Positions 1 to 64,000 of a DNA stretch of 64,000 nt are shown here, piece by piece. The number at the start of each line of letters is the position of its first letter. The stretch's first letter is position 1. Below the pieces are notes generated by a model that had not been told where the DNA came from, searched no databases, and worked only from the letters and a program-made list of their open reading frames with translations. Source of the stretch: Flaccisagitta enflata (lineage: Eukaryota); contig OZ231126.1 of NCBI GenBank assembly GCA_965153355.1, forward strand, positions 12,276,001 through 12,340,000, given 5' to 3'. The position numbers were made by a program, and so were the translations under genes.

Positions 1-663
1 TTTGATAATCGTCAGTATTCTGAGCATCTTCACCTCGGTCAGGTTTTGGAAGTTGATGATTGAATGGCGCTCCTCATGATGTCATGGGCCCATCTCACTA
101 TCGAGAAACATCAATTATGGAGGTACACTGCTTCTGAATTTTTTGAGTCACAGACCCCGAATTGGTCGTATCTTAAAGAGCAAAGACAGCTCTTTAAAAT
201 GGGACCAATCTGAGGTCTGTAACTTTATTCGTTTAGAAGCAGTGCTCCACTAAAGTTGATACTTGTTTCACAGAGTTTTTCTCAAATGGTAATGGAAAAA
301 TCGAGTTCTTTTAAAAAGATTTCTCATGGGTGAATGTCTTGGAAACTAACCATAAACAAAGTCAACAGACAAAATCGGAGCTCACGAGCTGCACAAAGCT
401 TTTTTCAGAATTCCATTCTCATAGCTAGCAGCTGAGAAATGTCGTTTTATAATCGGCGTGTTGGCGTGAAAAACCCTGTAGATGAAGTGACGAAAACTTA
501 GGTCTGTTTTGATTTTTTTACCTTGTTTTATAGTATTGTTGTTACATTAAAATTTATATTTAAAAAATGAATATCCGGCTTAGAACTTTTGCAGTAGCGG
601 AATGAGCGGAGGGGCGGGGCTTCGCGTCGAGCCGTAAGGCACTACGTGAACGGTAACGCACTT

Positions 664-1291
664 CAGTTTATGACGCACTGAAATTTAAGTAAGAGGAATT
701 TACCCAGAGAACTAAGTTACCATTCATGTTACTATTTTTACTTAGGTCAATGCTTGTGTTTATTTCTTTATACTTTGAATTGTAAACTTACATGAGGAAA
801 CTCATCTGTCACCGGCAAAGGACAAAAATACAAAAAGATTGAAAAATATTCAATTCTGATGAGACTAAAAAGCGAGTAAGATAGTGACAATTATTTCAGT
901 AACTGCTCACTGAAAATTTTAAATTTGCATTAAGAATCCAAATATCATTAAAATAAGAACATAGCGCCCTCAGTTGATCTTTTAGGAATCGCGCTATGTT
1001 ATTGTTTTCTTGATATTTTGATTTTCTATGCAAATTTAAAATTTTCAATGAGCCATAGTCCCTTGACAAAATGTGTTTTTTGTTGAATTTGGCATATTTT
1101 TTCAGCTGTAAAATAAAGGATTGAAATTTAAAACTGGCATATGCAAGTCAATTCATGCAAAATATGGTTGTTGGTAGTTTTATTAAAAATATCAAAACAA
1201 AAATTTTCATTAAATTTCATTTTATAAATTTCATAACTTATCTAGCTCGGGTAGCAAATTCTATGGTAATTTTCAGTGCGTCTTATGGACA
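664..1291. mobile_element. Degenerate foldback/MITE-like element
   Basis: GACGCACTGAAA near 673 is inverted as TTTCAGTGCGTC near 1271; AT-rich internal hairpin ~905-1052. Ends approximate, no clear TSD. Confidence 0.45.
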
Positions 1292-1706
1292 GGAAAGAAA
1301 AAAATATTTTTAAAAAAATAAGAAGATTGCTTTTCGCACTTTGTTATCTCCGTTTGACGAATGACTGCGAGAATTGTTTAACACTTTCCGAGATCATTTA
1401 TTTTCCAGTTACGAGACGCAAAATGAATCGGCAACTCTTCAGCTTTTTTTCATTCTCAACCCCGCAGTCTTGAGACGACGAGGCGGGGGGGGGGGGGGAA
1501 TTTCTTGCTCTTAAAGTGGCAATGTCTTTGCGTGGCAGACTATGTCACGCAAGGTCTTACATTGACTGACTCCCTTCGCGTTACAGACATTGTCACAAAA
1601 AGTCTTGCAATGACGCTCCCCTAGCGCGGCAGGTTCTTGCCCACACATTCGGTGTGCTGCAAACGTTATGGCTGTAGGCCATGGCTGCTTGCGACAAAAC
1701 CCTTAC

Positions 1707-1760
1707 AAAGTTACTCATGTCAACAAAGTTACTCATGTCAACAAAGTTACTCATGTCAAC
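1707..1760. repeat. 18-bp tandem repeat x3 (AAAGTTACTCATGTCAAC)
   Basis: Three consecutive copies read directly. Confidence 0.9.
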
Positions 1761-2554
1761 ACACGTAACACATTTCGGCCAAATGGAAGAATCCCTCGCG
1801 ATAGTGTCACAGTGCGACTGTCCGTCACGCAAGCAGCGTGCTGCAAAAGATTGGGCGGGACTTAACAATGGATGTGACAAATGATTCTACAGTCCACACG
1901 GCCTTGCATGCACCACCTGACAGTGCGTGCAACCGTACAATTTCGCGCGCCAACGCGAGTTTAATAACGCTCAGCGTTTTCTCTTGACGACGTAATTTTC
2001 TTCGTGCGAGACTCTTTTAAAGTGCACTCTCTCAAACGACATTTTCAGGTTATGAGATTGCTAATGTTTGACTCTTTGAAATGGCATTTTCAGGTAATGT
2101 GAATGTTAATGCTTAACTTTCTATCTCCTCTTCCATCTTCGCTGCGAAAAGTTTGAGGAAGGAGGGGAGGAGAAAGAGGAAGAGAGAGTGTTGGAGTGGA
2201 AAGTAGCGCCATATACTAAGTGGGAGTTAAAGAAGAATTGGAGGCGGCTTAAATCACCCAATTTTGGTGGATTGTTACCGCCTCTGGTTAAGTGTAAGTT
2301 ATTTTCTTCACATATCTTTTATCGGACGGTTTTTGGTGATTTGAGTAAATCCACGAGATTGTGATAAGATAGAAATTTTCTTCGGGCTTTTCCTTTTGCC
2401 CAGTTTTGTCATTAATGATCACTGCATGGAGAATGCCTAGTTAACATATAACGCATCGACAATAACACTGACAAGGCATGAAATTGATCTGTTTTATTTG
2501 TGAAATAAACTAACACTTTTCTGTCTCCATCCTGTGGCTGTTTGGCTCTCCCTC

Positions 2555-2938
<384 letters not shown>

Positions 2939-3091
2939 GACAAAGTATGGCAAAGTATGACAATAAGTTCCTTGCTGCACAAAACTCCCTCTGTAGATAC
3001 AGAGAGGTACAATGGACATGGAAACAGTGATTTAGTTGATGACAATTACAGACATGTGACTATTGATAAGTGAGAAAGTCAGCCAGAAGTA

Positions 3092-3727
3092 AATAGTCGC
3101 AAAAGCGTTAGATGGTCAGCGGTACCCGTTGCCCCTATGTGAGTGTAAGTGGGTGTGAGGTGGTTAGAGGGGCAGCGGCCCCGAAGGGGCCGATGACCTA
3201 TGCTGTTTTTATTTGGGCCTCAAGGATGGAATTAGGGCCTGAAGGCTGGAATTGGGGTCTTGAGGCTTAGATTAGGGCCTTGAGGCTGGGATTTGAGCTT
3301 CGAGGCTTGGATTTCAGCTTCCAGGCTAAGATTCAAGCTTCGAGGCTGGGATTTGAGCTTTGAGGGTGGCATTTGAGCTTCAAGGATGGGATTTGAGCTT
3401 CAAAGCTTAGATTTGAGCTTTGAGGCTAGGATTTGAGCCTCAGGGCTGGGATTTGAGCTTCAGGGCTGGGATATGAGCCTCAGGGCTGAGATTCGAGCCT
3501 CAAGGCTGGGATTTGTGCCTGGAGACTGAGATTTGAGGCTCAGGGCTGGGATTTGAGCTTCGTAGCAGGGATTTGAGCCTCGAAGCTAGGATTTAGGTCT
3601 CATGACTAGGATTTGGGCCTTGAGGGGGGGGGACGGAGAAGAAGAAGAAGAAGAAGGAGAAGAAGGAGAAATTTCCCCTGTATGTGAAAGCATAGGTCAC
3701 CGGCCCCTTCGGGGCCGCTGCCCAAAA
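3092..3727 (-). mobile_element. Non-autonomous element with asymmetric inverted repeats and internal 21-bp minisatellite (HINE/Helentron-like; related to 63477-64000)
   Basis: GGGCAGCGGCCCCGAAGGGGCCGATGACCTATGCT (3170-3204) is inverted at 3689-3723, which abuts an A-run. The other copy lies ~80 bp inside the inferred far end. Interior is a ~21-bp repeat (GATTTGAGCTTCGAGGCTGG-like). Confidence 0.7.
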
Positions 3728-3764
3728 GAATAGAAATGTTGTCATGACTCGATAAATTTGCCGT

Positions 3765-3823
<59 letters not shown>

Positions 3824-4135
3824 AGTGTGTGATGCGCGTGGATATCTTTCAAACGAAATCCACTTAAGAAGAAATTGCATTTATTTTCAAATTATTTCAT
3901 AATCGCGTCATTTATAATTGAATCTTCTGGCGTGTGTGACAGCTTGGAATTCGGAAGCAACCTTTTTAACTATTTGTGACTAACTTGCCCGTGTTGTCAT
4001 CATTCATTAATCATTAACATACTTGCGTTCATGTGGTGTGCCTTGTCATCTTTGTTCCCGTTGAGAAGAGGAGGGTGGTGGTTGCCGGGCGGTAATCTTA
4101 TCCATTTGGTTACTTAAAAGAATATGTTAGTACAT

Positions 4136-4312
4136 TAGTTGCACCCCGTTATAACGGAACCAAGAGTACCAAAAATCCGCCTATAACCGAAAATTTTTTC
4201 TGTCCCTTCATTTTGGAATTCATTAAGAATTTCTCGTATTGGCAATTGCGGGAATCCGCCTATCATATGAAATATGTTAGTCCCTTGACATCCGTTAATG
4301 CGGGGTTGTTTG
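4136..4312. mobile_element. Degenerate pogo/Tigger-like MITE
   Basis: CACCCCGTTATAACGGA ... TCCGTTAATGCGGGGTTG imperfect TIRs, right end followed by TA; related remnant at ~18575-18670. Confidence 0.5.
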
Positions 4313-4510
4313 TAGCACAATTTAGGTCAACACGATCTGTCCGTCCGTCCGTAGCACCTTGACTTGTAGGAATGTCCTGTAGACACCTTCGTTGGCCATG
4401 GGTCGTGTTCTCCCTCACTAGACATCTCACTACATCTACACTATGTCGTGCAAGATAGTTCATGTTTCCAAAAACAAATGAAATCAACGCTTTTAATTCT
4501 TGTTCATCAG

Positions 4511-4696
4511 GCCAATCTACAACGACCGCGGGATCTGACGACGAAGACTCTACGTTTCATCGCGGACTTCAGTCGGCTTCGTTTTCCGCGCGCGTCAAAA
4601 GGACTCGTGATCATTTCGACCACTTCATCGCTCATTTCCTGCATGGAGACGAAAATGAAACTACGGATGATCAAGAAAAACGATCTATTGGCAAAG
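4511..4696 (+). CDS. Internal coding exon of unidentified + strand gene (phase 1 to 1; QSTTTAGSDDEDSTFHRG...EKRSIGK)
   Basis: TCATCAG acceptor, AAG|GTGAGT donor, open frame, non-repetitive; phase-compatible with the exon at 5055. Confidence 0.7.
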
Positions 4697-5054
4697 GTGA
4701 GTATATAACATGGTGTGCAAAAAATTTGGCAAAAACATAAAAGCACAAAAACCACACTTCTTGATGGCCCAGTAATACGAAATTTGGGGTATAGCCTCCT
4801 AATTAGTTCTACTAGATGTTAGAATGTGCCGTTTTTCATAAGAATAATCTTGGTTGGCAAAGGAATGAATTATACTCTGGTCAAACTTTCCCATTTCACA
4901 GAATTTTTACCAGCAAGCTGGAAGTTTTTCTTCAAATCATTCTCCTGTCTAAACGGTTTGAGCTACAGATGCCAGATTAGTCTCAAATGAAAGATATTTT
5001 CTTTCATTTGAGTCCATCTCACGATCATTGTTTTGTCGCTGATTTTCTCCGCAG

Positions 5055-5275
5055 ATGTCATACCATCGTCGTCATCGACAGGTCGACGGAGAATTTCTCT
5101 TGGCAGCACGTCTTCATCATCTTACAGCGGTCCATCAGCATCTTACAACGGGTCCTCAGTGGGAAATGCGGAAGGCGCTTGCGAAAGTCGACGCTTTATA
5201 TCGTCGACGAGCGGATTGGAGGGATCTTCGCGCGTCCGACGATCCGCATCATCTTTGACCGAAGAATCAATTTTG
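5055..5275 (+). CDS. Internal Ser-rich coding exon (phase 1 to 0; DVIPSSSSTGRRRISLGS...LTEESIL)
   Basis: TTCTCCGCAG acceptor, TTG|GTGAGT donor, open frame continuing the previous exon. Confidence 0.7.
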
Positions 5276-7120
5276 GTGAGTTTATGCTTATTCGGAATTT
5301 ATCAAATAATTGCGGTTAGCGACAAATTGAATTGCACATACCGAGTGCATCTTTGACAGACAATATAATACGTAATGGTGAGTTGGGTATCTTTAGTGCT
5401 GGGGGTGGGGAAGGGGGTGGGGATCGAACTCTTGGGATAAGGGTGGAGATCCATTTGAGATTTAGGTAAGGGGCCCTCACTGAGGGGGATAGGAAGTTTT
5501 ACTGTACGGTTTGGATGTTGTCCGGAGGGGGGATTGAGTGTTGTGGCTTATGGGGAGGCTGGGAGGGGGATGGAGTGTTGCGAAGGGATGCCATTGAAGG
5601 GAAATGGGGGAAATAATGTTGAGGCGAAGGGGTCAGGATGTTTGAGGGAGGGTGGTCGTGTTTTGCGGGCAGGAAGATCGAGTGTTGTGGAGACTAGAGA
5701 GGGAGATTTAATGTCGAGGGGGGGGGGTCAGGAATGTTTCGGGGTGAGTGGTGGGGGGTTGATTATTTTGGGGGTGAATGGTGAGAGATTTCCACGAACT
5801 TTCGAATTTGCTTGATGTTTGTATTCAATCCGAGATAGATTATCATTCTTTCCTTCTTTGAACTTTTTGCTTCGCTTTTGAGATTTGGCTTTTTTATATT
5901 TCCTTGTTGGACATTCTCTCACGCATTACTTCTTATCTTTCATCCTCCTAAAGTTGAAAAGAGGTAACTTTTAATAGTGCGTTATGGTCGTCTTGTCTAT
6001 CGGTGTGTCGGTCGGTTGGTTGGTCTTTCTTGTAGGTAACAACTGTAAACTATCTGTGATTAATCGATCATGTTCGCATGTCGGACGGCGAAGTGGTTCA
6101 TTTGGTCTTGCATTAGTTCTTATATTTCATCCCCCTGAAGGCGCACTCCTCTAATGTTGATTCTTTCTTCAGGTTGAAACATTCTTTTTGGAAGGTCTAA
6201 CATCCCCTTGCAGTGTTTTTTTCCTCATTACGAGTTCAAGAGAATATGTGTTTAAAAGGTTATGTCCGTCCGCCCTTCGGTTGGTTGGTCGCTAGGAAAC
6301 TCATTCGTTTGTCTCCCTCTCTTTGTTCTTCTATGCCATTTTAGCCCTCTCCAGTCTCCACGTCGTTTACACCCACCGTTGGCCATGTTTTTCCTCCTTT
6401 TCTTCATTCTTTCTCTTTTATCATGTTTTTCGGTGTGTTTCTCAGTTCTCTTTCTTTATTTTTTTCTTATTTACCTTTTCTTTTTCCCTTTTCTTTTTTT
6501 TCTTTTCCTTTTTCTTTTTTTTTTCTTTTTTGCGCTAAGCCTTCTGTTGAAGGAGAGGCGACAAATTTTTGAAATGTTTCGGCGAATCCATGAAATATCG
6601 TCAAAACCTGTGGAAGGACAAGGAGGAGGAAGAGGAGGAAGAGGAGGAGAAAGAAGAAGTGTTGAGGGATTTATTGTTAAAATGTCTGACAGAAAAGTGA
6701 GGAGATTTCCAATGTGTGGTTTTCATGACGAGGTGACGAATCTCCGTTATTTCCTTCTTTTCTTTTTTCATCTTTTTTTTCTGCTTTACTATCCATCTGT
6801 CGTTATTTGTCTGTCTTTATATGTCTTTATCTGTCATCCTCTTCATCTGTACGTATGTATCTTTACGTATGTATCTGTCTTTTTGTCCGCTTTGCCATTT
6901 CTAGATAAAATTCATTGTTCAATGAATTCACTTATCAGTAATCTGATAAATGATTTTTTGTACTTAACTGATAAATGAATGTATTGTAATTAACGAAAAT
7001 TCTTCTTTCATTTGTCACTTCAAGTGTACTTTTAGTATCGAAACCTCGTTGACAAGTTTCAGCTTAAAGGCGAGAGAGAGAGAGTGTGAGTGGCTGTGAG
7101 TACGAGTGTGTGTTTGTGTG

Positions 7121-7195
<75 letters not shown>

Positions 7196-7689
7196 TAGAG
7201 ACGGAGATATAGAGACATAGAGACAGAGACATAGAGACAGAGACATAGAGACAGAGACATAGAGACAGAGACATAGAGACAGAGACATAGACATAGAGAC
7301 AGAGACATAGAGACAGAGACATAGAGACAGAGACATAGACATAGACATAGAGACATAGAGACATAGAGACAGAGACAACGACAGAGACAAAGAGAAAGAC
7401 AGAGACAAAGACAGAGACAAAGACAGAGACAAAGACAGAGACAGAGACAAAGACAGAGACATACAGAAACAGAGAAAAGGTTGCGGTTGTTTTAGGAATT
7501 TTTACATCGTCACCTTGGCTTAGAATATGATTATCTATTAAGGATACACGTTCAGTTGAGATAAAAACACCAAAAAACGCAAAATACTTTCCCACAGCAC
7601 AAGTTTTCACTCTAATCCCTTTCTCTCGCTACTTTTCCTTCTGTGCTCCCATCTCCATTGCCACTTAGTGACTCTCTCTGTCTGTCTGA

Positions 7690-7835
<146 letters not shown>

Positions 7836-8064
7836 TTGCCTTTCGTTTTGCCTAAAAGTGTCCAAGTGTCAGAGTGGATGAAAGCGAGAGAAAGATTTCC
7901 TTTTTTTGTTTACTTGATGTCCTCTTTGGGTTCAGAGGTCAACTCTTTCCAAGAAAACAGCGACGCTCTTCGGTGGAGAGATGCAAACAAATGCGCAAGA
8001 CAAAACTCTTCCTGTTTTCACGCCCTTCATGCCAAATCTCTCCTTTTCTATTTTCCTTTAAAAG

Positions 8065-8125
8065 CTTCTTCTTACTCTCCATCACAAACACAGTCCAGCA
8101 GCCATAGACACAGTTCCAGTTCAAG
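8065..8125 (+). CDS. Possible small Ser-rich exon (SSYSPSQTQSSSHRHSSSS)
   Basis: Polypyrimidine tract + AAAG acceptor, AAG|GTAACT donor. Phases (1 in, 2 out) do not directly match the neighbouring called exons. Confidence 0.35.
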
Positions 8126-8611
8126 GTAACTAACCTGACTGTCATTTCTGTCACAGGGCCTCAGATATGTTCACAGTTATAAAACGCCATGGCTTCAGAT
8201 TCACAATAACAATAGAACAAGTATTATTGTCTCATGCCTAAAGCTCATATTGCATATTGTATCCACAGACTTCCAGGAATACGGCATGTCTATATCTGGT
8301 GAGCGCAACAATCCTAGTTTAAGGTCTTCATACTTTTGACTATCATAACAACGGACCTGAAGGTGCTGAGAAATTTTATTTGTCACAAGTGGATTATATC
8401 ATTACTGTGAAATAAATGAACGAAATGAACATTTTCCTAGAAACCGAGGTTCTAGATCCGATCCTCGGAAAGCGAAGCGATGTGTTGTTTCTTCCATTTA
8501 GGAAAGCGAAGGCTGCAAGAGACCCAAAGTGGAATTTACGGGCTCAACTTCAAATTGACTGATGATTGAGGAAATGCAACGCCACACAACGAGAGAGAGA
8601 GCGAGAGCGAG

Positions 8612-8672
<61 letters not shown>

Positions 8673-8726
8673 CCGACCAGAGATAGCCAGTGGACAAGTA
8701 GGGTTGATGCATGGTTGGGAATGACG

Positions 8727-8772
<46 letters not shown>

Positions 8773-9527
8773 GCTCAATGGTCGTTACGATGCCCTCGAG
8801 GCTTAACTTGGATTCTGATGTCTCAATGCCTCATTGACGCTGTTATTCTCTCGCCCGCGCTCAAAAGAGTTAAAGAGATAGCTTTAGAATGGAGGAGGGG
8901 GAGAGGGGGGAGGAGTGGGAGAGTTGGGAAAGAAAGGGGATGCGAGTTAGAGATATAGCTTTGGAGCGAGGGAGGGGGAGAAGGGATGGGATGGGAAGAT
9001 CATAGGATGTAAGGGGGGTGGGGAAGAAAGGGATGTAAAGGAAAAGGTATAAGAGTAAGAGCAGTGTATGAGGGTGGAGGGGGAACAGTGGGGGAATGAA
9101 ATAGAAATGGATTGGATATTGGAGGTAAAGGAGTATGTAATGGATAGGGGAGGGAAAGGGGATGAGGGTAAGAGGAAAAAATAGCTTTGGAAAGAATGGG
9201 GATTGTGCTGGAGGCTAATTGGCGGGGGAAAGTGGTGAAGGGGGGGGTGTTGGAGGTACGAGTAAAATGATCCTAGATATTATGGATGGGGTGTAGGTCT
9301 TGCTAGGGAGATGAAAGTCGTGAAATTCAGATTTGGGTAGAGGGGAAGCGGAGTGATATTGGGTGATGAGCTCTGACTTAGCGTTAGTTAGAGATGGGCA
9401 AGATCAAGACAGTTGTCAAGTCGGAAAGAGAGAGTGGAAAGGATTGAGAGGCTAAAAGTAAAACGGAGGGGAAGGCCGGAGAATCTTCATGGCAGTTATC
9501 CTGCCACTAAATGCGATGGGAGGATTC

Positions 9528-9609
<82 letters not shown>

Positions 9610-10210
9610 ACTCATTGTGCGGGTAGGGTCAAAAGACTTAAGGGAAGGTTGTCTATGATCTCATCTGAGGGGGTCCGTAAGTTCAATGAAGCCTCATACT
9701 GCGCGTAGTGGTCGTGGTTGTGCGATGATGTAGGATGAGTGAGGATGGGAATGAATTTGGGGGCGAGGGGGTAGAGTGGGGATGGGACGGGGTTTCGATC
9801 GGCAAACAATCCTTTTCTAGTCCTATCGAGTCATAACCGCGCGGAAGAGGGGGGGGGGTGGACGCGGTTCTGATCGGCAAAAAGTCCTTTTCTGGTCGTA
9901 AAGAGTCATAACCGCATGAATGACCTTTGGCGAAGCCAACAATTCGAAAGCAGATTTATCTCAAGGACGCAAAATGGGCAGAAAAGAGAGAAAATCGCGC
10001 GCATTTAAACACAAGCTTTGCATGCACTGAGAGTGCACACGTTTGACTTGCATGTGTCGCTGTGACATGCGACATATATGATGTTTAACACGCATGTTGG
10101 ACTCGCGTGTGACGCTGTGACTTGACATGTTTGACTCGTAGCTTGTTGAATAGTAGTCAGTAGTGTTTTGCAGGTCTGTCATGATCTAGTTACTTTACCA
10201 TTGCTTCTTT

Positions 10211-10362
10211 TTAGATGCGTCATCGCATCTCTACAAGAGGGTCTGTCCTTCCATCCGTCTGTCCGTCAGTTGGCTGGTCCGTTTGTCTGTCCATCTGTCC
10301 ATCCGTTGCGTCGCCTCTAATATCACGCTGATAACGCATTGAGTTCCCCGCCTGGGCTTGTT
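10211..10362 (+). mobile_element. HINE-like element, family A (AGATGCG hairpin)
   Basis: T-run + AGATGCGTCATCGCATCT hairpin, GTCC/GTCT microsatellite, ends GGGCTTGTT. Confidence 0.75.
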
Positions 10363-10393
10363 TCTCTTGAATCAAGCATCCCTAGCCGCGGTT

Positions 10394-10601
10394 TTAAGTC
10401 GCATGCACGCGACTCTACAACCCACTTTGTCCGTCGGTTGGTCAGTTGGTTGGTCGGTCAGTTGGTTGGTTGGTCACATTTTACTTTTTTTATGATCTTA
10501 TTTTTTTGACCTCACTGCTCCTGCCCAAATGGTCTAGTGATCTCAAATATGGCCCCTGCCCACCCGCACGCTACTTCGGTAGCCGTGTATCCAGCCTTGT
10601 T
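10394..10601 (+). mobile_element. HINE-like element, family B (AGTCGCG hairpin)
   Basis: Aligns by eye end to end with 45291-45490 and 53417-53602; ends AGCCGTGTATCCAGCCTTGTT. Confidence 0.85.
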
Positions 10602-11164
10602 TTCTGTCGAGTATGTTCTACTTAACCTATTAACCCAGAGGAGGTGCTTTTTATCCTCTCTTATTCATATGCATCATTAATTCGACGCTTAGCTCTTTAT
10701 GGGTTCTTTCATACCCCCACCAGCGCATCTCATGCCCCCCCCCCTCCTGCGCAGTAACTTGTTCTCAAACCTTACCCATGCCTAGGCTTCATTCTGATTG
10801 ACGGCGTTATCAATGCTAATTCCCACACCCCAGATTGATGTCAACTTGATCGTCCATTACGCCTCCCTCATCACCCTAAACTAAAGATCCAGCCTCTATC
10901 TCTACCACATCTACCTTTACTTGATCTACCATTGAGCTATCAATTTTAGGACCAATACTTATAGCACCAGCCCCCCCCCCCCCCATCCCCCTAAACTGAA
11001 GATGCACATGTTGTGTGTTAATCCTCCACTACCATATATCAGGATCTGCGTTTGCTGTCAAAGCCTCAAATTCACTCCAAAGTCATTTCCCGCCATTTTC
11101 TTTCTGCTGTTTGCTTTTCGAGAATCAAAACATTCTTTGTCTCTCACGAGGGAGAGAGAGAGAG

Positions 11165-11333
<169 letters not shown>

Positions 11334-11879
11334 TAAAAGAGAAAGCGCCAAACTAAGGATGAAAGCGGACAGAAAGTGAGGGCGGTTTGCTGTGTGAAGA
11401 TGGGAGAAAAGGCAGGAATAAAGGAATGCAAAGACTCATTCAGAGTTAGAGAAAGAAGGTACTCACCTACATAGAGTGATGCCTGAATTAGTGCAAAATT
11501 TGCTCCTTTGTGTTTCCTCAGGCTTGACGCGTCGGACAGCTTTTACATCAGATGGGATAAAATTGACTTAATTGATGATGACTTTCCTTAATTTGCTGGA
11601 AATTTTCTTGTCATATCGGCTTACTCACTACTCAGTAATTGTCTCTATCCACTTTCATGCCTCTCCGTCTCTCAATACTTACTTTCTTTCGTGCACCCAT
11701 AGTTGCCTTCTGTCCTTCTGTCTTTCTATCTTTCTGCCTTCTGTCTTTCTCATAGGTTGTTCCTCTTTTCGTTTCTGTCCTAGTTATGCCTCCCGTTTGT
11801 CTGTACCCGTCTTACATATTCTTTCTCTCCTGCGGTCTTTTTGAGTCTCTCAGTCTGTCTCTGTTTGTCTGTCTGTCTG

Positions 11880-11976
<97 letters not shown>

Positions 11977-12146
11977 TTGCGTCGGCATGGTGCGCATCGA
12001 CGCGCGTCGGCGAGCGTCAGTGCGGTGCGCTTCAGTGCGGTGCGCGTCGGTGCAATACGCGTCGGTGCGCATGCGTTCGTGCGGTTTTCTCGCTGTCTCA
12101 CGCCGTTTGTGCCTCGAGCGCTCGTGCGGGGGATTAAAAGGGGAAC

Positions 12147-12210
<64 letters not shown>

Positions 12211-12765
12211 CACACACACACACACAGACAGAGAGAGAGAGACAGACAGACAGACATACAGACAGACAGACAGAGAGAGAGAGAGACAGACAGAGAGAGA
12301 CACACAGACTGAGAGAGACAGAGAGAGAGAGACAGACTGAGAGAGACAGAAAAAGAGAGAGAGATAGACAGACAGAGAGACACAGAAAGCGACAGAATCA
12401 GGCGAATGAGTGACGCGCAGATAGACAGTGATCGATGCCGGAAGATTCCATCCGTGACAGCCCGAGTTAACAGCCGCTGACCAATCATCATTTGCAGTGG
12501 CAGATTTACTTGGAAACTATTTAGAGACGCACGTTCACAGTTGCTCACTCGTTCAAACACGGAAGTACACGCAATCACACCCATGTACGTTCTTGGATAC
12601 TGGTTAAGATATACACTCACATCTTCAACTACGTGCATAATTTACATACACAATGTGTGTATTACACAATACACATACACTTACGGCGCTCTAAAGAACA
12701 ATAAACCAGGGAATACGGACGGGTAAGTTGGGGCGTATGCTCGTAGATTATCCCTCCTGACAGTG

Positions 12766-12853
<88 letters not shown>

Positions 12854-13065
12854 AGGACCGATGGATGTATTGACAGACGGACAGCATCCTCATTGAGTTG
12901 CGCATCCGCACCTGAAAATATACACATGCATTGTCCATCTGGGCTCCAGACTAACTCAGTCTTTCATTTACAGCAACACAGTTGAATGCAGTCACAGCTA
13001 AACACATGAGGCACGCGCGCCCGAGTGAAATTAAGGGGACTCCCCTGAACTGAGTGTGGACAGAA

Positions 13066-13155
<90 letters not shown>

Positions 13156-13793
13156 GAGAAAGAGAAAGAGACAATGACGGAGACAGACAGAGATACAGAG
13201 AGTGAGTGAGTGAGTGAGTGAGTGACAGAGACAGAGACAGAGATACAGAGATACAGAGACAGAGATTCAGAGACAGAGATACAGAGACAGAGAGAGAGAG
13301 ATAGATAGACAGAGAGAGAGAGAGAGACAGACAGAGAGAGAGAGAGACAGAGATAGAGAGACAGAGATACAGAGACAGAGATAGAGAGACAGAGAGAGAC
13401 AGACAGACAGAGACTACACGAAGACTCAAAGAGATCAAACGACGTGGAATCCAAGTGATAAAAGAAGAGAAATAAATGCGACAGAAGTAAGACAAATGTT
13501 CCCTCCAACTCGTGAGGTCCGGTGTTTAACGGGGTTTAAGAACGTCGTTTAGGTTTTCAGAGATTCATCTAAATCTAATCCAAACGGTCGTAAAGTCCGA
13601 CGCACGCACATCGTCAATCCGTCCGTCCGTGAAAGGTCACGTGATCGGGGTCACGTGGTCAATCAGTTGGTCGCGTGCGTCAGTTGAATCCAGATTTTGC
13701 GTGATCAAAAAGGATTAACAGCGTAAAAGGCTTTGCTCAACCTCTGGTTAAACAAAGTCAATTTGATGGCAATGTCCTTTCTCCCCGTTCGTG

Positions 13794-13894
<101 letters not shown>

Positions 13895-13922
13895 TTTTTG
13901 CATTTGAGCATTGTCCATGAGA

Positions 13923-14005
<83 letters not shown>

Positions 14006-14863
14006 TGTCTGTGTGTGTGTCTGTGTGTGTGTCTGTGTGTGTGTCTGTGTGTGTGTCTGTGTAAGAGTGCGATATCGTATGATTTGCGTCAAGGTTACAG
14101 TTATGTTGATGTAGCTATTATCCGTTATGCATTTTTCATTCGACAGTCGTTTCAATTTCAACCTCAGGACTAATTAAGCATCAATACTGATTGTTCATTG
14201 AAATAAGGCTTTGTTATATGATAGGTGAAGTTGAGTTGGAAACCTTAGTAGTTTGTTGGGTAAGTCTTCAAACTTCACATTGAGGAACCATTCTTGCGCT
14301 TTGCTATGCTACAGCCCTGAATGACCTGAGGAGTTCCTTGAGACACCATCTTATGTCACCGCCAAACTCATTCTTATCGCAAACGCCGTTGCATTTCATT
14401 CCAGAGCCATACCTTTTTGCACTATCTTTGCCAACAGAACCCATCATGTTTCTTTCCATACAAACGCGGCTCCTCATGTCACTTTTCACGCAGCTCTCCC
14501 TATTTCAACGCCCCCCCCCCTTCTTCCTTCCCTCACACGTCACATCTATTGGCACGTGGCACGTGGCCCACAACCAAAGGCACACACACGTCACACACAC
14601 ACACACACACAAACGCACACACACACACACACACACACATGTCAACGCCATCTCTTCTCTCTTCTCCTTCCGACGTGTTGGCAATGGCTGGGGACAAAAT
14701 TTTCTGCGTCCCATTTTTCGTTTTCCGTTTGAATTTATGTATTCGTGCTGTTTTGGGGGCTCATCCTTCTTCCTCCTCTTCCTCCTACTCTTCCTCTTCA
14801 TACTCCTCCGTGCTGTTTTGGGGGCTGGATCGTTTGCGTTTCACCCGCTGCCAAGTACGTTTT

Positions 14864-14909
<46 letters not shown>

Positions 14910-15214
14910 TCAGACATGACATAAAACTAGTCAGGCCCTACAACCGAAACTTGCTGGGCTGCGGCAGTTATCCTAAAGCTGTTAGGTCTTTAGGCAGGGG
15001 CGATGATGAAAATGTCGTCGCTCGCTTGCATGCTATACTGAAACTTGAAGTACTATCAGATTAACGGATTGACAGACGGACATAGCGTTTCATTAGAATT
15101 CGTTAGAAATACAACGCTCGATTAAAAGAAAGAGCGACCTGGTTTCAAGAGTAGGATAGCAAGAAATGGAGACAGCGAAGGAGACGCTGGGGATAGAGAG
15201 GGAGACGCAGGGAA

Positions 15215-15592
15215 TACACAGTGCCCCGGATCCCACCACCACGAAAAATAAGTACCCGTCACCCCCTAATCACCACCAATTCACCTACACAGTGTCCCGG
15301 ATCCCACCACCACGAAAAATAAGTACCCGTCACCCCCCTTTCACCCCCTAATTACCACCAATTCACCTACACAGTGCCCCGGATCCCACCACCACGAAAA
15401 ATAAGTACCCGTCACCCCCCTATCACCCCCTAATCACCACCAATTCACCTACACAGTGCCCCGGATCCCACCACCACGAAAAATAAGTACCCGTCACCCC
15501 CCTATCACCACCAATTTACCTACACAGTGCCCCGGATCCCACCACCACGAAAAATAAGTACCCGTCACCCCCCTATCACCACCAATTCACCT
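15215..15592. repeat. Minisatellite, 5 units of ~70-83 bp (TACACAGTGCCCCGGATCCCACCACCACGAAAAATAAGTACCCGTCACCCCC...)
   Basis: Five near-identical copies, differing in the number of TCACCCCCTA sub-repeats. Confidence 0.92.
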
Positions 15593-15699
15593 CGAATAGA
15601 GAGGGAGATGCAAGGGATAGAGCAAAAGCTATGAGGCCGACCTTGGTAGAAGGAAAGTGGTTTTTCTTTAAATTGAATTTCCGTCTCTTCCACTATAAA

Positions 15700-15723
15700 A
15701 GAGGGGGAGGCGGAGAAGAAGAG

Positions 15724-15755
<32 letters not shown>

Positions 15756-16490
15756 AGAAGAAGAAGAAGAAGAAGAAGAAGAAGAAGAAGAAGAAGAAAG
15801 GAAGCGAAGGAATGTGTAGAAGAAGACGAGGAAGGGTGGGAAATAAAGAAGAAGAAGAAGAAGAAGGGAAGAAGAAGAAGAAGAAGAAGAAGAAGAAGAA
15901 GAAGAAGAAGAAGAAGAAGAAGAAGAAGAAGAAGAAGAAGAAGACGGAGATGACGAGGAGGACAAAAAAGATGAAAATATAGAATGAACCGAAGAACAAA
16001 GAGAAGACTATAAAGAAGAAGAAGAAGAAGACAAAGAGGGTGGAGAAGGAGAGGGAGAGAGCAAAGGTGAAAGAGAGGAGAGGAGAGAAGAAGAAGAAGA
16101 AGTTGGAAGGAGAACAAGAAGAAGTTAGAAGAAGAAGAAGAAGAAGAAGAAGAAGAAGAAGAAGAAGAAGAAGAAGAAGAAGAACTTGGACGAAGAAGAA
16201 GAAGTTGGACGAAGAGGAAGAAGTTGGACGAAGAGGAAGAAGAAGAAGGAGAAGTTGGAAGAAGAAGAAAAAGAAGGAGAAGTTGGAAGAAGGAGAAGAA
16301 GAAGTAAGAAGAAGAAGAAGGTTAAGAAGAAGTAAGAAGAAGAAGGAGAAGAAGAAGTAAGAAGAAGAAGGAGAAGAAGAAGTTGGAAGAAGGAGAAGAA
16401 GAAGAAGTTTGATGAAGCAGAAGAAGAAGAAGTTGGAACAAGAAGAAGTTTGAAGGAAAAGAAGATGAAAGAAGAAGAAGATGAAAGAAT
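15700..16490. repeat. (GAA)n-based polypurine tract
   Basis: Long pure and degenerate GAA runs. Confidence 0.95.
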
Positions 16491-17498
16491 CTATGAGGCG
16501 GGATTGGTCGTCTTTTTTCTTTAAGCGACGTTAGTAGGAAGCCTTCTTGACATCTTGACAATTTGCTCCCGACCGAAGTACAGAAATGGAGAGTAAAAAC
16601 GCAGAGAAAGGAAAAAGAAGAGAAGCACCCGTACAACTGGAGGCAGGAAAGATTCATGCTGCTGTCACTGCTGTTGCTGCTGCTCACTGGGATGATTTCA
16701 TAGCAGTTCTAAATTGAATTGCCAGGTTTTTAGAACTTTTTCAATTAGCCTTGAAACAATATTTGATTGAGGAAACACATTTGTGAAGTGAAGTTGATCT
16801 GTTTTGGCCTCTGTGAGTGTGAACTAATTCATAAAAGATTATCTTGTATCTAGTGCCAGTGCCGTGCGTGCAAGTATTCAATCACTGAAAAAATTTACAA
16901 GCTTGCTATGCAACTCATTTCCTTGCTTTGTTGGTCATTCTGCCATTCCCTCTTCCCCCCCTTTAGTTTATGACCTACACTGCCCCTACCAAAATACCCT
17001 TGTGGACTCCTCTATCATGGGTACCGGAATCATCATTGCCTATGTCCATTTGAACTGAGGTAGCTGTGTATCCGGCCTTGTCTTAGAAGGCGCTGAAAAT
17101 TTCAAAGTCATTCCAAAGTGTGAGCCGCGTTAACATAAAGGAAGAGTAAAGAATATAGAAAGAAATTGGTTAAAAGAAGAAAACTGTTGTCTCAGCAAGG
17201 CTCATATAACGTCCATTTCGGCTCAACCATGTATGTGACACATTGGATCCCGGACAAGTAAAAAGTGGAGCCGTTTCGCCCATCTGCACCCAATCTGTCA
17301 GATTCCTACGTGGTGAGCCCCGTCCGTTTCTTCCCATCTGTGACCACCATCTGCAACCATGTATGTGACTTCTTCATCCTGCAGACCTGCACAAATGAAA
17401 AGCGAGTTTTGCTCATCTGCACCCTGTTTCTTCCTACCCTACGGTTACGTGACCTATCCTTTCTTCCATAAGACATCTTCTCCATCTGACTTCTCCTA

Positions 17499-18486
17499 CA
17501 GTATGATTTTTTTCAAATGAAACAAAAGATGACGACATAAATCCTAAACAAATCAACATAATCAAATTCTGAAAAAAACGCCTGAAAGAGTAGGTTAGTG
17601 CATTTATTCATGCCAAATTTCAGCATTCCGACTCAAGTAGTTTTGCTTCAATTTACATTTACAGTGAAGATATCAATTTCTTCCTTCTCCTATGGCAAAG
17701 AAAAAAGGCAAACACTTTGTTTTGCTAATTTTGGCTTAACCAAGGACCTGAATCATAGAAAATCCATGACCGTTTGAAAGCTCTGCAAAAATTCTTCCAA
17801 ACGCGACGTTGCTGGTAATTGTAGCTTAATTCGATTATAAATGGCGAAGGTTTGAAGAAAAAAATCACTGATTGAAAAAAATGATCATTTCAATTTTTTT
17901 CAATAAGTAATTTTTGTTTTTTCATTTTTTTCAATGATGCAGCTCAGGATTGTCTTAGCTACTTGTTATCCATGAGCAAATTAAAGAGCTTCAAATTTTC
18001 TTTAAAATGGGACCAAGAACAAATTTCTGACTCAATGCATTTGATTTTTAAGTTAGAATAAAGATAACCCATGAAAATCACGTTGTGAAATTCCGTATTC
18101 TTGACTACCTAGTCTTCATTCTAATGCCATTTCTAAACGGATAGAGCTAGGATATCCAGCAAGGTCTCATGCGAAAGATCTTTCGCAGAGATTCAAAATG
18201 GTCATAGATTTTGCTATGTTTTTCTCATTGCTTGGATGTTAAACACTGACAAACAAGTAGTTCACTTTTTTTCTTTCGCCATAGTTAAAAAAAAGTTATT
18301 TCGGATGATTCATAGTTTGACTTCAAAAAGCGATTGAGGCTAAACTACTTGAGTCAGAATGCTGAAATTTGGCATGAATAAATGCACTAACCTACTCTTT
18401 CAGGCATTTTTTTCAGAATTTGATTATGTTGATTCGTTTAGGATTTATGTCGTCATCTTTTGTTTCATTTGAAAAAAATCATACTG
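17499..18486. mobile_element. Foldback MITE with long TIRs starting CAGTATGATT (Tc1/mariner-type termini)
   Basis: 17499-~17645 is the near-perfect reverse complement of ~18340-18486. Left flank TA, right flank TT. Same terminal 10 bp as 53788-54302. Confidence 0.85.
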
Positions 18487-18926
18487 TTCCATCTGACTAC
18501 CGAGTCACTTCTCTCCTGTCAGTCCTTCATTTCACTCATTTTACTCCGTGTAAAATTTACTCGCCATGTAAACAGCGCAATGGAACGGATTTTAAAGGAC
18601 CAAACGAATATCTCAAGTTATAGGCGGGATTCAGTAAAAAGCGGTGCGTTGGAGCGGGTTTCAACTGTATCTCCAATGTCCGACGTTCATTCTTTAGTTG
18701 CATCGACATCTAAATGAGGGATATTGTTCCACCTGTCATTCCCATGCTCTTGGCCTGCTCCCAATCCTCTTGTGACCTGATACTCTTCCCTTTATGGTCT
18801 GTTATGTCTCCTTTTCATTCGTTTCTTCGTCGTCGTCTCATTTCTCTTGCTTAGTGCTTACTACCCCCTCCCAAAATCCCTCCCCCGATTCTGATAGATC
18901 CACATGACAGCCCCATTTTTTTACCG

Positions 18927-19002
<76 letters not shown>

Positions 19003-19173
19003 CCTCTGACGTTCTTTCTCCCTCTTGCAACACAATTGAGCGTGTGACAATTGTGATTGGATGAGGTTGATTAAGGCCTTCATTTGAGATGCTAATGAAA
19101 TCAGGCGGAAAGCGATTCTTTTGTGGGAACCTCAAAACAGGATCATGGATGAAATTGGGAAGGGAGGGGGAGG

Positions 19174-19271
<98 letters not shown>

Positions 19272-19276
19272 GAGAA

Positions 19277-19429
19277 AACAAGGCCGGATACACGGCTACC
19301 CCAGTCGCGTGCGGGTGGGTAGGGGCCATATTTGGGGTCAATGGAGTAGTTGGGCAGGAGAGGTATAGCCAAAAGTAGTGTGACGGACCGACGGACGAAT
19401 TGTGTCATAGAGTAACGTGTATCGACTAA
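19277..19429 (-). mobile_element. HINE-like element, family B-type
   Basis: AACAAGGCCGGATACACGGCTAC is the reverse complement of the shared 3' end; GACG/GACC microsatellite; decayed 5' hairpin. Confidence 0.8.
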
Positions 19430-19844
19430 TATCGAACTATTTCAACCCAAAATTCAGGGCACATTTCATACAAAAAGATAATTGTGACTGTTCGACAGAC
19501 CGGCCGTAAATGTGCTTGTTGGGAAAAAAATCGAAAAACGTTTTTCGATTTTTTGAGTTCCGGGTTAGAAATTAATGTTTCCCTTTTTCGCTTGAGACAA
19601 TTTGAGGAAGTTGAGTAAGAACTAGGCTCGCCCGTGGCTGGGGTTGAAATTGGTACAGGGTGAAAGAGGGCACTTTTTTACACCTTCTGGAAAAAAGCAG
19701 GGCACTGTGGGACCAATACTCTAGGCGCTATGAATTTTTTAATCTTTTTTTATTTTTTCACATTTTCCGCATTTTTCTTAAAGATCAATATTTTTCATTG
19801 ATCTCAATTTTTGGCCCTAAGTAACAACAAAAATGAGTTCAGCA

Positions 19845-20289
19845 GAGGGCATAGGGAGGGTGAGGGAGGGAGGGAGGGAGGGAGGGAGGGAGAGCGTGAG
19901 AGGGAGAGGGAGAGGGGAAGGGAGAGGGAGGGAAAGAGGGAGGAGGGAGGGAAAGAGGGAGAGGGAAGGAGGGAGAGGAAGGGAAGGAGGGAGAGGGAGG
20001 GAGAGAAGGAGGAAAGAAGAGGGATGGAAAGAGGGAGGAAGGGAGAGGGGGAGGGAGAGGGAGGGAGGGGGAGGGAGAGAGAGGGACGGAGAGGGGGAGG
20101 GAGAAAGAAAGAGGGAGAGAGGAAGAAAGTTAGAGGGGAGGGGGAAAGAGGGAGAGGGAAGGAGGGTGAGGGGGAGGGAGGGAGAGAGGGAGGAGGAAGA
20201 GAGGGAGGGAGAGAGGGAGGGAGGGACAGAAGGAGAGAGGGACAGAAGGAGAGAGAGAGGGGAGAGGGAGAGAGGGGATGGAGATGGAG

Positions 20290-20331
<42 letters not shown>

Positions 20332-20362
20332 AGGGAGGGAGGGAGGGAGGGGGAGAGAGAGA

Positions 20363-20410
<48 letters not shown>
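19845..20410. repeat. G/A polypurine low-complexity tract
   Basis: Almost pure GGGA/GAGG/GA on the + strand. Confidence 0.92.
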
Positions 20411-20411
<1 letters not shown>

Positions 20412-20520
20412 AGAGAGAGAGACAGACAGACTGACAGAGAATGACAGCCACAGAGAGAGAGACAGCGACAAAGACACAGCGAAACAGACACAAACAACAC
20501 ACATGCACACACACACACAC

Positions 20521-20610
<90 letters not shown>

Positions 20611-20766
20611 CAGCCCTTACGATTTTTTTCCGGTCGGCGAGAGCCGCCTTTACTGGTAGAGAGGCGTGGACACGGACCAAGAAGGAAATCGTTGAAGGAT
20701 ATAGCACGGTATGTATTGAGATCCTGCCTGCATGAGAAAGACTTAGATCTGAGGCAGTACATATCG

Positions 20767-20855
<89 letters not shown>

Positions 20856-21094
20856 AAGCACATGTATTATTCGAAGTGAACCAGCCATGCGAAGGATTAT
20901 GAGAAGATTAAAAGCTTCCTGTGTGAGAAAGTCGATATATTGGGTTTTTACCACCGATATAGACCGAGAACGAGAGAACGAGAGAATGTTGCTGTAGTTT
21001 GATATGTTGTTACTCAAGAAAAAGAATCTAGTGCTTCTCTTCACAATCGCTCAGCGTATTTCCCCTTCCTTTCAGTCAGCAGCCTCAAAAAGGC

Positions 21095-21265
21095 TGTTTC
21101 GAGGGGTCACAATATCATTGCAGACGGGTGGGCACAATCAAACACAACCGCAGTATCTGAAAAGCGTGTTTCGCACTTTTTTACCCAATCATCACAGACG
21201 GACCGACAAACTGGCGGACAGACAAAGGCACAAAGCCTCTTATAGAGTTGCGTCTCAGCATCTAA
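21095..21265 (-). mobile_element. HINE-like element (degenerate), back-to-back with the next copy
   Basis: CCTCTTATAGAGTTGCGTCTCAGCATCTAAA 5' end on the - strand; 3' region (GATATTGTGACC on - strand) matches the end type seen at ~62110. Confidence 0.65.
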
Positions 21266-21288
21266 AGAAGAGGTTAGTTTTTGCATTT

Positions 21289-21536
21289 TTAGATGCGTCC
21301 ACGCATCTTTATGAGAGGCTTTGTCGGTCGTCGGTCCATCCCTGAGTCCGTCTGTCCATAACGCACGAGTCAAAAATGGTTAATACTCAAGAAAATCACC
21401 CAAAATGTTAAGTCATTGCCTCATTCCACATGATTGATGCAATATTGCATCATTCCACATGATTGATGCAATATTGCATCATTGCTAACAAGCTAAACCG
21501 CATGTGGACGCATCGTTGTACCCTCGGGGTACTTGT
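21289..21536 (+). mobile_element. HINE-like element, family A
   Basis: TTTTTAGATGCGTCCACGCATCT; subterminal GGACGCATC; 3' hairpin GTACCCTCGGGGTAC followed by TTGT; internal 29-bp duplication at 21421-21478. Confidence 0.8.
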
Positions 21537-21779
21537 ACATTTGTGCAAACGAAGCTTGATTTTGGTTTTTTGAGGACCCAAAGTTCAAAAGCCGGGTTTG
21601 GGTCTTTTCAGGCTAGATTTGGGCTTAGGAGTTAAATATGGGCATTAGAAGCTGGGAATCCAGATTTTTTTTTTCTAAATGTTAGATTTCTCATAGGTAG
21701 TAGAACTGGCACCTTCTATTTTTGAGGATGTGGTATTAATCATACGAAAAGGATGATGGAAAAGGTAAGGGTATCACTG

Positions 21780-21830
<51 letters not shown>

Positions 21831-22059
21831 TCTCTCTCTCCCTCCTGTAAATTGACTCAAATGCGAGTGATTCACTTCTTCTTCGAGGGAGTCTTGGGGA
21901 TGCATTCACGCTGCAATTCTGTTACACCACGCCATGTCCATACCGCCTCTGAGTGTGAACACACTCCAGTTATCCTTGGAATTCAGATTGTGTGAGGTTT
22001 ATGAGGAGTGAGTGGGAAAAAAAGCGAACGCCACCGCACAGCGAGAGCGAGAGAGAGAG

Positions 22060-22131
<72 letters not shown>

Positions 22132-22352
22132 GGAGAGAGCGAGAGAGTTTGCACATGATAGGTTTAGGGGAAAAGGTGAATCCAATACGCTCAGGGGTGA
22201 TCCCCGCATCCTCGCTGTGAGATTTCTACCATCTTGAGCGTAGGGCCATTAGCGGGATTGGCTGGAATTTTCCATCTCTTTGCATCTTTTAACATCTTCT
22301 AATTTACTTAATGAGTTCTTAATTCCAGCTGCTATTCAACCTCTATTTCTCT

Positions 22353-22395
<43 letters not shown>

Positions 22396-23211
22396 CTTAT
22401 GAAGGAAAAAAGCCCCGCGAGTTTGTAAATGATGTGCGACACCCCCGAAAACACTTGTATACGTTACCATGTGATGCAGGAAACACCAAGTTTATGTAGA
22501 AACACGCACAACTGCTATTCCTGATGGCATGGCAGCAACACATACATACGGTTTTATCTGATTTTTTTTGATCATGCATCCGCGTTATTTCATTTCCTGT
22601 CTGAAACTGTCGACAGTATTTGGGGATTCCGTTTGATTGATTTTATTATGAAGTTTTAGCTTTTTTCGCCGTTTTGTAAATTTCCCAAATCTAAGGATAG
22701 ACATAGACATAAAGATCACCTATTTACCTTACTATTGTCCTGGTTCCCTCAAGATTTGTACTCGTGACTATGCATGAAAATGTCTGCTATTTTTCTTTTC
22801 TTTTCGACGCCCACACTCTTAACATGGCCATGACAAAATCATTCAATATATTCAGATGAGCTTCAGTAGAATACATGCCAAGGGACTAAGCAAAATTATG
22901 CCTCTCGTTGCCAACATGGAAAGGAGTAGAGAAACAAGGATAAAAAATTAAATCATATACCTTGTAGGCGGGTATGCCTTGGTATCGGGTGCGCTATGGC
23001 TAGTTACGCTCAACCCAAATGCTGTCACATCCTTTGCTTTGTATGACGACGACACTACCCATTCCCACCCCCTCCTTCATGCTGTCAACACCACGCCTCA
23101 TCACCCCCTTCTCCTTCCCCCCCAACCGCCCCCTCCTTGCTGTCACCTCTCTTGCTCGGTACAACGGCGACACCTTGTCATTATCTCTTGGCAACTCTCC
23201 TGATAATAATG

Positions 23212-23273
<62 letters not shown>

Positions 23274-23319
23274 GCAGGATTATTTTTCACTAATGAATTT
23301 TGGAACGGCTCTCTCTCAG

Positions 23320-23405
<86 letters not shown>

Positions 23406-23682
23406 AGTGGATAAAGAGAGAAAGAAAAATAAGTCGAGGTGGAAATGTCCTTATCTTTGCCAAGCCATATGCAAATTGCCGGTTATTAGCGCCACCGTTT
23501 CACGAATTACCTTGAAAATGGGAAAGGGTGGCGCAAATGGAGTTGAGAAAGGGGGGGCACAAATGGGAGATGATGGGGGGGGGGGCACATGTGGGGGTGA
23601 TTCAGGGCACAAATGGGGGATGATTGAGGGGGGGGGGCACCAATAGGGATGATTCGGAGCACAAATTGGGGTGAGATGGGGG

Positions 23683-23937
23683 TAAGGCCTTGCGGGTTTG
23701 GCCGTGAGAAGGCCGAGGCTCGGTTTTGAGGCTAAACCCGAAATTCGGTTTTGCTTTCAAAACCGACCTTTCTTTCTAGGATTTTTTTACCTCTATATCA
23801 TTCTTTCATTCTATCATTCATCAAACTATTTTCTTTTTTTTCTCACCTTTATCATCAAATTATGTGTTTATATGTGTCTGTCTGTCTATCTGTCTGTTTC
23901 TCTCTCGGTCTCTGTTTCTCTTTTACTCTCTCTCTCT

Positions 23938-24019
<82 letters not shown>

Positions 24020-24360
24020 CTCTCTTTTCTTTTTTTCTCTCTCTCTTTATACTTGCATTTATTTCTTTATTTTTTTCTTATTATGTTGTCCAAACAAATT
24101 TTTTTCCCTTTTTGCTCATATTTTTTCTCTGTTTTTTTTTTTTTTTTTTTTTTTGCTGTTTCACTATGTATGTGTGTGTTTGTTCATTTTCTTTTTTTTT
24201 TCTCTCATTTTTTTTCTCTCATTTCTTTTTTCTATCTATATTTTTTTTACTACATTTACTAAAAAACCGATGTAAACCCGACATAAACCCGAGGAAAGGT
24301 TTTGGGGTGTTCCGAACCCAAACCGAAACCGCGGAAAAAAACGCCATACGCAAGGCCTTA
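23683..24360. mobile_element. Non-autonomous hAT-type element
   Basis: 12-bp perfect TIR TAAGGCCTTGCG/CGCAAGGCCTTA, perfect 8-bp TSD GATGGGGG, subterminal AAACCG/AACCCG motifs. Confidence 0.88.
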
Positions 24361-24974
24361 GATGGGGGCACAAATGGGGATGAGATGGGGGGCAAAATGG
24401 GGAAGAAATGGGGGGGGGGGAACACATAGGGGTGAGATTGGGTGGCACAGTAGGGGTGGAATCTAAGAGGCGTCAACGCGCAATGGGGGTGTGATGAGGT
24501 TGAGATGGGATGGTGTGCAGGGGGTATGTCGAGGTGACGCAATCAGGTTTGAGATCTAGAGTGGGTAGTTGGGGATACATCTGAAAAGGTTTTGGGTACT
24601 CTTTGTCACTGTAAAGGGGGTACAGATAGAAGGAACAAGCTGTCTCTAAAGAGGCGTAATGGATAGACAAACTGACGGACGGACGGAAAAACGGAAGGAC
24701 GAACAGATGAACAAATCTTTTAAGAAATACGCGAGTGTAATTAAAAATGTAAGAATGAACTGTTCAAATTGGGCTGCTGTCAACATTGCTTTTGCAAAGA
24801 ATTTGTCATGGAAGTAATGTGAGAGTGTCTTGGGGGAATTACATGGGGGATGCAGCATGAAGCAGGAATTGGATTATCTTTTTGACTTTTTGGCCGTAGA
24901 AATGTGCAATAAAACAAAACAGCCAATCAATAGTGCGTAAAAAAAAACGCCAATCTTTTTCACTGATTTTTTAG

Positions 24975-25237
24975 GGGTCACGTGGCGGACGTAGCGGTGC
25001 TCCGAATCGATCGGCGCCAGTAAGCGGAAGTGGCGTCTCCACGCGTCGATCTACAACGGGATTGTCGCCGAAAAAGTCTCCGTCTGCCGATTCGCAAATT
25101 TCTACCGGAAGTTCTTCTGCCGGAAATTTTTTGCAGCCGATGAATCCAATGGAAAGTGTCGTTGGTGAAAAATCTGCTTCCACTTCCGCTTCCGCTTCTA
25201 CTTCCTCGTCCGCTTCCACCTCCGTCTCTCCCAAGAA
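24975..25237 (+). CDS. Penultimate Ser-rich coding exon (phase 0 to 2; GSRGGRSGAPNRS...STSVSPK)
   Basis: TTTTTTAG acceptor, GAA|GTGAGA donor, 263 nt open frame, phase-compatible with the exon at 27977. Confidence 0.7.
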
Positions 25238-26148
25238 GTGAGACAGAAAGCGGTTTCAGTGAATATATAAAGTTTCGAGTGTTCAGATGCACTATTTTCT
25301 TCAGTATTTACTCATTTAGATTTACGTCCAGGTATCAGAGGAATTTATGCGTCTTAGACTCAACAAAAGAATATATCTTTTAAAGAACTCTGACAGATCA
25401 AAACAAGGTCATTAAACCTCAGTCGCGGCCGTCGGCACTTTCATAAAAGTCAGACAGACAAACTTTTTTTTTCGAAAAGACATTTGAAATAGCTATTTAC
25501 TACTCCCAAGTTTCTTTTCTATTATTCAGAAACATGAAAAATGCGATAAAAAACTTTAAAACAACTTTGTGAGGGACCGACGGACGGACCGAGAAGTGGC
25601 TTATAGAGTCGCGCAGCTCGCGACTAAAAATTGTAATCCTGTGTTTTAAAGGCGGGTTTGCCATTATGTTGGTTGTGCTATTGCGAGGCGCAACTGTATG
25701 TTCGTTTGGTTGCTACGATATTTTAAAATTTGACGAGGGGTTGTAACATTAAGATAGAAGAGAACAAAGTCAGTGAGGGCTCACAAGGTAGATAGCGAAA
25801 AATAAACCCTGTTTCTCTTCAGTCACAACCTCGAATTTTTGTCTGAATGTCCGCGATGGTCACGCGAGTGCGTACATCAAATTTCAAGTCAATATCTTCA
25901 ATAGTTTAGAAGATATAACATTTTTTCTATGTTTAAATCCAGCTTCGATAGGAAACAATTTTAAAACGGCTTTCAAACCTAACTCAACTACCAACTGACT
26001 TTTGATTTACTCTGCTAAGTGGAAGAAATACTTAATGAGCGCGAAGAAACCGCGCGCGAAGAAGCATTCTAATGAATGCAAGCAATGCGGGTGAACCTTA
26101 GCCGTGCGCGTAAATAAATGAATCCTTCGCCAAATCGAGAAGGGAGAG

Positions 26149-26365
26149 AGGTACTGCGCACAACGCAATCCTCCCTATTACTTCTGTACTGGTAACGGGT
26201 CAGGGATCTTTGAAGAAAGGGTCAAGGATCTTCTTGATGATTATTGATTGATCTCAGTCAGTTCTCTTATTCTTTTAGATCTTTTTGGATCTTTCCGGAT
26301 CCAGATCTGGAGCTACTGTTAATGCATCAATCTGATTCAATGCATGACACTCAGTGTTTATATGT

Positions 26366-26434
<69 letters not shown>

Positions 26435-26903
26435 AAAGAATATAGGCTGAAAAGCGCCATGTCAAAACTTCAGAAATTTTTTGCCTCAAAAATTTTTTTG
26501 CTTCAAAATTTTTTCGCTTCAAAATTTTTTTTACCTTCAAAATTTTTCTCCTTTTTAAATTTTTTTGCTTGAAAAATTTTTTCACTTTAAAAAATTTTTT
26601 TGCTTCAAAATTTTTTTTCATTTTAAAATTTTTTTCCTTTGAAATTTTTTTCGCTAAAAAATTTTTTTCCTTTAGAATTTTTTGTGCTTAATTTTTTTTA
26701 CTCGATGATCATTGCGAAAAAATTTTTCTTACTTGATGATTATTGCAAAAAAATTTTTCAAGTGAAGAATTTTTTCAAGCGATGAAATTCAAAAAAGAGA
26801 AAAATTTTAAAGACAAAAAAAATTTTGAAGCAAAAAAATTTTGAAGCAAAAAAATTTTTGTAGCAAAAAATTTTTGAAGCTTTAACATAGTGCTTTTCAG
26901 CTT

Positions 26904-26947
<44 letters not shown>

Positions 26948-27168
26948 TTTCACATGTAAACACTGAGTGTCATGCATTGAATCAGATTGATGCACTAACA
27001 GTAGCTCCGGATCTGGATCCGGAAAGATCCAAAAAGATCTAAAAGAATAAAAGAACTGACTGAGATCAATCAATAATCATCAAGAAGATCCTTAACCCTT
27101 TCTTCAAAGATCCCTGACCCGTTACCAGTACAGAAGTAATAGGGAGGATTGCGTTGTGTGCAGTGCCT
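26149..27168. mobile_element. ~1-kb foldback element
   Basis: Left arm is the reverse complement of the right arm over ~400 bp, including a mirrored (GA)n/(TC)n. Centre is A/T-tract repeats. No clear TSD. Confidence 0.88.
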
Positions 27169-27976
27169 GGGACGATGATTCACGTGTATCAATTAGCAGT
27201 ATAGGGCCGGATCGAGCATAAGATATTTTGGGGCCAGATTGATTTTAAGCTGCACAGAAAACAACCTACTAACAATAACGGCCCATAATGAGGATAACTT
27301 AATCAAAACTCAAAGGAGGGGCCGTATTAAAAAAAAGACTTGTGTTTTTTCAGCCTCTTTCAGCGGGAGGATGCGATCATTTGCCAGTATGTCATCAATA
27401 AATTAAATACTACCTATTGTTATTATTTCGCGCTATAAATTTTCCATTGGAATCCAAAGCAGAACTACGAGATCTATGCATTGGTGCCACTCCCAGGGTA
27501 ATAGAAGGTGGCGTTTAGCCGTACAGGCAATATCTTACACGCAGTTGAGTTTGATTTCAGAGCAAAATCATAACTGTTCCAACCCTCATGCCCATCTTGT
27601 TCAAGCCCTACACAAGGCCCTCTTCCATATTTTTAGTTTGGGTATACATGAGCAAGAGATCGTTTCACTGCAAGAGCTTAGAACTGGGGTACTACCCTAC
27701 ACTTTCTCAAATGATTAAGTCAAGCGGTTTTTAAATTTTTAAACAGAGAATAAATGGAAAAACATTATGGACAGTACCTACAGTAAGCTTTTCTTGCGCT
27801 CTTTTTCTTTCTTTTTTTCGGAAGACTTTTCTAGTCATAGTTTTCTTTAAAACGCATGGGGGAGATTTATTTACGAAAAAAATCAAGGCGCAGAATGCCA
27901 TGGAAACGACCGGATAAGACTCTTACAAATGGTGAGGGATGTTGTTCCACCTGTCATACGTCTTTGATCCTATCAG

Positions 27977-28226
27977 GTCGAAGCGACGTAACCAAAAATC
28001 GTCTAAAAGACGCCCAACGGCTGAAAAAGATAATCTTGAAGAAGTCCAACAGAGGGAGAAAGAGGCAAAAACAGAAGGTCAACAACAACAACCACCACCG
28101 CCACAGAAACCACAACGTTCGCGGACCAGATCGAACAACAACAATAACAGCAGTGGCATAAGCAGCAGCAGCAGCAGCATTGCGCAACGTGAGAAGTCGG
28201 AGAGTGGTCAAGTTTCTCAAGTATAA
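27977..28226 (+). CDS. Terminal coding exon (SKRRNQKSSKRRP...SGQVSQV*)
   Basis: CCTATCAG acceptor, phase 2 matches the previous exon, open to TAA at 28226; basic, Gln/Pro, Asn and Ser tracts. Confidence 0.7.
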
Positions 28227-28573
28227 ATGATGAAGTCTTTCCCCCGCCGACTGCAGGGGGTGTGGGATACAAGAGTGCGGTCGACTGACTTTATCTTGGG
28301 TGTAGGTCTGTTTATAAAATAACATCTTAGCATCCGTAAATATATACAAACTGGAGTTTTGACCTATCAAGAAGCGAAGGAAGTCTCTCTATGACTCTAT
28401 CTCATCCCTTTTTTCCCGAGGGACTCAAATTACATGAAGCTCGGTCTTAAATAATAGAAGTTACTTACGGACGTCATTTGATACAGCGGCCCAGTGCAGT
28501 ACAGTGGCTCTTTTAACCGAAAACTTCCATTTTAGTCGCTCTGTAATTGCGGTCAAATTCCTACGGGGTCAGT

Positions 28574-28646
<73 letters not shown>

Positions 28647-28696
28647 TGTCTTTTATATTTTGCCACTATTATTCCTTTACTCGCGATTCGATTATA

Positions 28697-29320
28697 CAGT
28701 GAGGCTCATAAAAAAGTTTCCAGTTTTGTCATTAACATTTTGCAGGTTTTATAAATAATGAAAGCAATTTATTAGTGAGATTATTGTAGGATTTTTTGTT
28801 TTCTTGAATTTGAGTCCAATCTCAGATTTCTAGCTCTTTCCGTTTAGGCGTGACATTGATTTGAAGGAGTACATATCAAAATTGGCTTGGGAAAAAAGAG
28901 CAAAAAATTATGATATTTTGCCTGATAGAAAACATGACTAGTTAACTTTAAACTTATGTCATTTCAAAACGAATCAAGCCACAAACTTCTGCTTGGTCTA
29001 GATTTGTAGAGTTTTTGAAGTTCTTTAAAATGGTCATGGATATGGTTTATGAATCATAGATGGTTTTCTATATATTTAAAGAAAACAAGATCAACCTTGT
29101 GTACTGTCAAAGGCTGTTTGCTTCCAAGCAGAAGTAAATTGCTTATCATCTTTGTACCTTTATAGTTTTTTAATAATTTGAGCCACATAAATGGAGTTGG
29201 ACTAGATTTGTAGAGTTTTTGAAAAAGTTTAAAAATCTCATGGATTTTAATTGTTTAAAGTGGCCACAATTGAAATAACTAGCTTCTAATCTGCTGGATA
29301 CTTTTTTATGAGCCGCACTG
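28697..29320. mobile_element. Tc1/mariner-type MITE
   Basis: TA|CAGTGAGGCTCATAAAAAAGTTTCCAG ... CTGGATACTTTTTTATGAGCCGCACTG|TA; internal direct duplication near 28977 and 29180. Confidence 0.88.
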
Positions 29321-29899
29321 TATATATTGTTTTCATGCCGATATGATTTCTGTATGATTCAGTCTTTTCAGTGATAACGTACATATTTACATTTACAGTG
29401 CTTTTGCATGAACATTAGTGATTAGGAGGATCTGTTCATTAGAAAGTTTAAGACTATGACTTATAGACAAGCACGATTTACATTAAAGAGTAGTCTTTAT
29501 TCATTTTTTTCCATCGCCATCCAGTTCTCATTCGTTTGAATTTATGATATTTCCATCTTATTTACGGCCTAGGCGCTTTCAAACATAAAATTGCCCTTTT
29601 AGCTGGCTTGAATTCTCTACATTCTGTCCTTTTTAATGACTCCCGATTTATTGCCCGTTTCACACATTAGCCATATTTTACATGATTACAAAGAATCAAG
29701 ATTGTCGGAATTTCTGCTAATTAGCCGCTCATTTATGTGGATGATGAAATTTTCTCAAAGCATGTATGAGTTAATCAGTAAAGCCATCTTCATCAGTTCG
29801 TTATAATTAGCTGACACTTTTCTAAGCTTGTGAACTTATGAAGTGAGTACGACTTTTACTTGACAAAGTATATGTGTAAATTTGTTTCGGGCGTATGAC

Positions 29900-30060
29900 C
29901 GCAGATTATTGTGGGTCCTAAGTTTGAACACTAATTTGTGTGGGTCATGTGACCGTGAATTTGTATTGGTCATATAGCTACAAATAAGTTTGGATCATGT
30001 GATCACGAATTAGTGTGGGTCATATGATCACGAATTAGTGTGGGTCATATGACCACGAAT
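29900..30060. repeat. Degenerate ~25-bp minisatellite (GAATTAGTGTGGGTCATATGATCAC)
   Basis: Two near-exact copies plus several decayed ones. Confidence 0.7.
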
Positions 30061-30714
30061 TTTTGTAGATTAAAAAAAAAACGCTGAAAACGTCTAGAAA
30101 GAATCATAAATTCAAAAGCGATGGAGATGAGTTAATCCTGTATTTCGTATTCTCTTTCTCTCTCTCTTCTTTATTTCCTGTTCCCCCTTCTTATCTCTCA
30201 TTCTCTCGTGTTGTGTGCCGAGTCTGAAGAGATGAATTATGATATGATTTATGGTTATTTCACTCTCGTTCTCACCGCCTTTTTTGAGTGATTGTTTGTC
30301 GCTGTTTGTGTTATTTGTGAGTGTGTGGCCGCTGCATTAACATTCATGTGTGGGGGAGAGGGTTTTGGGGTGTCATGATCAGGTCGACTGACGCAATGCC
30401 GCATGCGTACATGCGTTAGGGTGGGGTATTAGGCTGCTAAAAGATAGGACTCGGGGCTTGATGTTCAGAGGTTGTTGTTGGATGGTGTGAAAGGCCTTAA
30501 AGGAGTAACCTTGGACCCGTGCCGTGGGGGCTCCTAACTGTAGTTTTTTTTTCTGTTTCTTTAATTGTATCTTTGTTTTTTCGTTTCATTTTCTACCATT
30601 TGTTTCTCTACTTCTGTGTCTGTTCGTCTGACGCTCTTTCTCTGCTGCTGTAGTCACTTAGTTTTAGATCATGTCTCCTAATGAATTCTCTCTTCAGATC
30701 ATATGTCTTCAAAT

Positions 30715-30788
<74 letters not shown>

Positions 30789-31818
30789 GCCACTCGTATT
30801 AGTTTTGACAAGCAGAGAGATGTCTATCTAGCCACTTTTGGACTCATCCGCTTTTTAAGGCAGACACGACGTTTAAGACCGCCTGATTAACTCTCTCCCT
30901 TTCTATCGGACACACAAAAAAAAAGAATCATTTTCCAATTTTGTTTGTCGCCGATGTAATGAGTCGAAAGAACTTAAACACAAGAAACTCTTGCGTCCTC
31001 TCTCATTCTTGAGCTAATTTCGAATAGCTATAGAAATGCATGTAACCAGTCGTAAGTCTGGACTTCAGACCAGGGATCGCTTTGGTTCTTAAGATTGTTC
31101 CCATGATCAGGTATTCTTCTTCTGATCTTTGTCTGTGCATACGCCTTTCCTCTTCCTAGTTCAAAAGAAACAAGGGATTTTGCAACGCTTTGAGGGCTTC
31201 TGATGACAGGTGAGAACGCAACGTGGGAAACATGCATAAATGAAAAATGCCATGTCGTTGGCTGTCGGTCTTAGTTATCTCCGGCCTCATCAGGTCTTGA
31301 CCTGTTGTAGTTATACTTATTGCGATGCTTCATCGCTTCTCGTTCCACGTGAATTGCGTCTTCGTTTATCTTGGCACTGTTGAGATTGTTGACAGTGTCA
31401 AAGGCGCCGGGTGCTTGGGAAGCGGTCATGGAACAGGCCCTTGGTGCCGGGTGCTTGGGATGCGGTCTCGAAGTAAGACCATAGCGACGTGATTGGAATG
31501 TCGACTTACAGTCTGTGGCGCCACATGGTTGGGCTGCTAGCTTTAAGTCTTTGGCGCCAAGTGATTGGGCCGCTGACTTGCGGTCGTCGAGAAAGTGTGT
31601 CTTCGTCTGCCAACGACGCTTTAGGCCAAACACTGCGCCTTTCTCAATGTCTCTTAGAAGTTGAATGTCTCCTCAATTGTCTCTTCCATTGTCTCTTTTC
31701 AGTGTCCCGCGATCTCGTGACATTGGTCCGGTGGCTCATTAAATTTCAGGTTCGCTTGTTTAAATCCCCTTTAATTATTTCCGGAATTTAGCCTTTAGAG
31801 TTTTCTTCCATTACTTTT

Positions 31819-31870
<52 letters not shown>

Positions 31871-32649
31871 TCTTCTTCTTCTTCTTCTTCTTCTTCTTCT
31901 TCTTCTTCTTCTTCTTCTTCTCCTTTACAGCCTGTAACAGTTAAGTAAAATTGACGCTTGAGGCGAACTCTGTTGGCTGTCTTTGCCCCTTGAATTCGCC
32001 ACTTGCCAAATTGGGATCTATCTAAACCATCAGGTACATATTAACAAGGCCAAGTAGGCCAACGATGCGTCCTCTTCTTTGTTTATATGTTCTTTTTTGA
32101 TACGGTCATACTTTGAATTGTCTTTTATGATAGTTTCACATTTAGGGTCTTATTGTATGAGGTGCCATTTCATATGATTTTACTTGTTAACGATTTATGT
32201 GACCTTACTTTATATATCTTCCTTTATATGGTTTTACTTGATGGTTCTACTTTAATCTCCTTAAAAGTGGCTTCTTTGATATAGTCTGATTTTATGCCAT
32301 CATGCTCTGCTTTATTGATCCAGTTTATGAACCTGTATGAGATAGTGACGTTTGCATAAAGCAGTAAAAACATCTTTTATTATAAATAATCTTACTACAG
32401 AAAATGACAAAAAAAATTTATTAAGATCTAGAAATGTTTGCTTTTATAGGGCTACAAATTGTGCACCATAATCTTAAAATGAGAGGTTTGAAAGTCATAG
32501 CTGACATGAAAGATAATCATTAGATCAATGAGATAAAGTTCATGAATTTTAATAAATTGAAAAAATGAAATCTGGTGGTGGGTGGGATGGGGGCTGGCAC
32601 TGATACAAAATAGGAATCTAATATGTACAAATATGGTAATGGGGTTACT

Positions 32650-35600
32650 CTAGAGATGCGAGGACGGACGGACATGCCCTCTTATAGAGATGCGAGGACG
32701 CATCTAAAAATGATATGGTGTGGTTTGCTTGTGATTTATATGTGATATGGCATGGATATAGTGGATTATGATGAATGTGTAACCGACCGACCAACCGACC
32801 GACGGACGGACATGCCCTCTTATAGAGATGCGAGGACGCATCTAAAAATGATATGGTGTGGTTTGCTTGTGATTTATATGTGATATGGCATGGATATAGT
32901 GGATTATGATGAATGTGTAACCGACCGACCAACCGACCGACGGACGGACATGCCCTCTTATAGAGATGCGAGGACGCATCTAAAAATGATATGGTGTGGT
33001 TTGCTTGTGATTTATATGTGATATGGCATGGATATAGTGGATTATGATGAATGTGTAACCGACCGACCAACCGACCGACGGACGGACATGCCCTCTTATA
33101 GAGATGCGAGGACGCATCTAAAAATGATATGGTGTGGTTTGCTTGTGATTTATATGTGATATGGCATGGATATAGTGGATTATGATGAATGTGTAACCGA
33201 CCGACCAACCGACCGACGGACGGACATGCCCTCTTATAGAGATGCGAGGACGCATCTAAAAATGATATGGTGTGGTTTGCTTGTGATTTATATGTGATAT
33301 GGCATGGATATAGTGGATTATGATGAATGTGTAACCGACCGACCAACCGACCGACGGACGGACATGCCCTCTTATAGAGATGCGAGGACGCATCTAAAAA
33401 TGATATGGTGTGGTTTGCTTGTGATTTATATGTGATATGGCATGGATATAGTGGATTATGATGAATGTGTAACCGACCGACCAACCGACCGACGGACGGA
33501 CATGCCCTCTTATAGAGATGCGAGGACGCATCTAAAAATGATATGGTGTGGTTTGCTTGTGATTTATATGTGATATGGCATGGATATAGTGGATTATGAT
33601 GAATGTGTAACCGACGGACCACCGACCGACCGACCAACCGACGGACGGACATGCCCTCTTATAGAGATGCGAGGACGCATCTAATAATGATATGGTGTGG
33701 TTTGCTTGTGATTTATATGTGATATGGCATGGATATAGTGGATTATGATGAATGTGTAACCGACCGACAACCGACCGACGGGGGACACTGCCTCTTATAG
33801 AGATGCGAGGACGCATCTAAAAATGATATGGTGTGGTTTGCTTGTGATTTATATGTGATATGGCATGGATATAGTGGATTATGAGAATGTGTAACCGACT
33901 GACCAACCGGGACGGATGGACGGATATGCCCCTTCTAGAGATGCGATGACGATCTAAAAATGATATGGTGTGGTTTGCTTGTGATTTATATGTGATATGG
34001 CATAGATATAGTGGATTATGATGAATGTGTAACCACAGACCGACCGACGGACGGACATGCCCTCTTATAGAGATGCGAGGACGCATCTAAAAATGATATG
34101 GTGTGGTTTGCTTGTGATTTATATGTGATATGGCATGGATATAGTGGATTATGATGAATGTAACCGACCACCAACCGACACCGACGGACGGACATGCCTT
34201 CTTATAGAGATGCGAGGACGCATCTAAAAATGATATGGTGTGGTTTGCTTTGTGATTTATATGTGATATGGCATGGATATAGTATTATGATGAATGTGTA
34301 ACCGACCACCAACCGACCGACCAACCGACCGACGGACGGACACGCCTCTCTTATAGAGATGCGAGACGCATCTAAAAATGATATGGTGGTTTGCTTGTGA
34401 TTTATATGTGATATGGCATGGATATAGTGGATTATGATGAATGTGTAACCGACCACCCGACCGACGGACGGACATGCTCCTCTTATAGAGATGCGAGGAC
34501 GCATCTAAAAATGATATGTGGTGGTTTGCTTGTGATTGATGTGGCATAGATATAGTGGATTATGATGAATGTGTAACCAACCGACCAATGGACGGATGTA
34601 ATATGTAGAAATATGGTAATGGGGTTACTCCAGAGATGCGAGGACGCAACTAAAAATGATATGGTGTGGTTTGCTTGTGATTTATATGTGATATGGCATG
34701 GATATAGTGGATTATGATGAATGTGTAACCGACCGACTCACCATCCCGGACTGACGGATCTGACATGCTCCTTCTTATAGAGATGCGAGGACGCATCTAA
34801 AAATGATATGGTGTGGTTTGTTTGTAGATTTACCAGTGTGAATGGAGTTCAGACGTGTGCTCTTCCGATGTGATATAGTGGATTATGATGAATGTGTAAC
34901 CGACCGACCAACCGACTCCCACGGACGGACATGCTCCTCTTCTTATAGAGATGCGAGACATCTAAAAATGATATGGTGTGGTTTGCTTGTGATTTATATG
35001 TGATATGGCATGGATATAGTGGATTATGATGAATGTGTAACCGACCGACCAACCGACCGACGGACGGACATGCCCTCTTATAGAGATGCGAGGACGCATC
35101 TAAAAATGATATGGTGTGGTTTGCTTGTGATTTATATGTGATATGGCATGGATATAGTGGATTATGATGAATGTGTAACCGACCGACCAACCGACCGACG
35201 GACGGACATGCCCTCTTATAGAGATGCGAGGACGCATCTAAAAATGATATGGTGTGGTTTGCTTGTGATTTATATGTGATATGGCATGGATATAGTGGAT
35301 TATGATGAATGTGTAACCGACCGACCAACCGACCGACGGACGGACATGCCCTCTTATAGAGATGCGAGGACGCATCTAAAAATGATATGGTGTGGTTTGC
35401 TTGTGATTTATATGTGATATGGCATGGATATAGTGGATTATGATGAATGTGTAACCGACCAACAACCGACCGACGGACGGATACATGTCTCTTTCTTATA
35501 GAGATGCGAGGACGCATCTAAAAATGATATGGTGTGGTTTGCTTGTGATTTATATGTGATATGGCATGGATATAGTGGATTATGATGAATGTGTAACCGA

Positions 35601-38600
35601 CCGACCAACCAACCGACGGACGGACATGCCCTCTTATAGAGATGCGAGGACGCATCTAAAAATGATATGGTGTGGTTTGCTTGTGATTTATATGTGATAT
35701 GGCATGGATATGGATTATGATGAATGTGTAACCGACCGACTAACCGACCGGGACAGACGGACATGCTCCTTCTATAGAGAGCGAGGACGCATCTAAAAAT
35801 GATATGGTGTATTTGGCTTGTGATTTATATGTGATATGGCATGGATATAGTGGATTATGATGAATGTAACCGATCGACCAACCGACCACTTGACGGACAT
35901 GTTCTTTCTATAGAGATGCGAGGACGATATCTAAAATGATATGGTGTGGTTTGCTTGTGATTTATATGTGATATGGCATGGATATAGGATTATGATGCAC
36001 GTGTAACCGACCACCAACCGACCGACGGACGGACAGCCTTTATAGAGATGCGAGGACGCATCTAAAAATGATATGGTGTGGTTTGTTTGTGATTTATATG
36101 TGATATGGCATGGATATAGTGGATTATGATGAATGTGTAACTAACCGACCAACGGACCGACGTTTTTGACGGACATGTTCTTTCTTATAGAGATGAGACG
36201 CATCTAAAATGATATGGGTGTGGTTTGCTTGTGATTTATATGTGATAGTGGCATGTGATAGAGGATTATGATGAATGTGTAACCGACCGACCAACCGACC
36301 GACGGACGGAAGTGTTCTTTTTATAGAGATGCGAGGACGCATCTAAAAATGATATGGTGTGGTTTGTTTGTGATTTATATGTGATATGGCATGGATATAG
36401 TGGATTATGATGAATGTGTAACCTAACCAACCAACGGACGGACATGCCCTCTTATAGAGATGCGAGGACGCATCTAAAAATGATATGGTGTGGTTTTGCT
36501 TGTGATTATATATGTATATGGCATGATAGTGGGATTATGATGAATGTGTAACCGACCGACCAACCGACCGACGTACGGACATGCCTCTTTTTATAGAGAT
36601 GCGAGGACGCATCTAAAAATGATATGGTGTGGTTTGCTTGTGATTTATATGTGATATGGCATGGATATAGTGGATTATGATGAATGTGTAACCGACCGAC
36701 CAACCGACCGACGGACGGACATGCCCTCTTATAGAGATGCGAGGACGCATCTAAAAATGATATGGTGTGGTTTGCTTGTGATTTATATGTGATATGGCAT
36801 GGATATAGTGGATTATGAAGAATGTGTAACCGACCGACCAACCGACCGACCAACCGACCGACGGACGGACATGCCCTCTTATAGAGATGCGAGGACGCAT
36901 CTAAAAATGATATGGTGTGGTTTGCTTGTGATTTATATGTGATATGGCATGGATATAGTGGATTATGATGAATGTGTAACCGACCGACCAACCGACCGAC
37001 GGACGGACATGCCCTCTTATAGAGATGCGAGGACGCATCTAAAAATGATATGGTGTGGTTTGCTTGTGATTTATATGTGATATGGCATGGATATAGTGGA
37101 TTATGATGAATGTGTAACCGACCGACCAACCGACCGACGGACGGACATGCCCTCTTATAGAGATGCGAGGACGCATCTAAAAATGATATGGTGTGGTTTG
37201 CTTGAGATTTATATGTGATATGGCATGGATATAGTGGATTATGATGAATGACCAACCGACCGATGTAATATGTAGAAATATGGTAATGGGGTTACTCCAG
37301 AGATGCGAGGACGCATCAAAAATGATATGGTGTGGTTTGCTTGTGATTTATATGTGATATGGCATGGATATAGTGGATTATGATGAATGTGTAACCGACC
37401 GACCAACCGACCGACGGACGGACATGCCCTCTTATAGAGATGCGAGGACGCATCTAAAAAAAATGATATGGTGTGGTTTGCCAGGATTATATGTGATATG
37501 GCATGGATATAGTGGATTATGATGAATGTAACTGAACCAACAGACCGACCGACGGACGAACATGCCCTCTTATAGAGATGCAAGGACGCATCTAAAAATG
37601 ATATGGTGTGGTTTGCTTGTGATTTATATGTGATATGGCATGGATATAGTGGATTATGATGAATGTGGGCAATCGACTCCACTGCAACCGACCGACTTGA
37701 CGGATATGCTCCTTCTTATAGAGATGAGACGCATCTAAAAATGATATGGTGTGGTTGGTTTGTGATTTATATATGTGATATGGCATGGATATAGTGGATT
37801 ATGATGTGTAATGTGTAACCGACCGACCAACCGACCGAGGACGGACATGCCCTTCATAGAGATGCGAGGACGCATCTAAAAATGATATGGTGTGGTTTGC
37901 TTGTGATTTATATGTGATAGTGCATGGATATAGTGATTATGACAATGTAAATCGACCGACCAACCGACCGATGTAATATGTAGAAATATGGTAATGGTCT
38001 TATAGAGATGCGAGGACGCATCTAAAAATGATATGGTGTGGTTTGCTTGTGATTTATATGTGATATGGCATGGATATAGTGGATTATGATGAATGTGTAA
38101 CCGACCGACCAACCGACCGACGGACGGACATGCCCTCTTATAGAGATGCGAGGACGCATCTAAAAATGATATGGTGTGGTTTGCTTGTGATTTATATGTG
38201 ATATGGCATGGATATAGTGGATTATGATGAATGTGTAACCGACCGACCAACCGACCGACGGACGGACATGCCCTCTTATAGAGATGCGAGGACGCATCTA
38301 AAAATGATATGGTGTGGTTTGCTTGTGATTTATATGTGATATGGCATGGATATAGTGGATTATGATGAATGTGCAACCGACCGACCAACCGACCGACTGA
38401 CGGACATGCCCTTCTTATAGAGTATTTATGACTCGCATCTAAAATGATATGGTGTGGTTTGCTTGTGATTATTATGTGATATGGCATGGATATAGTGGAT
38501 TATGGCTGAATGTAACCGACCGACTAACCGATCGACGGACGGGACATGTTTCTTTCTTATAGAGATGCGAGGACGCATCTAAAATGATTATGGTGTGGTT

Positions 38601-41569
38601 TGTTTGTGATTTATATGTGATATGGCATGGATATAGTGGATTATGATGAATGTGTAACCGACCGACCAACCGACCGACTAACCGACCGACTGACGGACAT
38701 GCCCTCTTCAAAGAGATGCGAGGACGCATCTAAAATGATAAGGGGTGGTCAGTGAGTGATTTGAGATGGATAAAGTGTTTTTTTTTGGAAAGTGGGTAAT
38801 GGACACACGGACGGACATATGGACGGACACAACCGACCAACCGACGGACGGACATGCCTTTCTTATAGAGATGCGAGGACGTATTCCAAAAATATGGTGT
38901 GGTTTGCTTGTGATTTATATGTGATATGGCATGGATATAGTGGATTATGATGAATGTGTAACCGACCGACCAACCGACCGACGGACGGACATGCCCTCTT
39001 ATAGAGATGCGAGGACGCATCTAAAAATGATATGGTGTGGTTTGCTTGTGATTTATATGTGATATGGCATGGATATAGTGGATTATGATGAATGGGTAAC
39101 TGTTCCACTAACCTAATTTGACGGACGGATATGCCCTTTTCTATAGAGATGCGAGGACGCATCTAAAAATGATATGGTGTGGTTTGCTTGTGATTTATAT
39201 GTGATATGGCATGGATATAGTGGATTATGATGAATGTGTAACCGACCGACCAACCGACCGACGGACGGACATGCCCTCTTATAGAGATGCGAGGACGCAT
39301 CTAAAAATGATATGGTGTGGTTTGCTTGTGATTTATATGTGATATGGCATGGATATAGTGGATTATGATGAATGTGTAACCGACCGACCAACCGACCGAC
39401 GGACGGACATGCCCTCTTATAGAGTTGCGAGGACGCATCTAAAAATGATATGGTGTGGTTTGCTTGTGATTTATATGTGATATGGCATGGATATAGTGGA
39501 TTATGATGAATGTGTAACCCACCGACCGAACCGATCGACGTGACGGACATGTTCTTCTTATAGAGATGCTTATGACGCATCTAAAATGATATGGGGTGGT
39601 TTGCTCGTGATTGATATGTGATATGGCAAGGATATAGTCGATTATGATTAATGTGTAACCGACCGACCAACCGACCGACGGACGGACATGTTCTTCATAG
39701 AAAGGACGCATCTAAAAATGATATGGGGTGGTTTGCTTGTGATTTATATGTGATATGGCATGGATATATTGGATTATGATGAATGTGTAACCGACCGACC
39801 AACCGACCGACGGACGGACATGTCCTCTTATAGAGATGCGAGGACGCATCTAAAAATGATATGGTGTGGTTTGCTTGTGATTTATATGTGATATGGCATG
39901 GATATAGTGGATTATGATGAATGTGTAACCAACCGACCGACCAACGGACAGACATGCCCTCTTATAGCTAGCGAGGATGCATCTAAAAATGATATGGTGT
40001 GCTTTGCTTGTGATTTATATGTGATATGGTATGGATATAGTGGATTATGATGAATCTAATCACCGACCTAACCGAACGACGGACGGACATGCCTTTCTTA
40101 TAGAGATGCGAGGACGCATCTAAAATGATATGGTGTGGTTTGCTTGTGATTTATATGTGATATGGCATAGATATAGTGGATTATGATGAATGTGTAACCG
40201 ACCGACCAACCAACCGACGGACGACGGACATGCCCTTCTTATAGATGCGAGGACGTGACTAAAAATGATATGGGGTGGTTTGCTTGTGATTTATATGTGA
40301 TATGGCATGGATATAGTGGATTATGATGAATGTGTAACCGACCGACCAACCGACCGACGGACGGATATGCCCTCTTAGAGATGCGAGGACCATCTAAAAT
40401 GATATGGTGTACTTGACAGATTTATATGTGATATGGCATGGATATAGTGGATTATGATGGATGTGTAACCGATCAATTAACCGACCGACGGACGGATATG
40501 TCTCCTCTTATAGAGATGTGTGGACGCATCTTAAAATGATATGGTGTGGTTTGCTTGTGATTTATATGTGATATGGCATGGATATAGTGGATTATGAGAT
40601 CGGAACCGACCGACCAACTGCACTGACGGACGGACATGCCCTCTCATAGAGATGCGAGGACGCATCTAAAATGATATGTGGTGGTTTGTTGTGATTTATA
40701 TGTGATATGGCATGGATATAGTGGATTATGATGAATGTAGAACCACCGACCAACCCACCGACGTGACGGACATGCTCTTTCTTCAAAGAGATGCGAGGAC
40801 GCATCTAAAATGATAAGGGGTGGTCAGTGAGTGATTTGAGATGGATAAAGTGTTTTTTTTTGGAAAGTGGGTAATGGACACACGGATTATGATGAATGTG
40901 TAACCGACCGACCAACCTACCGACCGACGGACGGACATGCTCCTTCTATAGAGACACAGGACGCATCAAAAATGATATGGTGTGGTTTGCTTGTGATTTA
41001 TATGTGATATGGCATGGATATAGTGGATTATGATGAATGTGTAACCGACCGACCGACCGACCGACCGACCAACCGACGGACGGACATGCCCTCATATAGA
41101 GATGCGAGGACGCATCTAAAAATGATATGTGGTGGTTTGCTTGTGATTCATGTGTGATATGGCATGGATATAGTGGATTATGATGAATGTGTAACCGACC
41201 GACCGACCGACCGACCGAACCGACGGACGGACATGCCCTCTTATAGAGATGCGAGGACGCATCTAAAAATGATATGGTGTGGTTTGCTTGTGATTTATAT
41301 GTGATATGGCATGGATATAGTGGATTATGATGAATGTGTAACCGACCGACCGACCGACCGACCGACCAACCGACGGACGGACATGCCCTCATATAGAGAT
41401 GCGAGGACGCATCTAAAAATGATATGTGGTGGTTTGCTTGTGATTCATGTGTGATATGGCATGGATATAGTGGATTATGATGAATGTGTAACCGACCGAC
41501 CGACCGACCGACCGACCAACCGACGGACGGACATGCCCTCATATAGAGATGCGAGGACGCATCTAAAAA
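32650..41569. repeat. Satellite array, 138-bp unit, ~64 copies by length
   Basis: TTATAGAGATGCG recurs at 32682 and 32820 (period 138). Copies are near-identical at the left and noisier in the middle. Confidence 0.97.
34838..34871 (+). other. Illumina TruSeq adapter/read-2 primer sequence (assembly contamination)
   Basis: GTGAATGGAGTTCAGACGTGTGCTCTTCCGATGT vs GTGACTGGAGTTCAGACGTGTGCTCTTCCGATCT: 32/34 identical. Confidence 0.93.
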
Positions 41570-41795
41570 TGAGCATCAGTTGGTTGCTTGGAGTTGTTTG
41601 AGTTTGGATTTGGGATCCCCTACGGTTTCGGTACCGCCCCGTTTTATCGTCCCCGGTCGGCCTCCTTCGTTGGAGGGCCCGAATCATCGACTTCGGACGT
41701 TTTCTGATTTTAAACACTTTGTTTGTAATTTTATGAGCGCATGAGCATGAGTCAAGTTCTATCGCACGCGCCACTTTTTAGCTTGCTAGTCTAAT

Positions 41796-41893
<98 letters not shown>

Positions 41894-42172
41894 CAGAGAG
41901 ACAGAGAGACAGAGAGACAGAGAGACAGAGAGACAGAGAGACAGAGAGACAGAGACAGACGAAGATAGACAGAGAGAAAACGACAGAAAGACGAACACAG
42001 AATAAGGGCTGATAGACGGAATCGTAGACATACGTATCCATAGTTGGGCTGTCGATGAAAGAGAAGAACAAGGAATTCTTTTGTCTACCATTCAAAACGG
42101 AGAAGATGTTTAACACAAAAATTGTCGAATATATCTTTTAAATATCTTTGTCTCTGAGTCAACATAAGAAGT

Positions 42173-42223
<51 letters not shown>

Positions 42224-42720
42224 CGCCATGTAATTGCAAGCACAGAAATACACGAATAAGTGAAAAAAAGCCGACGGTCAACGATACGTCCTCGACCGGT
42301 CGTCGCATGAAAAGTGGCACAATATCCATCACCCAAACTAGAATAAATGGTAGAGTGTTTTTTTACAATTGTATAGATATGATGAACATACAGACGTCAC
42401 CACTAACATTCTCGTCCTGCTTTCTTTATCGTCTTGTTTCTCTGTGGCCTCACACACACACTCACACACACACACTCACACACAGACAATAACAATTGCA
42501 GCGTCAAAAGGCGAGTCCTCCCACTTTTTAACTCAATCACCATAGGCAGACCAACGGACAACCGACGGACGGTCCAACGGACGGACAAAGCCTCTTATAT
42601 GTTTGCATGTCCGCAACTCATTTGCGAAGCCTCTTTCCCCAGTATTACTCACAACTCAGCGTCGATGTATTTTCTCCATAAGTCTGCGTAACAAGGTGTT
42701 TTAACCTGTGGCGAGCCTTC

Positions 42721-42792
<72 letters not shown>

Positions 42793-42872
42793 TTTTCTTT
42801 TTACCAGTGCAGTGGCGAGCCTGTTCTTTCTCTCTCTCTTTGTCTCTCTCTGTCTCTCTGTCTCTCTGTCTG

Positions 42873-42956
<84 letters not shown>

Positions 42957-43084
42957 CCACTGGCGCCAACGAGTAAAGATGAGATGTTGAGATAAAAGAC
43001 TCGAAACACAGAAACTGATTTATGCCGCCGACTCTAAGTAGACTCAAAGTCGATTCGTCAAGTCTACGAATTTGCCAACTCTTT

Positions 43085-44300
43085 GAAAGACGGATTTGTG
43101 GCAGGCGTTGTCCATTTAGTTTAAACAAGGACTGGTACAGTTGGGTGCTTCACATAGCAAAAGTTGTTTATTTCTTCTTGCCCTCTTTACCTAATGTGGA
43201 GTGACCAATTTTATGACCCTTAACATTTTTCTTTTATAAAAAAATGTTCATCTTCTGTTTTTTAGAAAATTGTTTTTGAGGGCCTAATTTGCATAATGCA
43301 GTGAGATAAAACAATATGCTGATATTGTTTGAATTAGCTTTTACAATTTTTTTTCAGAGAATTACAATTCTGCCTTTTCATAAGCTTTTTCATAGCTTAT
43401 GTTCAAAGATTTTATTTTATTTTTACAAGTATCATGATTTTCTAAAACAAATAATTATCCTTTTTGTAACAAAACTACACAGGATTTTGCTGAATTCGGG
43501 GAAATCTGTGGAAACTTTAAGGTCAAAACAAAAACGGAAGATGAAAGAATTTTGAAAAAAGGAAAATGGTCATCTTCATGATTTTTGCATCTCCACATTA
43601 CCTAAGCAGGGTGAAGGGATACTCCCAACTTTTGCTATGCGAAGCACGCAACTGGTACAGGTTAGGATCGGTCTCTGTGGACATGGCTTGGTTTGTGATA
43701 GGTGTAGACCATTTAGTTTAAACAAGGACTGGTACAGGTCAGGATCGATCTCTGTGGACACGGCTTGGTTTGTGACAGGCGTTGTCCATTTAGTTTAAAC
43801 AAGGACTTGGACAGAGCAGGCTCAGTCTCTTCGGACATGGTCGGAGGTGTGAGTCGTAGTTCATTTATTCCGAACGAGGACTGGGACAGGGCAGGCTCAG
43901 TTTGAGAGTAAATGGCCGGTTTTGTGAAAGGCATTGCGCAATTAGTTTTAACAAGGACTGGAATAGGCTAGGATTCGTCTCATTGCACAATGTACCTACA
44001 TGACTAAATATGTGGCAGTCGCATACCATTTGGAGCATTTACCACAGACAAGGGCTGGGACAGGATGGGCCTAGTATGATGGGCAGGGCAGGCTTAGTGA
44101 TGGCTTGACTTGAAGCAGACTTTGTTCATTGGAATCTTGTTTGGTCACTCGCAGACGGGCCCTTTATCTCATTTGATCAGGGCTGGATATGTAGACTTTT
44201 TTAAAAGACTCGGCTTTGTCTTATTTGGAGGAGGCTGGATGGTTTGGATTTGATGACAGGCGATTTCTAACCCGTCAGAGCTAGACCTAGCTAGGCTAGG
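43085..44300. repeat. Degenerate ~77-bp tandem repeat (…CCATTTAGTTTAAACAAGGACTGGTACAGG…)
   Basis: AACAAGGACT at 43721 and 43798; copies decay rightwards; interrupted by the MITE. Confidence 0.75.
43138..43654. mobile_element. MITE inserted in a 77-bp tandem repeat
   Basis: CAGTTGGGTGCTTCACATAGCAAAAGTTG ... CAACTTTTGCTATGCGAAGCACGCAACTG; the empty site is visible in the neighbouring unit (~43721-43745). Confidence 0.82.
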
Positions 44301-45290
44301 CTGGCTGATTACGCAACAGGCTCAAATCGTTATTCCATTTGAACAAGCGCGGCAGTGACTTCCTAATATCATAATATGCAGCCACTGTCGGGCTTATACA
44401 ATCGCGCTGTTGGGGCTTATAAGTCATTCGTTCCTACGCGGAGTGTACCACCCGACGTGGCCGTGGGACTGAGGTAGAGGCAGAGGCTGAGCGTCGAGAC
44501 TCGAGACAGACGGTCGATTGGCAGTCTCGTGTCGCGACATCCATCCACAAAAACGAAGATCTGATTAGAAGAATGATTGATGGAAATTACGAGTAATAGT
44601 CAATTAATAAGTTTGGACATTTTACGATGTTGAACATCTTGTTAGGCCGTGTTCTAGGATCACCCTCTTCTTCTCTTTTTAGGTTGGATCAAGAGTCAAG
44701 AACAAAGAGCTAATAATACAGCTGGTTTTCCTATAATTCTTACGATCCTAGATTTGTGGGTTAGAAGGGTTACGATTGTAGGTTTTCTAGACTCTTTTAC
44801 AATGGGAAAATGTTTTTTTTCTTCATAACCCAAAAAGTGCTAAATCAATTTCTTTTATTTCTTGGGTCAAGAATGATCTTAAGATTACTAACCTTAGCCA
44901 AAAGGAATTGTCATCGCCACTCTTCTATAAACAGGTGAAATATGACAATGAATGTGGCTTTCTACAATGCTTACGATTCTAGGTTTTCTTGCCTAGAAAG
45001 CTTACAATTCTAGAAAATTGCATAGAAAGCTTACGATTCTAGGTCTTTTATGACTTTGTCTCTCAATGAAATGTGAAACTGCCATAAGTCGATCTTTTGC
45101 TCATGATTCAATCTTTTGCTCATTATTTTAGTCACTTTCTATGAGACGGTGTATTGGTAGGCCTGTTTTCAGGTCCATAAAACGGTAACCCGAATTTTTG
45201 TCTGACATGAAAAGGAAAAAAAAATAATTTGATGCCCAACCACAAATGACTACGTCTCAAATTACTTCAGCGAGTCGCGCTTATTCTTTT

Positions 45291-45490
45291 TTAGTCGCGT
45301 GCACGCGACTCTACAACCCGCTTTGTCCGTCGGTTGGTCTGTCGGTCTGTCGGTTGGTCCGTCACACTTTACTTTTTTTTATGATTTTATTTTTTTGACG
45401 TCACCGTTCCTGCTCAAATGGTCTGGTGACCTCAAATATGGCCCCTTCCCACCCGCACGCGACTTCGGTAGCCGTGTATCCGGCCTTGTT
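45291..45490 (+). mobile_element. HINE-like element, family B (nested)
   Basis: AGTCGCGTGCACGCGACT hairpin, subterminal GCACGCGACT, 3' GCCGTGTATCCGGCCTTGTT. Confidence 0.88.
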
Positions 45491-46111
45491 TATTCTATTG
45501 TTCACTTTCTTGATACGAGATCCATTTGTATAAACATAGCACTGTTACTATAGGTGTTGATTCTTTGGTCAGTGTGTTGACAGATCCAATATTCATCACC
45601 ATTGTTTTTTTGCAGAGGTTACACCAGTATCGTGAAAGTTATAGGGCACATTTTATTTGATAACATATATTACTGCCTTTTTTTAAACACCTCAATGTAA
45701 CAAAGCATAACAAAAGAAATCTAGAGGAATTCAGAAGAACTTTAGCGAGAAATTCAGAGAACTTTAGCGAGAAATTCAGAGAAATTCAGAGAAATTCAGA
45801 CTTATAGGTGTTTTTTTTGTTTTCTCAGATCCTTGAGCGTCTCTGGACACAAAGCATGTGATATGCAATAAATAACTGATTATATTCGGGCATTTGTCTT
45901 CAAAAGAGGAGAGTTTCTGATGGAGAAAAATTAATTGGCGCCCGATGGATCTTTTTTGCAAGATGAATTGACAAAAATTGATACGGTATCTCAGTCAGCA
46001 ATATGACAAATCCTTAGAGCCTGATTCCTCTTAGTCTCTTTGGCCATGAATCTTTCAAAAAATAGATATGAAAAGCACAGTAGTAACCCACACTAACATA
46101 TGTAAAAAGAC

Positions 46112-46393
46112 CAGGGGTGTATATAATTGAGTAGCTTTCGATTTTACCCCCCTGCCTTTGATTTTCTTCTCTGCATGAATTTCTTCCCCATAAGGCATTG
46201 AAACAGTGTAGTTAAGGATTATATAGTGTTTAACTGTGTTTTACTGATCAGTATTTATGATTTGGTACTGCCAAAAGTTGTTTTCCCCCAATTTTTTTCT
46301 CTCTTTTTTTCCCCTTTGATTTCCTTCCCCTTCTCCAAACCCTTTGATTCCCCCCCCCACGGGAGGGGGGGAACTAAAAAATATACAGGCCTG
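46112..46393. mobile_element. hAT-like MITE (nested)
   Basis: CAGGGGTGTATAT / ATATACAGGCCTG TIRs; flanks AAAAAGAC and CAAAGGAC (6/8 match). Confidence 0.6.
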
Positions 46394-47303
46394 CAAAGGA
46401 CTAAAAACAATTTCAATCATAACTGATTTCAAAGGACCAACAAATTATATCTGTTTAAGACTGGTTTAAGCTTAAAAAAGAAATTGAAAAAAATCAAGCT
46501 GAAAGAGCAAGATTTAGCTTATGTTAAAAGAAAAATTCTGTTCAATGCAGGTCCGTTGGAGCGGGATTTAACCATTTTACTGATGAAGGAATTTTTAAAA
46601 AATGACATGAAGAGACTGGGATTTTAGATCTGTTTTTAGCAGATATCTATCATAATATCATGATAATAAGAATGAAATACAATTTCTACCAGATTGGCCA
46701 TGCAAATAGAATGCTGTACTACAAAGAATATTTAGATACCGGATCATTTGCAGAGAGCAAAATTCAGAAGTACAGTCCCAACTCAGGCTCCGCAGAGTCC
46801 AACTGAAGTTTTCCACGATGGTTCAGCGCATTAGAAAAGTAAATTGAAAAGCATCTTGTCATATAGTAAGAATGTTTAGCCAGTAATAAGTAGTTCTTAT
46901 TGAAGCACGAACATAATTGTAAGCAAAAACAGAAATGCAAATCAGTATGAGAGTTATAATCAGAGTACAATGGGAACATGGGAGAGAGGGTGTAAAAAAA
47001 GGAATCAAGGGCGATAAATGGGGAAATTATGAACGGGGCAGCTGTGCATAGTTTCCAATGTTTGATATATTTAATCAAGTGATGATCAAATCTGAAATAA
47101 GCTATAACACCAATTCCATTTCTAACGCGCCACAACCTACATCCTTTGATCAACAATTAATATGTCATGATGTGGAAAACCTGGGTGAGGTTGGAAGCAT
47201 GAACAATGAATTTTGCTCTTAGAATTGATCCTTGCTATCCTGTCATTCCATCGGTCTTTTTGCCTCTTTTTGTTTTGGTCGGTCTCTGGCTTAGATCAAC
47301 TTA

Positions 47304-47589
47304 GGGCGTGTTTCTATTAATGGCCAAAAACGCATTTGTCCCCGTCTAACCCGTTCACAGTGTGAACACATATTCATGAATTCCAACTGACCCACAAGGG
47401 AGTTGGCGAAGTGAGTGAGCGAGCCCGTGAACAGAGCGAGCAAGCAAAGCAAGCGAGCAAAGCGAAGGGGAACGCTGCGTAGGGACTTCCTACTAGTGAG
47501 TAAGCGGATTGAGCGGTGTGAGCGAACGAACTTAGCGAGCGACCTAGTGGCCCGTAAAAAAATGATTGTCTCTGACTAGAAACACCCCC
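47304..47589. mobile_element. PIF/Harbinger (Tourist-like) MITE (nested)
   Basis: TTA|GGGCGTGTTTCTA ... TAGAAACACCCCC|TAA; internal GCGA/GCAA repeats. Confidence 0.72.
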
Positions 47590-48659
47590 TAAGATCGTTA
47601 TGTTTCTGGTTTACAGGCTTGTTTTGCGCTTACTATGGACCCTAACCAGGAAAATGATGTGTCAAAGAGAATGAAATGAATTTCCCAAATTGCTCGAGCA
47701 ACATTTCTTGAAAAATGTCTGTCAGTAAATTACCATTCATTCACGACATGCCTGGCGGGTACATTTGAATTTCAATGGTCTTGTTTCTTTTTTTTTCTTT
47801 TTTTTTTTTTTTGCGAGGTTTGCTATTAGGCACCATCTACCAATGAGCATGACCCAAACGGTGGACCGAGCGTAAGGATGCATGTTAAACAGTTTTTCTC
47901 AAAAATTCTTGTAAATCACTTTTTGTTGCAAATTTCATGGATGCAACAAATCATTCAAGTTGATAATCGAAAAGCTAGGCCTGGTAAAGCCCAAGAAGAG
48001 CGCCTCATTTGCATAATTGACAGACCAACCGACCAACCAACTGCCCAACTAGGGGACCCATCAACGGACACACCAACAGCCACACCGTCTTAAAGAGGAC
48101 ACACATAGAAAGGAGGCTACTTCATCCATCGGCAAGATGTGAAAAAGCCTGATGCCATGCATAAAAGTATTTCTCTCTCTGAAATTGAAGCCTACTAATC
48201 CATGGACTAACCTGTGGGTAATGAATCCCAGAAGACCTAGAATCGTAAGCTTTCTATGCAAGTTTCTAGAATCGTAAGCTTTCTAAGCAAGAAAACCTAG
48301 AATCGTAAGCATTGTAGAAAGCCACATTTATCATCACATTTCACCTATTTATAGAAGAGTGGCGATGACAATTTCTTTTGGCAAAGGTAAGTGGTCTCAT
48401 TATTGATATTGTCCCAAGAAATAAAAAAAATCGATTTAGCACTTTTTGGGTTATGAAGGAAAAACCCATTTTCCCATTGTAAAAGAGTCTAGAAAACCTA
48501 CAATTGTAACCCTTCTAACCCACAAATCTAGGATCGTAAGAATTATAGGATAACCAGCTGTAATAATCCCTTCTTCGTCGATGAATCGTTTGATAGGAAC
48601 AAGAAATCTTTTAAGTTTAATGAGACTTCGTCGAGAAATTTAAAGAGACAAATGGTTGG

Positions 48660-50586
48660 CACTGTGCTTTTAAAAAGATTCTCAGTGGAAAGTCATATAA
48701 CTGTGGGTTTTTCTGCATTTTTGAGCAGTATCGGGATGTAAGAGCATGTAACTAGCAAAAATAAAATCATTCCCCGAGCGCTTTTTGAGTAATCTTCAAA
48801 ATAAAAAAAAATTAAACCTATTTGTAATGCAGATTCTAATGAGTTGTATTGGCTCATTTTTTGATTCCATATTGTTATTCTGTACAAAATTTCCTTTCAT
48901 TTGATAGGTCACACTATATGGTTTTATAAAAAAATTAGGTTTTCATATTTTCAGCCACCGTTACTTTTTCACACATCTCTGGATACCCCCCCAAAGAGAA
49001 TCGAAAATACCATTTTTTCTGACTGTGCTATTTGTCTTCAGGAACATGTGGACTACTAAAAAAAACAAAAAAATTCTTCTGAAATTCTTTCATTTATTTC
49101 ACTTTTTAGGTAAAAAAAGAGCATTTTTAGCACATTTTAAGCATTAAATTGTTTATGCAGCTTAAAAAATCTGAAAAAATACTGGAAATGTATGGCAATA
49201 GATTGAATATACATGTTTTTACCCTTCATAAACAGTTTTTGTAAGTATCATACAGACTAAAGCTTAAAAATAGCCTAAAAATTACAAAATATGGCTTTTT
49301 TCAGTATTTTTCAGTCTAAATTTGTTTTTACAGCATTTCAACTTCTAAGAAATCCTAGAAAAGTGTAGTAGTAGTTTGAGCTTAACTACTTTTACCATGA
49401 ACAATCAGTAAATTTTGATTTTTTTAAGTTTAGAGCTAAAAAATAGCAAAAAAATATTGTTTTTTTAAGCATCTTAAAGCAATTAATTATTCATGCACTT
49501 TTGTAAATCCAAAAAAATACTGGAAATGTGTGGCAATAGATAGAATATATATGTTGAAATGCTGTATTAAAAAATTTGAGATTTTAAAATACTGAAAAAA
49601 GCCATATTTTGGCATTTTTACATCATTTTTAAACTTTAATCTTTAAGATATCTAGAAGAACTTTTTGTGAAAGGTAAAAACATGTATGTTCTATCTATTG
49701 CCACACATTTCCAGTATTTTTTTGGCTTTATAAGAGTGCATGAATAATCATTTGCTTTAAGATGCTTAAAAAAACAATATTTTACTATTTTTTAGTTATT
49801 TTTTAACTCTAAACCTAAAGAAATCAAAATTTACTGATTGTTCAGGGTAAAAGTAGTTAAGCTCAGACTACTACTAAACTTTCCTAGGATTTTTTGGGAG
49901 TTAAAATCCTGTAAAAACAAATTTAGACTGAAAAATACTAAAAAAAACCATATTTTGTCATTTTTAGGCTATTTTTAAGCTCTAATCTGTATGATATTTA
50001 AAAAAAATGTTTATGAAGGGTAAAAACGTGTATATTCTATCTATTGCCATGCATTTCCAGTATTTTTTTGGAATTTCTAAGCTGCATGAACAATTTTATG
50101 CCCAAAAAGTGCTAAAAATACCCTTTTTTTACCTAAAAAGTGAAACAAATGAAAAAATTTCAGAAGAATTTTTTTGTTTTTTGTTTTTTTTAGTAGCTCA
50201 CATGTTCCTGAAGACAAATAGCACAGTCAGAAAAAATGGTATTTTCGATTCTCTTTGGGGGGTATCCAGAGATGTGTGTTTTTGTAACGGTGACTCAAAA
50301 AATGAAAATTTCAATTCTTTGCAAAAGTATAGAGTGCGACCTATCAAATGAAAGGGAATTTTGCATAGATTAACAATATAGAATCAGAAATTTAGTCATC
50401 ACATCCCTAAAGAATCTGCATTGAAATTTGGTCTATTTTTTTCTGATTTTGAAGGTTACTCAAAAAGCGCTTGGGGAATGATTTTGTTTTTGCTAGTTAC
50501 ATGCTCTTACACCCCAATACTGCTCAAAAATGCAGAAAAACCCACAGTTAAATGACTTTTCACTCATAATTGTTTTAAAAGCAGTG
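48660..50586. mobile_element. 1.9-kb foldback element with CACTG/CAGTG termini (CMC/Chapaev-like)
   Basis: Arms ~48660-49555 and ~49678-50586 are reverse complements; TTGG flanks both ends (4-bp TSD). Confidence 0.85.
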
Positions 50587-51182
50587 TTGGATAAGAGGAA
50601 CTTGTTGCTCATCGTTTTGAAGGCTCGGCCCACTTTGTCTCCAATAGAGACAACCACAATATTTGTGTTCTTCCTTGGGGTGTTTTGTCTCAAACGGTAA
50701 CAATCCCTGTGATCTTTTTGAGGAAGATATAGCCAAGGACCTCGCATATCTCCCAATCAGAAATTTTGCCCAAACCATTAAGCATACAGGCCATCGGACA
50801 AAAATGCTAAAGCACATTGCACATTGTAGATGAATCTCCAAATGCCACAGATTATTTGTCTCCATGCAACTGATTAGGTCTCCTCATGCTAAAGCAGTCT
50901 CTTTTGTGCTACTGGTTAAGACTCTCCAAAGCGCACAGAGTCTCATGCTTACAAAGCCTTTGCAAAGGCAAACAACGGGAAACTGACTAATTTGGAGCCA
51001 AATCGCGTTTTAGCGTGTTTTCCTCTTTTCTCGTTTTCACTCCAACGAGTCCAAAGAATCAAAAAGTCGAGTCAAACTCATTTTTAGAACCCAAGAGAGA
51101 AACAAAAAAGGAACAATTGGATAATAAGGAGCAATGGGCAAAAGATAGGAAAAAGGCCAAAACCACCGTTGACACAAGAAAT

Positions 51183-51239
<57 letters not shown>

Positions 51240-51457
51240 AGAGAAAGAGAAAGAGAAAGAGAGAGAGAGAAAGAGAAAGAGATAGAGACAGAGAGAGAGA
51301 CAGAGAGAGACAGATAGAGAGACAGAGAGAGACGGATTTAAGGGTTACTATCGTTGAGTTCCTTGCGTGCAGTCGGAGTCTTGAATGTGCTGAAAAACAA
51401 TTATTGTTCATACATTTCAAACTTGAATTTCCGATCTTTTTAAATTCATTGACGTTA

Positions 51458-51573
51458 TTAGGTGCGACAAAGCACCTCTTTAACTGGCTGTGTCCGTCGG
51501 TCGGTCGGTTGGTTGGTTGGTCGAGTAACGCATTCGTTTGATGATCCACATGTTGCACCTTATTGGCCTTGTT
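51458..51573 (+). mobile_element. Short HINE-like element, family D (AGGTGCG hairpin)
   Basis: TTAGGTGCGACAAAGCACCT, GTCG/GTTG microsatellite, subterminal TGTTGCACCT, end TTGGCCTTGTT. Confidence 0.7.
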
Positions 51574-51728
51574 CCTCATGAACTTTTATTTCTTTTCTTC
51601 TTCCCTGCGTTTCTTTCACAAATCACAACCTTTTCTCAGTTCGAACCTTGCTGAGACAAAAAATCGGTCACGTTCGCAATGACAATCCGTGTCTTTTGTT
51701 TTTTAGTGTTTTTTAAGCCGGCAATGTT

Positions 51729-51816
51729 TTAGGGTTAGGGGTGGGGTTAGGGTTAGGGATGGGGTGGGTTTTAGGGTTAGGGATAGAGTAAGGATGAGGG
51801 ATAGGGTGAGGGTTAG
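51729..51816 (+). repeat. Degenerate interstitial (TTAGGG)-like repeat, probably inside a small MITE (~51662-51900)
   Basis: Several TTAGGG copies and variants, flanked by CAATGACAA ... TTGTCATTG inverted motif. Confidence 0.6.
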
Positions 51817-52500
51817 GTGTTGGTTTCGTTTTATATGTTTAAGCTCGAGTAAGCTTGAATTATAGATTTGTCATTGTGGGGAAAAACAAGTGCACCGGAT
51901 TGAATTACCTAACATGACCAAAAAATCAGCTATACATCAGGGATGAGTATTTTTGAAGGGGGTGGGGGGGAGAATCAAATAGTTCGGAGAACGGGAGGGG
52001 AAACTGCATCTGTTTGCCGTTGACGCTTCGATGCTTCATTTGCATAGATCTCATCGCCCCAACCAACCGAAATTACACCCTTTCCTCTGTCTGTCTTTTT
52101 CTTTTTCTTTTTCTTTCTCTCTCTTTTTCTTTTTCTTTTTCTTTTTCTTTTTCTTTTTCTTTTTCTTTTTCTTTTTCTTTCTCTTTCTCTTTCTCTTTCT
52201 CTTTCTCTCGCTCTCGCTCTCGCTCTCGCTCTCTCTGTCTTTTCGTCGGAACGGAAACAAATCTCTGACAAATGCACGAATTTCTTCCGGTTGACCAGAC
52301 GCTTGTATTCCGTTGTCATCGCTCGTCTTTAGATTTTCATTTGTATTCCGTTGTCATCGCTTGTCTTTCGAATTCGCTCGACTTCCAAATTCGACTAATT
52401 TTCTGAATTTGAAATCATGAAATCTGACTACTGCTTTCGGGCAGTGCACTCTTATCCCAGTCTCAAGGGTCAAATCCTAGCCTTGAGGTGCAAGTCCCAG

Positions 52501-53100
52501 CTCACAGCAAGATCAGGTGAAAAGTAACATTACTGTAGGTTTTTTCATTGTTTTGTATAGAATCTGAGCTCTATTTACTGGAACTAATGATGACAAAATC
52601 TTGTCAAGAGCGCTTTTTGAGATTTTCATAAAAAATGATGGTTTTTAGCCTTCTTTTTCCTGTAGATTCAACCAGGTATTTCAAAAATACTTTTTGTCAG
52701 CAAATTCGTAATCCTGGTGAAATTTCCATTCATTTGATAGGTCGCAACATATACTTTTACATAAAAATAAGAATTTCAGTTTTTAAGCCACCGTTGCAAA
52801 ATTGTAACGGTGGCTTAAAAATGGAAAATTGCAGTTTTGGACAAAATTGTATAGTGCGACCTATCAAATGAATGGTAATTTCATCAGGAATTCAAATATG
52901 CTGTCAAAAAAGATTTTCAAAGTACCCAGTAGAATCTACATTGAAAAAAAGGGTAAAAACCATCTATTTTTGTGAAAATCTCAAAAATCGCTCTTGACAA
53001 AATTTTATCTTCAATTGTTCCAGTAAATGGAGCTCAGATTCTATACAAAACAATGAAAAAACCTACAGAAATGTTACTTTTCTCCGGATCTGGCTGTGAG
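52501..53100. mobile_element. 600-bp palindromic MITE related to 48660-50586
   Basis: Whole element self-complementary about ~52800; shares ATTTGATAGGTCGCA, GCCACCGTT and GAGCGCTTTTTGAG motifs with the 48.7-kb element. Confidence 0.85.
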
Positions 53101-53416
53101 AGGGCTGTGAGCCATGGAGCTCAAATCTGAGCCTCTCGGCTAACAACCGGCCCTCATGCTCAAACCCCAACTTATGCTCAATTCTCGGCATCCATGCTCA
53201 AATCCACGCCCAGCAAAAATCAATTGCTGCTGCATAGGCCGCAGCATCTTTCCACTGTTCATGATAATTCTTCATGAGCAGAACGGATCTAAGTGAAGTG
53301 CATCGGCTACGTATCCCCACCCAAGTGAGCAACTCTCTGGTATAGAACAAACATAAGCATACATCCGAAATAGGCTCATTTGATTATTGGTCCCGTTTAG
53401 GCGAGTAAATACATTT

Positions 53417-53602
53417 TTAGTCGCGTGCACGCGGCTCTACAACCCGCTTTGTCCGTCCGTCCGTTGGTCGGTCGGTCATGTTTTATTTTTTTTATGATTT
53501 TATTTTTTGATCCCACTGCTCCTACTCAAATGGTTTAGTGACCTCAAAAATGGCCCCTGCCCACCCGCACGCGACTTCAGTAGCCGTGTATCCGGCCTTG
53601 TT
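53417..53602 (+). mobile_element. HINE-like element, family B
   Basis: Aligns by eye with 45291-45490 throughout. Confidence 0.88.
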
Positions 53603-53787
53603 TACCCACCCTCAGTGACTCGTGAGGTTTTCAAGGCAGTCATGGACCTTGCCTACCCTCAGATCAAATACTGCTTGCATTAATCAAGAAAAAAATAGTA
53701 AAAAAGATCCGACCCAACTTGTCCGATATGCAAACAAGGATAAATTACGACCATCTCTATTTCTACATAAATGTATTCGTTGAACTA

Positions 53788-54302
53788 CAGTATGATTTAT
53801 CTCGTTCGCAACATTTGATGACGACGTAACTCCTAATGTAATAAATATAATTGAATTCTCAAAAAAGTTTCTGGAAAATAAATGTCTGGGATTTTTTCAC
53901 ATACAATTCTTAGATTTTTGAGAAAAATCTGATGCTATTGGTGTATAATGATAAGATGTCTATTTTTGGCAAAAAAAACCTCTTTTCCTGCCTTTTTTCA
54001 CAAAATGCCAAAAAGGTGGTTTTCTCTTTAATTTACAGCCAAGCTGATGTTAAAAGTTTTAGAAATGAGATAAATCTTAAAAAAATCAGTTTTACTGACA
54101 GCATAACAAAATTGTTTATTTCAAATTGCAAAAATTTTAGTAAGTTTATGAAAAAAGGGTCACTTTTTTTTAAAAAATCTTTAAGAATCGTTCATAAGAA
54201 AATGCCAGACATTGATCTTTCAGAGACCTTTTTTTTCAGAATTTGATTATCTTTATTACTTTTTGAGTTACGTCGTCGTTGCAAACAAGATGAATCATAC
54301 TG
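53788..54302. mobile_element. Palindromic Tc1/mariner-type MITE
   Basis: TA|CAGTATGATT ... AATCATACTG|TA; arms mirror (GACGACGTAACTC / GAGTTACGTCGTC). Confidence 0.82.
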
Positions 54303-54531
54303 TATTTATCATGATAGCTACCTTGAATAATGACTACAACGATGCTAAAGATATAAAAACATGTATTGTAAACAATTTTCAATAAGCGTTCATGGCTGAA
54401 AATCAAGAACAAAAGGATCGTGTTTTATCTCCAATTCAGAGACAAAGAGCCCACTATTCCCCGGAAAAAGTGACATCATTGTGGTTTACCACGCCGATTT
54501 TGAGATATCATGGAGGCAATTTGTTGGACAA

Positions 54532-55261
54532 CTAGTTTCCGCAAACCATCCAACGGACTTTTGTAGTTACTTTTGAATCAGCAGCCAGGTCGTTGCTGTA
54601 GAGTTGAAACTGTTGAAATTCAAGAGCATTTGAAACTTTAAGATTGACGAGTGATGTCTATGCTGAGAGAGGGGAGGGGGTATATTGTGATGAGACATGA
54701 CAATTCCATGGGTCTTCTCTATTTGTCGATTTGATGCTCTACTTATAGGCCAAACTCAAATTACCGACAGTGTGAAGAAGGTGGGTTCATTTTCGTCCAA
54801 ATCTATATCAAACGTAATCGACTTTTTCTCGTTGTTACCATCGGTGTTGAGAGCCTTGATAAGGGCATAGGCAACCGATCTTTGATTCGGGTAGTTCCTT
54901 AACAGAATAATCGATGGATTTCTAAGAACATGAACATGAACAATCGTTAAATGGCCTTTGGAGCCTTCACATGATGCCAATTGGGAGTGTCCATAGGCTT
55001 TCAAATTACTAGATCATGACTTTGCGCTTACCCTTTGTAGGTAAATTTTTCCTCTTGTGTGGTGCCACTGATTTTTAGGGAAAATTGATTTTCGCCGGAT
55101 TCACAAACCAGTTGACCTGATGACAAAACAAAGCCGAAATTCTCGCATATGCAAAGCAATCATGCAAAAAAGACACTGCGTCAACGGTCGTTTCGGACAC
55201 GCTAACGATCTTTCTCATTCTTTCTTTCGTTTTGTGTGTGCGTGCGTGCGTGCGTGCGTGC

Positions 55262-55300
<39 letters not shown>

Positions 55301-55747
55301 CGCGTGCGCGTGCACGTGTGTGACCAAAATAGCCGTCATAACACAAACTTACCACTCTGCAATACTGCTATACTGGCTTTTGCGGCCGATAATTCAGATT
55401 TCGAAGTCGAAAGTTCAGTTTCGAGTTTCTTGTATTCTGAAGCACAAAAACGCGAAGAGATCAGATTTGGAAACATTTTTCCAGTATTTAAAGAGACGAG
55501 GAATTTGAACGAGACTATCAGACTGTTATTCATAAATCTTACTTTTTGACAATTTCGAGAGACGGTTGTTTGTTGTATTTAGAGCGTCGTTCAGTTGTTC
55601 GAATCCTTCGCCCAACGAAGTCAACCACGACGGGACGTCGGAATCATCTCCGAAAGCTTCGCGTATCGACTCTTTCAAGTTGAACGTCGCCGCATCTGAT
55701 AAATATGAGAGAAAGGAAATAGCAAATATTTTCAAGGCTACATTCAT
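54532..55747 (-). CDS. 5-exon gene, 210-aa predicted secreted protein: signal peptide + coiled coil + H-type-lectin-like domain. Exons 55747-55543, 55436-55353, 55116-55032, 54897-54765, 54657-54532
   Basis: All four introns are GT-AG with matching phases (1,1,2,0), 633 nt total. MNVALKIFAISFLSYLSDA leader; heptad-like segment; C-terminal domain CESG...KFTY...VAYALIKALNTD...FTLS...KVRWMVCGN*. The domain call is by eye only. Confidence 0.8.
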
Positions 55748-56017
55748 ACCGAGCTAATTTCTACTACTTCACTTGTTTAAAGGTTCTCGCATTTTGATGT
55801 GGACTCGTTGGATACGTATCGTCTTCGTGGGTTTCGTCACGTCCATCAAGTCGCATTTGGTTCGCCACGTCAGTCGACATCAAAAGCATAGAACATTACT
55901 GTGAAAAGAGACTGCTTACGCTTCTTTCATAGCAGTAAAACGAACTGCTTGATTATCAAAATGTGATATAACGGATATCGTCGGATACGCAGTTATTCGG
56001 TTATCAGAACAGTCACG

Positions 56018-56469
56018 ATGGAAAATAATAAAGAAACCGTCAATGAGCTTCTTTTCTTCATTCAAAATAAACTTCATTGTACGACGAAAGATGCGATCGT
56101 TGAAATTTGCGTTAAATTTTATTCGCTAGAGGAGATCCAATCTGCGATATCATGTTTGGAGTCAACACTAAAAATACGTCTTTCCAAGCGAAACAAATCC
56201 GACGATATTCAGCTGAAGCTAGTCACGGATGTCTACGACAAAATCTGGTCGATCGATGCTTCATCAACTCAGATACGATTTCTCGCCGCGGATCTGTCTC
56301 GAATCCTGAGAGAAACCAACAACTCAGAATCCGGCGCAACGATTGAACAAATGCTAGCGTCAGTTCACAATCTTAGGACGACCGTCTCTCAACTTCAATC
56401 CAGAATGGTGACGAGAGACGTTCTAGACGCGACCATCATGCGATTCTGCAGCAACAACAACGTCAACAC

Positions 56470-56522
<53 letters not shown>

Positions 56523-57235
56523 GCAACAACAACAACAACAACTACGATCGGTCTCTCCGCGAAATGCCGAGTGGCGCCGATAGCGATAATGGCTCGTTTG
56601 GTGGCTTGTCTCTTCATCCATCCAACTTGCCACCTCATCTTCCGTCAGCGCCCTTAGCGCCTCTATCTCCCTCTGCGCCTTCGATTTCGCAGGGAACGCC
56701 TGGGACCTTTGCGTCTACAGCAGCTGCTGCTTCTGCTGTGGCGGCAGCAGCACCGTCGTCTGCGGCGATATCCGCCTCCTTGTCGCTAGATAAAAAGCGG
56801 CAACAGGAAGTCGTACAACGTCAACGCGGGAAAGTTGGAGGAGGTGGTGGAGGAGGAGGTGGAGGAGGAGGAGGAAGACGCGATGGTAGAAAGAATATAA
56901 ATCGAGATAAAAACTCCGCTATTATCATCGGACAGAACGTCAACGCCGGCGTTATCTCGTGGAAAGGCGCTGATCTCACAGTGTCTCGCTACATCGGCCG
57001 TGTTGCGCTTGACACGACGGCCGAGGAAATTCGTTCTTGGCTCGAATCAAAAAACGTCGAGGTTGTTTCAATTGAAGCAATTCCAACGAAACATCAACGC
57101 TTCTCATCATTCAAGCTGATTATAAAGAAAGCGCAACTACAGATAATCAGCGAGCGCAACTTCTGGCCCATGGGTGTTCTTGTCGGTCCATGGTGGCCTC
57201 CAAAGGCTGCTACGGAAATTGAACCAACTCTTTGA
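56018..57235 (+). CDS. LINE ORF1 protein, 405 aa
   Basis: Intact ORF just upstream of ORF2. NELLFFIQNK...FYSLEEI N-terminal block, coiled coil, poly-Asn/Ala/Gly linker, RRM-like C-terminus (YIGRV...SFKL...FWPMGV) resembling invertebrate CR1/L2-group ORF1s. Confidence 0.85.
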
Positions 57236-57240
57236 TAAAG

Positions 57241-60200
57241 ATGGATTCTTACAAGGCTAATTTCAGATTTCGTAGCCATAATATAAATGGGTTTAAGAAT
57301 TCTAAGGAATTCCTGTACAATGAATGTAACGAGGAAGCTTTTGACATACTCGCGGTTCAAGAGCATTGGCTGAAGTCTTCTTTTCGTAAGCATCTTGGTA
57401 TCAATTCCATGAAATCATTACATCCCAAATATGACTCTTTTGCTACTTCTGGAATGGATAGTCAATTAGATAAACGTATTTTAAAAGGTCGCCCTTTTGG
57501 GGGGACTGGCTTCTTATTTCATAAATCATTGTCTAAATGTCTTCGAGCACGCACTGATTTGAATCACGAACGAGTAACAATATTAGAGCTTAGTACAACA
57601 AATGAGAAAATACTCTTATTTAGTGTTTACATGCCTTACTTTAGAACTGATTGTAATGATGAACAACTTATCGAATATCGTAACACTTTGGCTTTTGTCG
57701 AATATGTTATGGAAAAAAACCCTGAATACAAATTTATTCTTTTTATGGACTTTAATTGTAATTTGTTTAACAAATCACATCCTTACTCCTCATTAATTAA
57801 TGATATGACTAGTAACTTTGATCTTGTTACGAACTACTCATTTATATCTGGATTTAATGAAAATTGTGACTTTACTCGATTTGATACAAAACGTAACTCT
57901 TACACTCTGATAGACGGAATCTTGATAAGTAGATCACTGTCTCACGTTATTCAAAATAGTCAAATTTTACATCCGCCGGATAATGTTTCCGATCATTTGC
58001 CTGTCGAGATAACAATTTCTCTTGATATTTGTGATTTTTTAGAAGAAAAGTCTCATATAACTTATTTTATTCCATGGGCTTCGTTAACCAACGAAGAGAC
58101 TAACTCATACCGGGATAAAATGTTGTCTGAACTTCGTAACATAAATGTTCCTTTTCATGCTTTAAATCATAATTCTAATCTATGTAACAATTGCGATTGT
58201 TTAATAGCTCTAGAAAAATTTCACAATGATATTGTCTTAGCTATAGCTGTAGCTGATTGCACTTTGCCGCGCAAAAAACATGGTATAGCAAAGCCTTTTT
58301 GGACTGCAGAACTATCTGAATTTAAGCAAAAATCAGTTGATGCGCACATTTTGTGGAAAGATTGTAATTGTCCTCGTTCTGGCCCAATTTTTCAAGAGAA
58401 ACAACGTGCAAATTATGCATATAAAAAATTGTTACGCGATTGTAAGAATGAACGTAGCAGTAGAATGACTTCTGAATTAAGTAGTAATTTACTTAGCAAA
58501 GACACACCTTCTTTTTGGAATAATTGGAAGAGTCTGAATGGTAATTCTCAATCTCATACTTCATTAATTGATGGTTTTATCAATCATAACGACATTGCTA
58601 ATCGTTTTGCAAATGTTTATGAAAGTGTTTATAAACGTTCCACTGCTGATGAATGCTTACACAAGAAGTTTAATTACGAATACTCTGACTATTACCAAAA
58701 AAGAGCGCATGAATCCTTGATACCACATCTTTTCTCATGGTCAGATATGCTTGACGCAATTTTTAAATTGAAAATAGGTAAAGCTACTAGTACGTTTATC
58801 AAGGCAGAACATATTTTCTATGGTTGCCCCGAACTTACTTGTTACTTGCACCTCCTGTACAATGGTCTACTTTCCCACTCTTACATGCCCCATGAATTTT
58901 TATTAGGTAATATCACTCCAATAGTAAAGGATGCAAACGGTGATATCTCTAATTCTAGTAATTATCGTCCCATAACTTTAGGACCCATTCTTCTTCAATT
59001 ATTTGAGTATCTCTTAATGAATAAGTTTGGTTACTACTTGTCGACTGATGATTTACAATTCGGCTACAAAAGTCGCCACTCAACATCTCATGCTGTCTAT
59101 ATATTACGAGAATGTGTGAACTACTATACAACTCACGGTTCTAATGTATTAGTCAGTTTTTTAGATTGCTCCAAAGCTTTCGATACTGTGTCTCACTACG
59201 GTCTGTTCCTCAAGTTAATGGAAACAGATGTACCTTTTTAGATGCGTCCTCGCATCTCTATAAGAGGGTCTGTCGTATGTATAGGGAACGCGAAAATTTC
59301 CAAATGCGATTTCTAAGTTTTTCTCTTCATTTCTCTTCATGTATCTTCTTGTCTCTTATATTTCTTTTGTCTCTTTCATCTCTTTCGTCTCTTTTGTCTC
59401 TTTTGTCTCTTTTGTCTCTTTTGTCAATTTTGTCTCCTATATGTCTCTTATGTCTCCTATATGTCTCTTATATCTCTTTTGTCTCTTATTTCTCTTATGT
59501 ATCTTAGGTCTCTTATGTCTCTTATGTCTCTTATGTCTCTTAGGTCTCTTATGTCTCTTATGTCTCTTTTGTCTCCTATATGTCTCTTATGTCTCCTATG
59601 TCTCCTATATGTCTCATATGTCTCTTACGTCTCTTTTGTCCCTTATGTCTCTTATATCTCTTATATCTCTTATATCTCACATCTCTTATATCTCTTATAT
59701 CTCTTATGTGTCTTATATTTCTTTTATCTCTTAGGTCTCTAATGTCTCTTATGTCTCTTATGTCTCTTCATGTCTCTATATGTCTCTTATGTCTCCTCAT
59801 GTTTCCTCTTCATGTCTCGCCATATTTATCCATATCTCTCCAGGTCCCTTCATGTCTCTTCGTGAGGATGAGGCGGGGGTGTGGGGAGGCGTGAGGAGGG
59901 GTTGGGAGGCGGGGGAGGGAGGAGGGGGGGGAGGGGTGGGGTGGCGTGGGGGAGGGGAGGGTGGGGAGGAGGGGAGGCGTAGGGGAGGCGGGGGGAGGGG
60001 GAGGCGTAGGGGGAGGGGTGGAGAGGCGTGGGGGGAAGAGAGGAATCAGTTTATATTTTTCTCTTTATCTCTGAATCTTCATATTTTCATATTTTTATAT
60101 CTTAATATCTTTATATCTTAATAATTTGTATGATTATATCTTACGTCTAAAGAGGACGCATCTATTGGACATCTCTTGGCCTTGTTGTTTTCTTAACTTG

Positions 60201-61037
60201 ATTGTCTACTGGTACTTAAACATGAATGTGCGAGTTTTGTGGCGGCAGACTTTTAGTAAATATTTTCGCGTTCTCTCTGGTACAAAACAGGGTGGGGTCT
60301 TAAGTCCCAAAATTTTCACGCTTTATATGGATGAACTCATTCGGCGTCTACGAGATAAAAATATTGGTTGTCATGTCATGAAACTATTTCTTGCTTGTTT
60401 GCTATACGCTGACGACATGTGTTTGATAGCGCCTAGCAGAGGTGCAATGCAGAAAATGCTTGATATTTGTGTAGAATTTTGTGAAGAGTTCTGTCTTTCA
60501 TTTAACATAAAAAAATCCAAAGTTATGATTTTTGGTAACATGAAAGGTAAGGCTGTTACTCCCCTTACCCTTTACAATAAGCCCCTTGAATTTGTCTCCC
60601 AGTGGACTTATCTTGGATCAACAATTGTCGCCGGAGTATCTTTATCTTTTTCATGTAGAAAGGAACTTTCAAATTTTTACCGTTCTATTAATTCATTACT
60701 TACCTCGATACAAAAACCTAATGAATTAGTACTAATGCATCTTATGTACGCCAACTGCGTCCCCGGCCTCGCCCACGCTGCAGAGGTGAAACTTCTTCCC
60801 AACAATGAACTGAACGACTGCAACGTCGCCCTCAACAACGGAATTCGCCGAATTTTCTCATACAACAGATGGGAAAGCACGAGATACTTGCGTCAACAAC
60901 TGTCGTTTCCCAGTATAACGGAAATCTTTCACTCGCGTAGCCGAAAATTTCTTACTAAATGCTTGAATGGCGAGACACAAAACGAAGTTGTGCATCGCCT
61001 TGCAATTTACACAAAATTGGAAAATGTAGAAGATTAA
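57241..61037 (+). pseudogene. LINE ORF2 (APE endonuclease + reverse transcriptase), interrupted; segments 57241-59237 and 60185-61037 rejoin to ~949 aa
   Basis: EN motifs HNING, VQEHWL, GRPFGG, MDFN, SDHLPV; RT motifs YRPITL, QFGY, FLDCSKAFDTV, GTKQGGVLSP, YADD, YLG. No other stops or frameshifts. Confidence 0.93.
59238..60184 (+). mobile_element. HINE/DINE-1-like family A insertion in ORF2
   Basis: Starts in a T-run with AGATGCGTCCTCGCATCT; subterminal AGGACGCATCT; ends TTGGCCTTG(TT); no TSD; interior has a 9-bp TGTCTCTTA repeat and a G-rich tract. Confidence 0.9.
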
Positions 61038-61702
61038 AATTGCTAGTTTATAGTCTTAGACAGTTTTTGGTGTGTTGTGGTTTGCTACTGTCACTTCTTT
61101 GACGAATATAATATCATTCATACCACCCTTGTTTGCATAACAGCGATTCAGTGATCACGAAGGCGTTGACATTCTTACCCACAACCGCGATTCCGATCAA
61201 GGCGACGATTGCGAAACACTTCGGCGAATTCATTGTTCTCTTCTTCCGTCAAAAAACGTTTTAGACGAAATCGCGAATTTCTGTTGAAGGTAAGCGTGAC
61301 TTCGATAAGATGTCAGTTTAACTTTGTGTTCAGTTGTCTTGGTGACCGTTGTTTATTTGTTTTTCTCCTCACAATTTGAAAAAAAAAAAGATTTTTCTTG
61401 CTATGATTTGACTGGACGTATGAATAAGCGTGAAACCGGGCGTAGAGACGGAAAACACTAGTCTTGTTCGGGTCGTCGGAAATTGTACCTCTCAATGTGA
61501 GTGAATGAATGAGTTTTTCGTTGCGGACATGCAAATCTACACCTCGCCGTAGCGTTCGGTCGGTCCGTTTGTCAGTCGGTCCGTAACATTTTTGAATGTT
61601 TTCGCATTTCTGCTCCGGCCCAACCGCGACTGTTGCCGTTTATCCGGTCTCGTGTTTTTTCTGTATCTCTATTAATTTGTTTTCTCCCTTTTTTTTCCTT
61701 TT

Positions 61703-62133
61703 TTGTTGCGGACACGCAACTATATACGAGGCTTTGTCCGTCCGTCCGTCAGTCCGTTGATCTGTCGGTAATGATCAAGTCGAAAAGTGGAAAAACGAGT
61801 GTTTTAGAAACTTTTGTGCATGCATGCTTGTGTGGGTAAGTTAGGGGAAGGGGTGAAGATGGGGGTTGGACGCCCCTGCCCACCCGTCCGCAACTGATGG
61901 CCGTGTATCCGGCCTTGTTGTTGCGGACACGCAACTATATACGAGGCTTTGTCCGTCCGTCCGTCAGTCCGTTGATCTGTCGGTAATGATCAAGTCGAAA
62001 AGTGGAAAAACGAGTGTTTTAGAAACTTTTGTGCATGCATGCTTGTGTGGGTAAGTTAGGGGAAGGGGTGAAGATGGGGGTTGGATGCCCCTGCCCAAAC
62101 TTACGCAACGATATTGTGACCTCGCGTAACTTG
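61703..62133 (+). mobile_element. Head-to-tail dimer of HINE-like family C (GTTGCG hairpin)
   Basis: GTTGCGGACACGCAACT at 61705 and 61920 (period 215); shared body, different 3' ends. Confidence 0.88.
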
Positions 62134-62253
62134 TTTTTTGTCTTTCCTTGTTTTAGTCTTTCTTTCTTTCTCTGTGAAAATATTCTATCTTTCTTTCTGG
62201 CTTTTCCCTCTGTCTTTTCTTTTTGTTTTGTTTCGTTTTCCTTTTTTTCCTTT

Positions 62254-62421
62254 TTAGTTGCGGACACGCAACTCTATAAGAGGCTTTGTCCGTCCGTTGG
62301 CCGGTCCGTTGGTCAGTCCGTTGGTCGGTCCGTTGGTGAGCACGAGTCGAAAAGTGGGAAAACGCGCATTTCCGCCCCTGCCCACCCGTCCGCAACTGAT
62401 GGCCGTGTATCCGGCCTTGTT
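62254..62421 (+). mobile_element. HINE-like element, family C
   Basis: TTAGTTGCGGACACGCAACTCTATAAG ... GTCCGCAACTGATGGCCGTGTATCCGGCCTTGTT. Confidence 0.88.
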
Positions 62422-62751
62422 TTTTTCTCTTTCTCTCATTCATTCATTCATTCATTCATTCATTCATTCATTCATTCATTCATTCTCTTTGTTATCTTTT
62501 TCTACATTTTTTCCAGAGCTGGGGACTGTACCACGCCTAACCTCCAAAGCCACCGATCCCTAGGTCTTATCTTATGCCCTTTGTACCTATTGGGTATTCC
62601 GGCTCGGATTTACATGTAAATTCAAAGAAACGGTACTCGATTAGCGAATAGCGTGAACGCTCTACGACGCGACCTCATATAGAACTCGAAAAAGGCAACG
62701 AAAAGTTTTGAGCGCGATATTGGACTAACTTTCCTCGATATTTACAAGCTA

Positions 62752-63180
62752 CACTCTCTTTTTTTAGTAGGGACAAAGTTTATAAGGACATGAGGCTGAA
62801 ATTTTGCCAAAAATTAAGGACATTTTAAGGACAAAGCACAGCCTCAGATTTATACAAAAAAAATTTTTGATTCAAAATTTAGATTGTCTTACGCAACTTT
62901 TTAAAGAAAATAATCATATTTATAGGAATTAATAGCATTCATTTTTACTCGATAATATAATATTTTAGTAAGAACAACTACAAAGCAATTATTGTCACAT
63001 TTAACTTGTACTTTCTTATATTGAACATCAGTTATTTTAATGCATATAACATGATCAAAAGAAAATCATAAGAAAATATTAAGGACATGCAAAGGACATT
63101 TCAGCTTGAAATTTGCAAAAATCTAAGGACATCCCAGCCGCAGAAAAAATTAACTGGTCCTTATATATAAAAAAAGAGTG
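62752..63180. mobile_element. TA-flanked MITE
   Basis: TA|CACTCTCTTTTTT ... AAAAAAAGAGTG|TA; repeated AAGGACA motifs near both ends. Confidence 0.72.
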
Positions 63181-63360
63181 TAGGCGGTGTAATGATATCG
63201 AGTCCGGTTAACCTGTAAATGCCTTTTGGCGTGTAAAACCAATTTTTTTTTGCGCTTCCCCAATTTTCGTTTTATGTAGGATAATATTTTGGGACATCGT
63301 TTCTTTTTCTTTGTCATTGACTTGACTGATATTTTCTAATCTCATCTTTTTTTCTGTATT

Positions 63361-63453
<93 letters not shown>

Positions 63454-63476
63454 TTTTTTTTTTCTTCATTGCCCTT

Positions 63477-64000
63477 TTTGGGCAGCGGCCCCGAAGGGGA
63501 CGATGTCCTGTAGAACACAGGGGGACTTTCGTTCGTCCGTTCGTTCGTTCGTTCGTTCGTTCGTGCGTCCCCCCCAGGCCCTCTCAGGCCTGAAATCTGC
63601 CTTCTCAGGGCTGAAATCTACCCTCTCAGGCCTGAAATCTGCCCTCTCAGGCCTTTAATCTGCCCTCTCAGGCCTGAAATCTGCCCTCTCAGGTCTAAAA
63701 TCTGCCCTCTCAGGCCTTGAATCTGCCCTCTCAGGCCTGAAATCTTCCCTCCCAGATCTAAAATCCGCCCTTTCAGGCCCTCTCAGGCCCTCTCAGGCCT
63801 TATGTCTACCCTCCCAGCCTGTCTACCCTCTCAGCCTGAGAGGGCAGATTTTAGGCCTGAGAGGGAAGATTTCAGGCTTGAGAGGGCAGATTCAAGGCCT
63901 TGGGGAGACATAAGGACGAACGAAAGTCCCCCTGTGTTCTACAGGACATCGTCCCCTTCGGGGCCGCTGCCCTGCTTCCCCTCACTCCAATTCACAATCA
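63477..64000 (+). mobile_element. Element with 59-bp inverted repeats and 21-bp minisatellite (relative of 3092-3727), probably cut by the window end
   Basis: 63480-63538 is inverted at 63914-63972; preceded by a T-run; CTCTCAGGCCTGAAATCTGCC repeats. Confidence 0.8.

What the first reader, a model, noticed from the sequence alone, without database searches (positions are those of the whole stretch)
32043..41569. A 9-kb satellite made of transposon 5' ends, enclosed in one giant HINE-like element
Seen: on the - strand each 138-bp unit is T-run + hairpin AGATGCG-TCCT-CGCATCT + CTATAAGAGGG + GTCC/GTCG microsatellite + ~75 bp. That start is the 5' terminus of the element inserted at 59238. The array stops exactly on such a terminus (41569), and the only matching 3' terminus lies ~600 bp beyond the other edge (32043). 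Known: Helentron-associated DINE-1/HINE elements seed satellites, usually from internal repeats. Inference: here the terminal hairpin itself was amplified ~64-fold for one 3' end, by repeated rolling-circle re-initiation, self-insertion at T-runs or unequal exchange. This would give a polymer of putative Rep-binding sites.
Basis: partly seen in the sequence, partly recalled or inferred. Interest (0 to 1): 0.75.

Follow-up and report, generated by a model that had tools for sequence, protein, structure and literature searches.

The report
Helentron transposons with repeated start ends
The 9-kb repeat is one non-coding rolling-circle transposon whose start end is copied 63 times, and it belongs to a lineage in this genome whose protein-coding members also carry such repeats, a known type of structure seen here in an unusually clean, inherited form.

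Summary
Confirmed: 63 full ~138-bp units, each starting at a HINE 5' terminus, then one body and one 3' end. The same body carries 1, 2, 6, 7, 15 or 63 units at other loci. Of 40 Rep-bearing Helentrons examined, 13 carry arrays of 4 to at least 29 units, 20 have one 5' end, and 7 showed none. Ten of the 13 keep open frames over 2,000 aa. Arrays map to one clade with a nested loss. Near-identical sisters differ at least five-fold in unit number; arrays carry fixed private variants and swap bodies at the last hairpin. One sample lacks the element's 3' junction at this site, suggesting a single polymorphic insertion. Mid-array variation is mostly assembly noise. 'Many 5' ends, one 3' end' is already reported for plant Helitrons and Fusarium Helitron2. 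Amplification tied to transposition is favoured, not shown.

The parts
41547..41569 (-). Outer 5' terminus: T5 run, 5' subterminal inverted repeat and its hairpin; element boundary
   Evidence: left flank single-copy
40973..41569 (-). Units 1-4, 147-150-bp variant; unit 1 matches a unit of the L066/L065 subfamily (true chimera or polishing artefact)
32711..41569 (-). Array of 63 full 5'-end units (T-run, hairpin, CTATAAGAGGG, GTCC/GTCG microsatellite, ~72-bp spacer); 15 equal the 138-bp consensus
34843..34869 (-). Adapter-like piece inside one unit (identity recalled); sign of assembly polishing noise
32651..32710 (-). Last hairpin region: here a partial unit followed by a partial hairpin; relatives have one half-copy of the hairpin (T-run + hairpin without ATAAGAGG/microsatellite) running into GGAGT/TGAGT
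32075..32650 (-). Non-coding body; a 35-60-bp stretch near its start is homologous to the 5' non-coding region of array-bearing coding Helentrons (77-91%)
32064..32074 (-). 3' subterminal inverted repeat GAGGACGCATC, complementary to the 5' terminus
32043..32060 (-). 3' short stem-loop (GGCC-TACTT-GGCC) and terminal TTGTT; last 34 bp identical to the 3' end of coding Helentron L122/L123
59235..60186 (+). Separate single-ended HINE with the same 5' terminus and a different body, inserted in a T-run within a LINE endonuclease/RT ORF (comparison element)

Best explanation
The 9.5-kb segment 32043-41569 is a single non-autonomous Helentron (HINE) derived from a Helentron lineage whose ancestor gained an internal half-copy of its 5' terminal hairpin about 115-140 bp inside the element (shown by structure and tree). 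The 5' segment between the two ~25-bp direct repeats is a complete origin unit, and it expands into arrays (shown). Most likely mechanism (inferred): during Rep/helicase-driven rolling-circle transposition, recombination or strand transfer between the repeated hairpins makes a circle that holds one origin unit but no 3' terminator. Rolling that circle gives a uniform concatemer, which is rejoined to a body at the last hairpin and inserted at a TT site. This resets the array to one unit type and a new length in each lineage. After insertion, ordinary mutation and unequal exchange erode or reshuffle it (inferred). Mobilisation is in trans by coding Helentrons that share the termini (partners shown, activity not shown).
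For: Same body with n = 1 (6 loci), 2, >=4, 6, 7, 15 and 63 units; most start at a T-run hairpin (L064 is cut at its 5' end) and flanks are unrelated except for the duplicated pair L061/L064. Coding partners: L122/123 has an identical 5' hairpin, a 34-of-34 identical 3' end and UCH + Helitron_like_N + PIF1 + endonuclease domains; array-bearing L112/113 and L132/133 have the same domains. Of the 40 Rep matches listed, 13 have arrays, 20 a single 5' end and 7 none found. Arrays fall in one clade (FastTree support 1.0) with a nested single-ended clade. The internal half-hairpin signature occurs 157 times (control 0). In 20 sampled sites, 19 have at least one upstream unit, 13 have two or more, and none begins cleanly at the half-hairpin. 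Sisters L136/L140 (~0.4% apart in Rep DNA) have >=26 vs 5 units; L149/L151 have >=6 vs >=29. Related arrays differ by variants fixed across their units (L191 6 of 7 identical vs L140 5 of 5; L138/L141 124 bp vs L202 116 bp), and spacers and bodies are reassorted at the last hairpin. Long arrays have pristine 5' cores and short ones decayed cores (n>=7: 0-1 mismatches in 6 loci; n<=3: median 3 in 11 loci; p = 0.012). In run X2 a 384-nt flank contig matches to 32044 and does not continue into the element; in X1 the flank contig ends exactly there.
Against: No circle, concatemer or Rep cleavage was observed, and unequal exchange between the same direct repeats predicts the same register. Variant units are shared between loci (L061 units 2 and 10 with L062 unit 7) and are interspersed within L061, so some arrays were inherited as multi-unit blocks rather than reset. 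Six of 20 sampled elements have only one unit. Short-read polishing can homogenise units, so within-array identity may be overstated. The age test is small (17 loci; two n=4 loci and one without a unit left out) and uses 33 bases. The empty allele rests on contig lengths: the letters were not shown and the record orientation is unverified. The Rep sample was seeded with an array-bearing element (40 of 95 candidates).
Confidence: 0.58

Rival explanations
1. Same element identity, but the array is an ordinary host-driven minisatellite: unequal crossing-over, slippage or break repair between the two ~25-bp direct repeats expands and homogenises the unit in place, and transposition only copies whatever array the donor has.
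For: The register follows trivially from the direct repeat. Interspersed shared variants in L061 and the block copy L061/L064. Other internal tandem repeats in related bodies (79-bp-scale repeats in L065). Body-spacer reassortment could be ectopic recombination at the hairpin.
Against: Long arrays sit on the least decayed elements, not the oldest. Fixed differences between arrays of near-identical sisters need fast whole-array turnover. A 63-unit array lies at a site that seems still polymorphic.
Confidence: 0.3
2. Arrays are built by repeated self-insertion of elements into the 5' T-run of an earlier copy, with transposition from the outermost 5' end to the first 3' end (the Fusarium model).
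For: These elements do insert into each other's T-runs: another HINE sits in the last T-run of L073, and a head-to-tail HINE pair lies at 61700-62109. One such event could have created the original internal half-hairpin.
Against: Repeated events should give mixed units and lengths. Units are uniform within an element and end at one fixed point. The 20 single-ended coding elements have no arrays although 6,162 exact 5' termini are available.
Confidence: 0.05
3. The 9-kb length, or the joining of array to flanks, is an assembly artefact (collapsed or inflated repeat).
For: Noisy middle units, an adapter-like insert, body fragments inside units, and outer units of another subfamily.
Against: The same architecture appears with clean sequence at many loci. 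Both edges fall on exact element termini. The X2 contig length fits the two flanks being neighbours (259 nt beyond the site vs about 250-259 expected).
Confidence: 0.07

Closest known systems
DINE-1/HINE non-autonomous Helentrons and their coding partners (Thomas et al. 2014, PMC4067079; passages read)
   Same: 5' subterminal inverted repeat with a nearby inverted repeat, microsatellite, 3' subterminal repeat and stem-loop, T-rich/TT insertion, coding partner with Rep, helicase and endonuclease.
   Different: There the tandem repeats are central, between the end modules; here the repeat unit contains the 5' terminus itself, and coding elements carry it too.
Fusarium oxysporum Helitron2 elements with multiple 5' termini (Chellapan et al. 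2016, PMC5148889; passages read)
   Same: Several short (<200 bp) 5' termini with one 3' terminus, copied to new sites by transposition; Helitron2-type ends.
   Different: The passages describe duplications of 31-85 nt, mostly in partial or non-autonomous copies, explained by self-insertion. Here there are up to 63 uniform units, a fixed internal half-hairpin, and intact coding elements across a clade.
Plant Helitron tandem arrays (Xiong, Dooner and Du 2016; not read, known from passages in PMC12628747 and PMC8268682)
   Same: Many 5' ends with one 3' end, several to hundreds of repeats; the proposed route is loss of the terminator by recombination between repeated sequence, then rolling-circle amplification.
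   Different: Described as partly decayed and truncated, and centromeric by the paper's title. Here: Helentrons with Helitron2-type ends, dispersed, often with long open frames, with element-specific units.
Oyster Cg_HINE elements carrying satellite-like arrays (PMC7492417, first of 7 parts read; PMC8268682 passages)
   Same: HINEs as carriers of long arrays (up to 89 monomers element-associated).
   Different: Those arrays are central repeats that do not include the terminus.

Membership tests
HINE / non-autonomous Helentron | Subterminal inverted repeats (family rule: at least 11 identical bp) | tested here: met
   11-bp 3' repeat at 32074-32064 is complementary to the 5' terminus
HINE / non-autonomous Helentron | 5' inverted repeat forming a hairpin, followed by a microsatellite (DINE-1 type) | tested here: met
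   7-bp stem, z -4.1; GTCC/GTCG run
HINE / non-autonomous Helentron | Short 3' stem-loop near the end | tested here: inconclusive
   4-bp stem present and shared with relatives, but folding z is only -1.45, 19 of 200 shuffles as good
HINE / non-autonomous Helentron | Insertion in TT/T-rich site without target modification | tested here: inconclusive
   T-runs at both ends here and in relatives; the empty allele is inferred from contig ends only; the metagenome pattern search found 0
HINE / non-autonomous Helentron | Coding partner (Rep + helicase + endonuclease) with the same termini | tested here: met
   L122/123, L112/113, L132/133
HINE / non-autonomous Helentron | No coding capacity | tested here: met
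   Only read-through frames of the repeat; no polyA RNA reads on 31930-32642 in about 6% of one run; no Rfam match
HINE with central satellite repeats (Cg_HINE, DINE-TR type) | Array lies between the end modules and excludes the terminus | tested here: not met
   Every unit starts with the 5' terminus
Multiple-5'/single-3' Helitron arrays (Xiong 2016; Chellapan 2016) | Repeated 5' ends with one 3' end | tested here: met
Multiple-5'/single-3' Helitron arrays (Xiong 2016; Chellapan 2016) | Centromeric location (plant arrays) | not tested
   No centromere data; signature sites are spread along the contigs listed
Canonical Helitron1 | 5' TC and 3' CTRR ends, AT target | tested here: not met
   Ends are T-run/AG and TTGTT
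Free-standing satellite DNA | Array independent of element ends | tested here: not met
   Bounded by element termini; 47 of 88 exact spacer matches in the assembly lie in this array, the rest in short element-linked arrays
Rolling-circle origin amplification | Rep cleavage at internal hairpins and unit-length circles | not testable with these tools
   Needs biochemistry or circular-DNA sequencing

The most novel reading that the evidence does not exclude
The internal half-hairpin is a working Rep cut/termination site. The element releases its own ~115-140-nt origin as a minicircle, rolls it, and re-attaches the product to a body. The result would be an exchangeable, self-amplifying origin cassette that multiplies transposase-loading sites, gives a copying advantage in cis, and has been kept through the diversification of a Helentron clade.
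Probability: 0.22. Interest if true: 0.8.

Novelty: new variant of a known kind. Interest (0 to 1): 0.56.

Why it matters
The rolling-circle model for arrays with many 5' ends and one 3' end was proposed from decayed plant copies and, as far as the passages I read show, has not been tested. This genome has apparently intact coding Helentrons with clean arrays, close relatives without them, a defined ~25-bp sequence that separates the two, and non-coding passengers. That makes the model directly testable: delete or add the half-hairpin and count units in new insertions. It also shows a route from transposon origin to dispersed satellite-like DNA: at least 1,690 array-type junctions among 6,162 exact 5' termini (the first pattern can also match some lone ends by chance).

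Tried and rejected
Host exon beside the insertion: splice-like signals at about 31930-32033 were noticed, but no RNA reads lie there and no credible ORF; dropped. Empty site in JGI metagenome contigs: 0 matches. Paralogous empty site in the genome: the left flank is single-copy. Structured RNA: no Rfam hit. Protein-coding repeat: the stop-free frame of the unit is read-through only. Dating the array by unit identity: 15 identical units cannot be used, because polishing may homogenise them. Singleton rates in units vs bodies were mixed (L063 1.2% vs 1.1%, L062 0.26% vs 5.5%) and do not separate growth in place from growth at insertion. Of 20 Rep loci first fetched, only 4 showed this 5' end within the fetched stretch. 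Literature searches found no description of coding Helentrons with clade-wide 5'-end arrays. The library lacks most subscription papers (Xiong 2016 and Thomas & Pritham 2015 were not read), supplements were not opened, and Repbase/Dfam were not searched, so absence from print is not established. PMC11934779, PMC12001565, PMC13286980 and PMC10288648 (passages) added nothing specific.
Full report
Observation. The array is real: 138-bp period, 32663-41572, 63.4 copies. On the - strand it splits into 63 full units from 41569 to 32711 and a terminal partial unit. Each unit starts with a T-run and a 7-bp-stem hairpin (z -4.1), then CTATAAGAGGG, a GTCC/GTCG microsatellite and a ~72-bp spacer. This start equals the 5' end of the element at 59235-60186, which interrupts a LINE ORF. 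A 600-bp body and one 3' end (11-bp inverted repeat at 32074-32064, short stem-loop, TTGTT) follow. Fifteen of 63 units equal the consensus. The rest are indel-rich (415 indel columns, 286 substitutions), one contains an adapter-like piece (identity recalled) and three contain the start of the body, so mid-array variation is largely assembly noise. A similar adapter-like piece lies in another array (L197).

The family. The window lies in a 794-Mb, 9-contig eukaryotic genome; a marine metagenome run covers the flank, and a marine invertebrate is my inference. The body has 45 matches among 40 scored of 242 candidates. Among the 31 loci examined, those with the body start show [5' unit]n + a further T-run/hairpin lacking ATAAGAGG and the microsatellite + body, with n = 1 (L010, L012, L013, L014, L017, L074), 2 (L073), at least 4 (L064, cut at its 5' end), 6 (L063), 7 (L062) and 15 (L061). 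The same unit also sits on other bodies (L065/66, L069/70, L067/72) and in older, deleted forms. The window holds 47 of the 88 exact spacer matches in the assembly.

One insertion. The left flank is single-copy. On the right flank, a 384-nt contig from run X2 (depth 114) matches 31930-32044 without differences and does not continue into the element, and depth stays flat over the flank. In X1 the flank contig stops exactly at 32044. If the record is numbered on its own strand, 259 letters lie beyond the site; joining to 41570 and ending in the (AG)n run at 41799 predicts about 250-259. The letters were not shown and contigs drop rare variants, so a polymorphic single insertion at TT is inferred, not proven.

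Coding partners. PF14214 gave 150 matches among 273 candidates, many in frames of 2,000-3,600 aa. Four of 20 fetched loci had the identical 5' terminus. L122/123 has a 2,509-aa frame with UCH, Helitron_like_N, PIF1 and endonuclease domains and a 3' end identical to the window's over 34 bp. L112/113 and L132/133 have the same domains and carry arrays of four 135-bp and eleven 116-bp 5' units. Of the 40 Rep matches listed (40 of 95 candidates, seeded with L132), 13 have arrays of about 4 to at least 29 units, 20 have one 5' end and 7 showed none in the fetched stretch. Ten of the 13 have open frames over 2,000 aa. In a tree of 1.5 kb of Rep DNA (26 of the 40 plus 4 outgroup elements; L153 and L157-L169 left out) the arrays fall in one clade, support 1.0, with a nested single-ended clade (support 1.0; its link to L149/L151 0.85), and the L122 group lies outside. 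One gain and one loss is the simplest reading. The window's body start is homologous to the 5' non-coding region of the array-bearing elements.

Genome-wide. The half-hairpin signature has 157 exact matches (control 0). In 20 sites (about every fifth of the first 100 listed) 19 have an upstream unit: 6 with one, 7 with two to four, 6 with seven or more. One is truncated, and none starts cleanly at the half-hairpin, so the half-copy does not appear to act as a free 5' end. There are 6,162 exact 5' termini and 1,690 with the array-type junction.

Mechanism. For a link to transposition: sisters about 0.4% apart in Rep DNA have 5 vs at least 26 units; related arrays differ by variants fixed over their units, and spacers and bodies are reassorted at the last hairpin; long arrays have intact 5' cores and short ones decayed cores (p = 0.012, 17 loci). 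In the only reconstituted Helitron whose paper I looked at, the left end is essential, the right end is not strictly needed, and circles are intermediates (PMC5876387 passages); that this holds for Helentrons is an assumption. Against: variant units are shared between loci and interspersed, polishing can homogenise units, and unequal exchange gives the same register. I put amplification coupled to rolling-circle transposition at 0.58, host-driven exchange in place at 0.30, an assembly artefact of length or linkage at 0.07, and repeated self-insertion at 0.05. The identity as a HINE of this lineage is much firmer than the mechanism (about 0.9).

Comparison. The ends meet the HINE/Helentron definition (PMC4067079 passages), but the repeat includes the terminus, unlike central HINE repeats (PMC7492417, first part; PMC8268682 passages). 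Many 5' ends with one 3' end are reported in plant Helitrons (Xiong 2016, seen only through PMC12628747 and PMC8268682) and in Fusarium Helitron2 (PMC5148889 passages). Seven searches found no report of coding Helentrons with clade-wide, element-specific arrays seeded by a fixed internal half-hairpin; the library is incomplete and supplements were not opened. Earlier scan notes had nothing for this genome or sequence; word search gave other HINE/satellite cases in other genomes, none with this design as summarised.

Verdict. Real, a new variant of a known kind. The window's array is the longest example I saw of a lineage-wide design, which is of more interest than the single locus because it makes the rolling-circle array model testable. 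Interest 0.56.

Noticed in passing
window 32740 (runs X1 and X2): Summed contig depth on the spacer is about 78,800 vs flank 91 in X1 and about 11,200 vs flank 114 in X2, hinting at a large difference in unit number between two samples; the tool warns that this depth is not copy number.
   Followed up: no
window 40973-41569 and units at 40811-40972, 38736-38891: The outer four units match the L065/L066 subfamily, and two units hold a spacer resembling that of the coding elements' arrays: real chimerism or mis-polishing.
   Followed up: partly
window 55967-61037: LINE with ORF1 and an endonuclease/RT ORF (recognised by eye) split by the single-ended HINE at 59235-60186, whose body has 9-bp and G-rich repeats.
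   Followed up: partly
window 61700-62109 and 62251-62421: Head-to-tail pair (215-bp spacing, 97% identical) of a different HINE family, plus a further copy; other HINE 5' ends at 10208, 21241-21291 (back to back), 25630, 45288, 51455, 53414.
   Followed up: no
G000 genome-wide: At least 150 Rep-helicase matches, many in open frames of 2,000-3,600 aa, from several divergent groups: an unusually rich, apparently recent rolling-circle transposon load. Three Helentrons tested carry an N-terminal UCH (ubiquitin hydrolase) domain.
   Followed up: partly
L143 (C6:62537456-62545455) and L061: Arrays interrupted by 550-700-bp inserts; in L143 it starts just after a hairpin.
   Followed up: no
L073:2740-2915: A different HINE is nested exactly in the T-run of the last hairpin.
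   Followed up: no
window 44714-48565, 48665-50583, 52501-53100, 26149-27168, 17498-18487: Several long inverted-repeat pairs (foldback or MITE-like elements), including a 299-bp near-palindrome at 52501-53100.
   Followed up: no
G000:C1:43287960-43290326, C1:28904660-28909312, C1:14044682-14047073: Other long 5'-end arrays with 128-132-bp units on the same contig.
   Followed up: partly
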